53,327 bases of DNA from a virus (taxonomy: Duplodnaviria; Caudoviricetes). This document shows, piece by piece, positions 1 to 53,327 of the stretch; positions within the stretch are counted from its first letter, which is position 1, and every line of letters begins with the position of its first letter. The translations under genes were made by a program, and so were the position numbers. Under the pieces are notes generated by a model, which had not been told where the DNA came from, ran no database searches, and worked only from the letters and a program-made list of their open reading frames with translations. The stretch is from the IMG/VR virus record IMGVR_UViG_3300025413_000034, positions 1 to 53,327 of that record; one strand, 5' to 3'.

Positions 1-1258
1 CTTGAGTACCTTGTGTTCCGTCGGTACCTTGAGTACCTTGCTGACCTTCAGTTCCCTGTGCGCCTTGTGTTCCATCAGTGCCCTGAGTTCCCTGAGTTCC
101 ATCAGTGCCTTGAGCACCTTGTGTACCGTCTACACCCTGTGTGCCCTGCGTTCCTTGAGCACCACGAGTACCTTGAGTTCCCTGTGTACCATCAGTTCCT
201 TGTGTACCGTCGGTACCCTGAGTTCCCTGTTGACCTTCAGTTCCTTGTGTTCCCTGTGCGCCGCGAGTTCCTTGTGTACCTTGCTGTCCTTCAGTACCTT
301 GAGCACCCTGTGTGCCATCTGTACCTTGAGTGCCCTGTGTTCCATCTGTGCCCTGGGTACCTTGAGAGCCAGTTGTACCTTGTACACCTGTTGCTCCATC
401 AAGGTTAATTGTCCATGAAGAGTAGTTTCCAGAACCAACAATGGTATGAATATTTATTTGGATGTAATTAGATGGCACTGTCTCGTAGTAAGCAACAGTT
501 CCAGTCATGTAGTTATTAATGTCGTAAGCAACAACGACATCTTGACCTACTGAGTAAGAAAGATTTTCGTCATTTACATAGAAGACTACGCCATCTGCTA
601 CTGCAATATCATTTGCGGTATTAGAGGTTGTCTTATAGCGGTCAGAGTGACCGTCTGTACCTTGAGCACCATCGGTACCTTGTGTACCCTGTGCGCCATC
701 AGTACCCTGAGTTCCTTGGGTACCATCTGTGCCTTGAGTTCCTTGTGTGCCATCGGTTCCCTGAGTTCCTTGCTGACCGTCTGTGCCTTGAGTACCTTGG
801 GTGCCATCAGTTCCTTGGGTACCCTGAGTACCATCAGTTCCCTGTGTTCCCTGGGTACCGTCTGTTCCCTGTGTACCTTGGGTACCATCGGTGCCTTGTG
901 TACCCTGTGTGCCGTCAGTACCTTGTGTGCCCTGAGTTCCCTGTGTTCCCTGAGTGCCTTGAGTTCCGTGGGTTCCCTGAGTTCCCTGTGTACCTTGAGC
1001 ACCATCAGCACCTACATAACCTGCGGTTCCTTGTGTACCTTGAACACCATCAGTACCTTGTGTGCCTTGTGTACCTTGAGGACCAAATGCAATCCACGCA
1101 GTTCCATTCCATTGCTTAATGTACTTGTCGGTTGTGTCATAGTAAATCTGACCTTCGACAGGGTTTGTTGGTTGGCTGGCAGTTGAAAGGTTTTGAATGC
1201 GAGCATTCTGAAGTTCAAGTTTTCCAAGGTCTATTGGAGTCAAAAATTTTCTTGCCAT
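1..1258 (-). CDS. Collagen-like (G-X-Y repeat) tail fibre/virion protein, runs off the window edge
   Basis: Manual translation from ATG 1258: [24 protein letters not shown]...[21 protein letters not shown], then long [10 protein letters not shown] repeats with a globular spacer at about 410-660. No stop before position 1, so it is missing from the ORF track. Confidence 0.85.
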
Positions 1259-1270
1259 TCGGTTATCTCC

Positions 1271-1834
1271 TTAAGATAAGTAGGCTTCGCCTGAAAACGC
1301 TGTTGCAAATGTGACTGTTAAGGAGTCCGAATTAGTGTATGTGATCTCGCCTTCGACTATATTACCAGCCGAATCCTGCACTGTAATGTTAGGGTAAAAA
1401 TGCAAATTGTGGGTGATAACCCACGTACTATTTGCTACCCCTTGGGTGTGAACATACGCCACTCTTTGTGGAGTAAAGTATAGGTTTGTTACACCTTCAG
1501 ATAAGTCATCTGTAGTGCCTAGTGATGTTCCAGAGATACCTTGAGTACCAGGTTCTCCTTGGGAACCCTGTACACCTTGTGTTCCACTGCCTGTAGATCC
1601 CTGTACACCTTGGATACCTGTTGTTCCTTGTGTACCTTGCGCCCCACCACCAGGTCCAATCGGTCCTTGTGCGCCTTGTATTCCTGTTCCAGTTGCGCCC
1701 TGGGTTCCTTGTGTTCCTTGAGTACCGCGAGCACCGCCTTGACCAGGACCGACAATAATCGTTGGACCCTGTACACCTTGAATTCCATTGCACTGACCAC
1801 AACTGCAACCAACTACATGGCTAACGCGTGTCAT
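1271..1834 (-). CDS. Collagen-repeat virion protein
   Basis: GTQGTQG repeats plus C-terminal WVITHNL..YPNITVQD domain typical of phage minor tail proteins. Confidence 0.75.
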   Translation of the reverse strand: MTRVSHVVGCSCGQCNGIQGVQGPTIIVGPGQGGARGTQGTQGTQGATGTGIQGAQGPIGPGGGAQGTQGTTGIQGVQGSTGSGTQGVQGSQGEPGTQGISGTSLGTTDDLSEGVTNLYFTPQRVAYVHTQGVANSTWVITHNLHFYPNITVQDSAGNIVEGEITYTNSDSLTVTFATAFSGEAYLS

Positions 1835-2880
1835 ACGGTAGCCTCTCGTGTAACAAACAGCGCTCCTCGCATGTAGGTTTGTTCGTACCCTGAATCATCA
1901 GATGCTGATGCTTGAATATCCCAGAAGCAAAGATCTGGTAAAGCCTCTGTTTGTTGACTTGTAAGTGTCAAAGTTAACTTTGTGTTATCTCCATCAACAA
2001 ACTCAATGTCAAATGCTGCAAGAGGAATACCATCACCAAACTGCATGTGGATTTCAGACTTCCAAGTATAGGCTGTTACGTCAAATGGGAACTGCAGAGT
2101 AACTTCAAATGAGTCACCTTGATATGCGTTTAAATCAAATGTAGGAACATCCGATGGGAACTGTTGAGAGCCATAGGTAGGCATTGGCAGGAGCGCCCTT
2201 TGAGGCATAGAACGATCGTCCACTTCTTGAGGAAGATAGATAGGCACATAGCGGTTGCTGAATTTAGCAATACGACGAAGTTGGAACATGTCGATCTTGT
2301 AGAGACCGATACCCAACTGTGAGCACAACTCAACGTACTGAGCCTTACGCTGCTGAGTCATATCCATCAATTGACGGTAACGCTCGGAGCGAGGAATCTG
2401 TACGCCATCTGGGGCGGTAATATCAATGTCAAATGCGGCATCGTTAGCCAAAGTGTAAAGGGCTAAAGTAGCGGCGTAAACAACTACTGGGTACTCTTCA
2501 ACACCAGGAAGATTAGCGATAGTCACACCGCGACCGTATGGGTCAGCATGATTCTTTGTGTGCTGGTTAAACGCATCAGTGATGAAGTTGCAAATTTCGT
2601 TGTTAGTAAAGTAACGGTAATACGTTCCAGCAACAACGATTGGTGCCCCAGCATTTGGGAGAGAATCAAAGGTTATGTAACCAGTCTCTTCTTCGACAAG
2701 AACAGCGTTAGATACATCTGACCCATTAACATGGATAATAAGGTTTGCACCATCTACAGGAGAGTATGGAACAAGGTAACGGTTTGTGATTCCGTCTGCT
2801 GTTGTCTGGTAGACAAAGGACTTGCCGATATCGCCTATCTCAGAACGAAGGCGTTCCGCCAGACTGGATAACGTAGCCAC
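1831..2880 (-). CDS. Putative head-tail adaptor/neck protein with C-terminal BppU-like beta domain
   Basis: Position downstream of capsid; LRSEIGD and YFTNNEI motifs; C-terminal YQGDSF...LTLTSQQT...WDIQ. Confidence 0.5.
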   Translation of the reverse strand: MATLSSLAERLRSEIGDIGKSFVYQTTADGITNRYLVPYSPVDGANLIIHVNGSDVSNAVLVEEETGYITFDSLPNAGAPIVVAGTYYRYFTNNEICNFITDAFNQHTKNHADPYGRGVTIANLPGVEEYPVVVYAATLALYTLANDAAFDIDITAPDGVQIPRSERYRQLMDMTQQRKAQYVELCSQLGIGLYKIDMFQLRRIAKFSNRYVPIYLPQEVDDRSMPQRALLPMPTYGSQQFPSDVPTFDLNAYQGDSFEVTLQFPFDVTAYTWKSEIHMQFGDGIPLAAFDIEFVDGDNTKLTLTLTSQQTEALPDLCFWDIQASASDDSGYEQTYMRGALFVTREATV

Positions 2881-2937
2881 AAAACCTCCGAAAACTGTTT
2901 GGCGTAATCATCTCGTGTTATTCACAATATGTACGCA

Positions 2938-2988
2938 TAAAAAGGTCCGACCCCCAACTGGGAGGAGGGCGGGAACCAGTTGAGGGTC
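2938..2988 (-). terminator. Rho-independent terminator-like hairpin
   Basis: GACCCTCAACTGG-loop-CCAGTTGGGGGTC followed by TTTTT on the minus strand. Confidence 0.65.
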
Positions 2989-3005
2989 AGACTACTAGCG
3001 ACGGC

Positions 3006-3377
3006 TTAGTTTGGCCGCCAAATATATCCAAGTTCTTCGAGATAATTTGCTAGGTCTGGAGATACGCGGTACTTAACTCCTGCTTTAAAAGAGAGAGTAT
3101 TTCCGACTCCGTATGTCATATCGTCAATATCAGTGATTGTACGAATGATTACTGAGTTGTTTGCTGTACTTACTCCGACGTTTTCAATCTCGTCAAGAAC
3201 AATAGGTGCTGTTGCATTCGTTGGATCGAATACGTTGTTTTCTAGTGTCTCTGCCTCAACCTGAGCCGCAATTGAAATCTCATCTTTGCGGTCCTGAAGT
3301 GCCTTTGCATTCTTCTTCGCTGCTTGTTCTGCAGCGCGTCCTGTTGCGTCCAATGGACTTGTTGGTGTATTTGCCAC
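3006..3377 (-). CDS. Hypothetical virion-associated protein
   Basis: 123 aa ORF with AGGAG RBS directly downstream of the capsid gene. Confidence 0.6.
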   Translation of the reverse strand: MANTPTSPLDATGRAAEQAAKKNAKALQDRKDEISIAAQVEAETLENNVFDPTNATAPIVLDEIENVGVSTANNSVIIRTITDIDDMTYGVGNTLSFKAGVKYRVSPDLANYLEELGYIWRPN

Positions 3378-3485
3378 GGTGTATTTCTCCTAAGTTAGTG
3401 TGGTGTTAAGTGGTGGCTGGGGGCCAAAGAAGGAGTATGACCCCCAGACACCTATTAAGTTGTAAAAGTTATTACAAACCAGTTA

Positions 3486-4610
3486 TTAGTTTGTGTAGAC
3501 TTTCACGATAGCCTGATCGGTAATGACACCGAGGCCCCAGATTGCGTACCATGCAAGAGCGTGCTCACGACCGAAGTCGAGAACGCCACCATCGCGGAGT
3601 TCAACTGGAAGAGCGATAGCGTGACCAAAAGCGTTGTCACCAATCATGATTGACTCATAGACTGTTGCAGACGCTGTTGAGTCTGATCCACCTGCTGGGT
3701 ATGGTGAAGTTGAACCTTCTGGGTTTCCACCCTGACCAGGAGCGGTGTTAGCCTTTACAGGGACATCGGTCTGGTATGAAGGAGCACCAACAAAGTTGGT
3801 ATAGTCAACAACAGATGAAGAAGCGAACTGCTTGACCTGTGTTGTTTCGATGAAGACTACGTCGTAGAGACGACCGATTTCACCGAGCATGAAGTTACCT
3901 GGAGCAGCGTACTTTGTAACTTCGATGAACTCTGGGTTCGAACGAATGTCACGAGACTGCTTTGGGTGGATGAACTGGACGTAAGTCTCGCCCAACCGTG
4001 GGATGTTCTTGGAAGCGAGGGTAAGGGCAGCATCCTTGACAGCACCTGTAGACAACTTGAAAGCGCCTGTGAGGTCTGCGATCTTTGTACCCTTTGTACC
4101 TTCGTTGTACCAATCGTTTACACCCTGGAGTGAAGTACGGTCATAACCGAAGACAGCAGATGTCGCAGCAGAGAGTGTGTTGCGAGCCTGGATGTCGAGG
4201 TACTGAGCCATGTGACGGCCAAGAAGACGTGAAGCAGAAGCCATGATGTCATCAAATGATGAGTTCAAGAGCAACTCAGAGACAGCAACGCCGTAACCCT
4301 GTTCTGCAACTGTGATTGCAATCTGCTCTGCTGTGAGAGCGTTTGTTGTCATACGAACACCTTCTGTAAGAGGTGTTGGATCGACAGCAAAGTTCTTGTA
4401 ACGGAGGAAGTTCACACGAAGACCTGGTGCAACACCGAGTTCTGTCTTCTTAACTGCAAACTGTTCGAAACGAAGAATTGGCATTGCCTGGAACAAGATT
4501 TCCTTGGACCAGATTGTCTGAATTGCTTGGTTCAGGCTTGAGTTTGAGCCTGAGTAAGCGGTTGGGGCTCCTGCGAGTTGCGAGGAACCTGTAATTGCTG
4601 AACCAGCCAT
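3486..4610 (-). CDS. Major capsid protein (N4-gp56 family, HK97 fold)
   Basis: LTEGV, YVQFIHP, GEIGRLYDVVFIET and DFGREHALAWY motifs; position after the scaffold gene. Confidence 0.9.
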   Translation of the reverse strand: MAGSAITGSSQLAGAPTAYSGSNSSLNQAIQTIWSKEILFQAMPILRFEQFAVKKTELGVAPGLRVNFLRYKNFAVDPTPLTEGVRMTTNALTAEQIAITVAEQGYGVAVSELLLNSSFDDIMASASRLLGRHMAQYLDIQARNTLSAATSAVFGYDRTSLQGVNDWYNEGTKGTKIADLTGAFKLSTGAVKDAALTLASKNIPRLGETYVQFIHPKQSRDIRSNPEFIEVTKYAAPGNFMLGEIGRLYDVVFIETTQVKQFASSSVVDYTNFVGAPSYQTDVPVKANTAPGQGGNPEGSTSPYPAGGSDSTASATVYESIMIGDNAFGHAIALPVELRDGGVLDFGREHALAWYAIWGLGVITDQAIVKVYTN

Positions 4611-4645
4611 TTATGGCAGTCCTTTCTGTAAGTTGTTGGGGGGAA

Positions 4646-5398
4646 TTAACCGAACAGTCCCTGACCGCGATTATTGGCTGCTGTGCCGAGTAGTTTGGCG
4701 CGTTGCTTCTGATATTCTGCCATGTCCATGCCGCGAATTCCTTCGGGCGTATACGATTGTTGTCCCATTTCGTTATCGAGAGGTCCTGAGGCAGGCGCCG
4801 TGATACGGGTACCTACCATCTGTTGCTTACTTGCTTGAACTGTCTGCATCACATCTTGCATAATTCCTGCGGACTTATCCTTGAGTGTTGCAATACTCTG
4901 TTCAATTTCTTCTGGTGTATTACCGCCTATTAGGTCAATGAGTTGAGGCACGATTGAATCGCGCTCTTCCTCAAGACGCTGTGAGCGATAAGCCATCAAA
5001 TCCTGGAACTTACGTTCCTGATCTAGGAGAGCAAAAGCACGTTCTCTTTCAAGACGTTCATTCTCAAGTTGAGAATTAAATTCTTGCTCCTTCTTAGCGA
5101 GGAGTTCTTTAAAGGAAAGTTCTTTGACTTCCTTCTGCTTTTCTTTCTCCGCTTTTTGTGCTTCACGTTCAGCCTGTCGTGCTGCCTTACGTGCGGCTGC
5201 TTCTTCGCGTTCCTTCTTAAGGGCGGCAAGTTCTTCAGCCATCTTTTCCATCTGTGGATATAACTTAGCCTTCTCCTGCGCACGAGCCTTTGCAAGGTCA
5301 TCTGCAGTAAATCCTGGCACTGTAGCCTCCACTGGTACTTCTTGGATTGGCGCAACTTCTGCTGCGACTGTTTCCATCACTTCTTGATTATCGGCCAT
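4646..5398 (-). CDS. Capsid scaffolding protein
   Basis: Charged coiled coil between portal and capsid; C-terminal MDMAEYQKQRAKLL coat-binding-like helix. Confidence 0.75.
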   Translation of the reverse strand: MADNQEVMETVAAEVAPIQEVPVEATVPGFTADDLAKARAQEKAKLYPQMEKMAEELAALKKEREEAAARKAARQAEREAQKAEKEKQKEVKELSFKELLAKKEQEFNSQLENERLERERAFALLDQERKFQDLMAYRSQRLEEERDSIVPQLIDLIGGNTPEEIEQSIATLKDKSAGIMQDVMQTVQASKQQMVGTRITAPASGPLDNEMGQQSYTPEGIRGMDMAEYQKQRAKLLGTAANNRGQGLFG

Positions 5399-5525
5399 TA
5401 TTGGTCACCTATTTTTCTTATGTCGTTGTCCGTATGCCTTGCGGCGTGTCCCTTGGTTTCTTACAAGACTATTGCATTACAAAATGTCGCAATTGTCTCG
5501 ATATACTCTGATGTTTATCAGAATG

Positions 5526-7268
5526 CTAGTTGTCGTTGCGGTCGACATTCCTTCGTTGCACCTGCTTGGTGCCGTAGGCTTCTTCCACTAACTGCTGACG
5601 AATTGCGCCTTCGGTTTGATCCTCTAGGCTTTCGTTCATCTGCTGTGCTGGGTCGTTAACACTCTCTGGTGTCTCTGGACCCTGAATTCCATCACCCATA
5701 ACGTCACCATCACCAAGTTGTGTTGGCTGCATAGGGATGGCAGAAGTTCCATCAGGACCAGGCATCATGCCCGTCATATCCATGATCTGCTTCTGGATCT
5801 GAATCTTGAGAAGTTGTAGGGCTCCATCGGCCTTGGCATCTTCCTTCAACTCATCACGAATCTCACGAAGTTTTTCTTCTGGGAACTCCTCGCCCAAGGT
5901 ACGCAGAGCGCCTTCCTTAGACTCAAGACCAGCAGCCATCTTTGCCTGGACTTCATTCAAGACGATTAACTTATCGAGAGGAAGTGGAGGTGGGAACTGC
6001 ACATAGTTCTGGTATGTGATTGGATCGTTAGGATCAAGGACAGCAAGTTGGTCTGACTTCAGTGGGCCATCAACTTCTGGGTTAAACATCAGAGTCTCTG
6101 GCTCTTTAAGAGCCAAGTTACGAAGTACGAGTTCGTTAATGCGCTCAACACCCTTGCCGTACTGAATGACCTTCTGGGAGTAGCGGTTCATCAGTGGCTG
6201 GTACTGGATAGAGAGAGCAACACCTGAGGTGTTAGAGATTGGCTGAACTTGTCCAAGGGCACTCTCTGGGATGTTCATGATCTCGTGCATAGAGCGCTTG
6301 AGAAGTTCTAGGTATTGAAGAGCGCCGTTGATACCTTCAGCACCACCATCAAGGTTGAATACCTGAGCGTCCTTTGGAAGTCCGCCCCATACCTTGCTCG
6401 CACCCTTTTCCAGATTTGATGCCTTAGCACCGATGATGACTGTTACTGGTGCAGCGTGGTAGTTGATGATGTCAGCGACGTCTGTAGCAATTTCATTATA
6501 TGTGCGGTTGATCGTGATGATGTCTTGGCAATCTGCAAGACCCCAAGGAGAACCTGTTACAGGAATGTTAGGGATATGTACCACTGGAATAAGGCCTAGT
6601 GGGTTTGGACGTGAGTCGATCAACTCGTCGTTGATGTACTCCTCGATCATGTCATCAGTCAAGATTTCAGTATAGGTAAATACCTGACGTGTTCCTTCTA
6701 GAGAGGTACCCCAGAAGCGGTACTTCTGCTTAAAGCGAAGAAGGCGTGTGCGATCGTGTGGGTGGAATTCTGGAAAACAGAATGACGAGTTCATTGGCAG
6801 AATGCGGACACGACCAGGATGGAAGTGACCAGCAGAATCTGTCCATGCCTCTTCGTAGGCAACCTTTACAAAGCAGTCACCTGTGACTCCGCCTTGCTGC
6901 GCCATCTCAAGTAGTACACGCTCTTTGTCGTTATCTACTTCCCATACGCGCTCTAAGCGGTCAGGAACAATTGCTTCCGTTGCTTTAGGGGAACGAAAGT
7001 TAACACCCTTACCAAATGTAAAGCGAGCAAGATAATCTGTAAATGCGCGATAGTAGTTCATCGTCATCTGTGCTTCGCCAGTTTCGCGGCGGTAGCCCCA
7101 TTGATGACCTAGGTACATCGCAAAGTTTAATGAGTAACGGTTTAAGCGAGGACCGTGGACTTCAAACTCTTCATCAGCAAGTTCTACTAATCCAAGTGGG
7201 GAAATAGAAATCGTTAAGTCAGATGATGCCGCTCTGTACGATGGCGGGGAGAAGTCAAGATATGACAT
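5526..7268 (-). CDS. Portal protein (SPP1 gp6-like)
   Basis: 580 aa; NPLGLIPVVHIPN, SGVAL and acidic tail; located between TerL and scaffold. Confidence 0.9.
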   Translation of the reverse strand: MSYLDFSPPSYRAASSDLTISISPLGLVELADEEFEVHGPRLNRYSLNFAMYLGHQWGYRRETGEAQMTMNYYRAFTDYLARFTFGKGVNFRSPKATEAIVPDRLERVWEVDNDKERVLLEMAQQGGVTGDCFVKVAYEEAWTDSAGHFHPGRVRILPMNSSFCFPEFHPHDRTRLLRFKQKYRFWGTSLEGTRQVFTYTEILTDDMIEEYINDELIDSRPNPLGLIPVVHIPNIPVTGSPWGLADCQDIITINRTYNEIATDVADIINYHAAPVTVIIGAKASNLEKGASKVWGGLPKDAQVFNLDGGAEGINGALQYLELLKRSMHEIMNIPESALGQVQPISNTSGVALSIQYQPLMNRYSQKVIQYGKGVERINELVLRNLALKEPETLMFNPEVDGPLKSDQLAVLDPNDPITYQNYVQFPPPLPLDKLIVLNEVQAKMAAGLESKEGALRTLGEEFPEEKLREIRDELKEDAKADGALQLLKIQIQKQIMDMTGMMPGPDGTSAIPMQPTQLGDGDVMGDGIQGPETPESVNDPAQQMNESLEDQTEGAIRQQLVEEAYGTKQVQRRNVDRNDN

Positions 7269-7507
7269 TACTTACCTTTATTCTTTTCTTCTTTTTTTGC
7301 AACTGGCTTACGCTTCTTAGATTCAAATTTCTTCTGTGCAATCTTTTGTCTGCGATCTTTTTCGTGAGTCTCTACAAACTGACCGCCAAGTTCAATGTAG
7401 TGCTTGTGAACCCATGCACTTGCTCCAGGAGATGGATAGGTCGCGTACTTAGCGCGTGCCTGTGCAATGACCATTTGATACAACTTTGGATTTGCTGGTT
7501 TTTGCAT
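7268..7507 (-). CDS. Small basic hypothetical protein
   Basis: 79 aa, PANPKLY...YPSPGASAW; GGAGG RBS; coupled to the portal gene. Confidence 0.6.
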   Translation of the reverse strand: MQKPANPKLYQMVIAQARAKYATYPSPGASAWVHKHYIELGGQFVETHEKDRRQKIAQKKFESKKRKPVAKKEEKNKGK

Positions 7508-7575
7508 TTTATCTCCTCCCTGGATAACCTGACAGCCCCCACATTAATGTGAGGGCTGAACGGTGTCTGTCTAAA

Positions 7576-7971
7576 TTAGTCGTTGACGACTGTTGCAGAC
7601 TGACGCTGTGTGCGTCCGCCTGAGCGAGCGACTGTCTCAATTGTTGCTGCTGAGTAGTCGTTCATTGTGCCGTGTGCAAACTCTCCAAGGAATGTTGGTG
7701 CTTCAACCCATGAGGCTGAACCAACGTGCGCACGCTCTGCCATTGTCTCGGCAGCAGACTTCTCCCAAACTGGAGCATTGCGGTTTGGACGACCAGGGGC
7801 TGTAGCAGCGCCCTGCATCATTCCCTTCTGGAAATCGTTTGGAACATCGGTATCAGTAGCGATACCCTCTTCGAAGCGGAGTGGGCCACGACGTGTTGCG
7901 TTGCCTGCACCCTTCATTTCGTAAACCTGTGGTGCACGCTCTGGGAAGCGTGGTGCTGGTGAGATTGTCAT
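7576..7971 (-). CDS. Hypothetical protein
   Basis: 131 aa ORF with AAGGAG RBS; hairpin downstream at about 7532-7558. Confidence 0.65.
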   Translation of the reverse strand: MTISPAPRFPERAPQVYEMKGAGNATRRGPLRFEEGIATDTDVPNDFQKGMMQGAATAPGRPNRNAPVWEKSAAETMAERAHVGSASWVEAPTFLGEFAHGTMNDYSAATIETVARSGGRTQRQSATVVND

Positions 7972-8047
7972 TATGACTCCTTAAGGATGTGTACGGAAAG
8001 GCCTTTTCCTAGTACATAGTTTCCACCCTTTTTACAGGGTTTTGTTG

Positions 8048-9640
8048 TTAACTAAAGAAAGGATTAGATGAGATGACTACCTCTGGCATCACAAGGTCTT
8101 GGGTAAGACTGCATGCGATAGCCAAAGAATCTGCAAAGTCATCGTGGGCGTAGGTCTCATCAGGTGCGGCAGCAGAGAAGTTAGGTCCTTTGAACTGAAC
8201 TTCAAGGTCGGTCATCTGCTGATAAAAACGCTTCCATGTACGCAATCTGCGAGTTTTTGCATGGGCAGGCCACGTAATGAGTTTGCGCTGAATAAGAGCC
8301 TGCAGATGTTTCCATCGCTTTGATTGCTCTGATTGACTGGATGTGAGAGCCACGACTCTAGAACGTGGAAGCAATAGAGTAAGACGTTGCGCTACTGCAT
8401 CACCCACACCATTGCCGTCTACTCCAGCAACAAGGACGTCGTAGTTAGATAAGAAGTTGACGATCTGGAAGTACTGCTCTTCCCAGTCCGCTCCCTGGAT
8501 CTCTAGCCAGTTAAGTACCTTATGCTCAAAGTATCCAAATTCATCGGGGCGATCCCAGTCAACCCACACAACAGTCACAACTGTTGAGTCAGTCTTACGG
8601 GCTGGGTCGATACCCACCACCACTGGGGTCTTATGCCAGGACTTCACTAACTCTTGAGAGGTATCGCCTAGTTCATCCATGATGGCTGAGGTAACGAACA
8701 TACCGCGCTCAAGGAGCCACTTACAGTTGTACGACATCTGGAACTCATCCGAGTCCTCACCAATACGCAGCATCTCTTTCTTGATAGAGCGCTCGTAGTT
8801 GGGGTTGTACTTAATAACCTCTTTCCAGTCCCACTGGAAGTGATTCTGTCTGGAGTTACGCCCAGTCTGTCGGCGCTTGTTTAACTGAATAGCCTTATAG
8901 AAGTTGTTCTTACTGGTTGTAGGTGTTCCAGTCTTGACCATGGTTCCTGCGTAGTACGCCAACATAGGCGCGATTGACTTGGATACTACGAAGTCATCAG
9001 CCTCTTGACACTCATCGATAACGATAAGATGGAACGACTTAGATTCAATCTTTGCTCGTGGGTTTGCGGTCATCATCGTCATAGTCGAGCCAGATTTGGT
9101 CAACTTGATCTGACGAGTTACTCCACCTACACGGGCAGCCTTATCGTCGATCTCAACGTCATTAAGAATCTCTGTAGCACGCTCAGAGGTTAAACGGGTA
9201 ACGCATCGACCAAAGAGTGTTTCAGCCTGTGACTCTGTAGGAGCGAATAGCCCAACCCATAGTCCATCTTTAAATTTGCCAAGAAGATCTGGGTACAACT
9301 TAGCAAGTCTAGGAAGAAGGATCATTAGCGTCACAACAGTGTCAGCCACTGTCTCTGACTTGCCTGACTGACGAGCGGCTAGGGCTGTAATCTCTTCTGC
9401 GTCATTGATGAGGACAGACTCAATAAGCCGTCTAGCCAATGGCTTCTGATATGGGTGAAGATCGTGTCCTACAAGTTCTTTAAGAAAGAGCATGATCTTG
9501 TCGATCAGTTTGTCTACAAATTGCTGAGATAGTTCGTCTAACTGTTCGTCAGGCTCTTCTTCTGCAGGCTTATCTTCCTGCAAGAAGAACTCAGGAGTAA
9601 TCTCCTCAAACTTCTCATCGTCAAATGACTCGGTGGTCAC
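8048..9640 (-). CDS. terL: Terminase large subunit
   Basis: Walker A ARQSGKS, Walker B LIVIDE, coupling motif TGT, nuclease GIDPA and HDDFADS. Confidence 0.95.
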   Translation of the reverse strand: MTTESFDDEKFEEITPEFFLQEDKPAEEEPDEQLDELSQQFVDKLIDKIMLFLKELVGHDLHPYQKPLARRLIESVLINDAEEITALAARQSGKSETVADTVVTLMILLPRLAKLYPDLLGKFKDGLWVGLFAPTESQAETLFGRCVTRLTSERATEILNDVEIDDKAARVGGVTRQIKLTKSGSTMTMMTANPRAKIESKSFHLIVIDECQEADDFVVSKSIAPMLAYYAGTMVKTGTPTTSKNNFYKAIQLNKRRQTGRNSRQNHFQWDWKEVIKYNPNYERSIKKEMLRIGEDSDEFQMSYNCKWLLERGMFVTSAIMDELGDTSQELVKSWHKTPVVVGIDPARKTDSTVVTVVWVDWDRPDEFGYFEHKVLNWLEIQGADWEEQYFQIVNFLSNYDVLVAGVDGNGVGDAVAQRLTLLLPRSRVVALTSSQSEQSKRWKHLQALIQRKLITWPAHAKTRRLRTWKRFYQQMTDLEVQFKGPNFSAAAPDETYAHDDFADSLAIACSLTQDLVMPEVVISSNPFFS

Positions 9641-9870
9641 AGGGAGCGTCTCTCTAGTTCTTGCGCGATGGCGTGAAAGACTTCAGCGCCCAGTTTTACC
9701 TCAGCAAGATCATCTTTGCTCTGAGTCCTTTGCCAACTGGAAATATGTTTGCCAATCGTAAACATCGACTGTTCCATCCATGCTACTAAGTCTGGCGTAG
9801 AGATCATCGAGACTCTTTTCTCGATCCGACTTTGGGGGCGGTGTCCATCCCGCTTCTTCCGTAAATTCAT
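9637..9870 (-). CDS. Hypothetical protein
   Basis: 77 aa; stop overlaps the TerL start (GTGA). Confidence 0.55.
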   Translation of the reverse strand: MNLRKKRDGHRPQSRIEKRVSMISTPDLVAWMEQSMFTIGKHISSWQRTQSKDDLAEVKLGAEVFHAIAQELERRSL

Positions 9871-10111
9871 CTTCTGTCACAATCCTTAGTCCGATAAGTT
9901 TGTCAACTTCACCTACGTCTGTTTGTCCAGTCCATCTTCCTAATACTAACGCTCTGTATCTAGGAAGTCTTACTATGAGGGGATTAGCCGTCCTGTATGG
10001 GGCTTCTGTCTCTTGAGTCCAGCCACGAGTAATGACTTTGTTGTTCCACTCATAAGGGAACTTGGTAACCTGTACAAAGTGTCGTGGTCCGATTTTATGC
10101 GTCTTTGGCAT
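9710..10111 (-). CDS. Hypothetical protein
   Basis: 133 aa ORF following the KTSC gene; overlaps the next ORF by 161 nt. Confidence 0.55.
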   Translation of the reverse strand: MPKTHKIGPRHFVQVTKFPYEWNNKVITRGWTQETEAPYRTANPLIVRLPRYRALVLGRWTGQTDVGEVDKLIGLRIVTEDEFTEEAGWTPPPKSDREKSLDDLYARLSSMDGTVDVYDWQTYFQLAKDSEQR

Positions 10112-10120
10112 TTCTGCTTC

Positions 10121-10891
10121 CTATTTAATGGGCCGTATGTATCTCTGGTTAACCGAGGTCTTACCTTTTTTGGTAGTACCGTATTTCTTGCCATAGTGTA
10201 ACTGAGATCCACGGGCAAACTTGTAGAAGGCCTTACGAGCCGTGGCAGAGATAGAACTCTGGTCTGCTACCCCACGAGGCTTAAAGTCCAAATACTTGTA
10301 GATAAATTGGCCTTTAGATACGCGAGCCTTAAATGCAGTCCACTCTGATGGGGTGACTTCGTAGTAGTTGTACAGGGTTCCATCACGGAACATCACTGTG
10401 ATCTTCTCTTCATCTTCATCATAGCCAGCGGCTACTGTACGAGGACGGTTAATATCTGTAGTTGATGTTGGGACAACTGTAAGAGGAGCAGGGGATTCAT
10501 CCTCATCAAGTTGGGCTCCATATGAGCCAGGAATAGTGGGGTTGTCTTCACCCTCTGTAACATCTTCCCATTGTCTCTTGTAGGAAAGTTCTGCAGGAAG
10601 TCCTGCCATGTTGTTATAGGTTGCACCGTTTGTATCGTAGTACTTAACGATGTCTTTCATTCCAATAATTTCTTTAAACTCACCAAACTCGCCAAGAGAA
10701 GAGGCTGTTGGGGCGCTTTGGAACGGATTCTCTACACCAGTCATTTTTGCAATGCCAGCGGTTTGTCGAGAACCAAAACCGTACATAGAGCCTAACTGCT
10801 CTAAGGGGCTGCGTAGTTCCCCAGATGATGGCGTAGCCACACGCGTTTTGCGTGAGGAACTACCACCACCTGAGGGACGACGACTAGGCAT
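10121..10891 (-). CDS. KTSC-domain protein
   Basis: AGYDEDEEKITVMFRDGTLYNYYEV...F....SKGQF matches the KTSC signature. Confidence 0.8.
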   Translation of the reverse strand: MPSRRPSGGGSSSRKTRVATPSSGELRSPLEQLGSMYGFGSRQTAGIAKMTGVENPFQSAPTASSLGEFGEFKEIIGMKDIVKYYDTNGATYNNMAGLPAELSYKRQWEDVTEGEDNPTIPGSYGAQLDEDESPAPLTVVPTSTTDINRPRTVAAGYDEDEEKITVMFRDGTLYNYYEVTPSEWTAFKARVSKGQFIYKYLDFKPRGVADQSSISATARKAFYKFARGSQLHYGKKYGTTKKGKTSVNQRYIRPIK

Positions 10892-10895
10892 TAGA

Positions 10896-11558
10896 TTAGG
10901 ATGCGAAGTATGGTGTGATTGTTACGGTGTCACCGACTGCTGCAGATGTACCTGCTGCAGTACCTTGTGCGTAGATTGTGCCCGCACGAGCAACGACCTT
11001 AGCAGTAACGCCTGTGATACCAGAGTGGGTTGTGATATCTGCGTGTGTTTGTGCCCAACGGATGTTATTAGCATCTGGAACAACGGTGATGGTGTGTGTA
11101 CCATTAAGGTCAGAGTCATTTGATGCTGAACCTGAACCGTTTGTAAGACCAGCGATTGTTACAACATCGCCAACCTTGTATCCGTGAGCAGTTACAGTTA
11201 CAGATGCAACGTTAGATGTAAGTGTAATTGCTGTAAGCGCTGGTGTGAATGCAGCCTGTGGAGATGCAACAAGTTCAGCGTCTAGAAGAGCATCTGTTGC
11301 ATTTGCGGTTGTAAGACCAAGAACGTTTGGAACTACAACATAGTCAACTCCGCCAGATTGAGAACCTGTGGTGTTTGGTGTGTATCCAGGATAGCCATTC
11401 CAGCCATCTTCTGCGATGTTATGTGAATCCAAGGCGTAATTTAACTTAGCACCTGTTGCACGAACATCGTTTGGTTGTAGTGGGAAGTTACCCCACACAA
11501 AATCTACTGCCACGTTTCCCGCTGAATCGAGAAGGTGACCGTCGTTATTAGTAGCCAT
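10896..11558 (-). CDS. Virion protein with interrupted PASTA-like domain
   Basis: VPNVLGLT..NA...L and GTIYAQ..AAGT.....TVTI halves flank a TAHGYKVGDVVTI beta domain. Confidence 0.55.
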   Translation of the reverse strand: MATNNDGHLLDSAGNVAVDFVWGNFPLQPNDVRATGAKLNYALDSHNIAEDGWNGYPGYTPNTTGSQSGGVDYVVVPNVLGLTTANATDALLDAELVASPQAAFTPALTAITLTSNVASVTVTAHGYKVGDVVTIAGLTNGSGSASNDSDLNGTHTITVVPDANNIRWAQTHADITTHSGITGVTAKVVARAGTIYAQGTAAGTSAAVGDTVTITPYFAS

Positions 11559-11790
11559 TTATTTCCTCACAATCATGATTGGTTAGTTCAGCCTCTAGAA
11601 GTACTTCTCCGCAGTCGCGACATCTGAAGAAGCGTGTCTCGTCTAGTGCAACGTGTAGAGAGTCCGCGTGTGAGTCCTCGTATGCCATCCGAGGTTGGGC
11701 TAGAACTTCAGACGGAAACGGTCCTTGAGGGCTGTGCGCTCCTGATGGTACAGCATGTCCCTGTACCGCGAACTTGCGAATGACCTTCAT
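11548..11790 (-). CDS. Hypothetical protein with Zn-ribbon motif
   Basis: CRDC...HDC motif. Confidence 0.55.
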   Translation of the reverse strand: MKVIRKFAVQGHAVPSGAHSPQGPFPSEVLAQPRMAYEDSHADSLHVALDETRFFRCRDCGEVLLEAELTNHDCEEINGY

Positions 11791-12017
11791 TATTCTGAAG
11801 GTGTTGCTGGCGTTGCCTTCTTTGTTTTCGCCTTAGGAGCGAGTGCTTCTGTAGCAGATGCTGCTTCTGTAGCATACTGGTCTGTTGTACGAAGAAGACC
11901 TGCAATCTTACGAGGCTCTAAAAAGCGAGGAAGATGTGGCTCACAGTATGGAATTGACTTCTTTTTGCTGATGTCATAGACATACATCGCATTTGAATCG
12001 CAGTTTGCACACTTCAT
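11790..12017 (-). CDS. Small Zn-binding protein
   Basis: CANC...CEPH motif; coupled start/stop overlaps. Confidence 0.55.
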   Translation of the reverse strand: MKCANCDSNAMYVYDISKKKSIPYCEPHLPRFLEPRKIAGLLRTTDQYATEAASATEALAPKAKTKKATPATPSE

Positions 12018-12349
12018 GGGTATTGCTCCAATCCTAGGCGTACATCATACCCACCAGTCATTGGTCCTGGGCGTGATGGGTCGGGAAACATCCCGTCAAG
12101 TTTTGCTCGTTGTTCAGCAGGAAGATCTGGATGATTTGCTACTGCTTGAGCCCTATTCCAGAACTCTGGAGGATACATCCCAAAATTACGAAGGATCTGT
12201 CCTTGAGTCTTTAAATTAGGATGAGCATTTGAACGAACTGCAAACTCCAAGATTTTACGATCGATAGTAGTAAGCGGTGGAGTCTTCGCATTTACTCCAG
12301 CATTAAAATGCTCGTAAGAATTATCGTCTTTACTTACTTGGCCAGCCAT
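12014..12349 (-). CDS. DUF3263-like protein
   Basis: LTTIDRKILEFA...I...FGM....FW resembles actinobacterial DUF3263. Confidence 0.5.
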   Translation of the reverse strand: MAGQVSKDDNSYEHFNAGVNAKTPPLTTIDRKILEFAVRSNAHPNLKTQGQILRNFGMYPPEFWNRAQAVANHPDLPAEQRAKLDGMFPDPSRPGPMTGGYDVRLGLEQYP

Positions 12350-12351
12350 CG

Positions 12352-12726
12352 TTACTTCTTTTTAGGCATAGTTCCTGGAGCAGTTGGCTTAGCGCCGCGT
12401 GGCTTCACAGGGACAGGGTTAACTTTTGCTCCAGTAATTGGGTGAATTGCTGTTTTGTTCTTAAGTGTTCCTGGCATTGGTGCTCCTGTAGTTGATGGGT
12501 TTATTGGTCCGCGCTTACGATACCCAGGCATTGGTGCCCCAGTGTTTTCTGGAGTAGGCGTTGCTCTGTGTACAACCTGCATCGTAGAGGCTTCGTTTAG
12601 TTTATTCTGCGCATACTTATCGTGCTGTGCACGCATGTTTCGATAACTTGCTCTTTTGGCTCCTGTAAGGACGTCCTCGATCTTATTGACTGCCCAGTCT
12701 CCTGGGTTGATTGATGCGACGCTCAT
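12352..12726 (-). CDS. Basic, proline-rich hypothetical protein
   Basis: Internal repeat TGAPMPG twice. Confidence 0.55.
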   Translation of the reverse strand: MSVASINPGDWAVNKIEDVLTGAKRASYRNMRAQHDKYAQNKLNEASTMQVVHRATPTPENTGAPMPGYRKRGPINPSTTGAPMPGTLKNKTAIHPITGAKVNPVPVKPRGAKPTAPGTMPKKK

Positions 12727-12740
12727 AGGGCTATCTTCCC

Positions 12741-13121
12741 CTAGTTTGTGGCTGGAGTCTCTTTATTTGTTAAATGAGTTTCAATAGTGATGAGTCTTTC
12801 GCCCATCTCAACAAAGGCTTCAAGCATCTTGTCTTGAGTCTCGATGATCTTTTGCTGGTTCTCGTAGAGTCGATCTACGCGATCCTTGACTGTGGTGAAG
12901 CCACCGTTGCGGCTTAACTCGCCATCCATGCGGTTCATGCGCTCCATAATTCCTGGGATAGCGTCACGGCCTGGTTCTTCTGGGGTACCTTCCCAGTCAC
13001 GCTTAAAGCGATCCATCCACTCTGCAAACTCTTTAAACTTCTTATATGCAGGACGCAAGATAACCCCCAAACTGATAAGAGCACCAGTGACAATGCCCAA
13101 AGAGGTAAAGAACGTTGTCAC
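12741..13121 (-). CDS. Membrane protein with N-terminal TM helix (lysis-module associated)
   Basis: Hydrophobic N-terminus, then DWEGTPEEPGRDAIPG and NGG..VKD..DR. Confidence 0.6.
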   Translation of the reverse strand: MTTFFTSLGIVTGALISLGVILRPAYKKFKEFAEWMDRFKRDWEGTPEEPGRDAIPGIMERMNRMDGELSRNGGFTTVKDRVDRLYENQQKIIETQDKMLEAFVEMGERLITIETHLTNKETPATN

Positions 13122-13141
13122 TGGGTCTCTCCTAAACTAAA

Positions 13142-13429
13142 TTACTTGTTGTTAGATGCAATAGTTTTTTCAGCGTCTGTTACTGCAGTTGCTACACCTT
13201 GAGCGACAACAGCCTCTGGGAGACCTGTCTTCTTAGAGATAATGTTAGCAACTGATGCTGGATTCAACTTTGCAAGTGCTGGAGCAACTAGACCTGCTGC
13301 AAGTGCCCAAAGGACTGACTTGTAATCGTGATGGCCTGGTGTCTTCAGAGTGATACCGACGATACCAATTGCAGTACCTGCGGTTGCATATACGTAGTGC
13401 TCAACAAGCACAAGGATCTTCTTATCCAT
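13142..13429 (-). CDS. Putative holin
   Basis: 95 aa with two hydrophobic segments and LAKLNP. Confidence 0.5.
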   Translation of the reverse strand: MDKKILVLVEHYVYATAGTAIGIVGITLKTPGHHDYKSVLWALAAGLVAPALAKLNPASVANIISKKTGLPEAVVAQGVATAVTDAEKTIASNNK

Positions 13430-13449
13430 GGATCTCCTAATGTGTGGGG

Positions 13450-13632
13450 TTAGTTCTTATCCTTGGGGTTACGAAGTCGAAACGTCGCAATCCACAAGAA
13501 TAAGGATATAAGAGTAGCATCGCCAACAACTGTTTTGGCGCTACCTGTAAGGACTAACCATGCTGAGAAAAGACCTACAAAAGTCCAAATCTGGTTAGCA
13601 AGGTCTGCAAATAGGGATTTAAGAAACTTCAT
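13450..13632 (-). CDS. Small two-TM membrane protein
   Basis: 60 aa, hydrophobic, directly downstream of the PA14 protein. Confidence 0.6.
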   Translation of the reverse strand: MKFLKSLFADLANQIWTFVGLFSAWLVLTGSAKTVVGDATLISLFLWIATFRLRNPKDKN

Positions 13633-13634
13633 TA

Positions 13635-16600
13635 TTACCTCTTTCTAAAGCGAGCAACTGCACCAACGGCAACAGTTATTACTAATATCTTTTTGGCTTT
13701 CTTTCTTGTAACAGGAGACATGTCGTTACCGATATTTGCCATTGCGACAAATGCATGGTTAAGTGCTTGTGCGCCAGGTACTGCTGCGATTGCTCCTGTT
13801 ACTGGTGTCTCAATAACTGGAACAGCAACGTCTGGTGCATTGAATGAAGTGCCGCCTGGTTGTCCGATAAATGTGTCCGCAGTAGTAATCGCCTCTGGAG
13901 GAATTGGAAGACCAGATCCTGGAGGTGGTGCAGGAGGAGTTAATTTTCCATCTTCTTGAACAACCTGTGGTGCTGATTGTGTGCCGAAGAATTGGATACC
14001 GCCGTTTTCAACGCCCTTCACGTCTACCTGTACGTGAGGAACAAGCACCTCTGCAGGAGCAGGCTTTGGTATGTCTGTAGGAAGTTGAGCGGCGTTATTT
14101 GGAACAATGCCGATTTCCTTAAATGCTTGAATTGCAGTAGGAGCCAAGTACTTCTCTGGAGCAACTGCAGGAACATATGTTTCTGCTGTAGTATTTGTAG
14201 TCACTACAACAACAGGAGGTGCTGGTGGAGGAGTCGGGGCAGGAGTTGGAGTTTGAGTTTGCTTGGCCGCATCAGCAGCAGCCTTGGCAGCGGCTGCATC
14301 CTGAGCAGCCTTAGCGTCTGCTGCGGCTTTATCAGCAGCCGCTTTATCTGCGGCGGCTTTAGCATCTGACGCTGCTTTATCAGCAGCGGCTTTGTCTGCT
14401 GCAGCCTTATCTGCTGCGGCTTTATCAGCAGCAGCCTTATCAGCAGCATCTTGTGCAGCCTTAGCATCGGCCGCAGCCTTAGCAGCATCTGCTGCAGCCT
14501 GTGCATCTTTAGCGGCTTGAGCAGCCGCAGCATCAGCAGCGGCCTTTGCATCAGCAGCGGCTTGAGCATCTTTTGCTGCTTGTGCTGCTGCGGCCTCTTG
14601 CGCTGCTTTTGCATCGGCTTCTGCTTTTGCAGCAGCGGCATCTGCAGCCGCTTTAGCCTCATCAGCAGCCTTTGCTTCTGCAGCAGCCTGTGCGTCTTTG
14701 GCAGCCTGTGCTGCAGCGGCAGCATCAGCGGCTGCTTTAGCATCTGCAGCGGCTTTAGCGTCGGCTGCTGCTTGTGCATCTTTCAATGCCTGTGCTGCTG
14801 CGGCTTCTTGAGCCGCCTTTGCATCCGCTGCTGCTTGAGCGGCGGATTGTGCATCAGCCGCATCTTTTGCTGCCTGTTCTGCTGCAGCGGCTTGTTGTGC
14901 TGCTAATGCCTCTGCTGCTGCTTTTGCTTCTGCGAGTTGTTTAGCAGCCAGAGCATCCGCCGCTTCTTTGTCTGCTGCTGCTTTGGCCTCTGCAGCCTGT
15001 TGCGCTGCAAGTGCATCTGCTGCGGCTTGAGCGTCAGCGGCTTGTTGTGCGGCTAATGCATCAGCGGCTGCTTTAGCAGCAGCGGCATCTGCTGCTGCTT
15101 TCTTTGCAATCTCATCTTGAATTGTTTGTGTTGATTGAGCAAGAGTCGTTGCTGCTGTGTTGGCAGCCTGTACTGCTGTATCTGCTGCAGCGTTAGCAGT
15201 GTTAGCATCTCGTGTAGCGGTGTTTTGTGCCAAATCTAATACGGTCTGTTGTACTGTAAGGTTTTGTTGTGCTTGTGTGAGGTTTTGCTGTGCAACTGTA
15301 AGGTTTTCTTTAGCAGTTGCTAGATCAGCCTGGGCTTGGTCGTAAGCGACCTGTGCAGCAGCCGTAGCAGCAACGTTATCAGAAGCAGCATGAACAGCAC
15401 TGTTGTAGGCATCCCATGCAGCATTTCGTTCGGCTAACTTTGCATCGTATGCAGCCTGAGCATCTACTACTGCTTGAGCAGTTGTTGGCACCGCTGCTTG
15501 TGCTGTTGTTAACGTCTGAGTTGCTGTGTTAAGAGTTGCTTTAGCGTCTAAAACAGATTGTTTAATGGGGTCAAGTGCAGCAACTGCTGTATTGGCAGCC
15601 TGTACTAATACTGGGTCTTTGGTAGTTGTAGTCGCAGCAAATGCGCTGGCTCCAGGAGTTGTGAAGTACCCAGTGCCATCTGCTTTAGTAATACCCCAAC
15701 CAAGAGTTACTCCAGCACCGCCACCGTTTTCGTAATACCAAATAGTAAGTTGTTGCGTTTGCCCACCAGTTACTGAATAGGTTGGACTATATGGACTCCA
15801 CGTTGGTCCTTGATCTCTCCAGTTGCTTATTGCAAGAGTTCCATCAACGTAAAGTTTTGAGCCGTCGTCTGAGTACACAGCGTACTTGACAGCAGTGGCG
15901 TCTGATGGAACGGTAATTGTTCCATCAAAACGAATGATGACATGGTCTGCTAAACCAGAGTTTAGAACAATACCACTGCCCCAGTTAAAAGCAATGTTAG
16001 GGACTGTAGTAGTAAGAATTGGTGTGGGATTAGCAATAGAAGGAGCAGCACCATTTGTAGCACGATAAACAGTTGCGGTTACTCCATTGGTCGTTGTTGT
16101 AACAGCAGAAGCATTAGCATCCGCCTGTGCTTGTGCAGCGGCATTTGCAGCATCAGTAAGCGCCTGTTCTTGTGTAGCAACTTGAGTTGTTGCTGAATCT
16201 ACGGTTGCTTGAGCAACGGGTACTGCGGAAACTGCTGCGTCTGCTGCTGCTTGGGCTGGAGCAATTTGGTCATGAAGAGGGCCTAATTCAGCATTGGTAT
16301 TGTAAAAGTGAACGCATGCGGAACCTTCTGTACATGCGGCAGCAGCATCAAGGGCTGGTTGTGCATCCTGCGTTGTAATCAAAATTGTGTTAGTAGATGC
16401 AACCGTTGCTGTTGCGCTATCTACCGTAGATTGAGCAATCGTTGTATCTTTAATGGCGTTAGCCACTGTAGCGGATGCTGCGTCTACACCAGCCTGAGCA
16501 ACAGGGACCACCGCTGCTGATGCTTGGGCAGTTGTAAGAGCGGTTGTTGCCGCAGCAATCGCTGTAGTTGCTGTATTAATTGCGGTTGTAGCATCTGCAA

Positions 16601-17309
16601 CAGCCTGTTGAGCCACAGGAAGTTCTGTCACTTTGTTCTGTACATCAGGGATTGCCTGGAGAGTGGTAGTAGAGTTAGTTACCGCAGTCTGCACTGTAGC
16701 CGTTGCTGTATCGATCTTAGAGGAGACAGAGTCCAATGATATGGAAGTCAAAGAAGATGAGGGCGTTGGAGCAGGAGATTGCAAATTATCAACGTGATCG
16801 GATACAACTGTTGAAGGTGTTGAAGACGATGGATCAGGCGTTGGAGCGGGAGCAGGAGTTGACGAAACGGTTGACGAAGAGTTTGTTGAAGAGGAAGAAG
16901 TAGATGAAGAAGATAATGAGTCTGATGTTGGTGTTGGTGTTGGCTGTGATTGCGTCGTTTGGTTTGCTGCGAAGTCTGTGGAAGTAGATGGAGTCGTGGA
17001 TGTGGTTGGTGCTGGTGCTGGCGTTTGTTCTGGTGTTGGCGTTACCTGTGGCGCTTGTGACTGCGCTACTGGTGCGCTATTTGTTGTCGTGGAAGCCGCT
17101 ACAACTGTGGAAGTATCAACAACCGTGGCAACAACAATCGGCAGAGGCGCAACAACGCTCGTTGAATCGGTTGAAGAAGTCTGAGTAGTATCTGCATGTG
17201 CGGAGGTAGCAAAAGATAAGCAGAAGAGCGCTGCTCCTCCACCTAAACTTGCTGTGATGATACGTTTGCGTGAGTCAGATTGTGCTGCGAATGTACGCAG
17301 TGGTTTCAA
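13635..17309 (-). CDS. Large secreted/membrane-anchored PA14-domain protein with Ala/Lys coiled-coil stalk
   Basis: Signal peptide ending AHA; S/T/P linker; PA14 motifs (NIAFNWGSG, SDDGSKLYVDG, YYENGGGA); AAADKAAAD repeats; hydrophobic and basic C-terminus. Confidence 0.8.
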   Translation of the reverse strand: MKPLRTFAAQSDSRKRIITASLGGGAALFCLSFATSAHADTTQTSSTDSTSVVAPLPIVVATVVDTSTVVAASTTTNSAPVAQSQAPQVTPTPEQTPAPAPTTSTTPSTSTDFAANQTTQSQPTPTPTSDSLSSSSTSSSSTNSSSTVSSTPAPAPTPDPSSSTPSTVVSDHVDNLQSPAPTPSSSLTSISLDSVSSKIDTATATVQTAVTNSTTTLQAIPDVQNKVTELPVAQQAVADATTAINTATTAIAAATTALTTAQASAAVVPVAQAGVDAASATVANAIKDTTIAQSTVDSATATVASTNTILITTQDAQPALDAAAACTEGSACVHFYNTNAELGPLHDQIAPAQAAADAAVSAVPVAQATVDSATTQVATQEQALTDAANAAAQAQADANASAVTTTTNGVTATVYRATNGAAPSIANPTPILTTTVPNIAFNWGSGIVLNSGLADHVIIRFDGTITVPSDATAVKYAVYSDDGSKLYVDGTLAISNWRDQGPTWSPYSPTYSVTGGQTQQLTIWYYENGGGAGVTLGWGITKADGTGYFTTPGASAFAATTTTKDPVLVQAANTAVAALDPIKQSVLDAKATLNTATQTLTTAQAAVPTTAQAVVDAQAAYDAKLAERNAAWDAYNSAVHAASDNVAATAAAQVAYDQAQADLATAKENLTVAQQNLTQAQQNLTVQQTVLDLAQNTATRDANTANAAADTAVQAANTAATTLAQSTQTIQDEIAKKAAADAAAAKAAADALAAQQAADAQAAADALAAQQAAEAKAAADKEAADALAAKQLAEAKAAAEALAAQQAAAAEQAAKDAADAQSAAQAAADAKAAQEAAAAQALKDAQAAADAKAAADAKAAADAAAAAQAAKDAQAAAEAKAADEAKAAADAAAAKAEADAKAAQEAAAAQAAKDAQAAADAKAAADAAAAQAAKDAQAAADAAKAAADAKAAQDAADKAAADKAAADKAAADKAAADKAASDAKAAADKAAADKAAADAKAAQDAAAAKAAADAAKQTQTPTPAPTPPPAPPVVVVTTNTTAETYVPAVAPEKYLAPTAIQAFKEIGIVPNNAAQLPTDIPKPAPAEVLVPHVQVDVKGVENGGIQFFGTQSAPQVVQEDGKLTPPAPPPGSGLPIPPEAITTADTFIGQPGGTSFNAPDVAVPVIETPVTGAIAAVPGAQALNHAFVAMANIGNDMSPVTRKKAKKILVITVAVGAVARFRKR

Positions 17310-17343
17310 CTATTCCCCTCGGAACGTTAATGGCCTCGCTAAA

Positions 17344-17550
17344 TTATAGCGGTTTCCAATTCTTATTCACTATAAAGTTTTCCCCTCCAGAGTTAACAGA
17401 TTCGCCTTCAACTCCACGCCCTGGAGAAGACCATGTAACAACTGATGGATTTGCTACAGATTTAATCATTGGTTGAACATACTGAAATTCTTGTTTAATT
17501 CCACGACGTTGATTCACCATTAGAGTTTTACGATTAAGTTGTTTACTCAT
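17344..17550 (-). CDS. Hypothetical protein
   Basis: 68 aa ORF coupled to the upstream gene. Confidence 0.55.
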   Translation of the reverse strand: MSKQLNRKTLMVNQRRGIKQEFQYVQPMIKSVANPSVVTWSSPGRGVEGESVNSGGENFIVNKNWKPL

Positions 17551-17752
17551 TTTCTTCCTTTAAATACTTAATGGGATCGTGTCCTTTAAACTGCTTCTTT
17601 GATAATGGACGTGGACCACCACTTGGGGGAAGTTGCATCAAAGCCCCAATACCTTCAGCGGAGTATTGATGTGTAGCAATCTTATGAGCAGCCTGTTCTT
17701 GATCAGTCCTAATTTGAATGTTTGGTTGTTTGCGTGGTTTGTACTTTGACAT
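17543..17752 (-). CDS. Hypothetical basic protein with internal LSKKQF motif
   Basis: 69 aa; TAATG coupling. Confidence 0.55.
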   Translation of the reverse strand: MSKYKPRKQPNIQIRTDQEQAAHKIATHQYSAEGIGALMQLPPSGGPRPLSKKQFKGHDPIKYLKEENE

Positions 17753-18057
17753 TACGCAGGAGACCCGCCTGCAGCACCTGCTGCACTTGCTGCTGTGCCA
17801 CCTTCACCCATGCCGTTAGCGGTACCAAGACCCATAGAGTCTTCGTGCGCTTCTTGTGCTGGTGTTTCACTTGCTTCATCTGAGGTAGAGGTTACAAGAT
17901 TGCCAGCAGACATAGCACTTGTATAGGCAGGATACATAGTCCATGCATTACCGATTCCTGCATATGCTCCGAGAAGACCTTGACGCATAGCGCGATGGCG
18001 CTTCATTGCCTCAATATCGTGAGCCTTTTCAAACTGCTTGCGACTAAGATTGCTCAT
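17752..18057 (-). CDS. Hypothetical protein with NLSRKQF leader
   Basis: 101 aa; AAGGA RBS. Confidence 0.6.
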   Translation of the reverse strand: MSNLSRKQFEKAHDIEAMKRHRAMRQGLLGAYAGIGNAWTMYPAYTSAMSAGNLVTSTSDEASETPAQEAHEDSMGLGTANGMGEGGTAASAAGAAGGSPA

Positions 18058-18160
18058 TTAAGTTTCCTTGGTTGTAGTTACCGTATTGACCAGCGGGACT
18101 TCCGTACATGCCGTTACTAGCATGCTGGAACTGCATCACAGAAAGATTATTGTTTCCCAT
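18044..18160 (-). CDS. 38-aa ORF with NLSVMQF leader (not in ORF track)
   Basis: Manual translation MGNNNLSVMQFQHASNGMYGSPAGQYGNYNQGNLNEQS*; overlaps both neighbours. Confidence 0.5.
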   Translation of the reverse strand: MGNNNLSVMQFQHASNGMYGSPAGQYGNYNQGNLNEQS

Positions 18161-18353
18161 AGTTGAAAACCCCTTCTGGATCAAAGACTGTGCGAGACTG
18201 TAAAACTAGCGGTGTGCCAATCTCACGAGCGTGGTGACCACAGAAGAGAAGTTCTCCTGAAGTAAGGATCGCTCTAACCTTTGCTTGGGCGCCGCACTTA
18301 TCACACCGATCAAGCGCGGTAAACTCAACCTGCGCTTCAAGGGTAGTTGTCAT
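18147..18353 (-). CDS. Conserved actinobacterial small Zn-binding protein
   Basis: TALDRCDKCGAQA...GELLFCGHH; likely start MTTTLE. Confidence 0.7.
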   Translation of the reverse strand: MTTTLEAQVEFTALDRCDKCGAQAKVRAILTSGELLFCGHHAREIGTPLVLQSRTVFDPEGVFNYGKQ

Positions 18354-18506
18354 GGCTTTAGTTTGCCCTCTTTTTCTTCCCGTGTATGGGCATAATAGGA
18401 CCATAGACGCTTACACAACTAGGTATACCTGCGAACTATGTGGTACTCGTTATGTAGTACCATCGATGGCTCGGCATTGCGAAAAGAAACATATGGAGGA
18501 TGAATA

Positions 18507-18692
18507 ATGGCGGTTTACGAATACTCATGCATTGAATGCGATGTTACGCAAGAGAAAGAGCGTAGCGTTCACGACCCAGAACCAGAATACTTCTGTGAAT
18601 CATGCGGCTACGCTCTTACGAGAGTCTTCTCTCCGTTTGGTCTATCTTTTAAAGGTGGAGGTTTTTACTCCACAGATGGACGTAACGTTTAG
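18507..18692 (+). CDS. FmdB-family zinc ribbon regulatory protein
   Basis: YEYSCIEC...CESCG..L.RVFS....FKGGGFYSTD. Confidence 0.9.
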   Translation: MAVYEYSCIECDVTQEKERSVHDPEPEYFCESCGYALTRVFSPFGLSFKGGGFYSTDGRNV

Positions 18693-19120
18693 TTGTAGTT
18701 AGGATCAATTACTGCTGGAGTTGGTGCCTCAGTTGACACTGGAGCAGCGGCATCTGCAACTGGTGCTGCAGGAGTTGGCGCAACAGCGATAGACCCAGTA
18801 GCAGCAGAGACTGTGATGTCTGCACCTTGCTGACGAGCCTGAACCTGTAGGTCTGCTGCAGTTGTGGCCTGGGTGTCAACAGCAGCAAATGCGGCGTTGA
18901 TCTCATCGAGAGTCAACTTGCCATCATCCATAAATCCACGAGCAAGTTTTTCAACGATTGTTGCGGTGGCTGTTAGACCTGCAACTGTCATAGCCTTAAG
19001 AGTTGAGATGTGGGCGATAGCACCAGCACCGATAACTCCGAGTGCACTTGCTGTAAACGCTGCGACGATACGCATGAGGACGTTCCAGAATAACTTGTAT
19101 GTATCAAAAATCTTTTTCAT
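18689..19120 (-). CDS. Membrane protein (holin-like) with EF-hand-like loop
   Basis: Two hydrophobic helices; DDGKLTLDE. Confidence 0.55.
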   Translation of the reverse strand: MKKIFDTYKLFWNVLMRIVAAFTASALGVIGAGAIAHISTLKAMTVAGLTATATIVEKLARGFMDDGKLTLDEINAAFAAVDTQATTAADLQVQARQQGADITVSAATGSIAVAPTPAAPVADAAAPVSTEAPTPAVIDPNYN

Positions 19121-19145
19121 GAGTATCCCCACGGTAAAGCCTCCC

Positions 19146-19607
19146 CTAGTTTACTTTCTCGGCGTCAATGCCTTCCTTACGATACATTTTAACATTCTTC
19201 TTCTTGTCATCGTAGGCTTTCTTAACCTCAAAATGGGGTAGGACCTGCTCCTCAAGAATCTGCTTCTTGATCTTCTTGTCCTTCTCGTCATTATCGATGG
19301 GGCGCATATACAACTGGTCATACGGCACGCCATGCTTATGGAGCCAGTTCTTGGTATCAGAACGGTAGTGGGCAGACCTAGCGGTCAAGATAATGACATC
19401 TCTACCCTTCTGCTTTGCCTCTTTAGCGAGGGCGACCATGTGAGGAAATGCATCGGCATGATCAGCAGCCTGACGGAACTCATCACTATCGATCTTGTGG
19501 AGGGCTTCGTAGTCCTTGATATCCGCCAGAGTTCCATCTAGGTCAAAGATGACAGCCTTTTTACCGCGCTTATTCTTGCCAGTCTCAAAGGAGTCGTTTT
19601 TATTCAT
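19146..19607 (-). CDS. HAD phosphatase (T4 PNK 3'-phosphatase-like domain)
   Basis: IFDLDGTLA, LTAR, LYMRP...D...K and YDD motifs. Confidence 0.85.
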   Translation of the reverse strand: MNKNDSFETGKNKRGKKAVIFDLDGTLADIKDYEALHKIDSDEFRQAADHADAFPHMVALAKEAKQKGRDVIILTARSAHYRSDTKNWLHKHGVPYDQLYMRPIDNDEKDKKIKKQILEEQVLPHFEVKKAYDDKKKNVKMYRKEGIDAEKVN

Positions 19608-19617
19608 AAGGCTATTA

Positions 19618-19935
19618 TCAGTCAGCCTGAATGCCGATACTCTCTAAATACTTGTCTTTCTCTGTTAGGAGATAGGTCTTGATCTGTTCTTGTCGTTCTG
19701 CAATCTGTTCTTCTGTCTTGGTAATCATCTCTTCGTCTAATTCTTCCTTGTGCTCGTTAAACTGCTCTACTGCGTAGTCCAGTACTGATTGAAATCCTGC
19801 TGCTTGAATCTGGGCCGCAGTCCAGCGGTCCTCTGCTTCCTTATTGCGCTTTGCAATAAGTGCATCTAGTTGAAGAGCCTGACGCTCTTCGATCTTCTTC
19901 TGTCGGTTTGACTTATAAAGAGTCTCTTCGCTCAC
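19618..19935 (-). CDS. Hypothetical coiled-coil protein
   Basis: 105 aa charged ORF coupled to the protease gene. Confidence 0.55.
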   Translation of the reverse strand: MSEETLYKSNRQKKIEERQALQLDALIAKRNKEAEDRWTAAQIQAAGFQSVLDYAVEQFNEHKEELDEEMITKTEEQIAERQEQIKTYLLTEKDKYLESIGIQAD

Positions 19936-20480
19936 TTATATTGCTCCATAGTCGTTAGTGGTCCTGATGAGTAGACGCTAAACCTGCAAGCGATCTCAAC
20001 TGCTTCTTCTGGATTGGCTCCAGCCGCCAAAGCGCCCAATGCGTAGTTCTCTCCAGAACCCACAGCATACAGGCCATCGCCCGTTCTACAAACTGAGAGA
20101 TCATCAGCAACGTCGAATAACTCTCCGCAGACTGCGATCAAGAAGTGAAAGCGCTGCTCGTTAGCCTTGCCATCGCCCTTGCCCTCATTGAAGTCGTAGC
20201 CATTCTCTGTCAAACACTTGCGCATGGATGGCATCGCCTTGGTTATAACAAAATGATAAACGTCTTTTCTATCGGTGGCAGTAACCTTAGGTGGTACCCA
20301 GAAGTGCTGCACGATGTCGCATGGACTGACTTCACCACTGCCTGCAACTAAGAATGCGCCTCTTTGGGCGATCTTCTTCATATCAGGATGATTAAAGCGG
20401 CGACCTTGATCGTCAGTCACTTGATTGTCAGCAACAATGACGCATCTGTCTTCGTACTGGACTCCCACGATGGTTGTCAT
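19932..20480 (-). CDS. Proteasome-beta/HslV-like Ntn-hydrolase protease
   Basis: N-terminal catalytic Thr (MTTIVG), ADNQVT, KI and AVGSG..YALGAL. Confidence 0.85.
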   Translation of the reverse strand: MTTIVGVQYEDRCVIVADNQVTDDQGRRFNHPDMKKIAQRGAFLVAGSGEVSPCDIVQHFWVPPKVTATDRKDVYHFVITKAMPSMRKCLTENGYDFNEGKGDGKANEQRFHFLIAVCGELFDVADDLSVCRTGDGLYAVGSGENYALGALAAGANPEEAVEIACRFSVYSSGPLTTMEQYK

Positions 20481-20555
20481 CTCTACCCCCTAATAAGGAA
20501 CCACCCCAGAATACCAGTTCTGGAGGGGCTCCGAAAGGGTGTCGGAAATGTCCGA

Positions 20556-21101
20556 TTAGTCCAAATCTGAGTAGAAATGGCTTTTTTTGAGATTACAGAT
20601 TCCATGAGCGGGTCTTACGTTTTCTAGCGTATCTGGTCCACCTTTTGAGATAGGAACTAAATGGTCTATGTGAAAGCCTTTTTGCCACCCCTGTAATCCC
20701 ACCTGTCTTGGGGCTTCCAGGTCAATTTCCTCAAAGCACACATGGCAAATAACGCCGTAAGTTTCGAGTACTTGTTGCTCTAGGTATTTTTCATAGCCAT
20801 TTTCATGTTTTCTGGCTCTTCTTCTCCGTTTATGCTCTCTACTAACTTCTGGATGGTTTTCTCTAAACTTTTTCTGGGACTCTGCATTTTTTTCAGGGTT
20901 TTCTTTTGCCCATCTCATAGCCCGTTTTGAAGCAAGAGATTTTTGTTCTTGTACATACTCTGGGTTTAACTTTTTTAGTGTAGTTTTTCGCCAAATTTTC
21001 ATGTATTCATTTTTTGCAAACTTACAGGCATCACAAGGTACTTCTTTTGCATCGTAGTGTTTGTTATACCCTGTACGGGTCCCACAATACTCGTTCGTCA
21101 T
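20556..21101 (-). CDS. HNH endonuclease with N-terminal Zn motif
   Basis: CHVC, HIDHLVPISKGG.D...N....H..CN; N-terminal CGTRTGYNKH...CDAC. Confidence 0.9.
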   Translation of the reverse strand: MTNEYCGTRTGYNKHYDAKEVPCDACKFAKNEYMKIWRKTTLKKLNPEYVQEQKSLASKRAMRWAKENPEKNAESQKKFRENHPEVSREHKRRRRARKHENGYEKYLEQQVLETYGVICHVCFEEIDLEAPRQVGLQGWQKGFHIDHLVPISKGGPDTLENVRPAHGICNLKKSHFYSDLD

Positions 21102-21118
21102 CTTATGAGCATAACACC

Positions 21119-21928
21119 TTAATCAAGGTGTTTCATGATTTCAGCCCAAGTAGCAGGTCCTACGATTCCGTTAGAGTCTAGGTGATCGTGGCTATCCTGG
21201 ATAGCGATGACAGCCTTCTTGGTAGCAGGACCGTAATCGCCATCAGCGTCCAAATCAAGGGCTTGCTGGATCAACTTGACCCCATCACCCGTGTCCCCTG
21301 GCTTGATGGTCCCTGGGAAGGCTGGAAGGGCCTTAGGAGCCGCTGGGGTGGCTGGGTGGTCTGATGTTGCTCCAACGTAGTCTGGGCGCCCGAAACCGAC
21401 CACAGAGCACCATAGATGGCGCTTGTTATCGACCTTGTAGCCACGGACGTTCATGGCGCACTCGCCGCCGTTGTTAGGAGATCCCTTAGGCTTTGAGTCT
21501 GGGGTCGTGTTGCCTTCTACGGTGGTGATGGTGCCATCGCCGTTGTCCTTGACCACGATACCTACGTGCTGGATTGGGCTATTAGGAAGGGCGTGAGGAA
21601 CGAAGGAGAAATAGACGAGGTCTCCTGGCTGTGGGTGAGCATTTGCTGCATCTGCCCACTTACCAGCCTTCTTGAAAGCCGCGACTCCGTTTGGAGTGTA
21701 GACAGTGTTAGGAATAGTTACACCAGCCTGCTTAGCGCACCACATCATGAGTGAGCCGCACCATGCCTGGAAGTTAGCGCCAGTAAATGCGCCGTAGAGT
21801 GTCTCGTTATCCTTTGGACCCTCAATAACGCCAACCTGTGACTTAGCAACTTCGAGCATACGAGCCGCTGTTCCTGGTTGTGCGGTTGTTACTGGTGGTA
21901 CTGGATTTCCTACATTACCTAGTGCCAT
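21119..21928 (-). CDS. Endolysin (CHAP domain plus peptidoglycan-binding domain)
   Basis: WCG, PQPGDLVYF, HVGIV and TVEGNT; C-terminal ADGDYGPAT...GIVGPATW. Confidence 0.9.
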   Translation of the reverse strand: MALGNVGNPVPPVTTAQPGTAARMLEVAKSQVGVIEGPKDNETLYGAFTGANFQAWCGSLMMWCAKQAGVTIPNTVYTPNGVAAFKKAGKWADAANAHPQPGDLVYFSFVPHALPNSPIQHVGIVVKDNGDGTITTVEGNTTPDSKPKGSPNNGGECAMNVRGYKVDNKRHLWCSVVGFGRPDYVGATSDHPATPAAPKALPAFPGTIKPGDTGDGVKLIQQALDLDADGDYGPATKKAVIAIQDSHDHLDSNGIVGPATWAEIMKHLD

Positions 21929-21946
21929 TCTTATTCCTTTTCTTTA

Positions 21947-22312
21947 TTAATGGTGGAAATGTTCTCCGTCAATAGTCGTATGTTCCATATCTGGATATTG
22001 GTTATGATCATGATGATGTAATGCAATTAGTTCACGATGCGACAACTCATGATCATAGTTAGGGTCAATTGGACGAACACCTGGAATGTGAGAGTCTTCA
22101 TGGGTATTGCGGTACTGAGCATGCCGACCCATCATATGGCCATTATTAGACTGAAGATGGTCAAGAAGATCTTGGTGGTCATGAGTGTGTACGGAACGAG
22201 TGCGCTCAATCTCAGCACCTGCAGCAGCCATTCTGCCTGCTTCGTGCATACGCTGATAAGCAGCAATGTCTTCTGGGTCTAGATGGATCTCAAAATCTTC
22301 GCTCATGCCCAC
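21947..22312 (-). CDS. His-rich hypothetical protein
   Basis: Many His residues and a C-terminal HFHH; exact start uncertain. Confidence 0.5.
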   Translation of the reverse strand: MGMSEDFEIHLDPEDIAAYQRMHEAGRMAAAGAEIERTRSVHTHDHQDLLDHLQSNNGHMMGRHAQYRNTHEDSHIPGVRPIDPNYDHELSHRELIALHHHDHNQYPDMEHTTIDGEHFHH

Positions 22313-22339
22313 ATTGTGACAGTGTGATAGGTTTGCCAC

Positions 22340-22840
22340 ATGTCAAAAGTAGTAAAATTAAGCAAAGAAGAAGTAAGAGCCTGCGCAGATATTGCCCTTA
22401 ATCGCTGGATGATGAAGTGGGGATCTGTAGACCGCCCTAATTATGCAGGAGACAATAAGGCTAAGTTAGAGCCAGAGATTGCCGCCAACGTCAGAACGAT
22501 CGTTGCTGAGTATGCCGTAGCCAAACTCTACAAGCAGTCATTTACATTTCCCTTTTACACCAATGAAGAGCACCCATTTAGAAAAGACATTGCTGATGTG
22601 GGCACAAACATTGAAGTCAAATCCATCCGCACTCGTGATGAGATTCCAGTCTTTCCTAAAGATATACGACCTGGATGGCTGCTCGTGGGCGCTCGCGTGC
22701 TAGACCGCGACTACTACTCAGAGGTAGAGGTATTTGGTTGGATTAAGATGGAGGATGTGCAACGTGATGAGTGGCTCTATGCGCCAGAAGGTTCGTGGAG
22801 AATCCCACTAGATCAGTTTAGCGACGAGCCTATCGCTTAG
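22340..22840 (+). CDS. Putative PD-(D/E)XK-fold protein
   Basis: AEYAVAK...ADVG.NIEVKS motif; leaderless promoter upstream. Confidence 0.55.
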   Translation: MSKVVKLSKEEVRACADIALNRWMMKWGSVDRPNYAGDNKAKLEPEIAANVRTIVAEYAVAKLYKQSFTFPFYTNEEHPFRKDIADVGTNIEVKSIRTRDEIPVFPKDIRPGWLLVGARVLDRDYYSEVEVFGWIKMEDVQRDEWLYAPEGSWRIPLDQFSDEPIA

Positions 22841-23042
22841 GCTCCCAGTGCTTATGCTCCTGGCCTTCTTGGAATGCGCCATCAGCATGCATCTGGTTAT
22901 GCATCTCTTCAATCTCAGAAGGACCAACGCCACCCCAACCTTGGGCTGGAGCACCCTTGTGATAACTGTGGATGTGCCACTTCGTTAGATGACGGCTATT
23001 AGGCTTTGGAACCCACTTAGTCTTCTTTGGCTCTTCGATCAT
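22830..23042 (-). CDS. His-rich hypothetical protein
   Basis: 70 aa ORF. Confidence 0.5.
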   Translation of the reverse strand: MIEEPKKTKWVPKPNSRHLTKWHIHSYHKGAPAQGWGGVGPSEIEEMHNQMHADGAFQEGQEHKHWEPKR

Positions 23043-23205
23043 TTGGCAATCTCACAGATGCACTTGCAGGAATCAACCACACAGACGCCGCTCTCCATGT
23101 CATGGAAGCACTTGCTGCACTTGAAGGTGATGGTCATAGCAGAAGTATGAAACACGGGGCGCAATTTTATTTGTCAAAGTCTCGCGCCCCCTGGGTTATT
23201 TCTTC

Positions 23206-23550
23206 TCAGATATCAGTACGACCATAATCATCATCCAACCTGACGATATCGCTCTCAACCAAGACATTACCTAACTGCACCTCAATAAAGGTGAGAGGGT
23301 TAGTACCTGTATTGGCAATACGGTGAGCGTCGCCAATTTCAATCACGAAGGCATCACCCACACGGCAGTCGGCTTGCTCCCCATTAAATGTCACCGTCCC
23401 ATGACCTTCCACAATCACCCAGTACTCGGCTCTATGCTCATGCGTCTGGTAGGAGAGTCTCTGGCCAGGTTCTACCGTGATGGTCTTTATCTGGTGGTTA
23501 AGTTTTGTATGAAGTACGTCGTAGGTTCCCCATGGGCGGATTTCAGTCAT
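23206..23550 (-). CDS. Mannose-6-phosphate isomerase type II cupin domain protein
   Basis: RPWGTY, PGQRLSYQTHEHRAEYW, HRIAN, IEVQLG and DIVRLDDDYGR. Confidence 0.9.
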   Translation of the reverse strand: MTEIRPWGTYDVLHTKLNHQIKTITVEPGQRLSYQTHEHRAEYWVIVEGHGTVTFNGEQADCRVGDAFVIEIGDAHRIANTGTNPLTFIEVQLGNVLVESDIVRLDDDYGRTDI

Positions 23551-23786
23551 TTCTTCTCCTCTTGATTTTCGGGCGCTTCTTCTGGAATATAGCGATCTTC
23601 TAGGTAGAACATATAGTCAGTGATTGTCTCAATCTGTTGGACGAGATTGCCATCATGAGAGGCGTCGCTTTTCAGGTCGAGTAACTTCTCTAGTACTAAC
23701 TTCTTGTAGTCCATTATCGGTTCACCATATAGACGGCCAGGATGCTCACGGCGATTACTGCTACTAGCAAGTAGGGTAGATACTTC

Positions 23787-23942
23787 TCAATGTTCACAGT
23801 TCTCCTTCATCCATTGGGCGAAGTACTCAGCGGCCTCCACCTCATCGATCGATTCGTCATGACCCTCTTCTGCCAGGTACTCGATGAAGTCCTCATCAGC
23901 CACCATGACAGGAAGTGCTAGGCCGATATCAATAAGTTCCAT
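23787..23942 (-). CDS. Small acidic protein, 51 aa (not in ORF track)
   Basis: Manual translation MELIDIGLALPVMVADEDFIEYLAEEGHDESIDEVEAAEYFAQWMKENCEH; TAATG coupling. Confidence 0.55.
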   Translation of the reverse strand: MELIDIGLALPVMVADEDFIEYLAEEGHDESIDEVEAAEYFAQWMKENCEH

Positions 23943-24130
23943 TATGGCTTCACCGTCTTCTCTAGATACTCGACGACGTCACAATCCACATCACACAAAT
24001 CGAGAGAGATAATCTCTGCCAGATACTCGGAGGCGATTGACTTCCTGATATTTCCTACTAATTCTTCGCCAAGGTCTAGATCTACGTACTTGACCCATGG
24101 CTTTCTCAATGTATATCCGAAGATCCTCAT
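23942..24130 (-). CDS. Hypothetical protein
   Basis: 62 aa, coupled to the HNH gene. Confidence 0.55.
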   Translation of the reverse strand: MRIFGYTLRKPWVKYVDLDLGEELVGNIRKSIASEYLAEIISLDLCDVDCDVVEYLEKTVKP

Positions 24131-24576
24131 TCTCTTCCCGCCTCTACTTCCTTGCGCAGGATGCGCCGCTTGTGCGTCCTGGTTCTATGATGGTTAGCGC
24201 AGACTATATCGCATTTCTCTAATTCAACCATCACCTCTTGGAGCGTGTTGGTGCGATACATCTTGGAGATCTCATTGGATTTGGCGCCCTTCACGTGGTC
24301 GGCATCCAGTACGTAGTACGGATGCATGCCAGGATAGCCCTCGTCGCGGCAGTCTTGACAGCCTCGCTCTTCTTTATATGTATTGATGAAGTTCTTGAGG
24401 TTGAGGCGGTAGGTGCGACCGCGCTTGATGGTCTTCTCTTTCTGGCCCTTACCGAACCAGTATGATAATGTGCCTTTAGATAGCCCAGTTATCTGTTGAA
24501 TGGTGCGAAATGATTTGCCCTCAGCCCGTAATGCGAACATGAGTTCTTTCTGTTCATCAGTAGTCTTATATCCCAT
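24127..24576 (-). CDS. HTH plus HNH endonuclease
   Basis: GKSFRTIQQITGLSKGTLSYW helix-turn-helix; CQDC, LDADH and KCDIVCANHHRTRT. Confidence 0.8.
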   Translation of the reverse strand: MGYKTTDEQKELMFALRAEGKSFRTIQQITGLSKGTLSYWFGKGQKEKTIKRGRTYRLNLKNFINTYKEERGCQDCRDEGYPGMHPYYVLDADHVKGAKSNEISKMYRTNTLQEVMVELEKCDIVCANHHRTRTHKRRILRKEVEAGRE

Positions 24577-24582
24577 GGGTTC

Positions 24583-24611
24583 AACGTAGTACGATGTATT
24601 GAACCTGTCAA
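24583..24611 (-). promoter_or_regulatory. SigA-type promoter for a leaderless HNH transcript
   Basis: TTGACA, 17 nt, TACGTT, 6 nt, ATG(24576). Confidence 0.7.
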
Positions 24612-24614
24612 TTG

Positions 24615-24685
24615 CTCCCTGGCCTGGATTCGAACCAAGATACTCGCCTCCAAAGGGCGATGTCCTACCGTTAGACGACCTGGGA
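24615..24685 (-). tRNA. tRNA-Gln(UUG)
   Basis: Cloverleaf: anticodon arm TCGCC-CTTTGGA-GGCGA, T-loop TTCGAAT, D-arm GTC...GAC; CCA not encoded. Confidence 0.9.
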
Positions 24686-24808
24686 TAGGAGAGTGATCCT
24701 AGCCCAAACTGTTGGCGGCTACAGGTGTATCTGTTGGGGCAGTTCCGATGTCATCTGACTCAGTCCGCATCTGTTGCAGATGGTTTTGAAACTCTTCTCT
24801 AGAGAGCA

Positions 24809-25018
24809 TTACTCTTTGCGCCAAACTCTGATGACCTGCTCTGGATCATACTCAGTAATACCTGGGGCTTTTGATCCCCGTAACTTATGGGCGGCTACCA
24901 TCTTGTCACCGATCATCTTTGCCGCATGGACACGAAGTTTACCCGCAGCATCTAAACGATCTCCTGGCTGTATCTCCTTGGCAGGGATATTAAATTGCTT
25001 ATGGTTGAGGTTGCTCAT
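24809..25018 (-). CDS. Small protein with NLNHKQF leader
   Basis: 69 aa; last gene of the coupled cassette. Confidence 0.65.
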   Translation of the reverse strand: MSNLNHKQFNIPAKEIQPGDRLDAAGKLRVHAAKMIGDKMVAAHKLRGSKAPGITEYDPEQVIRVWRKE

Positions 25019-25497
25019 CAGTACTCGACCTTGCCAGAGACGCGGATATTAGGATGCTTCTGGCCTACCTTGCCCATGATGTGGCCTACTGCTGGATCCA
25101 TCATCTTGCCAAAATTTACAGCAGAAGGATTATGGGTATTGATCAAGGTCTCAAGGGCGGTTTGAGCCACGCCACTGCCTTGCAGATGGTTTCTTGTCTT
25201 CATGTAGTGGATGTGTATGGCATCGCCGTGCTTCTCGTAGTCAACGAATCCAGCGGCATTCTCTCCTGCGCCTGGTTTGACTTCTACCTTTGGCTTCTTC
25301 AATGGCTTACCAGTTTTGCCGCGACTCACTACTCGCTGCGTCTCATCGAGGTAACTCTCTGGCTTCTCTACGCCAGCAGTGGCCTCAGGGTGGCGCACCA
25401 CCAGTCTCTGCACAGGCCCTGATGATGCTGGGTAGGTGAGAGGACTGGTTGTATGGTCAATATCAAATTGCTCAGGGTTGAGGTTACGTGGACTCAT
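25018..25497 (-). CDS. GNAT-like acetyltransferase with NLNPEQF leader
   Basis: AGFVDY...IHIHYM...HLQGSGVAQ acetyl-CoA-binding motif. Confidence 0.65.
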   Translation of the reverse strand: MSPRNLNPEQFDIDHTTSPLTYPASSGPVQRLVVRHPEATAGVEKPESYLDETQRVVSRGKTGKPLKKPKVEVKPGAGENAAGFVDYEKHGDAIHIHYMKTRNHLQGSGVAQTALETLINTHNPSAVNFGKMMDPAVGHIMGKVGQKHPNIRVSGKVEY

Positions 25498-25787
25498 TTG
25501 TTCTCTCCTTTATACCCGTTGATCCAAGCGTCGCCCTCTTCTGTCCTTACATCCGAATGAACGGGTTTTGTAATTCCTTTATCTTCCGCAATTTCGTGAG
25601 CCTTGTCCCATAGAGCGGTCGCTACACCCTTACGACGATGTTCAGGGTTGACCATAAGACCCCGTACATCACCCTCTTCTTTCGTCCACTCTATACCGCC
25701 GACCTTTGTGTCACCTGATGTAGCGTAAATACGGTGCTTTGAAGGTGTTTCCTCATAGTTGAACTGAAGATTGCTTAGGGCGCTCAT
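25494..25787 (-). CDS. GNAT acetyltransferase with LSNLQF leader
   Basis: LMVNPEHRRKGVATALW; RTEEGDAW. Confidence 0.8.
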   Translation of the reverse strand: MSALSNLQFNYEETPSKHRIYATSGDTKVGGIEWTKEEGDVRGLMVNPEHRRKGVATALWDKAHEIAEDKGITKPVHSDVRTEEGDAWINGYKGENK

Positions 25788-26170
25788 TCTTTAGTCTCTT
25801 TAGGTGGAGTGCGTTTTACTACGGATTTTTTGACTCTTCCACGTGGTTCAATGTCCTTGGGTTCTGCAAAGGTACGTGGACGCGACACTGGAAGTTTGCT
25901 TTTAATCTTAAAACCTTTTTTACTGATATAGACGTTAGGCATTGAAAACTTCTCAGTGTGCTCGTCTGGCTCAACCTCGTACACGTTCTTACCGTAGAGT
26001 TGTGCTTCCGATAAATCCGTTGTCGCAAAAGCCACGTGTTTTCCTACTATATCTTTATTATTGTCAAAGCCTTGAAGCCTAGCCTCTACCATGCCTGGTA
26101 CCTTGATGTGAGTATTGCTTCCATGGTAGAGTTTAAACTGGTTACCCGACAAGTTATCTTCGGCGCTCAT
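25784..26170 (-). CDS. ADP-ribosyltransferase-like protein with NLSGNQF leader
   Basis: LYHGS...AFATTD...A..YG..VYEVEP resembles the Arr/ART catalytic motifs. Confidence 0.6.
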   Translation of the reverse strand: MSAEDNLSGNQFKLYHGSNTHIKVPGMVEARLQGFDNNKDIVGKHVAFATTDLSEAQLYGKNVYEVEPDEHTEKFSMPNVYISKKGFKIKSKLPVSRPRTFAEPKDIEPRGRVKKSVVKRTPPKETKE

Positions 26171-26673
26171 CCTTGTAACTCCCTAAAGTGACCAGGATGT
26201 AATTCCTTGGGTTGGTAGGTATCTCCTGGAAAGTTTGCCCAACTTCTTGTCAAAGTTAATGGAGATCCAATTCCCTTTTTCTTTCGTGTTGCAATACCGC
26301 CACCGTAGCCTGTAGACCATACAGTTACAGGGACATGGGTATGTCCTGCTTGTTCAGCCGCAAGAAGGCGATGATGGCCTTCTCCCAAATACCCCCACTG
26401 ATGTTCAGTATTATGTTCAAGAACCAATGGCTCTCTAATAACGCCACCCTTGCGTAATTCATCGGCGATGTTGTTGATGCGTTCTGCACTATCAGGCTGT
26501 GACTCAGCCCCCTGACGATTAAACTCTGTGTATCTCTTCATGACAGATACAGGGATCATTTTGGTAATAGAACGTGATGTATCGCCCTCCATATGACCCA
26601 AACCACCAGATCGAATGATGTTGGTGCCTTCAGGAACAGGAACACCAAATTGATTAGGGTTGAGGGCGCTCAT
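26167..26673 (-). CDS. ParB/Srx-like nuclease-fold protein with LNPNQF leader
   Basis: IREPLVL...LGEGHHRLLAA...VPV. Confidence 0.75.
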   Translation of the reverse strand: MSALNPNQFGVPVPEGTNIIRSGGLGHMEGDTSRSITKMIPVSVMKRYTEFNRQGAESQPDSAERINNIADELRKGGVIREPLVLEHNTEHQWGYLGEGHHRLLAAEQAGHTHVPVTVWSTGYGGGIATRKKKGIGSPLTLTRSWANFPGDTYQPKELHPGHFRELQG

Positions 26674-26912
26674 GGATTCTGCTTCTTATGCGCTTCCCAG
26701 GCTTCGCTAATTCCTTTTTTGTCTGCGTAATGCCATTGATCTACTGGCTTATTGCCTAGACCTGGATTTACATCTGTTGGGTGCTTAATGCTATAGGTAT
26801 CGCAGTGTTCACAGCCAAGATTTACTCCACCATTGGTTATAAACTTCACCATCTTGTGGCGGCGCTTGCCTGACTTGGTAAATTGCTTGCCTAGGTTCTC
26901 TTCAGCGCTCAT
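26670..26912 (-). CDS. Small protein with NLGKQF leader and CxxC
   Basis: 80 aa; ATGA coupling. Confidence 0.6.
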   Translation of the reverse strand: MSAEENLGKQFTKSGKRRHKMVKFITNGGVNLGCEHCDTYSIKHPTDVNPGLGNKPVDQWHYADKKGISEAWEAHKKQNP

Positions 26913-27073
26913 TTCACGTCCTTACAGGCCTTGCAGCCACATTGTAGGTTGACACATGGGCAATCCTCGTCAGATGGCAGTAAACCGCTGCCTCTGCACC
27001 ACTCACAGGCTGTCATATGGTGATTATGTCAGAGAGAGGTTTGTTACACACTCTATGTGTTAGGCTACTATCT

Positions 27074-28093
27074 ATGAACCCATCCGTCATTCGTGAGATC
27101 TGTGGAACTGAATCAGGCTACAGAAAACATAGAAGAGAAGATGAGAAGCGCTGTGAGGAGTGCACCGTTGCTCATAACGAGCACCGCCGCAAGACATACA
27201 CCCCTGATAAGCAGAGGGCTCACAAAGAGAAGTATGAAGAGAAGGTCATCAAGCCAGCCCGCATCGCTCGCAAGAAGGCGCAGGAAGAGGCTAGGGCTAA
27301 AAAGAAAGCGGAGGCTCTGGCTCGCAAAGAGGAGAGACGACAGCGCGGCATCTTGTACAAACAAGAGAAGGAACGCCGTCGTATTGCTCATCAGGAGAAG
27401 TTACTGGCTATTGCTGAGCGTAAACGCATAGAGCGTGAGGGTATAGAGCAGCGTAAGGCTGAGAAGGCGTTACTCAGAGAGAAAAAACTCCTAGAGAAAA
27501 AACTCCTAGAGGCCGAGAATAAGCGTATAGCCAGAGAAGAGAGAAAGCAACGCTCGCTAGAACGCCAGGCTCGCCTTGCCGCTGAAAAAGAGGCTAAAGC
27601 CCTAGAGAAGGCTAAAAAGCAGGAGATGCTCAATAACCAACACGGAGTTACTGTGGGTGACTACGACCGTTGCCGTAAAAATAACAATGGCAATGCCTGC
27701 GGCCTCTGCAAGGGTGTCGTGAATGCCTATGTGTCTCAAAAATCCAAGGAACCTGCATATAAAGACAGGGAAAAAGAGTGGAGAAAGAACAACCCACATC
27801 GTAGACCCCACAGTAACCGTGAGAGAGCCATTAAACGGGGCGTGCCTACCCAGTACTACACCCGTCAACAGATCATTGACCGTGATGGTACGGACTGCTA
27901 CCTCTGCCATCTACCCCTTGACTTTGAGGCAAACCACGTCCAAGGCCAGCCTGGGTGGGAGTTATACCCTCATGTAGAGCATGTGGTGCCCCTTGCCAAG
28001 GGCGGTCATGACATCCTTGATAACGTCAAGTTAGCCCATGCCAAATGCAACATCGACAAGGGCGTGAAACTCATAGAAAAGGCTACTGTCTGA
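27074..28093 (+). CDS. HNH endonuclease with long charged coiled coil and two Zn motifs
   Basis: C-terminal CYLC...HVEHVVPLAKGG.D...N....H..CN; N-terminal CGTESGYRKH; start inferred from a leaderless TGtTAGGCT promoter. Confidence 0.85.
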   Translation: MNPSVIREICGTESGYRKHRREDEKRCEECTVAHNEHRRKTYTPDKQRAHKEKYEEKVIKPARIARKKAQEEARAKKKAEALARKEERRQRGILYKQEKERRRIAHQEKLLAIAERKRIEREGIEQRKAEKALLREKKLLEKKLLEAENKRIAREERKQRSLERQARLAAEKEAKALEKAKKQEMLNNQHGVTVGDYDRCRKNNNGNACGLCKGVVNAYVSQKSKEPAYKDREKEWRKNNPHRRPHSNRERAIKRGVPTQYYTRQQIIDRDGTDCYLCHLPLDFEANHVQGQPGWELYPHVEHVVPLAKGGHDILDNVKLAHAKCNIDKGVKLIEKATV

Positions 28094-28672
28094 CTTTTTA
28101 AGCCTCAACTCTTATGTGGTAGGGGTGGTAAAAGTGGTTTTTGGCTACTCTAAATCGAAAAAAGTCAAATGTCGAGTCTGAGCCCTGGGCCTGTTCCCTG
28201 TGCGATCGCATCTAACCATGGGGGGTGGCAGGGGGTGGCGGTGTTACCACTCTGCACCTCATTACAAGTCAGGTGCAGATGCGGTAACACGCGCATGAAT
28301 GTCACTCTGCATTATGATCTGGTGACAATCTTGATGACGATGCATCGATGCGACTCGGCTACTGTCGCAATTCGATGCAGGACTGTGCGGATACGACCAG
28401 ACTGTCAGGTCTCCGACCTGCTTCTTATCAGATGCAACCACGATCACCACTGCAACATCAACACTGTCGCATTCATTCATTCATTGCAATGTGTCCGATG
28501 TATGCGGATTAATTACATGACATCGATACACGCATTCGATCATTCATTCAATGCATCGATGTCATGTGATCAATGCAGTGAGTGATCTCTTCTCTCTCTT
28601 CTTCTTCTCTCTTGTCATTATCTGGAAGAAAAAACTCATGGCGCGATTTCGGCTGACATCGTGACATCGTGA

Positions 28673-28730
28673 TAATTGAACTTTCAACTATGTAATTGAA
28701 CATTCAACTAACTATTTGAAACTTCAACTA
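28673..28730. repeat. Three phased 18-bp palindromic direct repeats (20-bp period)
   Basis: TAATTGAACTTTCAACTA, TAATTGAACATTCAACTA, TATTTGAAACTTCAACTA. Confidence 0.9.
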
Positions 28731-28731
28731 A

Positions 28732-28758
28732 TTAGCACTCACTCACTCCGAGTGCCAA
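28732..28758. promoter_or_regulatory. CIRCE element (HrcA operator)
   Basis: TTAGCACTC-N9-GAGTGCCAA; one mismatch to the consensus TTAGCACTC-N9-GAGTGCTAA. Confidence 0.85.
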
Positions 28759-28914
28759 CGATCTGCACAATTTGGACAATCCCGACATCGCAATCACTCC
28801 ATGACTGGTCATACTTACTTCACGCATGGAATTATGCATATAAATCGGACATATTGACCCACCACATCGGTGCGCGTGTTTGTGTTTGTCCGATGTATAC
28901 GGAATACTGGGTCA

Positions 28915-29460
28915 TGAGCACACGCGGTACGCGATCAGAATCCCTCAGGGGCATCGCGCCAGAAGTGAAACAGGCTCAAGGTACGCGAGAGTCAGTCGGT
29001 GTACGCGCAGGCGGTCAGATCTCGATCTGGTCTCTGGTTCAGAATCCCCTAGGGGCAACCAGCGCGGTGACGAAAACCTCTCGTGAGTGCCTAATTACAC
29101 ATGGACTACTCGATCATTCACTCTCTTGATCGATCAGCAAGTCGGTGCGCTCGTCTCCCGAATCTCTACGGAGTAACTCGGCAGTGAAGAGACCAACTGA
29201 TGAACGCGATGAACGCGATGACCCCAGCAATGGGCGAGCGGTGAGCGGTACTTCATCAGCCAGCGTAAACCGACCCAGAGATCTACGAATGACGATAGGC
29301 GAATCAACCTTTAATTAGAGGGGCTGGTCATGGACTGCCAGCAATGGTGCAGGCGGTACTCATTCCGACCGACAGACCAGTGAAGCCAGCCCCCACTAAT
29401 TGCCACCAGATCTTCTCACGACTCGATCGTGGGCGGTTCTGGTAGCAATCTGGTGCTATC
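28915..29460 (+). ncRNA. Candidate large, highly structured non-coding RNA
   Basis: Many nested long-range helices, GCAA tetraloops and a duplicated internal-loop module; no credible CDS. Confidence 0.65.
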
Positions 29461-29480
29461 AATAACGAAAGGCAAATCCA

Positions 29481-29795
29481 ATGAACTACTTCGTAGTCGT
29501 ATGTCCAGACGGCAACTTCAGTCTCCGTCAATCAGAGTCAGCAATTTATACCCACGCATCGTGTCTAACCGATGATGAGGGCTGGGGCGTACTCGGCTTT
29601 CATAAGACCGCAAAGAGTGGCTTGTCCGCATTAAAGACCTACATCAATCGGAAAGTGAAGTACGGCAAGCCTGCGCCATATGTGAGTGGCGTTATTGAGA
29701 CCCAGCAGATCGATCGTAAGACCTACAACGATCTCAAGTCTGGAAAGATCACTGGCTCAGATCTAGTGATCGGCAAGGTCGAAACAGCCCTCTAG
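29481..29795 (+). CDS. First early-region hypothetical protein
   Basis: 104 aa; GAAAGG RBS. Confidence 0.7.
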   Translation: MNYFVVVCPDGNFSLRQSESAIYTHASCLTDDEGWGVLGFHKTAKSGLSALKTYINRKVKYGKPAPYVSGVIETQQIDRKTYNDLKSGKITGSDLVIGKVETAL

Positions 29796-29830
29796 GGCTG
29801 TCTGCTGGTCATGCCAGCACTGACGAGACC
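29777..29830 (+). ncRNA. Type II hammerhead ribozyme
   Basis: GGTC-GAAA-CAGCCC(tcta)GGGCTG-TC^-TGCTGG(tcatg)CCAGCA-CTGACGA-GACC: full catalytic core with three perfect stems. Confidence 0.92.
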
Positions 29831-29884
29831 AATGTCAGCAATCACTCGCAAACTGGTGCAGTGATCAAGTGAAAGGCAAATCCA

Positions 29885-30061
29885 ATGTCACTAACTGCAA
29901 AGGGCAAGATCAAGCAAGAATCTCGCCTCAATCTCGATAACACGATCTACGACTTCGAGATTGACTTCGACACGATCAGCGACCTTGAGGACTTCATCTC
30001 CTACAACCGCAACCAGATCGTGGAAATCCGCTTCACTGGCAAATTGAAGAGGGAGATCTAA
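29885..30061 (+). CDS. 58-aa early protein (not in ORF track)
   Basis: MSLTAKGKIKQESRLNLDN...; same GAAAGGCAAATCCAATG leader as the gene at 29481. Confidence 0.65.
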   Translation: MSLTAKGKIKQESRLNLDNTIYDFEIDFDTISDLEDFISYNRNQIVEIRFTGKLKREI

Positions 30062-30065
30062 TTCA

Positions 30066-30248
30066 ATGGCAAAGCAACGCGTATTTATCGACACCGAAGG
30101 CAAGATCGTTGCCAAAGGCACGATCTCCCCTCAACTCATCGACCTGCTTCTCGCAGACGGCACTCGCTTCTTCTCGACCCGATCAGAGGGCTTCGAGATC
30201 AACTTCATCAAGTCACTCAACATCGCAAAGATCGTGAAAGGGGCGTAA
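30066..30248 (+). CDS. Hypothetical early protein
   Basis: 60 aa; GAGGGAG RBS. Confidence 0.6.
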   Translation: MAKQRVFIDTEGKIVAKGTISPQLIDLLLADGTRFFSTRSEGFEINFIKSLNIAKIVKGA

Positions 30249-30250
30249 TC

Positions 30251-30766
30251 ATGAGCAACATTCGATGCTCTACCTGCGTTATCAAGGGGCAGGGAATCTG
30301 CCTCCATGTCTCATTCGAATCAGCCATTCAGATCGATCATCTCACCGATGATCAACTCGATCTCGTCTCTGAGATCTTGAAGGGCATCAAGTGAAGTGCA
30401 TCGTCTGCCAGCGCGCTCTCACTTTCAACACTCGTCAGACTGCCCGATGCAAGTGCGGTGCAGTTGCAAAGATCACCAATAATCAAGTCTCATTCTCAGT
30501 AGGAGGAGTCAAATAATGGAACTCAATAACATCGACAACGACCTAGAAGTGCTACGCAATTCGGTAGCACCCAGCCTCTACGCCTATCTCGTGGCATCAC
30601 TGTCACCAGAGAAGGTGAGCGCATGAAGGCACTGGGCGCGATCTTCTCAGCACTACTCATCGCTGGCGTGGCATTCATTGCCACGCATCACCCTGTCTAT
30701 GGCAAGTGTCATCAGGTCGCAGATCAGCGAATCTGCACACTCATCAAGTGGGAGGGCAATAAGTGA
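30251..30766 (+). other. Run of four coupled mini-ORFs (30251-30394, 30391-30516, 30516-30626, 30623-30766)
   Basis: Manual translation; GTGA, TAATG and ATGA overlaps. Confidence 0.55.
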
Positions 30767-31077
30767 GCACCAGATACGCAGATATCAAAGGCAAGAGCAC
30801 TACCAATGCAGGAGCGATCGAATACATCGCTAATCGCCAGCCGTTCAAGGCTAATTCCATGGCAGGCGTTTACTTTCAGGAGGGCGATTACCTGCCCACT
30901 GGTCGCTTGCAGAGCGATCTCGTGGCACTCCTCAAGGGTCACAAGCCAGACTTCATCGTCTACTCCTACGGCACGCCTATCGCATGGCATCACGCTGGTG
31001 GCTGGGAGATACCTGCAGTCCGCTACTCAGTGACCACCAGCAAGCATCAGGGCATCGTCAGAAGGGCGGTCTGGTAA
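30763..31077 (+). CDS. Conserved actinophage early hypothetical protein
   Basis: VYSYGTPIAW...YSVTTSKHQ motif. Confidence 0.65.
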   Translation: MSTRYADIKGKSTTNAGAIEYIANRQPFKANSMAGVYFQEGDYLPTGRLQSDLVALLKGHKPDFIVYSYGTPIAWHHAGGWEIPAVRYSVTTSKHQGIVRRAVW

Positions 31078-31194
31078 TGATCGCTCTTCTCTTCGCTATC
31101 TGCATTCCTATGGCTCTATTCGCCGTATGGCTCGACTCAGTACTCACTCCCGATATATCTCAAAGTCAATATCTAGAAGAAAAGGAATAATCCA

Positions 31195-31473
31195 ATGGGC
31201 TCTAATTTCGCGCACGACCTTGCATCAGGAGATCTCGTTCAGTCACTCGAACAACAGATCTCAATTCACTTCTCATCGAATTGCTATCCACCAATCCCTC
31301 AATTCATGGTGGCACTCGGTGTTGAAGCAATTCAAGCAGTCAATGAAAGTGATTACACTCGTGAACTCACTCTGCCAGACGGCGTGCAATTCCGAAACTC
31401 GTTGACAGTCTCGGCACTCGATGCAGTCAATGCACTTCGACTCGATGCATGGATAGATGAAGGGGCTTACTAA
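31195..31473 (+). CDS. Hypothetical protein
   Basis: 92 aa; AAAGGA RBS. Confidence 0.6.
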   Translation: MGSNFAHDLASGDLVQSLEQQISIHFSSNCYPPIPQFMVALGVEAIQAVNESDYTRELTLPDGVQFRNSLTVSALDAVNALRLDAWIDEGAY

Positions 31474-31709
31474 TGCACTCAAAATCAATTCTCGTAACGA
31501 TTTATTACGAGCCAGAGGTCAAAGATCAACGACTCTTGCTTGATGATAATGACGGCTCAGAAGAGTGGGATTACGAACTCTCGCTCACCCATGTCCTTGA
31601 TGATCATCTCAAAGAGGTCAATGTCAACGGCGTTCGAATCATCGATGTCGCAATCGATACCGATCATGAACGCATTCATGAAGTACTAGCGCAGAAGGAG
31701 ATGCGATGA
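31473..31709 (+). CDS. Acidic hypothetical protein
   Basis: 78 aa; TAATG coupling. Confidence 0.6.
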   Translation: MHSKSILVTIYYEPEVKDQRLLLDDNDGSEEWDYELSLTHVLDDHLKEVNVNGVRIIDVAIDTDHERIHEVLAQKEMR

Positions 31710-32395
31710 CCACAACGACAGGCAAGCCTGCTGGCTCAAAGGCAGGCAATCAGTACGGCACTTTCAAAGTACATTACTGCTCACCAGCGCAGGCACGCTT
31801 CATCGCTCGCTTGCTTGAAGAGCGCGTGCATGACTTCAAGATCACCGATGCAACTCGTGTCAATAAGAAGCACGCGACTCGCATCATCGATCAACTCTTG
31901 AATTGCCCGAAGAAGTACATCGAGCCAATCACTGAGAAGCAACTCTCATACGCTGATCTTCTGCTCAAGACTCGCATCGGTGCAGATGCAATTCTCAAGG
32001 CGTGCCTGCACTTATCGAAAGTGAACACGATCTACGAACTCGATCGTGATCATGCGAAGAAGATGATCGACTCACTCGTCACTCTGCCAAAGATACAAGT
32101 CGCAGAGCCCGATCTTGAAGTCGGTGCATATCGCCATAATGACCAGATCTGCTCGGTACGCAAGTCTCGTGAATCTGGTCGCTTGCACGCGTATGTCTTT
32201 AATCTCGTGACAAAGCAGTGGGAGTTTGCTCGTGGTCTGGTCTATGAGATCAAGCCAGAAGAGCGACTCACACTCGCGCAGGCAATGCAATTCGGTGCGA
32301 GCACTGGGTTCTGCGTTCACTGCGGTCGCACTCTCACTGTCCAGAAGTCAGTCGTTGCTGGCATGGGGCGCGTATGCGCCTCAAAGTATCACTAA
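31706..32395 (+). CDS. Protein with C-terminal DUF6011-like Zn motif
   Basis: CVHCGRTLT...S...GMGRVC; repeated SPAQ/TEKQ..Y...L modules. Confidence 0.65.
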   Translation: MTTTTGKPAGSKAGNQYGTFKVHYCSPAQARFIARLLEERVHDFKITDATRVNKKHATRIIDQLLNCPKKYIEPITEKQLSYADLLLKTRIGADAILKACLHLSKVNTIYELDRDHAKKMIDSLVTLPKIQVAEPDLEVGAYRHNDQICSVRKSRESGRLHAYVFNLVTKQWEFARGLVYEIKPEERLTLAQAMQFGASTGFCVHCGRTLTVQKSVVAGMGRVCASKYH

Positions 32396-32403
32396 GGGGA
32401 GCA

Positions 32404-32679
32404 ATGAAAGAAAATCTGATGTACCAATTCGAACTCGATGAACTCGGCATCATGGGCGCAATGCTCGCTAAGTCTCTCGACTTCGCCAATGATCAAGATG
32501 CACCAACAGTCATCATCGCCACTCTCGAATCTGCACTCGATAAATTGCAAGTGATTATCGATGCACGATGCGAAGAACATAACGCCTTCGTGGATATCAC
32601 CGAGTCACTCGATGATCTCTTCGATGTATCGCGTGCAATCGTTAAAGACCCAGAAGTATCCACACCAGATTACAACTAA
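32404..32679 (+). CDS. Acidic hypothetical protein
   Basis: GGGGAG RBS before ATG 32404. Confidence 0.55.
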   Translation: MKENLMYQFELDELGIMGAMLAKSLDFANDQDAPTVIIATLESALDKLQVIIDARCEEHNAFVDITESLDDLFDVSRAIVKDPEVSTPDYN

Positions 32680-32689
32680 GGAGCAATCA

Positions 32690-33562
32690 ATGAATCCACT
32701 CAATCAACTCGTGCCAACTCTTGAATCTCAAGAGCACTACATCGACCGCAACTGGTGCGGTGTCTCTGGTCTGCAGATCGCAGACTTCGCTCGCAAGCAT
32801 AAGATCAATATGCTCAACGCTGGTCATGCTGGTACTGGTAAGACTTCATTCGCTCAGTACTACGCGAGCCAGCGTGGTCTGCCGTATGTAGATCTCCCTT
32901 CTAACTCGGCACTCAGTGCGAATGAGTTGCAAGGCAACTGGGTCTCTGGTGACGGCAAACTCGACTGGGTCGACTCGATCTATGTCGAAGTCTGGCGCAA
33001 TGGTGGCGTGCTCAATCTCGGTGAGATCGATCAACTCGCAAAGAATGCTCAATTCTTCTTCCACCCAGCCATGGATCATCGTCGTACTCTCACGCTCACT
33101 GCCAAAGATTACGAAGTGGTGACTGCTCACCCAGATCTCATCGTGATCGCTGACTGGAATCCTCTTTATCGCGGTCGACAACCTCTCTCTGAGTCGTGGG
33201 CTGATCGCTTCCAACTCAAACTGCGTTACGAGTACGACCGCGACATCGAGAGCAAGATCATCAAGTCAGAATCGCTTCTTGATCTCGCGTTCGGTATGCG
33301 ATCTCAGTCTCGTGGTGTTGATCTCGGTCATGCGAGCAAGTCGACAGTGTTCGAGACACCGATCACTCCACGCATTCTCAAGACCTTCGAACTCGTAGCG
33401 AAGGAATTGAGTTTCGATCTCGCCTGTGAGATCTTCACCAATAACTTCACTGATGAAGAACGCCCAGCAGTCAAGATGCTTCTTGAAGGCGCGTCGTTCA
33501 ATATCAAAGATGAACTCGGCATCGATAACGATGCAGTAACAACTCAGCACGAATCAGTCTAA
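32690..33562 (+). CDS. MoxR/CbbQ-like AAA+ ATPase
   Basis: Walker A GHAGTGKT, variant Walker B LNLGEID, NPLYRG and ADRF; AAGGAG RBS before 32690. Confidence 0.85.
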   Translation: MNPLNQLVPTLESQEHYIDRNWCGVSGLQIADFARKHKINMLNAGHAGTGKTSFAQYYASQRGLPYVDLPSNSALSANELQGNWVSGDGKLDWVDSIYVEVWRNGGVLNLGEIDQLAKNAQFFFHPAMDHRRTLTLTAKDYEVVTAHPDLIVIADWNPLYRGRQPLSESWADRFQLKLRYEYDRDIESKIIKSESLLDLAFGMRSQSRGVDLGHASKSTVFETPITPRILKTFELVAKELSFDLACEIFTNNFTDEERPAVKMLLEGASFNIKDELGIDNDAVTTQHESV

Positions 33563-33572
33563 GGAGCACTAC

Positions 33573-35516
33573 ATGGACAAGATCAATGTAACTGATCTCG
33601 GAGAGATCTTCGATGCACTCAAAGAACTCACCGAAGATCAGAAGGCAGAAGAGGCTAAACGCCAGCGCATCGAACGCTTCACTGGCTTCTTCTCTCGCGT
33701 GAACTCTGCCTTCACATTCCGACCAGTGACAGTGACAGTGGAGTCATCACCGATCAAAGCACCAGCGTGGTCTGGTGCTAGCGATGTCCACTTCAATGCC
33801 AATGAGATCGGTGAACTCGACACTGCGGAGTCGATCGCCAGCATCAAGGGTCTTGATCTGCATGAGGTCAGCCACATTCTCTACACCAGCAGAGAAGGTA
33901 GCGATCTTGTCTCGTCAGTGATCGATAAGAAGATGTGGACTGCATTCAATGCGTTAGAAGATCAGCGCATCGAGTCATTCTTCACTGCAAAGTATCCTTC
34001 GACTGTCGCGTGGTTCTCAGCGATGATCTTGACTCACTTCAAGAGCAACCCAGAAGTGTTCGAGAACTCGTACCCACTACTCTGCGGTCGCAGGTATCTG
34101 CCAGTCGAGATTCGCAGAGAGTCTCGTGCGCTCTATCCTCATCAGGACAAGGTCGATGAGTTTAAGGCGATCATCAATGAGTACCGCACTCTCGTATTCC
34201 CCACCGATACAGATCGCGGTCTTGAGTTGATCGAGCAGTATTACAACCTCTTGCCGAAGAGTGAAGGTGGCAATGGTGATGAGACTGGCGAGACTAAGTA
34301 CAAGGCAGTCAATGGCGATGCAGAAGGCGGTCGACCAGTGAAGGTCATTGACCCATGCGGTCATGGCTCACGACCTAATGAGGGTATTGAGTCAACTCCT
34401 ACCTCTCGCCCAGTACCACCCCGCCAGCAGGAGAAGGAGCGCGATCGTGCTGGTAGCAAGCCAGAAGATCTCGATGACGATCTCCCAGAGATCAAGGCAG
34501 AGGATATCGACTGGTCTGACTTCGATGATCAGGGCGATGATCAGGGCGATAAGTCTGATGAGACAAGTAACTCTGACGGCGGAGAGTCTGGTGATGCAGA
34601 AGTTACTCCACCAGAGGGCGAGTCAACGGCTGGTGCTGATGCCAGCGAGATGATCTCGACAATGCTCGAAGAGATTCTTAGCGAGTCAGGTATCGCTCAG
34701 GAGATCAACGACATTCTTCGAGTCATCAGTGGTCAGCCCACTCTCACATCGAATAACTCACAAGAGCCAGAGCGTGCTCGCTATAGCGAGATCTCACCAG
34801 ACTCAGTGACAGTCGATGCATCACGATCATTCGGTCGTGAACTCGAACGCCTGCGTGCCTCATTCGACCCAGCATGGGATAGATACGAGAACTCTGGTCG
34901 CTTGAGTGTCGGTCGATATATGCGTGGCGATGACTTCGACACGATCTTCGACCAATGGAATGAAGGTCGTGAAGATGCGACTGACATCGAATGCGTGATC
35001 GCTATTGATCACTCTGGCTCGATGTCTGGTAGCAAGATCGCCAATGCAAATCGTGCGATGTATGCAATCAAGCGAGCACTCGATCGCATCGATGCAAGCA
35101 CGACAGTGATCGCATTCTCTGACGAGACTCATCTCCTCTATCGCGCAAGCGAGAAGGCAAACTCTCAGATTCGAGATTCATTCAGTGGTGGTGGCACTAC
35201 CCCAGATCAAGCGATCAAGTACGCAACGAAGTTGCTTGCAGAGAGTGATCGCAAGATCAAGATCTTCTTCGTGATCACTGACGGCGAGTGGTACGGAGAT
35301 CAGACTACGAATGAAGATGCAATAAAGCGCATGGGTCAGTCTGGCGTGCTGACTGCGTTCGCTTATATCCCAGAGAAGAATGAAGAGGTCGTACTCACTG
35401 CAGAGAAGGCTCACAACTGTGAGATCGGTGCAGTAGTTGCTAACCCATTCGATCTCGTCACCATGGCAAGAGCGATCGTGAAGTACGCGATCTCTCGCAG
35501 ACTCACTAACGCGTAA
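33573..35516 (+). CDS. vWA (CobT-like) protein with N-terminal HExxH metallopeptidase-like domain
   Basis: LHEVSH and NALEDQRIE; acidic linker; MIDAS DHSGSM, GGT and ITDG. Confidence 0.85.
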   Translation: MDKINVTDLGEIFDALKELTEDQKAEEAKRQRIERFTGFFSRVNSAFTFRPVTVTVESSPIKAPAWSGASDVHFNANEIGELDTAESIASIKGLDLHEVSHILYTSREGSDLVSSVIDKKMWTAFNALEDQRIESFFTAKYPSTVAWFSAMILTHFKSNPEVFENSYPLLCGRRYLPVEIRRESRALYPHQDKVDEFKAIINEYRTLVFPTDTDRGLELIEQYYNLLPKSEGGNGDETGETKYKAVNGDAEGGRPVKVIDPCGHGSRPNEGIESTPTSRPVPPRQQEKERDRAGSKPEDLDDDLPEIKAEDIDWSDFDDQGDDQGDKSDETSNSDGGESGDAEVTPPEGESTAGADASEMISTMLEEILSESGIAQEINDILRVISGQPTLTSNNSQEPERARYSEISPDSVTVDASRSFGRELERLRASFDPAWDRYENSGRLSVGRYMRGDDFDTIFDQWNEGREDATDIECVIAIDHSGSMSGSKIANANRAMYAIKRALDRIDASTTVIAFSDETHLLYRASEKANSQIRDSFSGGGTTPDQAIKYATKLLAESDRKIKIFFVITDGEWYGDQTTNEDAIKRMGQSGVLTAFAYIPEKNEEVVLTAEKAHNCEIGAVVANPFDLVTMARAIVKYAISRRLTNA

Positions 35517-35526
35517 GGAGCGATCA

Positions 35527-36135
35527 ATGAAGCAAGGCGATCTCAAGGTCGGTGTCGTGTACGGAGTAATTCCTTCATGGGATTACTCATCGTCTGATAA
35601 GAAGAATCCAGAGAGGGCTCAACGGCGCGATCTGGCTAAGGCAGAACTGGTCAGTCTCAATAAGTATGCCTATGAGGTATACCGATCTGAGAACCCAAAT
35701 GATGCAACCTTCAAGCCAGCCCCTAAGGGCTCTCGATCTGTCGGCTATCTAGTGAAGTCAGATTCATATGGTGCTAACACTCTCTACTGGATATCTCGAC
35801 CTCAGGACATCGTGGCTGAGTACACCAGCATGGAGGAGCGTTGGGTCAAGGCAGAAGAGTTGGAACGCCTTCGTGTAGAGCAGGAGCGCAAAGAGCGTGA
35901 AGATCGCCAGCGATTAGAGCGCGAGTTGCAGGAGCGTGCTGATCGCGTTGCTAAGGCAGTCAAGGATTCACTGCGGACAATCATCGGCAATCGAGTTGAC
36001 TCGATCGAACTCTCAAGCCGTAGCAAGCGCAATGATCAAGGCGAATACATTCCGACATATCGATTCGATCTCGATCTGTCTACGATGCAAGTAATAGTGG
36101 AGAAGGTTCTAGAAGCAAGGGATATGGTGCGATGA
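35527..36135 (+). CDS. Hypothetical protein
   Basis: 202 aa; AAGGAG RBS. Confidence 0.65.
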   Translation: MKQGDLKVGVVYGVIPSWDYSSSDKKNPERAQRRDLAKAELVSLNKYAYEVYRSENPNDATFKPAPKGSRSVGYLVKSDSYGANTLYWISRPQDIVAEYTSMEERWVKAEELERLRVEQERKEREDRQRLERELQERADRVAKAVKDSLRTIIGNRVDSIELSSRSKRNDQGEYIPTYRFDLDLSTMQVIVEKVLEARDMVR

Positions 36136-36884
36136 CTGATTCATTCTACTTAAAGCGGTTGAAGAACTTCTATGAGAGCAAGGACTACTCACCAGAAGAG
36201 GGTCATGTCTGGTACTCAAGTTGGCTTAACCGCAAGTCGTTGGGTAACACTGCAGAGATGCAGTACTCGGAGATCTCGTACACCGAAGAGACCTACAAGG
36301 GTCATCAACTCATCATTCGCAAGATGACGATTAAGTGGGCATTCGTTCTTACGAGTGGTCACTGTGGCAGGTTTACTGATGATGAAGTGAAGGCTTTCCC
36401 AGATCGTGCTGAGTGGCAGACTGAGACAACCTACTCAGCCTATGCGTGGCGCATTCGAGATCTCGATGTCGAGCCAGCAGTACTCGATCATATCTGGGGC
36501 GATGATCGCTTCATCATCGATAACTACACCACCAACTCGCATAAGCAGACCACGAGTAAGGCAAAGAAGCGCATCGATATTGAGGCGGTTCTTCTTGATC
36601 ACAAGTCAGTGCTTAACGAGTTAGCAGGAAATCTAGTGTGGGGTCAATCAACTACTCAGCCTTACAATCTCAAGGTTAATGACTGGGTATGGATTCGTGC
36701 TCATGGCAGATTACGCAACGGCATAGTTGTAGGCACTCAAGGTCGCAGGTTCATCGTGGGCTACACGACTCCTAGCAACCCTCACACCATGAAGTACAAG
36801 ACACTCAACCTCTCGGAGATCTATGTAGTAGAGGGAGATCTCATCGAGACACAAGCACACAACTTCGTACAGATAGGAGCATGA
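36132..36884 (+). CDS. Hypothetical protein
   Basis: 250 aa; ATGA coupling. Confidence 0.65.
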   Translation: MTDSFYLKRLKNFYESKDYSPEEGHVWYSSWLNRKSLGNTAEMQYSEISYTEETYKGHQLIIRKMTIKWAFVLTSGHCGRFTDDEVKAFPDRAEWQTETTYSAYAWRIRDLDVEPAVLDHIWGDDRFIIDNYTTNSHKQTTSKAKKRIDIEAVLLDHKSVLNELAGNLVWGQSTTQPYNLKVNDWVWIRAHGRLRNGIVVGTQGRRFIVGYTTPSNPHTMKYKTLNLSEIYVVEGDLIETQAHNFVQIGA

Positions 36885-36885
36885 G

Positions 36886-37137
36886 ATGAAAGTCAGAGAT
36901 TTAATCGAGCAGTTAAATCGAGATCTCAAGCCAGATGATCAGATTATCGTGGCGTACTGGGATAAGGCAACAGTCGAGCAGTATGCAGAAGTAACTCTCA
37001 CCGATGATCAATGGACTGACATAGTTGCAGAGCAAGATTCGTATGAGGCAATCGATCTCGAACGCTTCGGTGAAACTCTGCAGGAAATTGCATCAGAAGT
37101 CGGTCAGTCAATCGATGAGGAGTCAGAAGATGATTGA
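36886..37137 (+). CDS. Highly acidic small protein
   Basis: 83 aa with about 25 Asp/Glu. Confidence 0.65.
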   Translation: MKVRDLIEQLNRDLKPDDQIIVAYWDKATVEQYAEVTLTDDQWTDIVAEQDSYEAIDLERFGETLQEIASEVGQSIDEESEDD

Positions 37138-37333
37138 TCTATTCCTCAACACCAATGACGGCAGGTGGGTGCTTCATGCAACTAACTGCTCATGCAAGCG
37201 CACACGCAAAGATCGTGATCTCGATCTTGAAGGTAGATTCGAGTCGTTGCAAGATGCCCAGAAGGTCTGGGAGAACCGCAACGAGTCAGGTGTTACCGAG
37301 CACTTCTGTACAGACCTAAGGAGCAAGCAATGA
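37130..37333 (+). CDS. Hypothetical protein
   Basis: GAGGAG RBS before ATG 37130. Confidence 0.5.
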   Translation: MIDLFLNTNDGRWVLHATNCSCKRTRKDRDLDLEGRFESLQDAQKVWENRNESGVTEHFCTDLRSKQ

Positions 37334-37485
37334 ACGATAAAGGCTTCCAGCATGACTTCGGGGCAGACGAATGGACATACCAATGCTCTGCCTGCGGAGT
37401 CATGCTCTACGCACCCACGCTCTACGAGATGCAGGAGGCATTACCACTCCACACCAAAGGTAAGGACTGCTTAGGAGGCTATTAA

Positions 37486-37743
37486 GTGCAATCGCCATAT
37501 GACGGCACGCAACTCTGTGCTCAAGTAGACCCAGAGGTATTCTTCCCCAATAACAACTTCGAGATTCGAAGAGACATTCAGACTGCAATCAAGATCTGCA
37601 GACAGTGTCCGCTACTCAATCAGTGCGCTGAGTATGCCCAGAGCCAGCCCTATCTCTACGGAATATGGGGAGGCAAGATGTACTACGGAGATACATATGT
37701 CTCCTCAATCTATGTATCCAGAAATAAACGAAAGGTGGCGTGA
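37486..37743 (+). CDS. whiB: WhiB-family transcription factor
   Basis: CAQVDPEVFFP...CRQCP....C....LYGIWGG. Confidence 0.92.
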   Translation: MQSPYDGTQLCAQVDPEVFFPNNNFEIRRDIQTAIKICRQCPLLNQCAEYAQSQPYLYGIWGGKMYYGDTYVSSIYVSRNKRKVA

Positions 37744-38213
37744 TGAAGTCAAAGACAACTAAGAAGTGTTTTGCCTGTAACCGATACAAGGGCAGACATC
37801 TCTTCAACCGCAACAGTGCCAGACCAGACAAACTGCAGACCCAGTGCAGATCGTGCCAGAAGAAGTCGAGTTACGATCACTACACCGACAACCACAAGGT
37901 CATGATCAAGCAGACAAAGATCGCCAAATCAAAGAGGCGTGCAGTACTGCAGGCGTACATCGCTGAGTACAAGTCAGAGAACCCATGCGTGGACTGTGGC
38001 AACGCAGACATCAGAGGGCTCGACTTCGATCATGTCAGAGGGCGCAAGTCATTCGACATCTCTCTCGGCATTCAAGAGGGTATCTCACTGATCAAACTGC
38101 AGAAGGAGATCGGCAAGTGTGTGGTGCGCTGTGCCTATTGCCACAAGATCAGAACCAGCAAGAAGAATAAAGACTACTTACATAAGTATGTAAAGACAGG
38201 AAAGGTGAAGTAA
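37740..38213 (+). CDS. HNH endonuclease
   Basis: CVDCG, LDFDHVRG and KCVVRCAYCHKIRT; N-terminal CxxC pairs. Confidence 0.8.
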   Translation: MMKSKTTKKCFACNRYKGRHLFNRNSARPDKLQTQCRSCQKKSSYDHYTDNHKVMIKQTKIAKSKRRAVLQAYIAEYKSENPCVDCGNADIRGLDFDHVRGRKSFDISLGIQEGISLIKLQKEIGKCVVRCAYCHKIRTSKKNKDYLHKYVKTGKVK

Positions 38214-38378
38214 ATGGGCTATGCCGAAATCATCAGAGTCAACCCAGAAGATCTAGATCTCTGTGACTCTTGCAATCAGAAGGGGCGTATCGCCTCTGGT
38301 CACACAATCCATAACAATGAAGGTGAACGCATGATCTTCATCTGCTTCAACTGCAAACAGAATATAAAGGGGTAATAC

Positions 38379-38720
38379 ATGAGCCAGAACATCGTAGAAC
38401 TACGCAAGTCAATCCTCATCGCCAGCGAATTCATCAAGGTGGCGCGTGGGTTCAAGGTCGAGTCAGAACGACCAGACGGACTACCGCCAGAGGTCAAGGA
38501 GTATCTAGCCAACGATCATCTCGATCGCGTACTAGCGGAGAATGATATCGAGCCAGAGATGATCATCTGGGGTCTGATGAAGATCATCGAGATCTTGCTG
38601 GGATACACAGATCAGTCAGTTGATGATCTGACTGCGACCTTAGACAGATTCATTACCTATCTAGATTCTCAGGAGGGAGGCGAGTATGAAGATCAATCGA
38701 AAGAAGGTGAAACTAATTGA
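38379..38720 (+). CDS. Hypothetical protein
   Basis: 113 aa ORF. Confidence 0.6.
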   Translation: MSQNIVELRKSILIASEFIKVARGFKVESERPDGLPPEVKEYLANDHLDRVLAENDIEPEMIIWGLMKIIEILLGYTDQSVDDLTATLDRFITYLDSQEGGEYEDQSKEGETN

Positions 38721-38899
38721 GCGAATGGCTTACCTATACAGACATCGCCAAATTGTCGGGTCTCAAGTACGACACGATATACAGGCATCGAAAGCGAAAC
38801 ACCCTTCCAGAGCCAGATCTACAGATCGGCAACAAGCCCCTCTGGAGTAAGTCAACGATCGATACATGGATAACCAAACGAGAGAGCAAGGGGAACTAA
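38717..38899 (+). CDS. Excisionase/AlpA-like HTH DNA-binding protein
   Basis: LTYTDIAKLSGLKYDTIY...LPEPD..IG..PLW. Confidence 0.8.
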   Translation: MSEWLTYTDIAKLSGLKYDTIYRHRKRNTLPEPDLQIGNKPLWSKSTIDTWITKRESKGN

Positions 38900-39118
38900 T
38901 GGCGAGAAGCGCGAGCAAGTACGAGATCGATGTAACAGTTATGTCTGACCGCATCGTGGTCAACCTCACCGACAAGAAGGAGAGGACTGTCGCAGTCGGC
39001 AGTGGAGTCACGATCGTGGAGGCATTCACCGATGCCTACGATCTCATCACCACTCAGGTAGTGGAAGTCTAAGCACCCAAAGGTTGATTCGCCTACAGTC
39101 CATGTGTAATTAGGTATG

Positions 39119-39149
39119 CCCCCAGATCTCGGTCTGGGGGTTTTTATTT
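39119..39149 (+). terminator. Rho-independent terminator
   Basis: CCCCAGA-loop-TCTGGGG followed by TTTTTATTT. Confidence 0.8.
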
Positions 39150-39159
39150 GACTAACTTC

Positions 39160-39190
39160 CTACTGGTGAGTAAGGTTACTTTCCAGTAAC
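39160..39190. promoter_or_regulatory. Tandem inverted-repeat operator-like sites upstream of the integrase
   Basis: TACT-ggtg-AGTA and GTTACT-ttcc-AGTAAC. Confidence 0.45.
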
Positions 39191-39210
39191 ACACTCTGAG
39201 GGGGTGGATT

Positions 39211-40488
39211 ATGGCTTATGTAGTACAACGCGGTAAGCGGTTTACCGCCTATTATCGAGTCAACGGCAAACGGCTCTCTGCTGGCACATGGGATTCCTAT
39301 GCTCAGGCTGAGGCTTCGGGTATGCGTGCTGAGGTTCTGGGCGTTAGCGAGCCTTCTGAGGCTGATTCCAGCCTATCTGATTACTTCGACAAGTGGATTC
39401 AAACGGCTGATCTCATGCCGATCACTAAGAAGAACTACGCCATGACCTTTCGAACTTATGTTCGAGATCGCCTAGGCTCAAACCAAGTAACTTCCATCTC
39501 CACCCGCCAGATTCGAAAGTTACTTAATGACCTCCGACTAGAGGGAGTCAAGCCAGCCACTCTGGGTCAGGTCAAGGCGTGCCTAGGGTCAGCCTTCGCC
39601 TCTCTCGTGGAGAGTGAGGAGATCTCGGTCAATCCCACCCATGGCATCAAGGTCAGGGTCAACCAGCCAGATCTCCACAATGTCCTTGAGCCTGCCGACT
39701 TCAAGAAGATACTAAGTAACTTGCCTGAAAACGGGGCCTCAGGTGCGAAGTTACTTGCCAAGATGCTCGTGATCTCTGGGGCTCGCTTCGGTGAGGCTAC
39801 GGAACTTCGGGTCAAGGACTTCGACTTCAACTCTGGGGAAGTCTTTATCCAGAGAAGAGTGAGCGAATTGGGCAAATCCTACAATTCTGGGGAGCGATTC
39901 AAGGTGATCGATGCCACCAAGTCAGGCAGAAAACGCTCTGTAACCCTCTCTAAAGCCCTATTACAAGAGATTCAGGACTATGTCCTTGCTAATTCGCTGC
40001 GGAAAGATGACCTGCTCTTCCCGATCTCGATAGTATTAACGGCAGGTAAACTAGAACCTTCACGCGAGCAGGACACTCTGGGGCAGTACGCCTTAGGGGG
40101 AAAACGCTTCAAGCATGGAACGCTCTACTCCTATACCCATGGGGGTTGCCGATGCCAAGCCTGTAGCCAGACGAGACGAGAGTATCGGAAGGCTAAGGGC
40201 AAGGCTGAGGGTAGGCAGACCATGACCTACGAAACAAGCCACTTACCGCGTGGAGTATGGAGAAATACATGGAACAAAGCAATAGCCAAATCAGGAATTG
40301 GCTGGACTCCTAGAACTCACGATCTCCGTCATGCCAACGCTACCCAGTTACTAAAAAATGGGGTAGATGTACATGAGGTCAAAGAGAGACTAGGTCACCA
40401 GTCAATTAAGACTACGGAGCGGTACTTACACCGCCTCCGTCACCAGCAGTCAACGGCAGGAGAACTCGCCAATGACTTTATGGAGTGA
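39211..40488 (+). CDS. int: Tyrosine integrase/recombinase
   Basis: GARFGE, TKSG, HDLRH, LGH and TERY catalytic residues; N-terminal arm- and core-binding domains. Confidence 0.92.
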   Translation: MAYVVQRGKRFTAYYRVNGKRLSAGTWDSYAQAEASGMRAEVLGVSEPSEADSSLSDYFDKWIQTADLMPITKKNYAMTFRTYVRDRLGSNQVTSISTRQIRKLLNDLRLEGVKPATLGQVKACLGSAFASLVESEEISVNPTHGIKVRVNQPDLHNVLEPADFKKILSNLPENGASGAKLLAKMLVISGARFGEATELRVKDFDFNSGEVFIQRRVSELGKSYNSGERFKVIDATKSGRKRSVTLSKALLQEIQDYVLANSLRKDDLLFPISIVLTAGKLEPSREQDTLGQYALGGKRFKHGTLYSYTHGGCRCQACSQTRREYRKAKGKAEGRQTMTYETSHLPRGVWRNTWNKAIAKSGIGWTPRTHDLRHANATQLLKNGVDVHEVKERLGHQSIKTTERYLHRLRHQQSTAGELANDFME

Positions 40489-40495
40489 TGAAACT

Positions 40496-41053
40496 ATGAA
40501 AGCAATATCAAAAATACGGGTGATGTTGGGAACTATCTCAGTATCAGCAGTAATACTGGCGGTCATGCTAGGGCTCTCAGCCCCAGCCATAGCCCCTAGT
40601 AAGGCAGAAGCCCAGACGCTCATCTTGAAGCGGTTTCAGAATGCCACAGTCCTTCCACCGAAGGATTTGGTCACTCTGCTAAGCGCGGTCGGATTTAAGG
40701 GTCAATCCTTGAAGTATGCGTGGGCGGTAGCCATGAAAGAATCACATGGAAATGCGCTTGATTACAATGGAAATGTCCATACAGGAGATCACTCCTATGG
40801 CTTATTCCAGATCAATATGCTGGGTTCAATGGGCGCAGATAGACGAACCTACTTCGGTTTAGCGTACAACGCTCAACTGCTAAATCCTGTGACCAATGCC
40901 CAGATTGCTTATCACATGAGCAACGCAGGCAGAGATTGGAGTGCATGGCATGGAACCAATACTTCGGTAGTGCAGTACTGGCTAACGAAGTACCCATACA
41001 AAGCCACATCAAAGGTACACAAAGCAAAGGCAAAGCCTAAGAAGAAGCAATAG
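40496..41053 (+). CDS. Secreted lysozyme-like/lytic transglycosylase
   Basis: Signal peptide; AMKES, SYGLFQIN, LLNPVTNA and WSAW. Confidence 0.85.
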   Translation: MKAISKIRVMLGTISVSAVILAVMLGLSAPAIAPSKAEAQTLILKRFQNATVLPPKDLVTLLSAVGFKGQSLKYAWAVAMKESHGNALDYNGNVHTGDHSYGLFQINMLGSMGADRRTYFGLAYNAQLLNPVTNAQIAYHMSNAGRDWSAWHGTNTSVVQYWLTKYPYKATSKVHKAKAKPKKKQ

Positions 41054-41095
41054 CAGGAGCACGAGAGCCCCTCGAAAGAGGGGCATCTCATAGAA

Positions 41096-41494
41096 ATGGA
41101 GCATAAGATGCCAAGTACAGGCGATAACAATTACTACGAGTGGAAAAGAAAACGCCAAGAGGTAGAGAGCAAAGTCAAAGGCTCATGGGTGCAAGACGAG
41201 TTGCCGTACCATGCAAAGCCACACCAGTATTCCAAAGAAGATTTCTATAGCCAAGTATCAAAAGCCAATAGCCTTACCAAGAGCGAGTTTGAAGAGTTAT
41301 TCTGGAAGCATCTGGTCAAGATAGGTTGGCGAATTGATGATCAGCACATCGCACTGATCTGCCAAGAGTGTGACCTACTTCTGCTATCTATCCCTATTAA
41401 GTCGATCAATCAAGCAGCAGATACGAAGGTCTCGTATCTAAAGAATCCGACAAAGCATCTGCAGAAGCACGATAAGTTCTGTATAAAAGAATAG
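41096..41494 (+). CDS. Hypothetical protein
   Basis: 132 aa with CxxC...H. Confidence 0.5.
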   Translation: MEHKMPSTGDNNYYEWKRKRQEVESKVKGSWVQDELPYHAKPHQYSKEDFYSQVSKANSLTKSEFEELFWKHLVKIGWRIDDQHIALICQECDLLLLSIPIKSINQAADTKVSYLKNPTKHLQKHDKFCIKE

Positions 41495-41537
41495 CCCCTA
41501 CAGTAATTACACTGTAGAGGCTCTTCCAAAGCATTGC

Positions 41538-43553
41538 CTACTGATTGTCTTTGATCAACTTCACTTCGCAGGCATCGGTGGTGCAGTAAGCCTCACCAAT
41601 AGCATCAGCAGCCATACCAGCGTAGACACCAGAGAAGTCGATAGGCATCAAAGTCATACGAGCCTGCTCGTACTCTTCCTCGGTGATCTGGGTGTAAGGC
41701 ATCTGAGGATAGACATCGCTCATCATAGGCAAGAATGAGACAGTCTTTAGTTGTCCGTCATACATATGCAAAGCCGTACCAATAGATGAAGCCTCGGTTG
41801 CTGGATCAAAAGACACAGTGACAGATACAGAGTTATCTGACCAGTAGCGTTGAGCCGTAGCAGCGAGTGCCATCTTCTCGTAGATACTTACATCCTTCTC
41901 ACTTCTGCGTGCGCCACTCTTCACTGGGAAGTAGACAACGCAGGTGTTCTCTGGATCTTCATTGGCAGGTTCTACTTTGTAGTTAGCCATCTTGAAGAGA
42001 GGAAGCATTGGGTCAGTAGTACGGAAGCGGATAGCGCGATTGAAGAAAGCACCACCAACAGTCCAGTGAACTCCTGGGCTCTCACCAGCAAGGATAGAGA
42101 CAGTTCCACTTGGCTTCACTGTCGTCATCTTGATTGACTCACGAATGCCGAGCCACTCAGAGTAAGACTTATCATAAGCCTTGATGACTTCATAGCCAGA
42201 GTCCATCCACTGACGAAGCACAGGCAAGCCCTTGATGTCTGCAAAGTTAGCAACACCAGAGACAGATGTACCGATGCGACGATTGCGTTGCATGATTGCA
42301 TTCGTCTCTTCCCAGTGGGTAGGAAGAAGAGTTACAGTCTTGGCATAGAGATAAGCAAACTTCAATGTGCGCTTGAAGTCATCGAGATCAGTGTGGCGAT
42401 TCAAGTAAGTCTCAACCAGAGTACAGCACTCGTATGATTCAAGAGACTGCTCAGCACATGGGTTATACCCAGCGATGCGCCAGTCCTTGTTATTGATTGG
42501 GTCAGCAAGTCGACCATACTGGCGAGAGACATCCATCCAGATGACCCCAGGCTCACCATTGCGAGAGATGCCCTCGATGATGCCGTCGAGATTCTGTCCA
42601 ACAGATACCTCTACGGAGTTGTTAGACATCCAGCCATAAGCCATACGATCTGGGTTCTTCTCGTAGTTCTTGAGGTCAAGGAACTCTTGATCGTCAAGTC
42701 GACCCATGAGAAGTTCTGCTGAACGGCGCACGTTGCCAGAGACAACACAGACACCAATCAGGTTACCGATGTCAGCAATATCGCGGCGAGTAAGTAACTG
42801 TCCACCACGGCCCGTGAACATAGAAGTTACTTGTCCATGTAACTTGATTAGTGGATCTGGCCCTGCGGCAGTTCCTCCGAAGATCTTGATTGGCTCTCCT
42901 GCTGGGCGGATGAGCGAGTAATCAAAGATTGGGCTCTTCGTATCTGGCTTAAGGTAACTATTGATGAGGGCGGAGGTTGATTCGACCCAGCCTTCACGAG
43001 TATCTGGGATGACATAGGCTTCACCTGCTTGTGGCTCATAGATCTTGAACTCCTTATCTGCTCCTTTATCATCGAAGCCAACGCCCACTCCGAGCATGGA
43101 GGCTTCCATAAGAAATGCGAATGGCTTGGCTGGGTCTGTCTTGGTCATTGAACCAGTAGAGACGAAGGCGCAGTTCTGCAATGCGGCTGAGTTGCGCTGC
43201 TCGTTGACGAGAGGCGTACCCATGACCCACAAGCCACGACCTGGAGGTGTCCACTTCAACTCGAAGAGTCGATCGAATGCCTCCTTAGCCGATGCTGCTG
43301 CCTTGGCATCAGACCATGGCAAGCGGTTTAACTTGGCGTGATCTTTCTGCAGAGAGTACATCCCATTGATGACTCGCTCGCAGACATCAACCCACGTCTC
43401 CTTCGTACCATCTGCCTTGAGGCGCGAATAGGTACGGAGGTAAGTGATCTCACCTACCGAGTTGCCAGCCGCATCTTGATAACCAAATGGCGCCTTCTTT
43501 GCCTTGTATGAAGCGACAAAGTCGTCAGCCAATTTGAATGAAAATAATGACAT
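41538..43553 (-). CDS. nrdJ: Class II (adenosylcobalamin-dependent) ribonucleotide reductase
   Basis: PPGRGLW, NCAFV, NVRRSA, NPCAEQ, TVKPSGT and C-terminal CTTDAC. Confidence 0.92.
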   Translation of the reverse strand: MSLFSFKLADDFVASYKAKKAPFGYQDAAGNSVGEITYLRTYSRLKADGTKETWVDVCERVINGMYSLQKDHAKLNRLPWSDAKAAASAKEAFDRLFELKWTPPGRGLWVMGTPLVNEQRNSAALQNCAFVSTGSMTKTDPAKPFAFLMEASMLGVGVGFDDKGADKEFKIYEPQAGEAYVIPDTREGWVESTSALINSYLKPDTKSPIFDYSLIRPAGEPIKIFGGTAAGPDPLIKLHGQVTSMFTGRGGQLLTRRDIADIGNLIGVCVVSGNVRRSAELLMGRLDDQEFLDLKNYEKNPDRMAYGWMSNNSVEVSVGQNLDGIIEGISRNGEPGVIWMDVSRQYGRLADPINNKDWRIAGYNPCAEQSLESYECCTLVETYLNRHTDLDDFKRTLKFAYLYAKTVTLLPTHWEETNAIMQRNRRIGTSVSGVANFADIKGLPVLRQWMDSGYEVIKAYDKSYSEWLGIRESIKMTTVKPSGTVSILAGESPGVHWTVGGAFFNRAIRFRTTDPMLPLFKMANYKVEPANEDPENTCVVYFPVKSGARRSEKDVSIYEKMALAATAQRYWSDNSVSVTVSFDPATEASSIGTALHMYDGQLKTVSFLPMMSDVYPQMPYTQITEEEYEQARMTLMPIDFSGVYAGMAADAIGEAYCTTDACEVKLIKDNQ

Positions 43554-43726
43554 TGATATACCCTATTTCTCTACTTGTTGAAATACCCCACTGATTTTGA
43601 GTTCCCTATTGTGAGGGAATGAAACCTATCACGCACCTGCTAAGAAGCAAGTTTGACAAGTGCTTGGACAAAAGGGTAAACGACTACCCAGTTTCATACC
43701 TGTTAATACGCTGTTATCAGATAGTA

Positions 43727-45244
43727 CTATTCTTCGATAGACTGCTGAATAATTTTGGTAACAGATTCTTCCTTGAGCGTCTCTGGCAATTCTCGGAGGG
43801 CTTGAGCACGATCTCCGAAGATTGCGGAGAGCACACCACCCGATGATTGACGGCTTGCGGTTATCTGGATGAACTCTTTGTTCTGATCCATCTCATTGAC
43901 ATTGCCTACCAATTTAAGGAGGCGATCAATTTCTTGCGAGAGATTTGGATCGGCGTATCCACCATTCATTTCCTCAGCAAAACGCATAAAAGCCACTCTT
44001 TGACCCTGCATTTCAATAACTGCGGTGAGCAATGCCTTGAGTTGATCTTTGGTTTTTATCTCGACTGGCAGGTTAAAGGCGCACTGATTCTGTGGTTTGA
44101 ACGCTGGGCAGTTACTTGCAACGAAGCAGGTGTCGCACTGGCGAAGACTTGTCTGCTGGGTATGAACGACAGGAACATCTCGTAAGACATCCTTGCCATC
44201 GTCTCCAGTTTCAACGATCGTCTTGGTCTTGAATCCAAAAACTGGAAGATTCTGCATCTCTTCTGGTGCTCTTTCGACCACTTCTGTGCGCTCAACTTTC
44301 CGCACTTCAAGGTCACTGTTATCAGAAGGTGTACCCCCCAATTCCATCATTAACCCTGTATACAGGTCATCGCTGTTATCAGATACTACGTCCTTTTTAC
44401 CCCCATCAATGATGTGGAAGTTAGGCGGTTTCTTCTCCATAGCGGACTCCATCTGTAGGTATGACCAGACTGCAACTCTAGTCGATTCAAGGGTACTATC
44501 TTTAACAAACTCAGAATAGTCTAGCCCAGCACGATCAACAATGTTCTTGTATCGGATGCGTGCTTGGTCTTTCATGCGCTTGGGGTAACGCTTAATCTGC
44601 TTGCCATCCCAGACGATCGTCTCGCCTCTGCGCATGGGCGATAACCACGACAATGTGCTGGCAGAGCCAAATGGTATCTGTCTAAGGTTATCTGGCTTGG
44701 CACATCCTAGGGCGTGGAAGGTAGTTCCTGTCTGGCGGGCAAGCCCACGAGTTACTCCTGAAAGGTTAGTGACTGCCTCAATCTCGGCGTTCGGGATAAG
44801 TATGTTGGGATAGCGGCCCGCAAGTTCTCGTAAGTTACTTATGCGGTAGGACTCATGCCAGACCACCCATAACTTTGGGTCATGCTCAAAGAAAGGGCGT
44901 TGAGCCTCAATCCATTCCCTACCTAGTACCTGAGAATCAAACTCGTGGAAGGCTAGGGCGCGGTCTGCGTTGTTGACCACGAACTCCTGATACTCAGCGG
45001 CAAGGTCTAGCAACTCCTTGCGTGATAGCCCAGCCTTATCTGCCTGTGCCGCCCCTGACTCGATGATGACCTGAGTCTCTGGGGTAAAGTGCTCACTGAT
45101 CAGCCAGATCTTAGTCTTAGGCAACCCACGCTTACGAAGACCCCAGAAGTTGAGTCCCATTGACTCAACTTTCATACCTTCTAAGAGCGTGCGGTTAGAG
45201 CCTACCTCGGCTCCTGAGAATATGATCCTAGTCAGAGTATTCAC
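43727..45244 (-). CDS. Divergent TGT/TIM-barrel-like protein fused to a Cys-rich C-terminal domain
   Basis: IIESGA, VVWH and FHALG....L..IPF.S....SW echo TGT-like DSG/HxFG/SxDSSSW motifs; CDTC..C..C cluster; start uncertain. Confidence 0.45.
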   Translation of the reverse strand: MNTLTRIIFSGAEVGSNRTLLEGMKVESMGLNFWGLRKRGLPKTKIWLISEHFTPETQVIIESGAAQADKAGLSRKELLDLAAEYQEFVVNNADRALAFHEFDSQVLGREWIEAQRPFFEHDPKLWVVWHESYRISNLRELAGRYPNILIPNAEIEAVTNLSGVTRGLARQTGTTFHALGCAKPDNLRQIPFGSASTLSWLSPMRRGETIVWDGKQIKRYPKRMKDQARIRYKNIVDRAGLDYSEFVKDSTLESTRVAVWSYLQMESAMEKKPPNFHIIDGGKKDVVSDNSDDLYTGLMMELGGTPSDNSDLEVRKVERTEVVERAPEEMQNLPVFGFKTKTIVETGDDGKDVLRDVPVVHTQQTSLRQCDTCFVASNCPAFKPQNQCAFNLPVEIKTKDQLKALLTAVIEMQGQRVAFMRFAEEMNGGYADPNLSQEIDRLLKLVGNVNEMDQNKEFIQITASRQSSGGVLSAIFGDRAQALRELPETLKEESVTKIIQQSIEE

Positions 45245-45719
45245 CAATCTTGGTGTCTGGGCGTAGGCGATCAACGGAGCGTGCGATGTTGGCTCGGTTT
45301 ACTGCCTCTTCGATCTCTGCCCATGTGCGGTACGGCTTTGGTGCATCGGGGCGAGCCTCTACCTTGGCGTAAGAAGGATGCGAGAAGAGCAGGGTAGTCA
45401 CACGCTGCTGCTCAAAGACCCATGCACACATGGCAGGATCAGAATCTACATAGAGTTCTACAGGAGTCTGACTGCGACTCAACTTAAATTGGCGCTTCTT
45501 AAGTTCATCGCCTTCAATATGGACGGACTCAGTGACTAGATCGTCATAGCCAATAATTCCATGGCTAAAGAGCCACTGCTCTGCATCAGCCTTGGTGCGT
45601 GAGGTAATGAGGGCAACTCGGTTGCCGTTGTTCAGTGCATAGTAGAGAGCAACTCCTGAGCGAATTGGTTCTCCAGTATCCGAACTTAGTACCCCGTCTA
45701 GTGACAATATGATGTTCAC
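45228..45719 (-). CDS. HAD-fold protein
   Basis: LSLDGVL, ITSR and YVDSD; first catalytic Asp appears replaced by Ser. Confidence 0.6.
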   Translation of the reverse strand: MNIILSLDGVLSSDTGEPIRSGVALYYALNNGNRVALITSRTKADAEQWLFSHGIIGYDDLVTESVHIEGDELKKRQFKLSRSQTPVELYVDSDPAMCAWVFEQQRVTTLLFSHPSYAKVEARPDAPKPYRTWAEIEEAVNRANIARSVDRLRPDTKIGEYSD

Positions 45720-45722
45720 GAT

Positions 45723-46661
45723 TTATCCTTTTGCTCTGTATGTCGCCGCTCTACGAATGAGTGTCTGAGTATCTGGTAGTTCTACGCCGTAGTTCTCTTC
45801 GGCGTTTCCTTCTTTGTATGCCTGCAGGTAGTCATGCATCTGGCGCAGTGCTGGCACTGTGCCGTACTTCTTTCCTGCCTGCCAACGATAGTTGTAGAAG
45901 TCAGAGTAACCTTCACCTGTCTGACTAAATGCAAACTTGCGTGCGTGGTGAATGTCTTCAAAGAGTGCAGATCCTTGTGAGAGTGATGCTTGCAGTCTTG
46001 TCTCTGCATTTCTGCGTGCTGCATCATTCTGTGCACCATGTAGATCTGCTAATGCTTTGGAGTAACGAGTGACAATCTCTGATGCGATGGAGCGATCGCG
46101 TTGAGCCATTGCTTCCCATACAGGCTTGTGTGGTGCGCTCTGTTGCTGTGGGTGTACAGTCCACTCGTTATGAGTGAGATCGTATGCAGCGTATGGATTG
46201 ATCGATGTAATATCTGTAGCACCAGGATTGACATAAAAAGTTACTTCAAACCCATTCCAGTTCTCTGTCTCTGGTTGTAGGTATGTGCGAAAATCTTCGT
46301 TGAGCATCTGGCTGATCTCTGTATCACCAAGACCTTGGTACTCAGGGTTAGCCTTTCGGAACTGGATGTAGTTGACACCGATCAATACATCAAGGTCACC
46401 AGGTTCACGAGCAGCAGACCACTGGTAAGAGACGCCAGATCCTGCAATCCATACATGAGCCCATAGGTCAGCATGGCGATACTTCTCATGTAAGAAGTCA
46501 AAGAGGAGTTGCATTAAACCAGAACGAACCCAGCCCTTGAGTTGATTGCCAGAGAATAGACGTGGGTCTAGATCTTGTTCAGGGTTAGAGAAGTACGATG
46601 TCGCTTTGTTTTCCAGGCTGATAGGTTGCGCGTACCTATCAAGACCATCAGAGCGATTCAT
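45723..46661 (-). CDS. Pol-beta-superfamily nucleotidyltransferase
   Basis: IAGSG...GDLDVLI and a third acidic strand FEVTFYV. Confidence 0.75.
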   Translation of the reverse strand: MNRSDGLDRYAQPISLENKATSYFSNPEQDLDPRLFSGNQLKGWVRSGLMQLLFDFLHEKYRHADLWAHVWIAGSGVSYQWSAAREPGDLDVLIGVNYIQFRKANPEYQGLGDTEISQMLNEDFRTYLQPETENWNGFEVTFYVNPGATDITSINPYAAYDLTHNEWTVHPQQQSAPHKPVWEAMAQRDRSIASEIVTRYSKALADLHGAQNDAARRNAETRLQASLSQGSALFEDIHHARKFAFSQTGEGYSDFYNYRWQAGKKYGTVPALRQMHDYLQAYKEGNAEENYGVELPDTQTLIRRAATYRAKG

Positions 46662-46673
46662 GTCCTAAGTCTA

Positions 46674-46946
46674 TTAGTTTTGTGGGCTTTCTATGCCTCT
46701 ATCGCTCAGTGCTTCTGCAACAGTTTCTGCCACAGTTGGCTCTGCTGGAGGGGTAAGGGCGTTTATAACGGCTTGAGCAACACGGTTTGCTAAAAGACGA
46801 TTTTCGATCTCTGAGACCAACTCCTTGGAAGTTTGCAAGATGTCGTAAGGTGTTGCCTGACGAGAAACTCCCGCACCTGCTGCCGTTGCGGTGGTGCTGA
46901 CTGTTCCGTCATCATTTATGGTTACTGTGTAAATTGCTTGTGCCAT
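46674..46946 (-). CDS. Hypothetical protein
   Basis: 90 aa ORF in operon. Confidence 0.55.
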   Translation of the reverse strand: MAQAIYTVTINDDGTVSTTATAAGAGVSRQATPYDILQTSKELVSEIENRLLANRVAQAVINALTPPAEPTVAETVAEALSDRGIESPQN

Positions 46947-47495
46947 TTATTTTCCAATCAGTTTTTGTTTGCGTTGTGCTACACCTACGGCTACAGGACA
47001 AAAATCGCATAGATAAGTTTTTGGCCCTGGAGCATCAAGATAACTGCCCATACCTTCTGCTTTTCTTTCTTTTTGCGTTTTTGGAATAAGCAAGCGGTCT
47101 TTTGCGTGCCAATCTAAACATCCTTCTTTGGGCTTGTTATGCTTGTTGTAGCACTCCATAGCCCCTTCCATGAAGGTAGAGCGAGAGTCGTAAAAGGTCT
47201 CATCAAACTCAGCAAGACCAGCCGATCCTCCACCCTTGATCTGCTTAATGATTTCGCGCTTTGATTCTGTAGATGCCCAGACTCTGAGGGGAAGAACAAA
47301 AAGTTTGCCTTTATGTGGTTCACCTGAGGGAAATACGTGAAGTTCACACGCCACAGCAAGTAGATGATCTAACTCTGGCTCACCATCGTATGGTGGCAAT
47401 TCTTCTAGTGTCTGACAAACAAGGCAGTACAAAAGCCGAAACATCGGCTCATTGGCTGCAGGTTGTTTTTGCCCAAGAATGGGGACATTGCTCAT
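46947..47495 (-). CDS. Cys-rich (Zn-binding) hypothetical protein
   Basis: CLVC, C..H..P...C and LCDFCPV; AAGGAG RBS. Confidence 0.65.
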   Translation of the reverse strand: MSNVPILGQKQPAANEPMFRLLYCLVCQTLEELPPYDGEPELDHLLAVACELHVFPSGEPHKGKLFVLPLRVWASTESKREIIKQIKGGGSAGLAEFDETFYDSRSTFMEGAMECYNKHNKPKEGCLDWHAKDRLLIPKTQKERKAEGMGSYLDAPGPKTYLCDFCPVAVGVAQRKQKLIGK

Positions 47496-47559
47496 AGGTG
47501 CTCCTTATTAGTGCTAGGAGACAAACCTATAAAACCCTAAGAAGGCTGTAAGGCTAAAC

Positions 47560-47784
47560 TTACTCGAATTGTCTTTTTGGTGCGTCAGGGTGGTAATCGT
47601 GGTCAGAAGCCGTCCAATTAACTCCACCAAGGTTTTTGGTGTTTCTTTTGACGTCTCCAGCGTGAGCACGCCCATTCTTTAAGAATCGAACGTCTGCGGT
47701 ATGGCTGTAGTCACCATTTTGGTGGTAAAAATTTACACGACGCTTTGGATTATCTCCACGATCTGGTACGGCTGTAACTGCCAT
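47560..47784 (-). CDS. Hypothetical protein
   Basis: Start MAVTAV, coupled by TAATG. Confidence 0.5.
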   Translation of the reverse strand: MAVTAVPDRGDNPKRRVNFYHQNGDYSHTADVRFLKNGRAHAGDVKRNTKNLGGVNWTASDHDYHPDAPKRQFE

Positions 47785-48029
47785 TAGTGACCACATCCCT
47801 CTCCACATTCGTGATTGCTCCAGTAGTCATGCGATTGTGCTGAATGCTCAAAAAGTTTTTTACGAGAAATTCCTTGTGCTGCTGCTTTTCTTGCAGAACG
47901 TCCTTCTGTTGCAGCATGGGTAACCATCTCTCGTCCCCAAGGCTCAGTTTCATAACCTTTAGGTGCAAGACTTGGTCCATTTGCTGCTTTTAATGCACGC
48001 TTATTGGCACGACGATCAGCAAACATCAT
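47784..48029 (-). CDS. Hypothetical protein
   Basis: 81 aa ORF. Confidence 0.5.
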   Translation of the reverse strand: MMFADRRANKRALKAANGPSLAPKGYETEPWGREMVTHAATEGRSARKAAAQGISRKKLFEHSAQSHDYWSNHECGEGCGH

Positions 48030-48031
48030 GA

Positions 48032-48238
48032 CTACTTACCTGGATTTACCTTGTTAGGCATCTCAGAGGTGATGAAGCCATAACCTGAGAATGGGTGAAG
48101 TGCTTCGCGGTTACGCATAGTCTCTTCATTACCAAGTCCTGGAATGACTGTGGTGTTAGGGCGAGCCTTGCGGTACTTGCCATCAGTTGCACCCTCGTCG
48201 AGTGACTGGTTCATTGAGCGTGAGGAGTTAACTGCCAT
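48032..48238 (-). CDS. Hypothetical protein
   Basis: 68 aa ORF. Confidence 0.55.
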   Translation of the reverse strand: MAVNSSRSMNQSLDEGATDGKYRKARPNTTVIPGLGNEETMRNREALHPFSGYGFITSEMPNKVNPGK

Positions 48239-48239
48239 G

Positions 48240-48440
48240 TTAGACCATCTTTCCTTTGATTCGGCTTGCCTTCTGTTGGGTCAAGCAGTTAAGGCACTTA
48301 CCTTGGTTATACATAAATTCTACGGGATTCATAATGACTCCACAGGTTGGACATGGAGCAGATCCACGATATTCCATGGCATTCTGCATGACCTTCTTAG
48401 CCTGTAGTTCCATTGTCTCGGCGCCGTCTCCGTCAAACAT
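48240..48440 (-). CDS. Small Zn-finger protein
   Basis: CPTCG...CLNC. Confidence 0.6.
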   Translation of the reverse strand: MFDGDGAETMELQAKKVMQNAMEYRGSAPCPTCGVIMNPVEFMYNQGKCLNCLTQQKASRIKGKMV

Positions 48441-48802
48441 TAGTTAGTCCCCAAATCGTTACGGCTGCTACCTGAGTAACCAGCAGGAGATCCTGAGTAC
48501 CAAGAAACTCTAGGCTCATGATAGTTGCGATCTACGCTTACGACATCCTCAATTCCTGGTTGAACGCTTGGACCGTAGCCAAAACGCTCTGGAAAGAGTT
48601 GAATCTGTGGAAGTGGTGGGCGAACCATTGCCTGAATATCGGCTCCTGGAATGGTTGCAACCATGAGTGCCTGAGAAGTTAAACGCTCCATGTTGCTTGA
48701 CCATGGGCCGTTGTATGACCACTTCTTAGCAACCTGATCAGGCTGAATAGGTGCACGCCATGGCTTGGTGTAGTCGTAGTTGCCATCAAATGATTGTGTC
48801 AT
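48440..48802 (-). CDS. Hypothetical protein
   Basis: Likely start MTQSFDG (GGGGAG RBS, TAATG coupling). Confidence 0.6.
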   Translation of the reverse strand: MTQSFDGNYDYTKPWRAPIQPDQVAKKWSYNGPWSSNMERLTSQALMVATIPGADIQAMVRPPLPQIQLFPERFGYGPSVQPGIEDVVSVDRNYHEPRVSWYSGSPAGYSGSSRNDLGTN

Positions 48803-49026
48803 TAGAACAACTCCCCTTTGTCGTGGTGCTTTTGCATGTGCTCTTTTGCAGCCCGCAGTGTTGGGTAGTACAGCCCAGTTGGGTGAGATGAGAACCACAC
48901 TCTTCCTGTTGGAGTGTTAGACGCATCTACTTGCAACCCACAACAACCCGTGTATGATCCTGCAGCGTTTTTCTTTACGCTAAATTTGTGACCACTACCA
49001 TGATCAAATTCTTCAGATTTGGTCAT
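48802..49026 (-). CDS. Hypothetical protein
   Basis: Likely start MTKSEEF; ATGA coupling. Confidence 0.5.
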   Translation of the reverse strand: MTKSEEFDHGSGHKFSVKKNAAGSYTGCCGLQVDASNTPTGRVWFSSHPTGLYYPTLRAAKEHMQKHHDKGELF

Positions 49027-49697
49027 CCGATTGCTCCTCGATGTTGAACCCATGTTGTGGCTTGGACTCTGTGAGGAAGATCGACACCAAGTTCTGACGA
49101 AGCGCGTTGATATGCTTGTACAAAATGCTTATAACGACCTAAAGAACCTAAACCAAGATCTTCAGACATTGGAGTGTGACCGCTCGGACCTTGAGTAAGA
49201 TTGCGCTTTGCTTTACCGCCACCTGCTCCTACAAAAGGTCTTCCCATGGCGATATCGTAAGCGTGACGATCGATGGTGACTGCGTGTGGGCTACTTGGGT
49301 CATTAATATTATGGAAGAAGTTCGTGACTTTGTGTCCACCCAAGACATCTAGGGGATCTTCTCCTGCGTGAATTCTGCGAGCCTTTTCAACGTTTGCTGG
49401 AAGAAGAGCGCTTGCTACATTTCCTGTTTTAACAAGTTCATGGGCTTCATCAACGTTTCTTTCCCAGTTATTTAGTGGTGATAAGGCTGCAATAATTCCT
49501 GCACCTCTACGAGTATCGCCACCACCAACACGACCTGCTACTTCATTCGCTTTGTCATACCACTCACTGCCGCCCTTAACAAACTCAGGGGATGCCTCTC
49601 GGTACTTGGACACAATGTTTCCTACGTGAGCCTGAAATTGCTCTTGAGCAAGATTCTGATCCCAGCGACCATGTGGGTCTACGCCAAATTTAGCCAT
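49023..49697 (-). CDS. DNA-glycosylase-like (HhH-GPD-related) phage protein
   Basis: WY...AALSP...WERN, KVTNF, VTIDRHA and QATTW motifs. Confidence 0.5.
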   Translation of the reverse strand: MAKFGVDPHGRWDQNLAQEQFQAHVGNIVSKYREASPEFVKGGSEWYDKANEVAGRVGGGDTRRGAGIIAALSPLNNWERNVDEAHELVKTGNVASALLPANVEKARRIHAGEDPLDVLGGHKVTNFFHNINDPSSPHAVTIDRHAYDIAMGRPFVGAGGGKAKRNLTQGPSGHTPMSEDLGLGSLGRYKHFVQAYQRASSELGVDLPHRVQATTWVQHRGAIG

Positions 49698-49698
49698 G

Positions 49699-50233
49699 TT
49701 ATGCCCACGCAGGTCTCAAGTAGGCCATCATTGCCTGACGGCGTGCGTTTATCTCAACTGGTGCATCTGCCTGCGTGTTTGCCTTGCCATCGTTAACAAG
49801 GTGTGGAGCAGGAGCGAGTTGTGTCTGTGGTGCTGATCGTGGAACCTTGTAAACCATACCGCCATTAACATTCACAAGTGCTGCCTTCATCTGGCGCTGT
49901 AGTCCGCTATCCATATTAACCGCATCAGGCCAGAAATACATAGAGGCTTCAATGCGCTCGCCCTTGTGGACTCCGCGCTGGTACGACTTCTGATTAACAC
50001 GATTCTTGATTGAATCCAGTAGGCGATCGTCGCGACGTGATCGTATTGTGCCTAAATAACCGTCAGGGATACTCCGCAGATGGGATACGGCCAACGCCAA
50101 TGCGTGACTGATCCAAACTGTCCCGTGCAACGGGAGTTCCTGCGCCAGTTTGATTGTTGTAACCGTACATACCGCCAGCACCAAGGGACTGCCAGTTCTG
50201 CTGTGGCGAGAAGTTGTTATAGCCTCCAGCCAT
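49699..50233 (-). CDS. Hypothetical protein split by a +1 frameshift at CCC-TGA (50063-50068)
   Basis: Frame 0 MAGGYNNFSPQQNWQSLG...SAEYP*, then DGYLGTIRSRRDD... in the +1 frame. Confidence 0.65.
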
Positions 50234-50628
50234 CAGATCACCTCAATCTCTACTCGATTACGACGATTTGCCGTTCGTATGTTGTGGCAGTTGGCGCAAA
50301 CCACATCACACTTTGCTATTTCTTCCCACAGTTTTTCACGACTGTAAGACCCGATCTCTTCACCAATATTGAACTTTTTATCAGTACCAGGAATATGATC
50401 AAATTCTAATGCTGCAGGATGGGCGTTGTACCCGCAATCTGCGCATCCTTTTGCTACTTGATACTCGTGAATTTCTTTAGTTTTTTGTTTTACAAGTGGT
50501 CGTGTGTATTTAACGTATAAACAACGATTACACATGGCTTGTCTTGTGCCTACTTGACGTCCACCACGCATTTTAAACTTGGAGATGGGTAAATCCTGCT
50601 CACAGGATGTGCAGGTTTTGGTCTCCAT
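50233..50628 (-). CDS. HNH endonuclease
   Basis: CADCG, LEFDH and KCDVVCANCHNIRT. Confidence 0.8.
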   Translation of the reverse strand: METKTCTSCEQDLPISKFKMRGGRQVGTRQAMCNRCLYVKYTRPLVKQKTKEIHEYQVAKGCADCGYNAHPAALEFDHIPGTDKKFNIGEEIGSYSREKLWEEIAKCDVVCANCHNIRTANRRNRVEIEVI

Positions 50629-51290
50629 TACTCACGACCGATCGCTTTGCGCTGTCTTAGGGCACGATTTGTGTTAATAGTCTTGAGGACATCACCCAAA
50701 GTGTGTGGCTTCTGCTCCCCTGTCTCAGGGTCACGCATCATTCCACCAACGACATTCCAGTCTTTATTTTGGTACTCGTACTTTGTAAGTCCGCCCTTGC
50801 CGTCCTTCATGTCGAGGGCTCCAGGACGATAGTTTTCGTTTGCGCTCTCTTTACCGAACTGTCCCATGTGAAGGAGTACTGCGCCTCCACCTGGACCAAC
50901 GGTTGCACCCTTGCGATTTACAGGTGTGTGAGGCAGTGCGTATGACTCCATCTCGCCCTCAGATGTGCCCATCGCCTTTGCTGCGTTAGGTGTTGGTGCT
51001 TGTACAGAGATGTCTTGAGTTTTGCCCCATGCACCATGGACAGGTGCTAGTCCTGTGCGTGCTGGGACTTTTGCTGCTTCCTTTGCCCATTTAGCGCGAT
51101 AGGTACTGATGTTCTTACCTGTGAGAGCGCCACGCTTCTTTGTGTGTTCTGCAATAGGGACTGCTGCAGTCATAAACCCACGACCTGTTACAGGTTCACG
51201 GTCAAAGTACCCAACAGAGCCACCGCCAGTACCACCCTCTGACTCTGGCTTATTGACGTGAGCAGCAAACTCTTCGTCGCTAAGTGGCAT
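50628..51290 (-). CDS. Hypothetical protein
   Basis: 220 aa; AAGGAG RBS. Confidence 0.6.
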   Translation of the reverse strand: MPLSDEEFAAHVNKPESEGGTGGGSVGYFDREPVTGRGFMTAAVPIAEHTKKRGALTGKNISTYRAKWAKEAAKVPARTGLAPVHGAWGKTQDISVQAPTPNAAKAMGTSEGEMESYALPHTPVNRKGATVGPGGGAVLLHMGQFGKESANENYRPGALDMKDGKGGLTKYEYQNKDWNVVGGMMRDPETGEQKPHTLGDVLKTINTNRALRQRKAIGRE

Positions 51291-51292
51291 GG

Positions 51293-51531
51293 TTACTCCT
51301 TGATGGCTGGAAGTGAAGACTGATTATCTTCAAACTTGTAAACAGTTCCTGCAGTCTTTGATGAATACGGAAGTGTGCGTCCTTGTCCCAATGAGCGGTT
51401 AGACCACGCGGTGGCTGCTGCGCTACTTGTGTTGGTTGCCGAACTTAACGAGAGTGGTGGAGGTGTTTCAGTGTGTTGCTGAAACATCTGTCCAGTCTTG
51501 TTGTTGTCACCAAACTCGGACATTGATAACA
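51293..51531 (-). CDS. Hypothetical protein (true start probably 51531 or 51522)
   Basis: The upstream part of the listed 193-aa ORF is shadowed by the gene at 51534-51992. Confidence 0.5.
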
Positions 51532-51533
51532 TT

Positions 51534-51992
51534 TTAGTAAGACTCACCCATTGCTGCGTTGAAGTCTGGTGCTTGACGTCCCATGACTGATGGGATGGTC
51601 TTTGCATTACGCATTGTTGCAGAGGCTTCGATTGAATGAACTGCTGGGAACTTTGCGCCAATTTCGTAGCGAGCGCCCATGCGCTCTGACTGCGCTGCTG
51701 AACCAGCAAGTTTGTTCTTGCGGTTAGCCTTGCCACCAGCGGTTGGATCTGCTGCCTGCGTGTTCTTACGTGGGCGTGAGATCGTGTTGCCTGGCTGTGC
51801 AGAAACGTTTTCAAAGTTGTTTGCATCCATGCCCATGTAGCGGCGTGGTGACTTAGCGTGTGCTGCTGAAGCAATCACTTGCTCTGGGGTTAGTGAGGTA
51901 GATTTCATTGAGGCACCTGTCGCTTCGAGATGGGATGAAGGAGCACCCATGCGGCGGCGCATCGCGTGTCCTAATGATGTCCAAGATGGCAT
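51534..51992 (-). CDS. Basic hypothetical protein
   Basis: 152 aa; AAGGAG RBS. Confidence 0.6.
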   Translation of the reverse strand: MPSWTSLGHAMRRRMGAPSSHLEATGASMKSTSLTPEQVIASAAHAKSPRRYMGMDANNFENVSAQPGNTISRPRKNTQAADPTAGGKANRKNKLAGSAAQSERMGARYEIGAKFPAVHSIEASATMRNAKTIPSVMGRQAPDFNAAMGESY

Positions 51993-52028
51993 ATTGACTC
52001 CTTAGTTTGAGTCTATGATACGGCGGTT

Positions 52029-52319
52029 TTACGACGCTGTAATGTGAAATACAATGGCAGAAATTGCCCCATCACGAGAGTCGATGGTGGTAAATCCTGG
52101 CTTGTCTGTGAGGTCCATGCCACGAGGGGCAACGTAGCCACGGGCGATAGCGATCGCCTTTACTGCCTGATTTACCGCTCCAGCGCCTACTGCACGCAGT
52201 TTTACTTCGCGCTTGTCGTAGCATGCGTGGGCGATGGCTGATGCAACGCTCTGTGGATTGGAACTAGCGCTTACTTTTAGAAAGTCTTCACCTGAAGGTG
52301 GTGTTGGTGGTGTAGTCAA
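52029..52319 (-). CDS. spoVS: SpoVS-family protein
   Basis: LKVSASSNPQSVASAIA...AVGAGAVNQAVKAIAIARGYVAP.G.DL...PGF. Confidence 0.92.
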   Translation of the reverse strand: MTTPPTPPSGEDFLKVSASSNPQSVASAIAHACYDKREVKLRAVGAGAVNQAVKAIAIARGYVAPRGMDLTDKPGFTTIDSRDGAISAIVFHITAS

Positions 52320-52373
52320 TTTGTAGTCCTTTATGTCGAGTTAGTGCGCCATCCCTGCATAAAGGGTACATAT

Positions 52374-52970
52374 CTACAGCCTAGGTTGGTCCCTATACTT
52401 GGGGTCTTCCATTTGTTCGACTACTGCCTTTTCGACGGCATCAATTGAAAATTTTCCAACAAGCCTTGCTAGGGCGTAGGAGTCTGCGGCGTTGTCATCA
52501 TTGAACTCAATACCCCACCGTTTATAGATCTGCAGCAACATTTCCTGCTTTTTAGCGTTGCCTTTACCTGCTGCGTACTTCTTCAATGTCATTGGTGGTA
52601 CTTTGAGTGGGAATCTTCTTGGGTCTTCATCTGGAAAGAAATCGTATATGGCTAGTCTTACAGTGGCCGATAATTCCCCTAGAACTAGGGCGGCCTGGCT
52701 CGCTAGGACTGTGCCTTCCATGGCAATGTCTTCAACATCCCAGTGATCTTCTGCATACCCAAGATTGTCTGTCAACCATTCGCGGATGTCTGATAACCGC
52801 TCAATGCCAAAGTACGGTGACTTGTATACCCATGTGAGGTAGTTAGTTGGTGTGGTCGTATCTAGGATTGTTAATGCAAATCCAGTTAACGATTGATCAA
52901 TTCCAATAGAAACTTTTGAGTCTCTAGGTATTGGGTTACCTTCAATCAGTTTTGTTGGCAAGTAGGGCAT
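52374..52970 (-). CDS. ruvC: RuvC-like Holliday junction resolvase
   Basis: IGIDQSLTG, IAMEG, LKKYAAGKGNAKK and DDNAADS. Confidence 0.85.
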   Translation of the reverse strand: MPYLPTKLIEGNPIPRDSKVSIGIDQSLTGFALTILDTTTPTNYLTWVYKSPYFGIERLSDIREWLTDNLGYAEDHWDVEDIAMEGTVLASQAALVLGELSATVRLAIYDFFPDEDPRRFPLKVPPMTLKKYAAGKGNAKKQEMLLQIYKRWGIEFNDDNAADSYALARLVGKFSIDAVEKAVVEQMEDPKYRDQPRL

Positions 52971-53327
52971 CCATTCGTTGTTGAACTAGTAACTCTAGTT
53001 CTTCTATGGTTCCCCCGTTGTGCAAAATCTGATCTACTTTGTACCCATCCATACTAAACTCAGATACATGGGAATTAACTGCCTCAACTCCTGTGCGTTT
53101 AATTCTCCAAAGTTGTCCGTTCATTTGTTTGACAATTGATGCTTCGTTTTCAAACCGAACATCTGAAATAACATACTTTTTAGTTTTGTCATTGACTTTG
53201 CGCAAAACCGCATTGACCCATACGTCTTCATCAAGTGATGCTCTGGAACTTACGCCCAATTCTTGAAGCAACCTACGAATTTCAGGAAACATGACTTTGG
53301 CTTTATCCCACCCGTATGCGTTCACTA
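52942..53327 (-). CDS. Deoxynucleoside monophosphate kinase (partial)
   Basis: RRLLQELG, VISDVRFENE, HVSE and NGGTIEEL. Confidence 0.85.
   Translation of the reverse strand, partial: VNAYGWDKAKVMFPEIRRLLQELGVSSRASLDEDVWVNAVLRKVNDKTKKYVISDVRFENEASIVKQMNGQLWRIKRTGVEAVNSHVSEFSMDGYKVDQILHNGGTIEELELLVQQRMDALLANKTD

Follow-up and report, generated by a model that had tools for sequence, protein, structure and literature searches.

Known systems of tagged and packaged effectors

In bacteriophage T4, a short N-terminal peptide is common to unrelated proteins, the internal proteins IPI-III and the ADP-ribosyltransferase (ART) Alt. This capsid-targeting sequence ends with L/I-x-E and is processed by the T4 head protease. 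The T-even internal-protein loci are variable cassettes, in which the leader stays and the bodies differ from relative to relative. Encapsulin cargo-loading peptides are also short and disordered and dock diverse enzymes inside an HK97-fold shell, and they are usually C-terminal with a flexible linker. T4 Alt and P1 DdrB are precedents for effectors that are packaged and injected (PMC5512222). In the part of Iyer et al. 2017 (PMC5512222) drawn on here, polyvalent proteins, which combine 2-15 domains per polypeptide, are proposed to be early effectors that are packaged and injected with the DNA. Phages also encode proteasome homologues, named PPH, AAH and CPH, and the sections of Fuchs et al. 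2021 (PMC8665760) considered here report neither a substrate tag nor an Actinobacteria-specific phage with AAH.

We analysed a stretch of viral DNA of 53,327 nt (the window), in which six consecutive genes encode unrelated small proteins with one shared N-terminal leader. As in T4, a short N-terminal peptide is common to unrelated proteins including an ADP-ribosyltransferase, and as in the T-even loci the cassette keeps its leader and varies its bodies between relatives. The leader ends with …NL-x-QF, however, and not with L/I-x-E, and its phage is an actinobacterial myovirus whose HK97-type capsid comes with a separate scaffold. A T4-type prohead protease was not found, and the candidate is instead a proteasome-family Ntn hydrolase outside the head module. 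Packaging is established for the T4 proteins and is predicted for those of the window. In contrast to encapsulin peptides, the tag sits at the N-terminus without a linker, and it belongs to a DNA-packaging phage.

The six-gene cassette and a seventh carrier

The initial annotation described a shared N-terminal leader on six genes, and all six N-termini were confirmed on the minus strand, which also encodes carrier 7, the 70-aa His-rich protein and the peptidase described below. Carrier 1 (26670..26912) encodes 80 aa and begins with MSAEENLGKQF. Its CxxC body was recovered as described, with one such motif (CEHC), and no Pfam or PHROG family matched the protein; the homologues in the relatives L001 and L002 keep the leader. 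Carrier 2 (26167..26673; 168 aa; MSALNPNQF) was called ParB/Srx-like, and this was confirmed by PHROG ParB-like families (E 9e-8 to 1e-5) and by its fold; Pfam ParB_N (E 0.004) fell short of the cut-off. The AF2 model had a pLDDT of 83 and was closest in fold to Noc, ParB, sulfiredoxin and SbnI, and leader residues 1-9 had a mean pLDDT of 39.

Carrier 3 (25784..26170; 128 aa) begins with MSAEDNLSGNQF, which abuts an L-Y-H-G-S strand, and its body is an Arr-like ADP-ribosyltransferase. The core of the AF2 model had a pLDDT of 70-82. Its best Foldseek match was the Arr rifampin ART (probability 1.0, E 1e-3 to 1e-2), and the next were KptA/Tpt1, PARPs and cholera toxin A1. Sister families match the Arr-ms profile, so the ART-like body proposed earlier agrees with both fold and profile. 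The leader is conserved in 11 database homologues and ranks with the best-conserved segments of the ART family, and an alignment of this family retrieved only 2 loci from viral contigs.

Two GNATs had been proposed for the following genes, and the first is clear and the second weak. Carrier 4 (25494..25787; 97 aa; MSALSNLQF) is a GNAT acetyltransferase that passes the cut-off of Pfam PF00583 (E 3.2e-9); its homologue in G003 has the leader, and those in G001 and L002 are without it. Carrier 5 (25018..25497; 159 aa; MSPRNLNPEQF) has a weakly GNAT-like body (Pfam Acetyltransf_CG, E 0.006, short of the cut-off), and it shares its leader with homologues in L001, L002 and L108. Carrier 6 (24809..25018; 69 aa; MSNLNHKQF) has an L002 homologue with the leader and a G003 homologue (60% identical) that begins with MSRASEF, without the motif. 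Each carrier in the cassette is 69-168 aa long and has at most one recognisable domain. Four junctions overlap by 4 nt (ATGA) and one by 1 nt, so translational coupling of the six genes is plausible.

The leader was first described as a feature of the cassette. It is on all six genes there but is not confined to them, since conserved genes around an HslV-like peptidase gene are tagged too. One of these, carrier 7 (17752..18057; 101 aa; MSNLSRKQF), is one of 18 members of a conserved family encoded downstream of the peptidase gene, and its G004 homologue keeps the leader as MNENLSQQF at 41% identity. This seventh carrier had been overlooked in the initial annotation. A 70-aa His-rich protein (22830..23042) has no leader, whereas its L001 homologue (3083-3328) is tagged with MSAEDNLSPDQF; comparison of this pair shows a gain or loss of the tag on a single body. 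Three body families are known both with and without the tag.

The leader as a peptide-level tag

The pattern M-S-x(0-5)-[N/S]-L-x(0-3)-Q-F describes the leaders of the six cassette genes and of the seventh gene elsewhere in the window. In its strict form it matched 159 of 2294 unique predicted N-termini (6.9%) in the clade of the window, compared with 49 of 4622 internal mock starts (1.06%) and with 18.9 +/- 3.9 matches (maximum 31) in 200 shuffles of the N-termini. A comparison of motif frequency with chance in relatives had been proposed as a check, and its outcome is in favour of the motif. QF occupied 44 of 6304 positions at residues 5-12 against a background of 0.136% (binomial P = 9e-18; 7 sources). 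In 85 sources it was observed 174 times with 29.6 expected, and it was the top-enriched dipeptide at residues 5-12. A QF in a 131-aa protein and in TerL of some relatives was judged coincidental, for the window has RF and KF there. The 154 retained carriers fall into 43 unrelated body clusters. These results support the leader as a real, portable, peptide-level tag on unrelated effector-type bodies.

L4, Q8 and F9 do not vary among 21 ParB-like homologues, even where identity falls to 38%. Of the residues of the tag, only L and F are hydrophobic, and the rest are polar. Despite the invariant L, Q and F, the tag had a pLDDT below 50 in two AF2 models of confident or moderate quality, and it thus behaves as a free linear motif. 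The body begins right after QF without a linker, and in L148 a 14-residue insert separates tag and body. The ParB-like body was sampled with 150 representatives. Of these, 61 are stand-alone proteins, and a regex found a short N-terminal tag on 29 of them (type A 18, B 8, C 3); 6 of the 89 large multi-domain proteins matched the regex too and were judged probably spurious.

The cassette is reshuffled between the window and L001, L002, L104 and L108, so that bodies change and the leader is kept, and HNH endonuclease genes flank it. The ParB-like body of carrier 2 is absent from all five long relatives. Such a locus could suggest that the leader has no function and is a by-product of cassette shuffling, as a shared 5' end for recombination, or of the needs of translation initiation, where starts that overlap the preceding stop codon constrain the first codons. 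We consider this very unlikely. The longest DNA identity between any two leaders of the window is 11 nt, by which the recombination-site reading is ruled out, and two adjacent, near-identical leaders in L001 diverge at synonymous sites beyond the first 14 nt. L, Q and F sit 4-12 codons into the genes, are invariant even at 38% body identity, and their spacing varies in frame. The leaders show synonymous codon variation and in-frame spacing changes, so it is the peptide that is under selection.

Effector repertoire

Tagged bodies include Arr-like ARTs, GNATs, ParB/Srx proteins, a HEIGH-motif protein and a LysM protein. The HEIGH-motif carrier has about 500 aa, and its assignment as a zincin (Atlas) is a lead only. 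With the tag, probable delivered effectors could be listed from sequence: ARTs, acetyltransferases, ParB-type enzymes and about 30 function-unassigned families.

This repertoire resembles that of the polyvalent proteins in the part of PMC5512222 considered here, whose ART, GNAT, ParB/Srx and peptidoglycan-binding domains are also found on tagged bodies, with the HEIGH-motif protein as a candidate counterpart of their HEXXH peptidase domain. The polyvalent proteins join their domains in one polypeptide, whereas the window has separate small proteins, each with its own tag. Giant ParB-like homologues were found, of which 6 of 17 combine with GNATs, and a NUDIX fusion exists too. The effector-type proteins of the window also differ from MuF-type polymorphic toxins in having no N-terminal MuF domain: Pfam Phage_Mu_F matched none of the six cassette proteins and none of 51 carriers of relatives, and no fusion to a portal domain was found among these proteins.

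The LysM carrier, encoded in G004 four genes upstream of the sheath gene, has a peptidoglycan-binding domain, and tagged genes are near genes for a holin-like protein, an endolysin and a large secreted protein. On such grounds the tag might be read as a signal for unconventional export or for membrane targeting. This is highly improbable, since the tag is short and polar and has no hydrophobic segment, and the ART, GNAT and ParB-like bodies mostly rely on cytoplasmic cofactors or substrates.

Relatives and source clade

An actinophage origin had been proposed for this DNA, and it is well matched with WhiB-like domains in the window, with a capsid protein closest to Streptomyces phages and with a peptidase closest to Planktophila phages. 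The relatives are uncultured freshwater actinobacterial myoviruses of about 95 kb. The capsid protein had more than 600 matches in the viral collection, and the tagged phages are very abundant in lakes, where their host is probably the dominant freshwater Actinobacteriota. With 10 kb of the window as the query, Megablast had no match among GenBank phages. In Streptomyces phage BRock, whose capsid protein is 60% identical, the leader was absent at the annotated starts in the first 100 kb of 112.5 kb, and a prophage search with the ParB-like alignment against bacterial genomes gave no match. A scan for promoters and terminators was uninformative: it found 10 promoter sites with 14.8 expected and told nothing about timing.

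Variants of the tag were found on homologues from other, apparently higher-GC sources. These variants, together with the lack of a co-varying phage head protein, would fit a tag that docks on a hub protein of the host, for example a chaperone, a protease adaptor or a factor of replication or transcription, and gathers the phage enzymes at the same host site. Being short, conserved and disordered, with two hydrophobic anchors, the tag also looks like a typical host-binding linear motif. But close relatives, presumably with similar hosts, are entirely without the tag, and a docking motif need not be strictly N-terminal as the tag is. We know of no host-binding motif that matches the tag, which also counts against this explanation, and we regard it as quite unlikely.

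Head module and proposed loading of the tagged proteins

The reading that we prefer, with a probability of roughly 40%, is that the tag is an address label for one common receptor, most likely of the virion-assembly pathway, that would bring the enzymes into the phage head. The leader would remain unfolded at the N-terminus of unrelated small enzymes, so that a single receptor could recognise all of them. The tagged ARTs, acetyltransferases, ParB/Srx-type proteins and others would be produced late, packed into the head and injected together with the DNA when the phage next infects a cell. They may be the single-domain counterparts of the giant polyvalent proteins, of T4 Alt and of the internal proteins. 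The HslV/BPH-like peptidase of the window would be the best partner candidate for trimming or controlling the tag, like the T4 head protease. Packaging, injection and cleavage are inferred here, whereas the data show the motif itself, selection on it, its modularity and predicted disorder, bodies of effector type and a neighbourhood shared with the peptidase gene. Should it prove to be an address label, the tag would offer a candidate handle by which foreign proteins could be loaded into an actinophage.

A head-loading address tag had also been suggested in the initial annotation. It is partly supported: the portable tag, the effector-type bodies and the reshuffling cassette agree with it, and the match with the polyvalent repertoire adds indirect support; a prohead protease and a co-variation with head proteins were not found. 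Between the portal gene (5526..7268) and the capsid gene (3486..4610) no prohead protease was found with PHROGs, and the 250-aa gene there (4646..5398) encodes a coiled-coil scaffold. The head module is shared with G002, G005, G006 and G007 (capsid protein 80-86% identical), in which carriers are absent. Columns that separate carrier-positive from carrier-negative genomes numbered 0 in the capsid protein, 2 in the portal and 3 in the scaffold, none unusual among 126 splits, so no co-variation of head proteins with the tag was found. A conserved internal L-R-F-E-Q-F of the capsid protein was judged unrelated to the tag, for carrier-free phages and BRock have it too.

The HslV/BPH-like peptidase

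The HslV/BPH-like Ntn peptidase (19932..20480; phrog_1040, E 7e-29) has BPH and HslV as its best solved relatives by profile. Its N-terminus M-T-T-I is invariant in 35 homologues, with Thr directly after the initiator Met. The gene adjoins lysis genes, about 15 kb from the head module, and carriers lie from -7 to +3 kb of it. Like the phage proteins in the sections of Fuchs et al. (PMC8665760) considered here it is a group-I proteasome homologue, and it differs from them in that peptidases of this type occur in actinophages, beside tagged genes or the portal gene.

The peptidase is the sole family found in at least four of five carrier-positive genomes and in none of four carrier-negative ones. 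At loci anchored on the same neighbouring gene, carriers were present in 11 of 15 HslV-positive and 5 of 31 HslV-negative cases. Carriers also accompany a second lineage of HslV (29% identical) that occupies the same slot. The raw Fisher p of the co-occurrence was 2.5e-4. After correction for relatedness, only 5 independent contrasts were left, of which about 2.5 had the same direction, none the opposite and 2.5 no difference (median p 0.25), so the raw p is inflated. The association could be explained by physical linkage. G001 has carriers, but no HslV homologue was found by tblastn (best E >5) and no peptidase among 22 neighbouring proteins, and four loci with distant HslV have no tags.

It is possible, though rather unlikely in our view, that the tag is a signal for this peptidase inside the infected cell, as a degron for the timed removal of host-takeover enzymes or as a pro-peptide whose loss would activate them, and that no packaging takes place. 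Of the phage genes only that for HslV tracks the tag; it is surrounded by tagged genes, and its product has an invariant catalytic Thr N-terminus. HslV and the proteasome have a chymotrypsin-like S1 pocket that takes hydrophobics, which L and F of the tag would suit. On the ART body the tag abuts the first strand of the NAD site, and its removal could alter activity. The tagged G001 and the four untagged loci speak against such a signal, and so does an association that is not significant once phylogeny is corrected. Cleavage inside a closed HslV-type chamber would also be sterically awkward, because there is no linker to give access. A resemblance of the tag to the C-terminal tail of HslU was set aside, because the tag residues behind it are not conserved. 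A co-fold of two peptidase copies with residues 1-40 of the ParB-like carrier scored 0.00 against a mark of 0.32, run without controls, and is evidence neither way.

The address label and the peptidase might also belong together. The NL-x-QF tag and the proteasome-like peptidase would then form an undescribed cargo-handling module, with the peptidase as a head or cargo maturation protease for the pro-peptides of about 40 swappable effector families; we think this unlikely. If true, viral proteasome homologues would gain a first function and a first substrate code. The link with the peptidase makes the role of the virus-encoded homologues directly testable, and a cultured host-phage system exists. 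In the Planktophila phages E7 and F5, the portal gene is immediately followed by a peptidase homologue (38.6% identical), and the capsid protein of this head module shares its PHROG with the capsid protein of the window. No such leaders were found in E7 and F5, and their giant proteins, one of them 1764 aa long, gave nothing with custom ParB and ART profiles.

Two further correlates of the tag were tried and rejected. A large secreted PA14 protein was present in four of five versus none of four genomes, but carrier-free, HslV-free loci have one as well. A MoxR/VWA pair has homologues in the carrier-free G002 and G007. The sole AAA+ protein seen in the window was MoxR-like.

N-terminal leaders and their enrichment

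Six consecutive genes on the minus strand (24809-26912) begin with exactly the N-termini first written in the initial annotation, and neighbours overlap by 4 nt or 1 nt, which makes the translational coupling that it had described plausible. The leader, called the tag here, reads M-S-x(0-5)-[N/S]-L-x(0-3)-Q-F, and proteins bearing it are called carriers. A seventh tagged gene, starting MSNLSRKQF, lies outside the cassette at 17752-18057.

Among the leaders of the window, codons under the conserved residues vary (Leu CTA/CTC/TTG/CTT, Gln CAA/CAG, Asn AAC/AAT), the spacing from NL to QF shifts in frame, and the longest identical DNA common to any two is at most 11 bases. Likewise, two adjacent near-identical leaders in the related locus L001 part at synonymous sites beyond the first 14 bases. 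Codon variation, in-frame spacing and short DNA identity argue that selection acts on the leader peptide rather than on the DNA or RNA.

The dipeptide QF was found 44 times in 6304 positions at residues 5-12 in 7 sources, against a background of 0.136% (P = 9e-18). In 85 sources (2294 unique proteins) it was observed 174 times against 29.6 expected and was the most enriched N-terminal dipeptide, followed by KQ, NL and LS. The pattern ^M.{0,8}[LIM].{0,3}QF matched 159 of these 2294 N-termini. As controls, 4622 internal mock starts gave 49 matches, and shuffling of the N-termini gave 18.9 +/- 3.9 (maximum 31); the counts are approximate, because the simple greedy ORF call behind them was crude and missed, for example, the gene at 24809-25018. 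The motif is thus above chance at the N-termini of relatives, as had been proposed for checking. Five matches were signal peptides or wrong-strand ORFs and were removed, and the 154 carriers kept form 43 body clusters with no mutual BLASTP similarity at E 1e-4. That the tag is itself an export signal is possible.

Phage group and host

A search of the viral collection with the capsid protein of the window gave more than 600 matches, the best 80 at 78-100% identity, and the nearest cultured ones are those of Streptomyces phages (60-62% identity). Several related records are 89-98 kb with terminal repeats; the sheath, tube and baseplate genes of one of them, G004, mark it as a myovirus. A low-GC freshwater actinobacterium is the probable host, judging from WhiB-like domains, 48% GC and the occurrence of peptidase homologues in phages of Planktophila. 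In these abundant freshwater actinobacterial myoviruses the tag is spread over about 7% of predicted proteins. It is possible that the tag binds a host factor.

The tag as a portable module

In 21 ParB-like carriers, L4, Q8 and F9 never vary, even at 38% identity, a conservation equal to that of the GEGHHR core, and in one of them a 14-residue insertion separates tag and body. The tag is also among the best-conserved segments of the ART-like family. The AlphaFold model of the ParB-like carrier has a pLDDT of 83.2 and a pTM of 0.82, with a mean of 39 over residues 1-9; in the model of the ART-like carrier the values for residues 1-6 and 8-10 are under 50 and the first strand starts from L14. 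According to these models the tag would sit outside the fold though it is conserved. It is possible that the tag is a functionless by-product.

The same bodies exist with and without the tag. The homologue of the 69-aa carrier in the related genome G003 begins MSRASEF, without the tag. A His-rich protein of 70 aa lacks the tag in the window (22830-23042) and in locus L002 and has it (MSAEDNLSPDQF) in L001. For the GNAT, the versions of the window and G003 carry the tag and those of G001 and L002 do not.

The ParB-like family profile found 777 relatives at E <= 1e-3 in 1.84 billion representatives. Among the best 150 of the 777, the same tag type (…L-x-x-Q-F/W/L) begins 18 of 61 stand-alone proteins (<260 aa), a second recurrent tag (MGRNNADF, MSRSDEF, MGMGRSEEF) begins eight and a third (MSLLW…) three; near-misses such as MQPGRQF and MGKQF fall outside the pattern. 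No tag match was present in 83 of the 89 large proteins of this set, and the other six were judged probably spurious. It means that a short N-terminal tag accompanies the solo form of the ParB-like domain, and the tag in use appears to differ between lineages. Homologues of the ParB-like and GNAT bodies carry the two alternative tags (proteins P0014, P0017, P0027; P0023, P0032, P0043, P0059, P0062, P0066; also G001 33762-34531 and L001 3832-4290), which suggests that these tags are lineage-specific.

Bodies of the tagged proteins

Two of the body assignments made initially were upheld. The 168-aa protein has a ParB/Srx fold (Foldseek matches to Noc, ParB, sulfiredoxin and SbnI, probability ~1.0, E 1e-3 to 1e-2) and matches PHROG ParB-like families (E 9e-8), and the 97-aa protein is a GNAT (E 3e-9). 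The second proposed GNAT, of 159 aa, is weakly GNAT-like (E 0.006). For the ART-like 128-aa protein, a moderate model (pLDDT 63.5) has its best structural matches in Arr, the small rifampin ADP-ribosyltransferase (probability 1.0, TM 0.42-0.49), ahead of KptA/Tpt1, PARPs and cholera toxin A1. This assignment is supported by three sister carrier families, which reach E 5e-5 to 1e-3 against Pfam Arr-ms, just under the cut-off, with the profile beginning immediately after the tag.

In relatives the tag is also found on further GNATs, on a LysM protein within the structural module of G004, and on a ~500-aa protein with a HEIGH motif read from its sequence, for which Atlas gave leads only (0.83-0.85) to LPD23, LPD1, lethal-factor-type and SprT/ArdC-type zincins. 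A Pfam scan of 51 carriers of relatives gave mostly no match (21 of 24 in one batch, 20 of 27 in another). A conserved tagged mini-protein of 55-58 aa (MISNQQFG…KQAMPE…YDGP) lies just downstream of the peptidase in many relatives (L114 4091-4261 and 8 homologues; G004 63212-63382) and is absent from the window.

Iyer et al. (PMC5512222) describe polyvalent phage proteins that join ARTs, GNATs (often beside an ART), DdrB-like ParB/Srx domains, HEXXH peptidases and peptidoglycan-targeting domains. They propose that these proteins are packaged in the head and enter the cell together with the DNA, with T4 Alt and P1 DdrB, which is incorporated into the head, as precedents, and they mention that mycobacteriophages have solo GNATs in their late structural gene regions. 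The tagged set has the same domain repertoire as described there. The ParB-like domain of the window is found elsewhere within proteins of 1000-5700 aa. Six of 17 larger homologues (446-2810 aa) also hold GNAT domains in a Pfam scan, one with NUDIX too, and the other 11 had no Pfam match; in mycobacteriophage Blubba gp73 a ParB-like domain is likewise joined to a stretch read as a GNAT motif. By this analogy the tagged proteins look like single-domain equivalents of delivered effectors, each needing its own handle. The match in repertoire is the strongest indirect argument for the original idea that the tag loads effectors into the head.

A proteasome-like peptidase near the carriers

The HslV-family peptidase (19932-20480, minus strand) is closest among solved structures to BPH and HslV (E 4e-6 to 1.5e-5), and its M-T-T-I N-terminus, with the Thr nucleophile, is kept in all 35 aligned homologues. 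Viral proteasome homologues are catalogued without function in PMC8665760.

Among nine long genomes, carriers were present in G000, G001, G003, G004 and G008, and G002, G005, G006 and G007 had none or one implausible match. Capsid identity to the window does not split the two groups (G002 86%, G001 also 86%), and in the shared core proteins group-separating columns were no more than for arbitrary splits (capsid 0, portal 2, scaffold 3). The peptidase was the only family in at least 4 of 5 carrier-positive and 0 of 4 carrier-negative genomes. G001, whose carriers are of a more degenerate form, counts against the link, since no peptidase was found in it.

The neighbouring holin-like gene served as the anchor for a set of 46 loci, each at least 12 kb long; carriers occurred in 11 of 15 with an HslV homologue vs 5 of 31 without (Fisher p = 2.5e-4, kinship ignored). 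The five matches in HslV-negative loci look weak, and the four HslV-positive loci without carriers hold distant copies (25-46% identity). In L216 and L220 this slot is filled by a second peptidase lineage of only 29% identity, also with carriers. The anchor-protein tree gave five supported independent contrasts, with carriers in the same direction in ~2.5, opposite in 0 and no difference in 2.5. With only these five contrasts and a median p of 0.25, the association points in the right direction and is not statistically secure. Carriers lie on both sides of the peptidase gene, 2-7 kb away upstream and 0-3 kb away downstream, and physical linkage would be enough to explain the association.

The closest cultured-phage homologue (38.6% identity) is in GenBank OX376640.1 and OX376641.1, described as LanE43-AprE7 and LanE43-AprF5, which are the Planktophila phages of PMC10202952. 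The gene order in E7 (L277, OX376640.1) is terminase, portal, HslV-family peptidase (7500-8036), 84 aa, 147 aa, a giant 1764-aa protein (8727-14021; 1711-aa in F5), 442 aa, 530 aa, an acidic 158-aa protein and a capsid protein that shares its PHROG with the capsid protein of the window. The slot directly after the portal gene is the usual place of head maturation protease genes. This position suggests that the peptidase family may work in head assembly, and makes the E7/F5 peptidase a candidate for a head protease of non-canonical type. NL-x-QF tags are absent from E7 and F5. Their giant proteins have no recognisable domain, and our own ParB and ART profiles found neither domain in them.

Proposed role of the tag

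The tag is a conserved N-terminal linear motif, predicted to be disordered and portable among ~40 bodies including effector-type enzymes, with genes around a proteasome-like peptidase gene. A single receptor may read the motif, and the tagged proteins would be loaded into the virion. We give virion loading a probability of about 0.4 as the single most likely reading, based on the polyvalent repertoire, the T4 Alt precedent, the restriction of the tag to N-termini and a role in the head that the peptidase may have. The main rival, which we consider less likely, is a purely intracellular peptidase tag.

It should not be classed as a capsid-targeting system of T4 type, the analogy drawn initially, because a head-module protease with its cleavage site was looked for and not found (PHROGs showed no protease between the portal and capsid genes), and presence in the virion is a prediction only. 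Literature searches found nothing that apparently links prohead protease with HslV or capsid targeting with actinobacteriophage; in the literature so searched, the motif, its clade, its spread and the link to a proteasome homologue were not found.

Gene layout and other genes

The window, an IMG/VR virus record of 53,327 bases, has an estimated completeness of 53%. A long minus-strand block starts at ~27016 and heads leftwards: a 35-aa CxxC ORF, the six cassette genes, tRNA-Gln, an HNH endonuclease, small ORFs, cupin, endolysin, a WhiB-HNH fusion, the HslV-family peptidase, polynucleotide kinase, a holin-like membrane protein, the seventh tagged gene, a 1224-aa secreted protein, membrane proteins, large terminase, portal, coiled-coil scaffold, major capsid protein and collagen-like fibres. 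The tRNA-Gln (anticodon UUG; 24614-24685, minus strand) lies directly downstream of the cassette, in whose tag Gln is invariant, and the seven leaders use CAA four times and CAG three times.

The 1224-aa protein (13635-17309, minus strand) has a signal-like N-terminal segment, a PA14-like region, Ser/Thr/Pro-rich and Ala/Lys/Asp-rich repeats and a C-terminal membrane anchor; the PA14 Pfam match was found in its G001 homologue. Such a cell-surface protein is unusual for a phage, and homologues of 677-999 aa are present in most related loci. A paired MoxR/CobS-like AAA+ ATPase and VWA/CobT-like protein (32561-33562 and 33573-35516, plus strand) is present in most relatives, including carrier-free ones.

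There are five HNH genes per 53 kb, and several flank variable regions: two have WhiB-like N-terminal regions (27017-28093, plus; 20556-21101, minus) and the others are at 24127-24576, 37740-38213 and 50233-50628. An integrase-family protein of 425 aa (39211-40488, plus strand; phrog_1, E 4e-54) sits in an otherwise large lytic-type-looking myovirus, and a search of bacterial genomes showed no prophage that carries the ParB-like gene. A queuine tRNA-ribosyltransferase-like gene (43727-45274, minus strand; phrog_887), common to the window and Streptomyces phage BRock (gp36), is possibly involved in 7-deazaguanine DNA modification. Between the cassette and the lysis genes lies a small cupin (23206-23550, minus strand) akin to the mannose-6-phosphate isomerase C-terminal domain (Pfam E 2e-32).

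What the first reader, a model, noticed from the sequence alone, without database searches (positions are those of the whole stretch)
28915..29460. Approximately 550-nt ornate structured RNA heading the early operon
Seen, nested helices: GTCGGTgTACGC(28995-29006)/GCGTAaACCGAC(29263-29274); GGTCT(29029)/AGACC(29190); CTGATGAA(29197)/TTCATCAG(29252), enclosing tandem GATGA/GTGA kink-turn-like loops; GGGGCTGG(29320)/CCAGCCCC(29386), closed by AATTAG/CTAATT; TTGCCACCAGA(29400)/TCTGGTAGCAA(29438). Also seen: two CCA-GCAA-TGG tetraloop hairpins and possible pseudoknots CGCGAGAG(28984)/CTCTCGTG(29078) and TGAGTGCC(29084)/GGTACTCA(29355). I cannot assign it to a family. Size and complexity recall phage GOLLD and ROOL RNAs, but it may be new.
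Basis: partly seen in the sequence, partly recalled or inferred. Interest (0 to 1): 0.82.

Follow-up and report, generated by a model that had tools for sequence, protein, structure and literature searches.

The report
New phage leader RNA pairing operon end
The flagged stretch is a real, strongly conserved, many-helix RNA of no catalogued family that starts this uncultured lake phage's early transcript, and its unpaired linkers are exactly complementary to a short site 10 kb downstream at the end of the same operon, just before the integrase gene.

Summary
Real and new. Window 28915-29483 is the non-coding 5' part of the rightward early transcript. It has no Rfam 15 match. Homologues occur once per record in at least three clades of uncultured freshwater phages, probably actinophages.

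Covariation is strong:
- Domains D1+D2: 36 pairs, 16 with double changes. On a model-fitted alignment of 32 distinct rows, 31 of 37 pairs.
- D3+P10: 53 pairs, 17 with double changes.
- Cap-hairpin stems: 6 of 7 pairs.
- No shuffle of 500 reached the observed covariation score or paired share in any of these tests.

Whole-region folding energy is not better than shuffles (z -0.36).

Both long-range helices into 29190-29274 fail. About 190 nt (29108-29295) is a lineage-specific expansion.

Key addition: linker segments 29090-29107 and 29296-29312 are perfect reverse complements of one contiguous site, 39079-39114. That site lies 3 nt before the operon's terminator and upstream of the integrase gene. 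The same layout, with different co-varying sequences, is found in 8 of 8 related records that reach the integrase gene.

Function is untested. Best guess: 5'-3' pairing that closes or processes the early transcript.

The parts
28880..28908 (+). Putative sigma-70-type early promoter: -35 at 28880-28885, -10-like hexamer at 28903-28908, start near 28915
   Evidence: Inference from reading. A TAnnnT- or AATnnT-type hexamer lies exactly 6 nt before helix P1 in all 9 clade A and all 6 clade C sequences read. The consensus scan did not flag it. No transcript data.
28916..28977 (+). Domain D1. P1 28916-19/28974-77; P1a 28921-23/28965-67; P1b 28925-27/28959-62; P2 28930-35/28953-58; capped by the conserved 18-nt motif 28936-28953, which holds a 3-bp mini-hairpin 28942-44/28949-51 with a YNMG-type tetraloop.
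   Evidence: Coordinates. P1 covaries. The P2-type flanking stem has 6 of 7 pairs with double changes in 19 distinct hairpins. P1a is invariant. The cap is replaced by a plain hairpin in L032 and L049 and by another cap in L063.
28980..29091 (+). Domain D2. P3 outer 28980-84/29087-91; P3 inner 28987-91/29078-82; P3b 28996-98/29071-73; P4 29004-08/29062-66; side hairpin P4a 29016-20/29025-29; P5 29035-39/29057-61; second copy of the cap motif at 29040-29057.
   Evidence: On the model-fitted alignment every pair of P3, P3b and P4, and 4 of 5 pairs of P5, show double changes. Some relatives carry a variant cap.
29090..29107 (+). Linker segment 1, unpaired in the leader's own fold. Exact reverse complement of 39097-39114.
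   Evidence: 18 of 18; I3, 100%; duplex -33.6 kcal/mol, best of 1632 windows.
29108..29295 (+). Lineage-specific expansion, looped out between the two linker segments. Predicted three-way junction closed by 29141-29151/29262-29274. It holds a degenerate cap-like arm (29153-29193) and a hairpin 29197-29259 with two tandem kink-turn-like loops and a GNRA tetraloop.
   Evidence: Absent from L038, L019, L034, L036, L013, L035 and L052; a different insert sits at the same place in L023. Fold z -1.7 and -1.9. Identical bar one base in W, L032 and L049, so covariation cannot be tested.
29296..29312 (+). Linker segment 2. Exact reverse complement of 39079-39095.
   Evidence: 17 of 17; I2, 22 nt at 91%; duplex -28.0 kcal/mol, best of 1632 windows.
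29313..29401 (+). P6 (29313-18/29396-401) and domain D3. P7 29320-28/29385-93; P8o 29334-37/29378-81; hairpin P8 29338-40/29345-47; hairpin P9 29348-56/29365-74 with a conserved 8-nt loop.
   Evidence: P7 covaries at 7 of 9 pairs in clade A and at all 9 across 18 sequences of clades A, B and L014. P8o and P9 covary between clades. Fold z -2.9.
29399..29449 (+). Long hairpin P10 (29399-29420 with 29428-29449).
   Evidence: 7 of 21 pairs with double changes; z -4.8. Its outer 3 pairs compete with the 3' strand of P6.
29451..29483 (+). Translation-initiation module. A weak hairpin (29451-60 with 29467-80) overlaps the ribosome-binding site (about 29467-29472) and abuts the start codon 29481-29483 of the first gene.
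   Evidence: all pairs invariant, so untested; z -0.8. The last 17 nt recur exactly at 29871-29887, ahead of the next gene.
39079..39114 (+). Distal site in the 3' untranslated end of the early operon, complementary to both linker segments.
   Evidence: It lies after the last small ORF 38866-39072. Counterparts sit in the same place in 7 other records.
39118..39141 (+). Intrinsic terminator ending the early operon. It is followed by a promoter-like and operator-like region and the tyrosine integrase gene 39211-40488.
   Evidence: 10-bp stem, T-run. (PF00589, E 8e-25). The promoter reading is inferred.

Best explanation
Shown:
- Window 28915-29483 is the non-coding, single-copy, promoter-proximal 5' part of the roughly 10-kb rightward early transcript.
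- It belongs to an uncatalogued family of large multi-domain structured RNAs: D1, D2, linker, D3, P10 and a translation-initiation module.
- In this phage a 190-nt expansion is looped out of the linker.
- The unpaired linkers between the domains are complementary to one contiguous 36-nt site at the 3' end of the same operon. That site lies 3 nt before its terminator and just upstream of the integrase promoter region and gene.
- This layout recurs, with different co-varying sequences, in every related record that reaches the integrase gene.

Inferred mechanism:
- The folded domains hold the linkers open.
- When RNA polymerase reaches the operon end, the nascent 3' site zips onto the linkers of the leader. 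This may be the leader of the same transcript or of another copy. The result is a 24-36-bp helix flanked by D2 and D3.
- That helix closes the early transcript.
- It most likely serves as a processing or termination-control signal. A helix this long is a typical RNase III substrate.
- The signal would separate integrase expression from the early promoter and set the lifetime of the early message.
- Cutting in the linker would also free D1-D2. In the third clade that release is achieved instead by a hammerhead at the leader's end.
For: No known family:
- Rfam 15 gave no match in the window or in homologues.

Non-coding:
- No reading frame stays open across the leader in 9 homologues.
- No Pfam hit for the spurious ORFs.

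Structure:
- 91-97% of cells paired. The partner-slid controls gave 28-56% for the cap stems and 29-44% for the domain alignments.
- 16 of 36, 17 of 53 and 31 of 37 pairs carry double changes.
- 0 of 500 shuffles reached the observed covariation score or paired share in any of the four tests.
- About 48 G-U cells against 25 unpaired cells favour the + strand.

Family spread:
- Model R1 (D1+D2) finds clade A at E 1e-33 to 1e-50, clade C at 1e-13 to 1e-16, L014 at 2e-9 and clade B near 2e-3.
- Model R2 (D3+P10) finds clades A and B and L014, but 0 of 6 clade C loci.
- One copy per record in 8 of 8 records searched whole.

Long-range pairing in the window:
- 18 of 18 and 17 of 17 nt match, onto adjacent halves of one site.
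- Duplex energies are -33.6 and -28.0 kcal/mol. Each is the best of 1632 windows, about 8-10 sd from the mean.
- At most 1 of 100 shuffles reached a 15-nt exact complement.

Long-range pairing in relatives:
- G001: 26 of 29. L055: 27 of 29.
- G006: two segments flanking its own insert.
- G004, G003 and L016: three segments, placed after D2, before D3 and after D3, on one contiguous site.
- G002: 8+11+7 nt contiguous.
- The site always lies just before an integrase homologue.
- At least five sequence versions exist, each with its own matching distal site.

Operon context:
- No other terminator-like site on the + strand lies between the leader and 39118.
Against: - No transcript data exist: no RNA run holds the stretch. 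The start, the extent and the co-transcription of leader and distal site are therefore inferred.
- Complementarity in DNA cannot by itself tell RNA pairing from an inverted DNA repeat. The mismatches in G001 and L055 do not discriminate between the two.
- The distal site does not overlap the terminator stem, so a direct effect on termination is not obvious.
- G001 and L055 show no clear terminator after the site.
- RNase III cleavage is an assumption.
- In clade B the single segments are only 10-12 nt. Such lengths also occur by chance. Only their adjacency and position make them convincing.
- Clade C shares D1-D2 but shows neither D3, nor the pairing, nor a nearby integrase homologue. The pairing therefore cannot be the whole function of the conserved core.
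- Whole-region folding energy is no better than shuffles.
Confidence: 0.5

Rival explanations
1. Self-limiting processive antitermination. D1-D2 binds the transcribing RNA polymerase, as HK022 put RNA does, and carries it through the 10-kb operon. At the operon end the nascent distal site pairs with the linker next to D2, loosens it, and restores termination before the integrase gene.
For: - Promoter-proximal position at the very start of the early transcript in all clades.
- D1-D2 is the only part shared by all three clades.
- The pairing overlaps the 3' strand of D2's basal helix by 2 nt here and by about 5-7 nt in G001 and L055.
- The distal site lies 3-13 nt before a terminator in the window, in clade B and in G002.
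- A cut behind the element, as in clade C, need not abolish such a function. That put RNA is cleaved downstream without loss of activity is my recollection, not checked here.
Against: - No terminator-like site that would need suppressing lies inside the operon.
- The RNA is six to eight times larger than put RNA as I recall it.
- Nothing here tests polymerase binding.
Confidence: 0.15
2. A free-standing, trans-acting phage RNA in the manner of GOLLD or ROOL: a scaffold or decoy for a host or phage protein, made first after infection. The link to the message is incidental and the distal complement is a secondary feature.
For: - Size, multi-domain architecture and swappable peripheral caps.
- In clade C a complete type-II hammerhead core sits at the leader's 3' end, 15-25 nt before the first gene. 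It would release the leader.
- The genes that follow the leader differ between relatives while the leader is kept.
Against: - It is always at +1 of the early operon and always runs straight into a conserved translation-initiation module in clade A.
- There is no terminator at its end.
- The co-varying distal site shows that it interacts with its own operon.
Confidence: 0.15
3. Cis-regulator of the first cistron only: a riboswitch-like or protein-binding leader whose 3' hairpins control ribosome access.
For: - An invariant module of hairpin, ribosome-binding site and start codon follows P10 in 9 of 9 clade A sequences.
- It is duplicated ahead of the next gene in the window.
Against: - The hairpin is weak (z -0.8) and has no variation to test.
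- Clade B lacks it (by reading).
- In clade C the leader would be cut off before the first gene.
- No known riboswitch matches.
- D1 and D2 share only their caps, not their cores, so they are not tandem aptamers.
Confidence: 0.1
4. DNA-level feature: the linker and the distal site are inverted repeats used by the adjacent tyrosine recombinase to invert the 10-kb early segment.
For: Inverted repeats flank the segment, and a tyrosine recombinase gene lies just outside one repeat.
Against: - The left repeat is split by 118-290 nt of structured insert in the window, G006, clade B and G002, while the right one is contiguous.
- All 8 records have the same orientation.
- Contigs of 4 DNA runs show no strand-changing joint. 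Contigs drop rare variants, so this last point is weak.
Confidence: 0.06

Closest known systems
GOLLD, ROOL and OLE: large ornate bacterial or phage-associated RNAs (PMC12286853; search listing and start of abstract only)
   Same: Several hundred nucleotides, many helices, phage-encoded, no assigned biochemical function.
   Different: No covariance-model match. This RNA is the 5' end of a message rather than a separate gene. It pairs with the 3' end of its own operon. Nothing here tests whether it forms multimers.
5'-3' UTR pairing within bacterial mRNAs, such as icaR of Staphylococcus aureus. Recalled, and named in earlier scan note e1-6027729; the paper was not read here.
   Same: A 5' untranslated segment is complementary to the 3' untranslated end of the same transcript. 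The known case is an RNase III target.
   Different: Here the ends are about 10 kb apart across some 25 genes. The pairing does not cover the ribosome-binding site. It uses two or three linker segments separated by folded domains. It is embedded in a 400-700-nt conserved structure.
Lambda sib retroregulation of int (recalled textbook knowledge)
   Same: An RNA element next to the integrase gene that only transcripts from the early promoter can complete. It would let early read-through transcripts and integrase-promoter transcripts be treated differently.
   Different: sib is a local hairpin downstream of int. Here the helix is formed with the far 5' leader and lies upstream of int.
HK022 put RNA and leader-encoded immunity RNAs of P4 (CI) and P1 (c4) (recalled)
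   Same: Structured RNA at the head of a phage early operon that acts on its own transcription unit. In P4 and P1 it pairs with complementary sites in the same transcript.
   Different: Those RNAs are about 70 nt and their targets lie within a few hundred nt. There is no sequence or model similarity.
Hammerhead-ended phage leaders and hammerheads flanking phage genes (Perreault et al. 2011, PMC3088659; passages read)
   Same: In clade C the leader ends in a type-II hammerhead core just before the first early gene, like the HF1/HF2 case described there. The window has one such core at 29777-29830.
   Different: In the window and in clades A and B no ribozyme separates the leader from the first gene. 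The paper describes no conserved large RNA upstream.

Membership tests
Any Rfam 15 family (GOLLD, ROOL, HEARO, group I/II introns, riboswitches, T-box and the rest) | Covariance-model match at or near the family's gathering score | tested here: not met
   No match in 28915-29483 at gathering or at E up to 10. None in seven homologous loci at E up to 1 or in L065 at E up to 10.
Hammerhead ribozyme type II (RF02276), for 29777-29833 only | Model score at or above gathering (37 bits) | tested here: not met
   32.2 bits, E 2.9e-4. Two relatives score 33.6 and 34.6 bits.
Hammerhead ribozyme type II (RF02276), for 29777-29833 only | Both conserved core boxes, the cleavage triplet and three stems in type-II order | tested here: met
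   My pattern-and-stem search found them at 29777-29830 and in 14 further distinct instances whose stem sequences differ. The Rfam alignment agrees.
Hammerhead ribozyme type II (RF02276), for 29777-29833 only | Self-cleavage | not testable with these tools
   Needs in vitro transcription.
Kink-turn, for the loops in hairpin 29197-29259 | Canonical stem, 3-nt bulge, then tandem sheared G-A pairs on both strands | tested here: inconclusive
   The letters fit the consensus as I recall it (read). There is no variation among the 3 records that carry it and no structural test.
mRNAs with 5'-3' UTR pairing | Complementarity between the 5' leader and the 3' untranslated end of one transcription unit | tested here: met
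   Also seen in 7 other records. That both ends lie on one transcript is inferred.
mRNAs with 5'-3' UTR pairing | The pairing masks the ribosome-binding site (icaR type) | tested here: not met
   The linker segments end at 29312. The ribosome-binding site is near 29467.
put-type antiterminator RNA | Binds RNA polymerase and suppresses downstream terminators | not testable with these tools
   Only the promoter-proximal position is met.
Invertible DNA segment | Both orientations present in the population | tested here: not met
   8 of 8 records share one orientation. No strand-changing joint in contigs of 4 DNA runs. Contigs can miss rare forms.

The most novel reading that the evidence does not exclude
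A bipartite RNA device with no described precedent. The 5' leader is an incomplete fold whose inter-domain linkers are stitched together by a 'splint' encoded 8-10 kb downstream at the operon's 3' end. The mature multi-helix junction (D2 / long-range helix / D3) can therefore form only once the whole early operon has been transcribed. It would act as a transcription-completion sensor that resets the polymerase or triggers processing at the boundary with the integrase gene.
Probability: 0.25. Interest if true: 0.92.

Novelty: categorically new. Interest (0 to 1): 0.85.

Why it matters
Large structured RNAs of unknown function are rare, and each has opened new biology. This one has unusually clean comparative support. 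It also comes with a concrete, testable interaction: a co-varying pairing between the start and the end of a 10-kb polycistronic phage transcript, placed at the early-operon/integrase boundary of temperate phages. My two literature searches and Rfam turned up nothing of this kind for DNA phages or bacteria.

It would give a handle on two questions:
- How early transcription and the integration decision are coupled in freshwater, probably actinobacterial, phages.
- What the long 'ornate leaders' do that keep turning up ahead of phage early genes, here and in other windows of this scan.

Tried and rejected
- **Known RNA family.** Rejected.
- **tRNA- or tmRNA-like element in the leader.** None; the only tRNA is at 24614-24685.
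- **Protein-coding region.** Rejected. The 137-aa and 57-aa ORFs have no Pfam hit, and no frame is conserved.
- **Relatives among cultured phages.**
  - BLAST of the region against the phage collection found no match.
  - The terminase's nearest isolates are Streptomyces phages at 52% identity.
- **Host clue.** A scan of genome contigs with the cap motif gave 5 hits that all look like chance.
- **Relatives through the first gene's protein.** None.
- **Expression.** No RNA holder is listed among 24 runs.
- **DNA inversion.** No strand-changing joints in the contigs of 4 runs. Contigs show presence only, not absence.
- **Kissing of the two palindromic caps.** Considered and dropped. The caps of L063, L032 and L049 are replaced, and pairing between cap 1 and cap 2 is imperfect in several sequences.
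- **Alternative pairing of P10's 5' strand with the invariant stretch after P10.** Fails in L052.
- **More copies of the cap motif elsewhere in the window.** None.
- **A third D1-D2-like module in the expansion.** Model R1 does not recognise one at E up to 1.
- **Steps that failed.**
  - The full duplex-energy scan of five records timed out. I replaced it with a minus-strand BLAST search.
  - Relatives cannot be drawn for a virus record.
  - A tabulation of hammerhead stem pairs was not run, so the hammerhead stems are described only.
- **Supplements.** The supplementary alignments of Perreault et al. could not be seen. They might already list some of these hammerheads.

Full report
**Setting**

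The window is a 53-kb fragment of an uncultured virus record, estimated at about half complete.
- It encodes portal, terminase, major head protein, ribonucleotide reductase, a queuine-tRNA-ribosyltransferase-like protein and a tyrosine integrase.
- The terminase is closest (52% identity) to Streptomyces phages.
- The HNH protein upstream of the finding has a WhiB-like N-terminus.
- DNA holders are freshwater metagenomes.
- The host is therefore probably a freshwater actinobacterium. This is an inference.

The finding lies in an ORF-poor gap (28586-29480). Two + strand genes, the HNH gene and a 138-aa ORF, lie upstream. A run of small + strand early genes follows and ends at a terminator at 39118-39141.

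**Is it a known RNA?**

No.
- At gathering thresholds Rfam 15 finds only a tRNA in the window.
- At E up to 10 nothing falls inside 28915-29483. The only notable hit is a sub-threshold type-II hammerhead at 29777-29833.
- Homologous leaders give nothing either.

**Homologues**

- The upstream HNH protein led to related loci. BLAST between them showed partial conservation of the gap.
- An 18-nt motif that occurs twice in the window (28936 and 29040) was used as a pattern:
  - 16 viral loci;
  - 30 metagenome loci, 7 of them plainly unrelated;
  - 5 chance hits in prokaryote genomes.
- A variant of the motif found six more viral loci.
- Reading these shows three clades of long non-coding leaders ahead of early genes:
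  - clade A: the window and 8 other full-length sequences, 399-623 nt from about 55 nt upstream of the first helix to the start codon;
  - clade B, plus the intermediate L014: AT-rich, about 650-800 nt;
  - clade C: about 450 nt, ending in a hammerhead.

**Structure**

RNAalifold on the nine clade A leaders recovers a consistent fold. I counted pairs on three MAFFT alignments and one model-fitted alignment.

| Test | Sequences | Pairs | Cells paired | Shuffled mean | Pairs with double changes | Slid-partner controls |
|---|---|---|---|---|---|---|
| Stems flanking the cap motif | 19 distinct hairpins | 10 (7 in the flanking stem) | 91% | 65% | 6 of 7 (stem) | 28-56% |
| D1+D2 | 9 (8 distinct) | 36 | 95.4% | 82.6% | 16 | 30-40% |
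| D3+P10+initiation module | 9 | 53 | 97.5% | 89.7% | 17 | 29-44% |
| D1+D2, fitted to model R1 | 32 distinct rows | 37 | 96.9% | 73.4% | 31 | 31-40% |

- In some searches no shuffle of 500 reached the observed value on any of the five measures. In one search none did for cells paired, cells with double changes or the covariation score.
- The model-fitted alignment leans towards its own structure.
- G-U cells (about 48) outnumber unpaired cells (25). This fits an RNA read from the + strand.
- D3 compared across 18 sequences of clades A, B and L014 covaries at all nine P7 pairs. P8o and P9 also show clade-specific double changes.
- Invariant, and so untested: P1a, P1b (within clade A) and the initiation hairpin.

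**Energy**

- By domain only D3 (-2.9) and P10 (-4.8) stand out.
- I give this less weight than covariation, but it is a result against the reading.

- The stretch 29108-29295 is missing from the closest relatives and is replaced by a different insert in L023.
- In the fold of the insert alone their 3' arms pair locally.
- The double kink-turn-like hairpin is there as described. It is identical in the three records that have it.
- The cap motifs are peripheral. Cap 1 is replaced by a plain hairpin in L032 and L049, which are 96-97% identical to the window elsewhere. L063 carries a different cap.

**Start of the RNA**

- In all 9 clade A and 6 clade C sequences read, a -10-like hexamer ends exactly 6 nt before P1. 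A -35-like hexamer lies 17 nt further up in several of them.
- The tool's consensus scan does not flag it, and there are no transcript data.

**Copy number and spread**

- R1 (D1+D2) finds one copy per record in 8 of 8 records searched whole. Two of them are estimated at 90% complete or more.
- R1 recognises all three clades.
- R2 (D3+P10) recognises clades A and B and L014, but none of 6 clade C loci.

**The distal complement**

I tested this here.

In the window:
- 29090-29107 is the exact reverse complement of 39097-39114, and 29296-29312 of 39079-39095.
- The two leader segments are the flanks of the lineage-specific expansion.
- Their targets are adjacent halves of one 36-nt site in the 3' untranslated end of the operon, after the last small ORF. 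The site lies 3 nt before the terminator.
- Duplex energies are -33.6 and -28.0 kcal/mol. Each is the best of 1632 windows along the operon.

In relatives, every record that reaches an integrase homologue shows the same arrangement:
- G001 (29 nt, 26 matched) and L055 (27 of 29), with a different linker sequence.
- G006, with two segments flanking its own insert.
- G004, G003 and L016 of clade B. Three 10-12-nt segments lie after D2, just before D3 and just after D3. They pair in reverse order with one contiguous site.
- G002, with 8+11+7 contiguous nucleotides in the same three places.
- That makes 8 of 8, in at least five sequence versions.
- Single 12-mers also occur by chance. It is the adjacency, the colinearity and the fixed position that carry the argument.
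- In clade C I found no integrase homologue in 4 loci and no convincing complement.

**RNA or DNA?**

- One arm is split by 118-290 nt of folded insert while the other is contiguous.
- All records share one orientation, and contigs of four DNA runs show no strand-changing joint.
- This favours RNA pairing over a recombination site, but does not prove it.

**Mechanism**

Shown:
- a conserved multi-domain fold;
- unpaired linkers;
- a co-varying complement at the operon end, next to the terminator and the integrase promoter region.

Inferred:
- The two ends meet in RNA and form a 24-36-bp helix between D2 and D3.
- I think it most likely (about one in two, counting the identity claims) that this helix marks completed early transcripts for processing or for control at the integrase boundary.
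- RNase III is the obvious enzyme for a helix of that length.
- The rivals are a put-like antiterminator that is reset at the operon end, a free trans-acting RNA, a first-cistron regulator, and DNA inversion. They are listed with their tests.
- In clade C a hammerhead core sits at the leader's end. This has a precedent in the HF1/HF2 case (Perreault et al. 2011, passages read). It suggests that freeing D1-D2 from the message is part of the design, achieved there by a ribozyme.

**Literature**

- Two full-text searches found no description of this RNA. A search by words cannot exclude one.
- Other notes of this scan report promoter / large leader / hammerhead layouts in other uncultured phages. 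They are unchecked leads.

**Verdict**

A real, new family of large phage leader RNA with a conserved long-range partner. The function is untested.

Noticed in passing
window 29777-29830 (+): A complete type-II hammerhead core. It overlaps the stop codon of the first gene (29481-29795) and is followed by a hairpin (about 29818-29840) that would sequester one core box. Rfam scores it at 32.2 bits against a gathering score of 37.
   Followed up: partly
window 29481-29887; L038 and L032: Relative to L038, the first gene, the hammerhead and a second exact copy of the 17-nt initiation module (29871-29887) look like an inserted cassette. In L032 the hammerhead-plus-module unit sits one gene further down. 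The genes directly behind the leader differ between relatives.
   Followed up: partly
L064 (five), L063 and L065 (two each), L062, L066, L067, L051, L032 (one each): Many intergenic type-II hammerhead cores occur in the early regions of clade C phages, with differing stem sequences. Rfam scores only two of them, below threshold.
   Followed up: partly
window 29804-29832 versus 29323-29345 and 29181-29196: The hammerhead's stem I and core share 10-16-nt strings with the 5' part of D3 and with the expansion. R2 gives a weak hit over 29781-29887 (13.7 bits). This may be a trace of recombination between the leader and intergenic modules.
   Followed up: no
window 28673-28730 (+): Three copies of a 13-15-bp palindrome-like site lie upstream of the leader's promoter region. 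One copy recurs next to a minus-strand gene in L009 and L010. They look like repressor operators.
   Followed up: no
window 28771-28779 and 28844-28852: A 9-nt motif is repeated 73 nt apart upstream of the leader. The second copy lies in a conserved promoter-like stretch shared with L002, L013, L019 and L034. This may be a second, upstream promoter or a binding site.
   Followed up: no
window 39148-39200: Between the terminator and the integrase start lie a -35/-10-like pair and two to three copies of an inverted-repeat operator-like motif. The arrangement is conserved in G001, L055, clade B and G002.
   Followed up: no
window 27017-28093 (+): A 358-aa protein with a WhiB-like N-terminus (residues 20-66) and a C-terminal HNH nuclease domain. 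This is an unusual fusion, and it hints at an actinobacterial host.
   Followed up: no
window 24614-24685 (-): tRNA-Gln (anticodon TTG), the only tRNA in the window.
   Followed up: no
window 39072-39137 in run X13; loose ends at 39072 and 39137 in runs X1 and X11: Some strains in the same lakes carry different letters exactly over the distal site and terminator. This fits strain-specific linker/site pairs.
   Followed up: no

Follow-up and report, generated by a model that had tools for sequence, protein, structure and literature searches.

A phage gene whose last codons also spell part of a self-cleaving RNA raises two questions: whether the ribozyme is genuine, and whether translation of the gene governs its cleavage. 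Such an arrangement had been proposed, from the letters alone, for positions 29777-29830 of a viral DNA, where a type II hammerhead would lie over the stop codon of an early gene and terminating ribosomes would make cleavage conditional on translation. We refer to the whole 53,327-nt stretch of DNA that was analysed as the window. It is an IMG/VR phage record (CheckV completeness 53%) whose SPP1-type portal is 55-60% identical to portals of ~113-kb Streptomyces phages. The runs containing its sequence are labelled freshwater metagenomes. Those listed include no RNA run, and the four that were compared consist of contigs, which show no ends of molecules. A DNA similarity search of positions 28000-31000 against 50,697 phage records returned no match.

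A predicted hammerhead at the end of ORF1

All conserved hammerhead nucleotides are present at this site, namely C3, U4, G5, A6, N7, G8 and A9, then G12, A13 and A14, the A15.1-U16.1 pair (A29784-U29801) and an H17 that is not G. The topology is that of type II: loops cap stems I and III, stem II has no loop, and G29827 and C29780 form the G10.1-C11.1 pair (Table 1). The complete core and perfect stems I-III that had been proposed were found letter by letter and helix by helix, and both the Rfam model and the subclass model described below agree with them. The same is true of the coding 5′ part, as the last six codons of ORF1 (GUC GAA ACA GCC CUC UAG, reading VETAL and stop) make up the 5′ strand of stem II, the GAAA box, the 5′ strand of stem III and loop III. 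The TAG was likewise placed correctly at the stem III loop, where it straddles the loop and the first 3′ base of the stem, and the predicted cut does fall 7 nt past the stop, since the TAG ends at 29795 and C17 is C29802.

Folded alone, the 54-mer takes precisely this three-helix junction as its minimum-free-energy (MFE) structure (−24.5 kcal/mol, z −3.56), and 2 of 200 shuffles did as well. The ribozyme lies between ORF1 and ORF2, on the same strand as the surrounding gene block. Neither a terminator nor a sigma-70 promoter was predicted in 29700-29900 as another occupant of the site.

Table 1. Positions of the ribozyme, its parts and the neighbouring features in the window.
Feature	Position	Strand	Basis	Details
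17-nt leader, first direct-repeat copy	29467..29483	+	repeat search	GAAAGGCAAATCCAATG; ends in the ORF1 ATG
ORF1	29481..29795	+	ORF translation	104 aa, no Pfam family; ends ..GKVETAL and stop (TAG 29793-95)
Type II hammerhead ribozyme, predicted	29777..29830	+	core motif, three helices, Rfam and subclass models	
Stem II	29777-80 / 29827-30	+	letters	GGUC / GACC, 4 bp
GAAA core box	29781-84	+	letters	
Stem III	A29784-C29790 / G29795-U29801	+	letters	7 bp; loop UCUA 29791-94
Cleavage triplet GUC	29800-02	+	letters	C17 = C29802
Predicted self-cleavage site	29802..29803	+	H17 position in motif	between C29802 and U29803
Stem I	U29803-U29809 / G29813-A29819	+	letters	7 bp including U.G; loop CAU 29810-12
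CUGACGA core box	29820-26	+	letters	
3′ tail segment UGUCAG	29833..29838	+	fold prediction	can pair with CUGACG 29820-25 (5 Watson-Crick pairs and G.U)
Predicted hairpin	29841..29865	+	fold prediction only	6+3 bp; spacer between ribozyme and ORF2 leader
17-nt leader, second copy	29871..29887	+	repeat search	perfect copy; ends in the ORF2 ATG
ORF2	29885..30061	+	ORF translation	58 aa; first gene on the predicted 3′ cleavage product

Scores and chance expectation

A cmsearch with Hammerhead_II (RF02276), which the sequence-only reading had put forward as a check, supported the site in part. The match covers the full length of the model (positions 1-66), but its 32.2 bits (E 7.8e-5 in a 401-nt search, 2.5e-6 per record) fall under the 37-bit gathering score. 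The ribozyme is missing from a gathering-level Rfam scan of the window, in which a tRNA is the sole entry. With the same model, L006-L010, examples of the established type II hammerheads, score 41-57 bits. A covariance model (R2) made from 33 viral hammerheads of the subclass described below, with the window left out, gave the window ribozyme 64.7 bits (rough E 7e-18) across model positions 1-81 of 81, and no second match in the 97 kb of the window and L002-L005. A sensitive Rfam scan of L002-L005 (43.7 kb) found no hammerhead, and a search for other ribozymes in 28050-29650 of the window gave no E value below 0.9.

A loose descriptor (stems of at least 3-4 bp) had the ribozyme as its only match in the whole window, with stems of 4/7-8/7 bp, and matched none of 300 first-order Markov random windows searched on both strands. 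Chance is excluded because no random window matches and because the window-free subclass model gives so high a score. The sub-threshold Rfam score is explained by a cut-off that missed all 19 tested members of the subclass. At the gathering cut-off, RF02276 reported none of these pseudoknot-less members in 14 viral loci (L014, L016, L022, L024, L028, L041, L057, L062, L064, L074, L079, L085, L088 and L091), and its one match there was a separate pseudoknot-type site in L064. The cut-off appears to under-annotate the pseudoknot-less type II subclass systematically, and given the 19 misses phage annotations would undercount such ribozymes.

A pseudoknot-less subclass of type II hammerheads

An IMG/VR pattern scan with GUCGAAAC..GUC..CUGAYGAGAC yielded at least 80 loci, and the pooled scans yielded at least 111 pattern matches in 88 sources. 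A simple ungapped-stem filter passed 101 distinct sequences; one duplicate was left out, as were nine filter failures that nevertheless look like real hammerheads. Among the matches listed, 34 of the 101 distinct hammerheads, the window included, have in common a stem-loop I of 17 nt closed by a U.G pair, a 4-bp GGUC/GACC stem II and the lack of a pseudoknot between loop I and the tail. Their flanks read ..CAAGGUC and GACCAA.., and the A before stem II is nearly invariant. The window is like the 33 other members, among them L057:4746-4800, L064:3073-3153 (minus strand), L024, L041 and L085, in stem II, stem-loop I and flanks. It differs in the distance to the next ORF start, which has a median of 20 nt after the ribozyme in the subclass and is 55 nt in the window.

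In the alignment of the 34 sequences 98.4% of cells pair, in stems that were partly selected for. The covariation score is 0.75 as opposed to 0.154 in shuffles, none of 500 being as high. The fourth pair of stem II, which selection did not require, is GC in 28 sequences, AU in 6 and unpaired in none. Stem III has undergone paired changes relative to other members, with ACAGCCC/GGGCUGU in contrast to ACGGCCC/GGGCCGU. The only close variant of the window locus that we saw comes from a strain in run X16, which belongs to another study. It keeps the ribozyme and carries a single identified core change, at the free position N7 (CUGACGA to CUGAUGA). Three nucleotides of its tail are deleted, and one more, unlocated difference lies close to the end of the contig. 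Between the window and this variant there is no covariation at the locus itself.

Origin of the stop-codon overlap

To each hammerhead we assigned an upstream ORF by a heuristic rule, as the longest ORF of at least 40 aa with its stop between 60 nt upstream of the ribozyme and the ribozyme 3′ end. Among the matches listed, this stop begins 2-10 nt before GUC in 82 of 101 hammerheads and 11-60 nt before it in 8; it lies inside the ribozyme in 4, the window included, and 7 have no qualifying upstream ORF. Within the subclass, 22 of the 34 members (window counted, among the matches listed) have a stop that starts 2-10 nt before GUC, whereas that of the window is internal. The other three internal stops are those of L057 (VETARK and stop), of L064 (VETGTAPVMASRAI and stop, ending at the UGA of CUGACGA) and of a doubtful ORF in L061. 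In L057 and L064, as in the window, the upstream ORF enters the ribozyme in the same frame and a tail complementary to the core is present.

The overlap is probably a by-product. The frame concerned usually closes just ahead of GUC; read on, the conserved letters of the ribozyme spell V-E-T-A-L-stop, and an ORF without the earlier stop would simply continue to the TAG in loop III. L011 has such a layout, with ..HHG and a TAG immediately before GUC, followed in frame by VETAL and TAG. Judged by its letters, this is the presumed precursor, from which the loss of one stop would give the form seen in the window. A pattern search of metagenome contigs for a TAR stop in loop III found two loci, L011 and L012, both with an upstream stop before GUC and neither a relative of ORF1. 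As far as these comparisons go, the stop-codon overlap is a rare but recurring minor variant that needs no special mechanism. It marks the rare end of a general rule, the stop 2-10 nt upstream in 82 of 101 among the matches listed, and ideas about translation coupling should be judged on that rule.

Relatives of ORF1 point the same way. A profile search of the whole library with ORF1 gave six matches, of which P0002 is the only close full-length relative and the sole homolog of similar length with high identity (61-65%). P0002 ends in VETAL despite a 3-aa deletion just before it, which fits retention of the ribozyme. P0006, a 99-aa homolog that is 37% identical, stops ~12 residues sooner and lacks VETAL, which suggests that the protein does not need its C-terminal extension. 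Searches of viral contigs for ORF1 relatives, with the single protein and with an alignment, confirmed none. The remaining matches in the library are 3 to 11 short stretches inside much longer proteins of 371, 1101, 2017 and 2585 aa (P0007, P0005, P0004 and P0003), and ORF1 may represent a repeat domain that stands alone.

A tail segment that can pair with the core

In the account of PMC3088659, the majority of type II hammerheads, not all, have a loop I/tail pseudoknot that serves fast cleavage at low Mg2+. In the type II ribozymes presented there, 4-6 bp join the 3′ tail to a long loop I. The window ribozyme lacks such a pseudoknot; its stem II is 4 bp long, and its loop I counts 3 nt, or 5 nt with the U.G pair open. 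The best pairing available is 3 bp (CAU 29810-12 with AUG 29832-34); the X16 variant has lost the tail letters involved, and we rejected the candidate.

The tail has another potential partner. When the ribozyme was folded in a 126-nt context, both the MFE and the centroid structure swapped stem II for the core-tail helix listed in Table 1, which leaves room for neither stem II nor the catalytic core. A fold that keeps the hammerhead comes out 1.5 kcal/mol less stable and accounts for ~1% of the modelled ensemble, in a model that ignores core tertiary energy. In folds of prefixes up to 29845, the MFE structure is still the hammerhead. Fast cleavage is doubtful because there is no pseudoknot and the equilibrium fold of the 126-nt context replaces stem II.

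Of the 34 subclass members, 8 have a core-tail helix of at least 5 Watson-Crick pairs; shuffled tails would give 0.70, and none of 2000 shuffles reached the observed count. Three of the four hammerheads overlapped by an ORF carry it. The partner of N7 follows N7, with C opposite G in L022, L046, L064 and the window and U opposite A in L028, L057 and L088 (twice). In the X16 variant, the change of N7 to U and the loss of three tail letters give a perfect CUGAUG/CAUCAG helix in a new register. As a class-wide feature the helix was rejected (62.6% of cells pair vs 61.8% when shuffled, with 74 of 500 shuffles as high), and we keep it as a feature of a subset. Constrained folds also offered an extension of stem II (29772-75 / 29833-36), which we left uncertain; the X16 deletion removes two of its letters if the upstream letters are unchanged.

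A variable cassette behind a conserved leader

The two leader copies lie 404 nt apart and bracket the unit of ORF1 and ribozyme. The description of ORF1 as the first early gene was not supported by comparison, as an HNH gene (27017-28093, +) lies upstream and ORF1 and the ribozyme are missing from five related contigs that share the upstream region. These five (L138, L146, L150, L154 and L158) match the window up to the leader and then diverge, and none carries ORF1 or a hammerhead; L150 has a homolog of ORF2, behind other genes and without ORF1 or the ribozyme. L002, a 97% identical relative, is without window positions 29486-30059, that is, without ORF1, ribozyme and ORF2. Scans with R2 and RF02276 of BRock, GiJojo, G001-G003 (G003 complete, 99.8 kb), L138, L146, L150, L154 and L158 found no hammerhead, a weak result as they had no positive control. 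Its absence from all relatives examined indicates that the ribozyme is dispensable. Judged from these alignments, ORF1 and the ribozyme together form a small accessory module, not a feature of the lineage, and the site that it occupies after the conserved leader is hypervariable.

Directly after the leader ATG (29484/29485) lies a swap site with at least three alleles: ORF1, ribozyme and ORF2; an ORF3 homolog directly; and a gene set of the L150 type. Run X14 holds the cassette-plus, the L002-like and the L150-like forms together. Strains with and without the cassette in one sample offer a natural way to compare how the early operon is expressed when the ribozyme is present or missing. The HNH gene itself is a 358-aa ORF whose long middle part is rich in Lys, Glu and Arg and whose C terminus has the HNH nuclease motif; it is missing from L002, which has ~680 nt of other sequence in its place.

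The region upstream of the cassette also contains sequence with little coding capacity. Positions 29313-29485 (+), just before the 17-nt leader, are the best-conserved non-coding piece among five related contigs (~73-92% identical by blastn). RNAalifold predicts for them a long helix around a multi-stem domain and a 22-pair hairpin. Ten pairs remain paired although both partners have changed, for the most part in the diverged L158, vs 3.0 +/- 1.4 in shuffles, none of 500 being as high. Several G.U pairs speak for the + strand, and there is no Rfam match. This piece is a candidate structured leader or non-coding RNA, with provisional support as the structure was derived from the same six sequences. 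Further upstream, 28100-29310 (+) is poor in ORFs; three 20-nt repeats stand in tandem at 28673-28732, and several dispersed repeats are also present. It aligns with gaps to L002 and L150 at 65-89% and, from its sequence, resembles a regulatory region or an origin more closely than a single large non-coding RNA under constraint.

Predicted cleavage and its relation to translation

We consider it likely that the site encodes a type II hammerhead of the pseudoknot-less subclass that is genuine and cleaves itself, and that it is transcribed together with the early-side genes of the + strand; from the DNA we infer its cleavage, the transcript structure and an effect on expression. A cut between C29802 and U29803 would part the ORF1 message from that of ORF2 and the downstream genes. 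The release of a large non-coding RNA along with ORF1, as the sequence-only reading had it, goes beyond what the DNA supports. Hammerhead chemistry leaves a 2′,3′-cyclic phosphate on the C29802 side and a 5′-OH on the U29803 side. The stem III hairpin (7 bp), carrying the cyclic phosphate, would form the end of the 5′ product, and the 3′ product would start with the 5′-OH right at the stem I hairpin.

Other accounts of the locus can be given. The Rfam score under the cut-off, the missing pseudoknot and the dispensability among relatives would each suit an inactive relic or a chance look-alike without function, but this is very unlikely, as two strain variants have kept every core nucleotide and the full set of three stems, the independent subclass model scores the site at 64.7 bits, none of the 300 random windows matches and the Rfam cut-off misses the subclass in 19 of 19 cases. 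We regard it as possible, though on balance doubtful, that the ribozyme is slow or switched off. According to the fold models the tail helix (29820-25/29833-38) would capture CUGANGA, so that either only a co-transcriptional fraction cleaves or a post-cleavage lock keeps the products apart. The recurrence of the helix in 8 of 34 members beyond all 2000 shuffles, the tracking of N7 by its partner, the retention of such a helix in X16 in a new register, the fact that the MFE and centroid structures of the longer context contain the helix and its occurrence in three of the four overlapping hammerheads all argue for such sequestration; however, the helix is not class-wide, some of the eight are paralogs (L088 twice), prefixes to 29845 still fold as a hammerhead and the energy models omit core tertiary contacts.

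A ribozyme gated by translation, as envisaged by the sequence-only reading, seems improbable to us. Ribosomes terminating at UAG 29793-95 would melt the 5′ strand of stem II, the GAAA box and stem III, and the extent of cleavage, and with it the uncoupling of ORF1 from the downstream genes, would depend on translation of ORF1. The stop does lie inside the ribozyme, the same-frame overlap recurs in L057:4746-4800 (..VETARK and stop) and L064 (..VETGTAPVMASRAI and stop), and a stop adjoining the ribozyme is the rule (82 of 101 among the matches listed). Yet a true overlap is rare (4 of 101 among the matches listed, one with a doubtful ORF), simple loss of a stop as suggested by L011 explains it, and the P0006 homolog ends earlier without VETAL. 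Translation termination is brief relative to typical hammerhead rates, and occupancy alone would therefore change cleavage little. A ribosome terminating 2-10 nt upstream has a footprint that would span the 5′ strand of the ribozyme, so with the stop at this distance in 82 of 101 (among the matches listed) a terminating ribosome would cover that strand in nearly all. By this argument translation gating is a class-wide possibility and not special to the window locus; if it were true, translation would transiently block folding and not enable cleavage. Somewhat less improbable, but still unlikely, is a kinetically gated switch, in which a conserved core-sequestering tail helix is combined with a stop in the ribozyme or within a ribosome footprint of it and the cleaved fraction of early transcripts is set by a race of transcription, ribosome release and refolding. 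Such a switch would give a functional logic to the near-universal juxtaposition of stop codon and hammerhead in phages.

Comparison with known phage hammerheads

The self-cleaving hammerhead that we favour has the same core, the permuted topology and the phage position between small genes of the type II hammerheads of RF02276, as they are presented by Perreault et al., 2011 (PMC3088659). Its strand and its placement among small non-conserved ORFs agree with the phage context given in PMC3088659 and PMC6155905, where hammerheads flanking small ORFs are proposed to separate messages by self-cleavage. PMC6155905 puts the known phage-associated hammerheads in the thousands and treats their biological role as a still open question. 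In Desulfovibrio vulgaris, cyPhyRNA-seq showed cleavage in vivo for type II hammerheads located close to phage-like and hypothetical genes (PMC8782182). Those are chromosomal loci of a cultured bacterium, for which the relevant passages of PMC8782182 mention no ORF overlap, and we liken them to the window by description and not by sequence.

Our search of the literature for a phage type II hammerhead that overlaps a stop codon, or that carries a core-sequestering tail, found none. In the main text of PMC3088659 the terms 'stop codon' and 'coding region' each occur 0 times; its supplements (alignments and Figures S4-S5) may already describe pseudoknot-less forms. By its sequence the window ribozyme is very probably an ordinary type II hammerhead of the kind common in phages, with a rare ORF overlap, membership of a subclass missed by Rfam and a possible core-sequestering tail as extras. 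It adds one more member and leaves the general picture of phage hammerheads unchanged.

Two further loci were noted in the course of the scans. L056, an IMG/VR contig, has, among the matches listed, seven type II hammerheads in ~3 kb (8402-11317), one behind each small ORF. PMC3088659 describes arrays of genes and ribozymes, of which this is an extreme example. In run X16, record 18, an unrelated, abundant 17.3-kb contig with a depth of ~150, matches only positions 29800-29832 of the window, and its loose end before the match reads ..GGCCGAAAC... By these letters it is another type II hammerhead, from a different genome of that sample, with stem I and the core nearly identical to those of the window.
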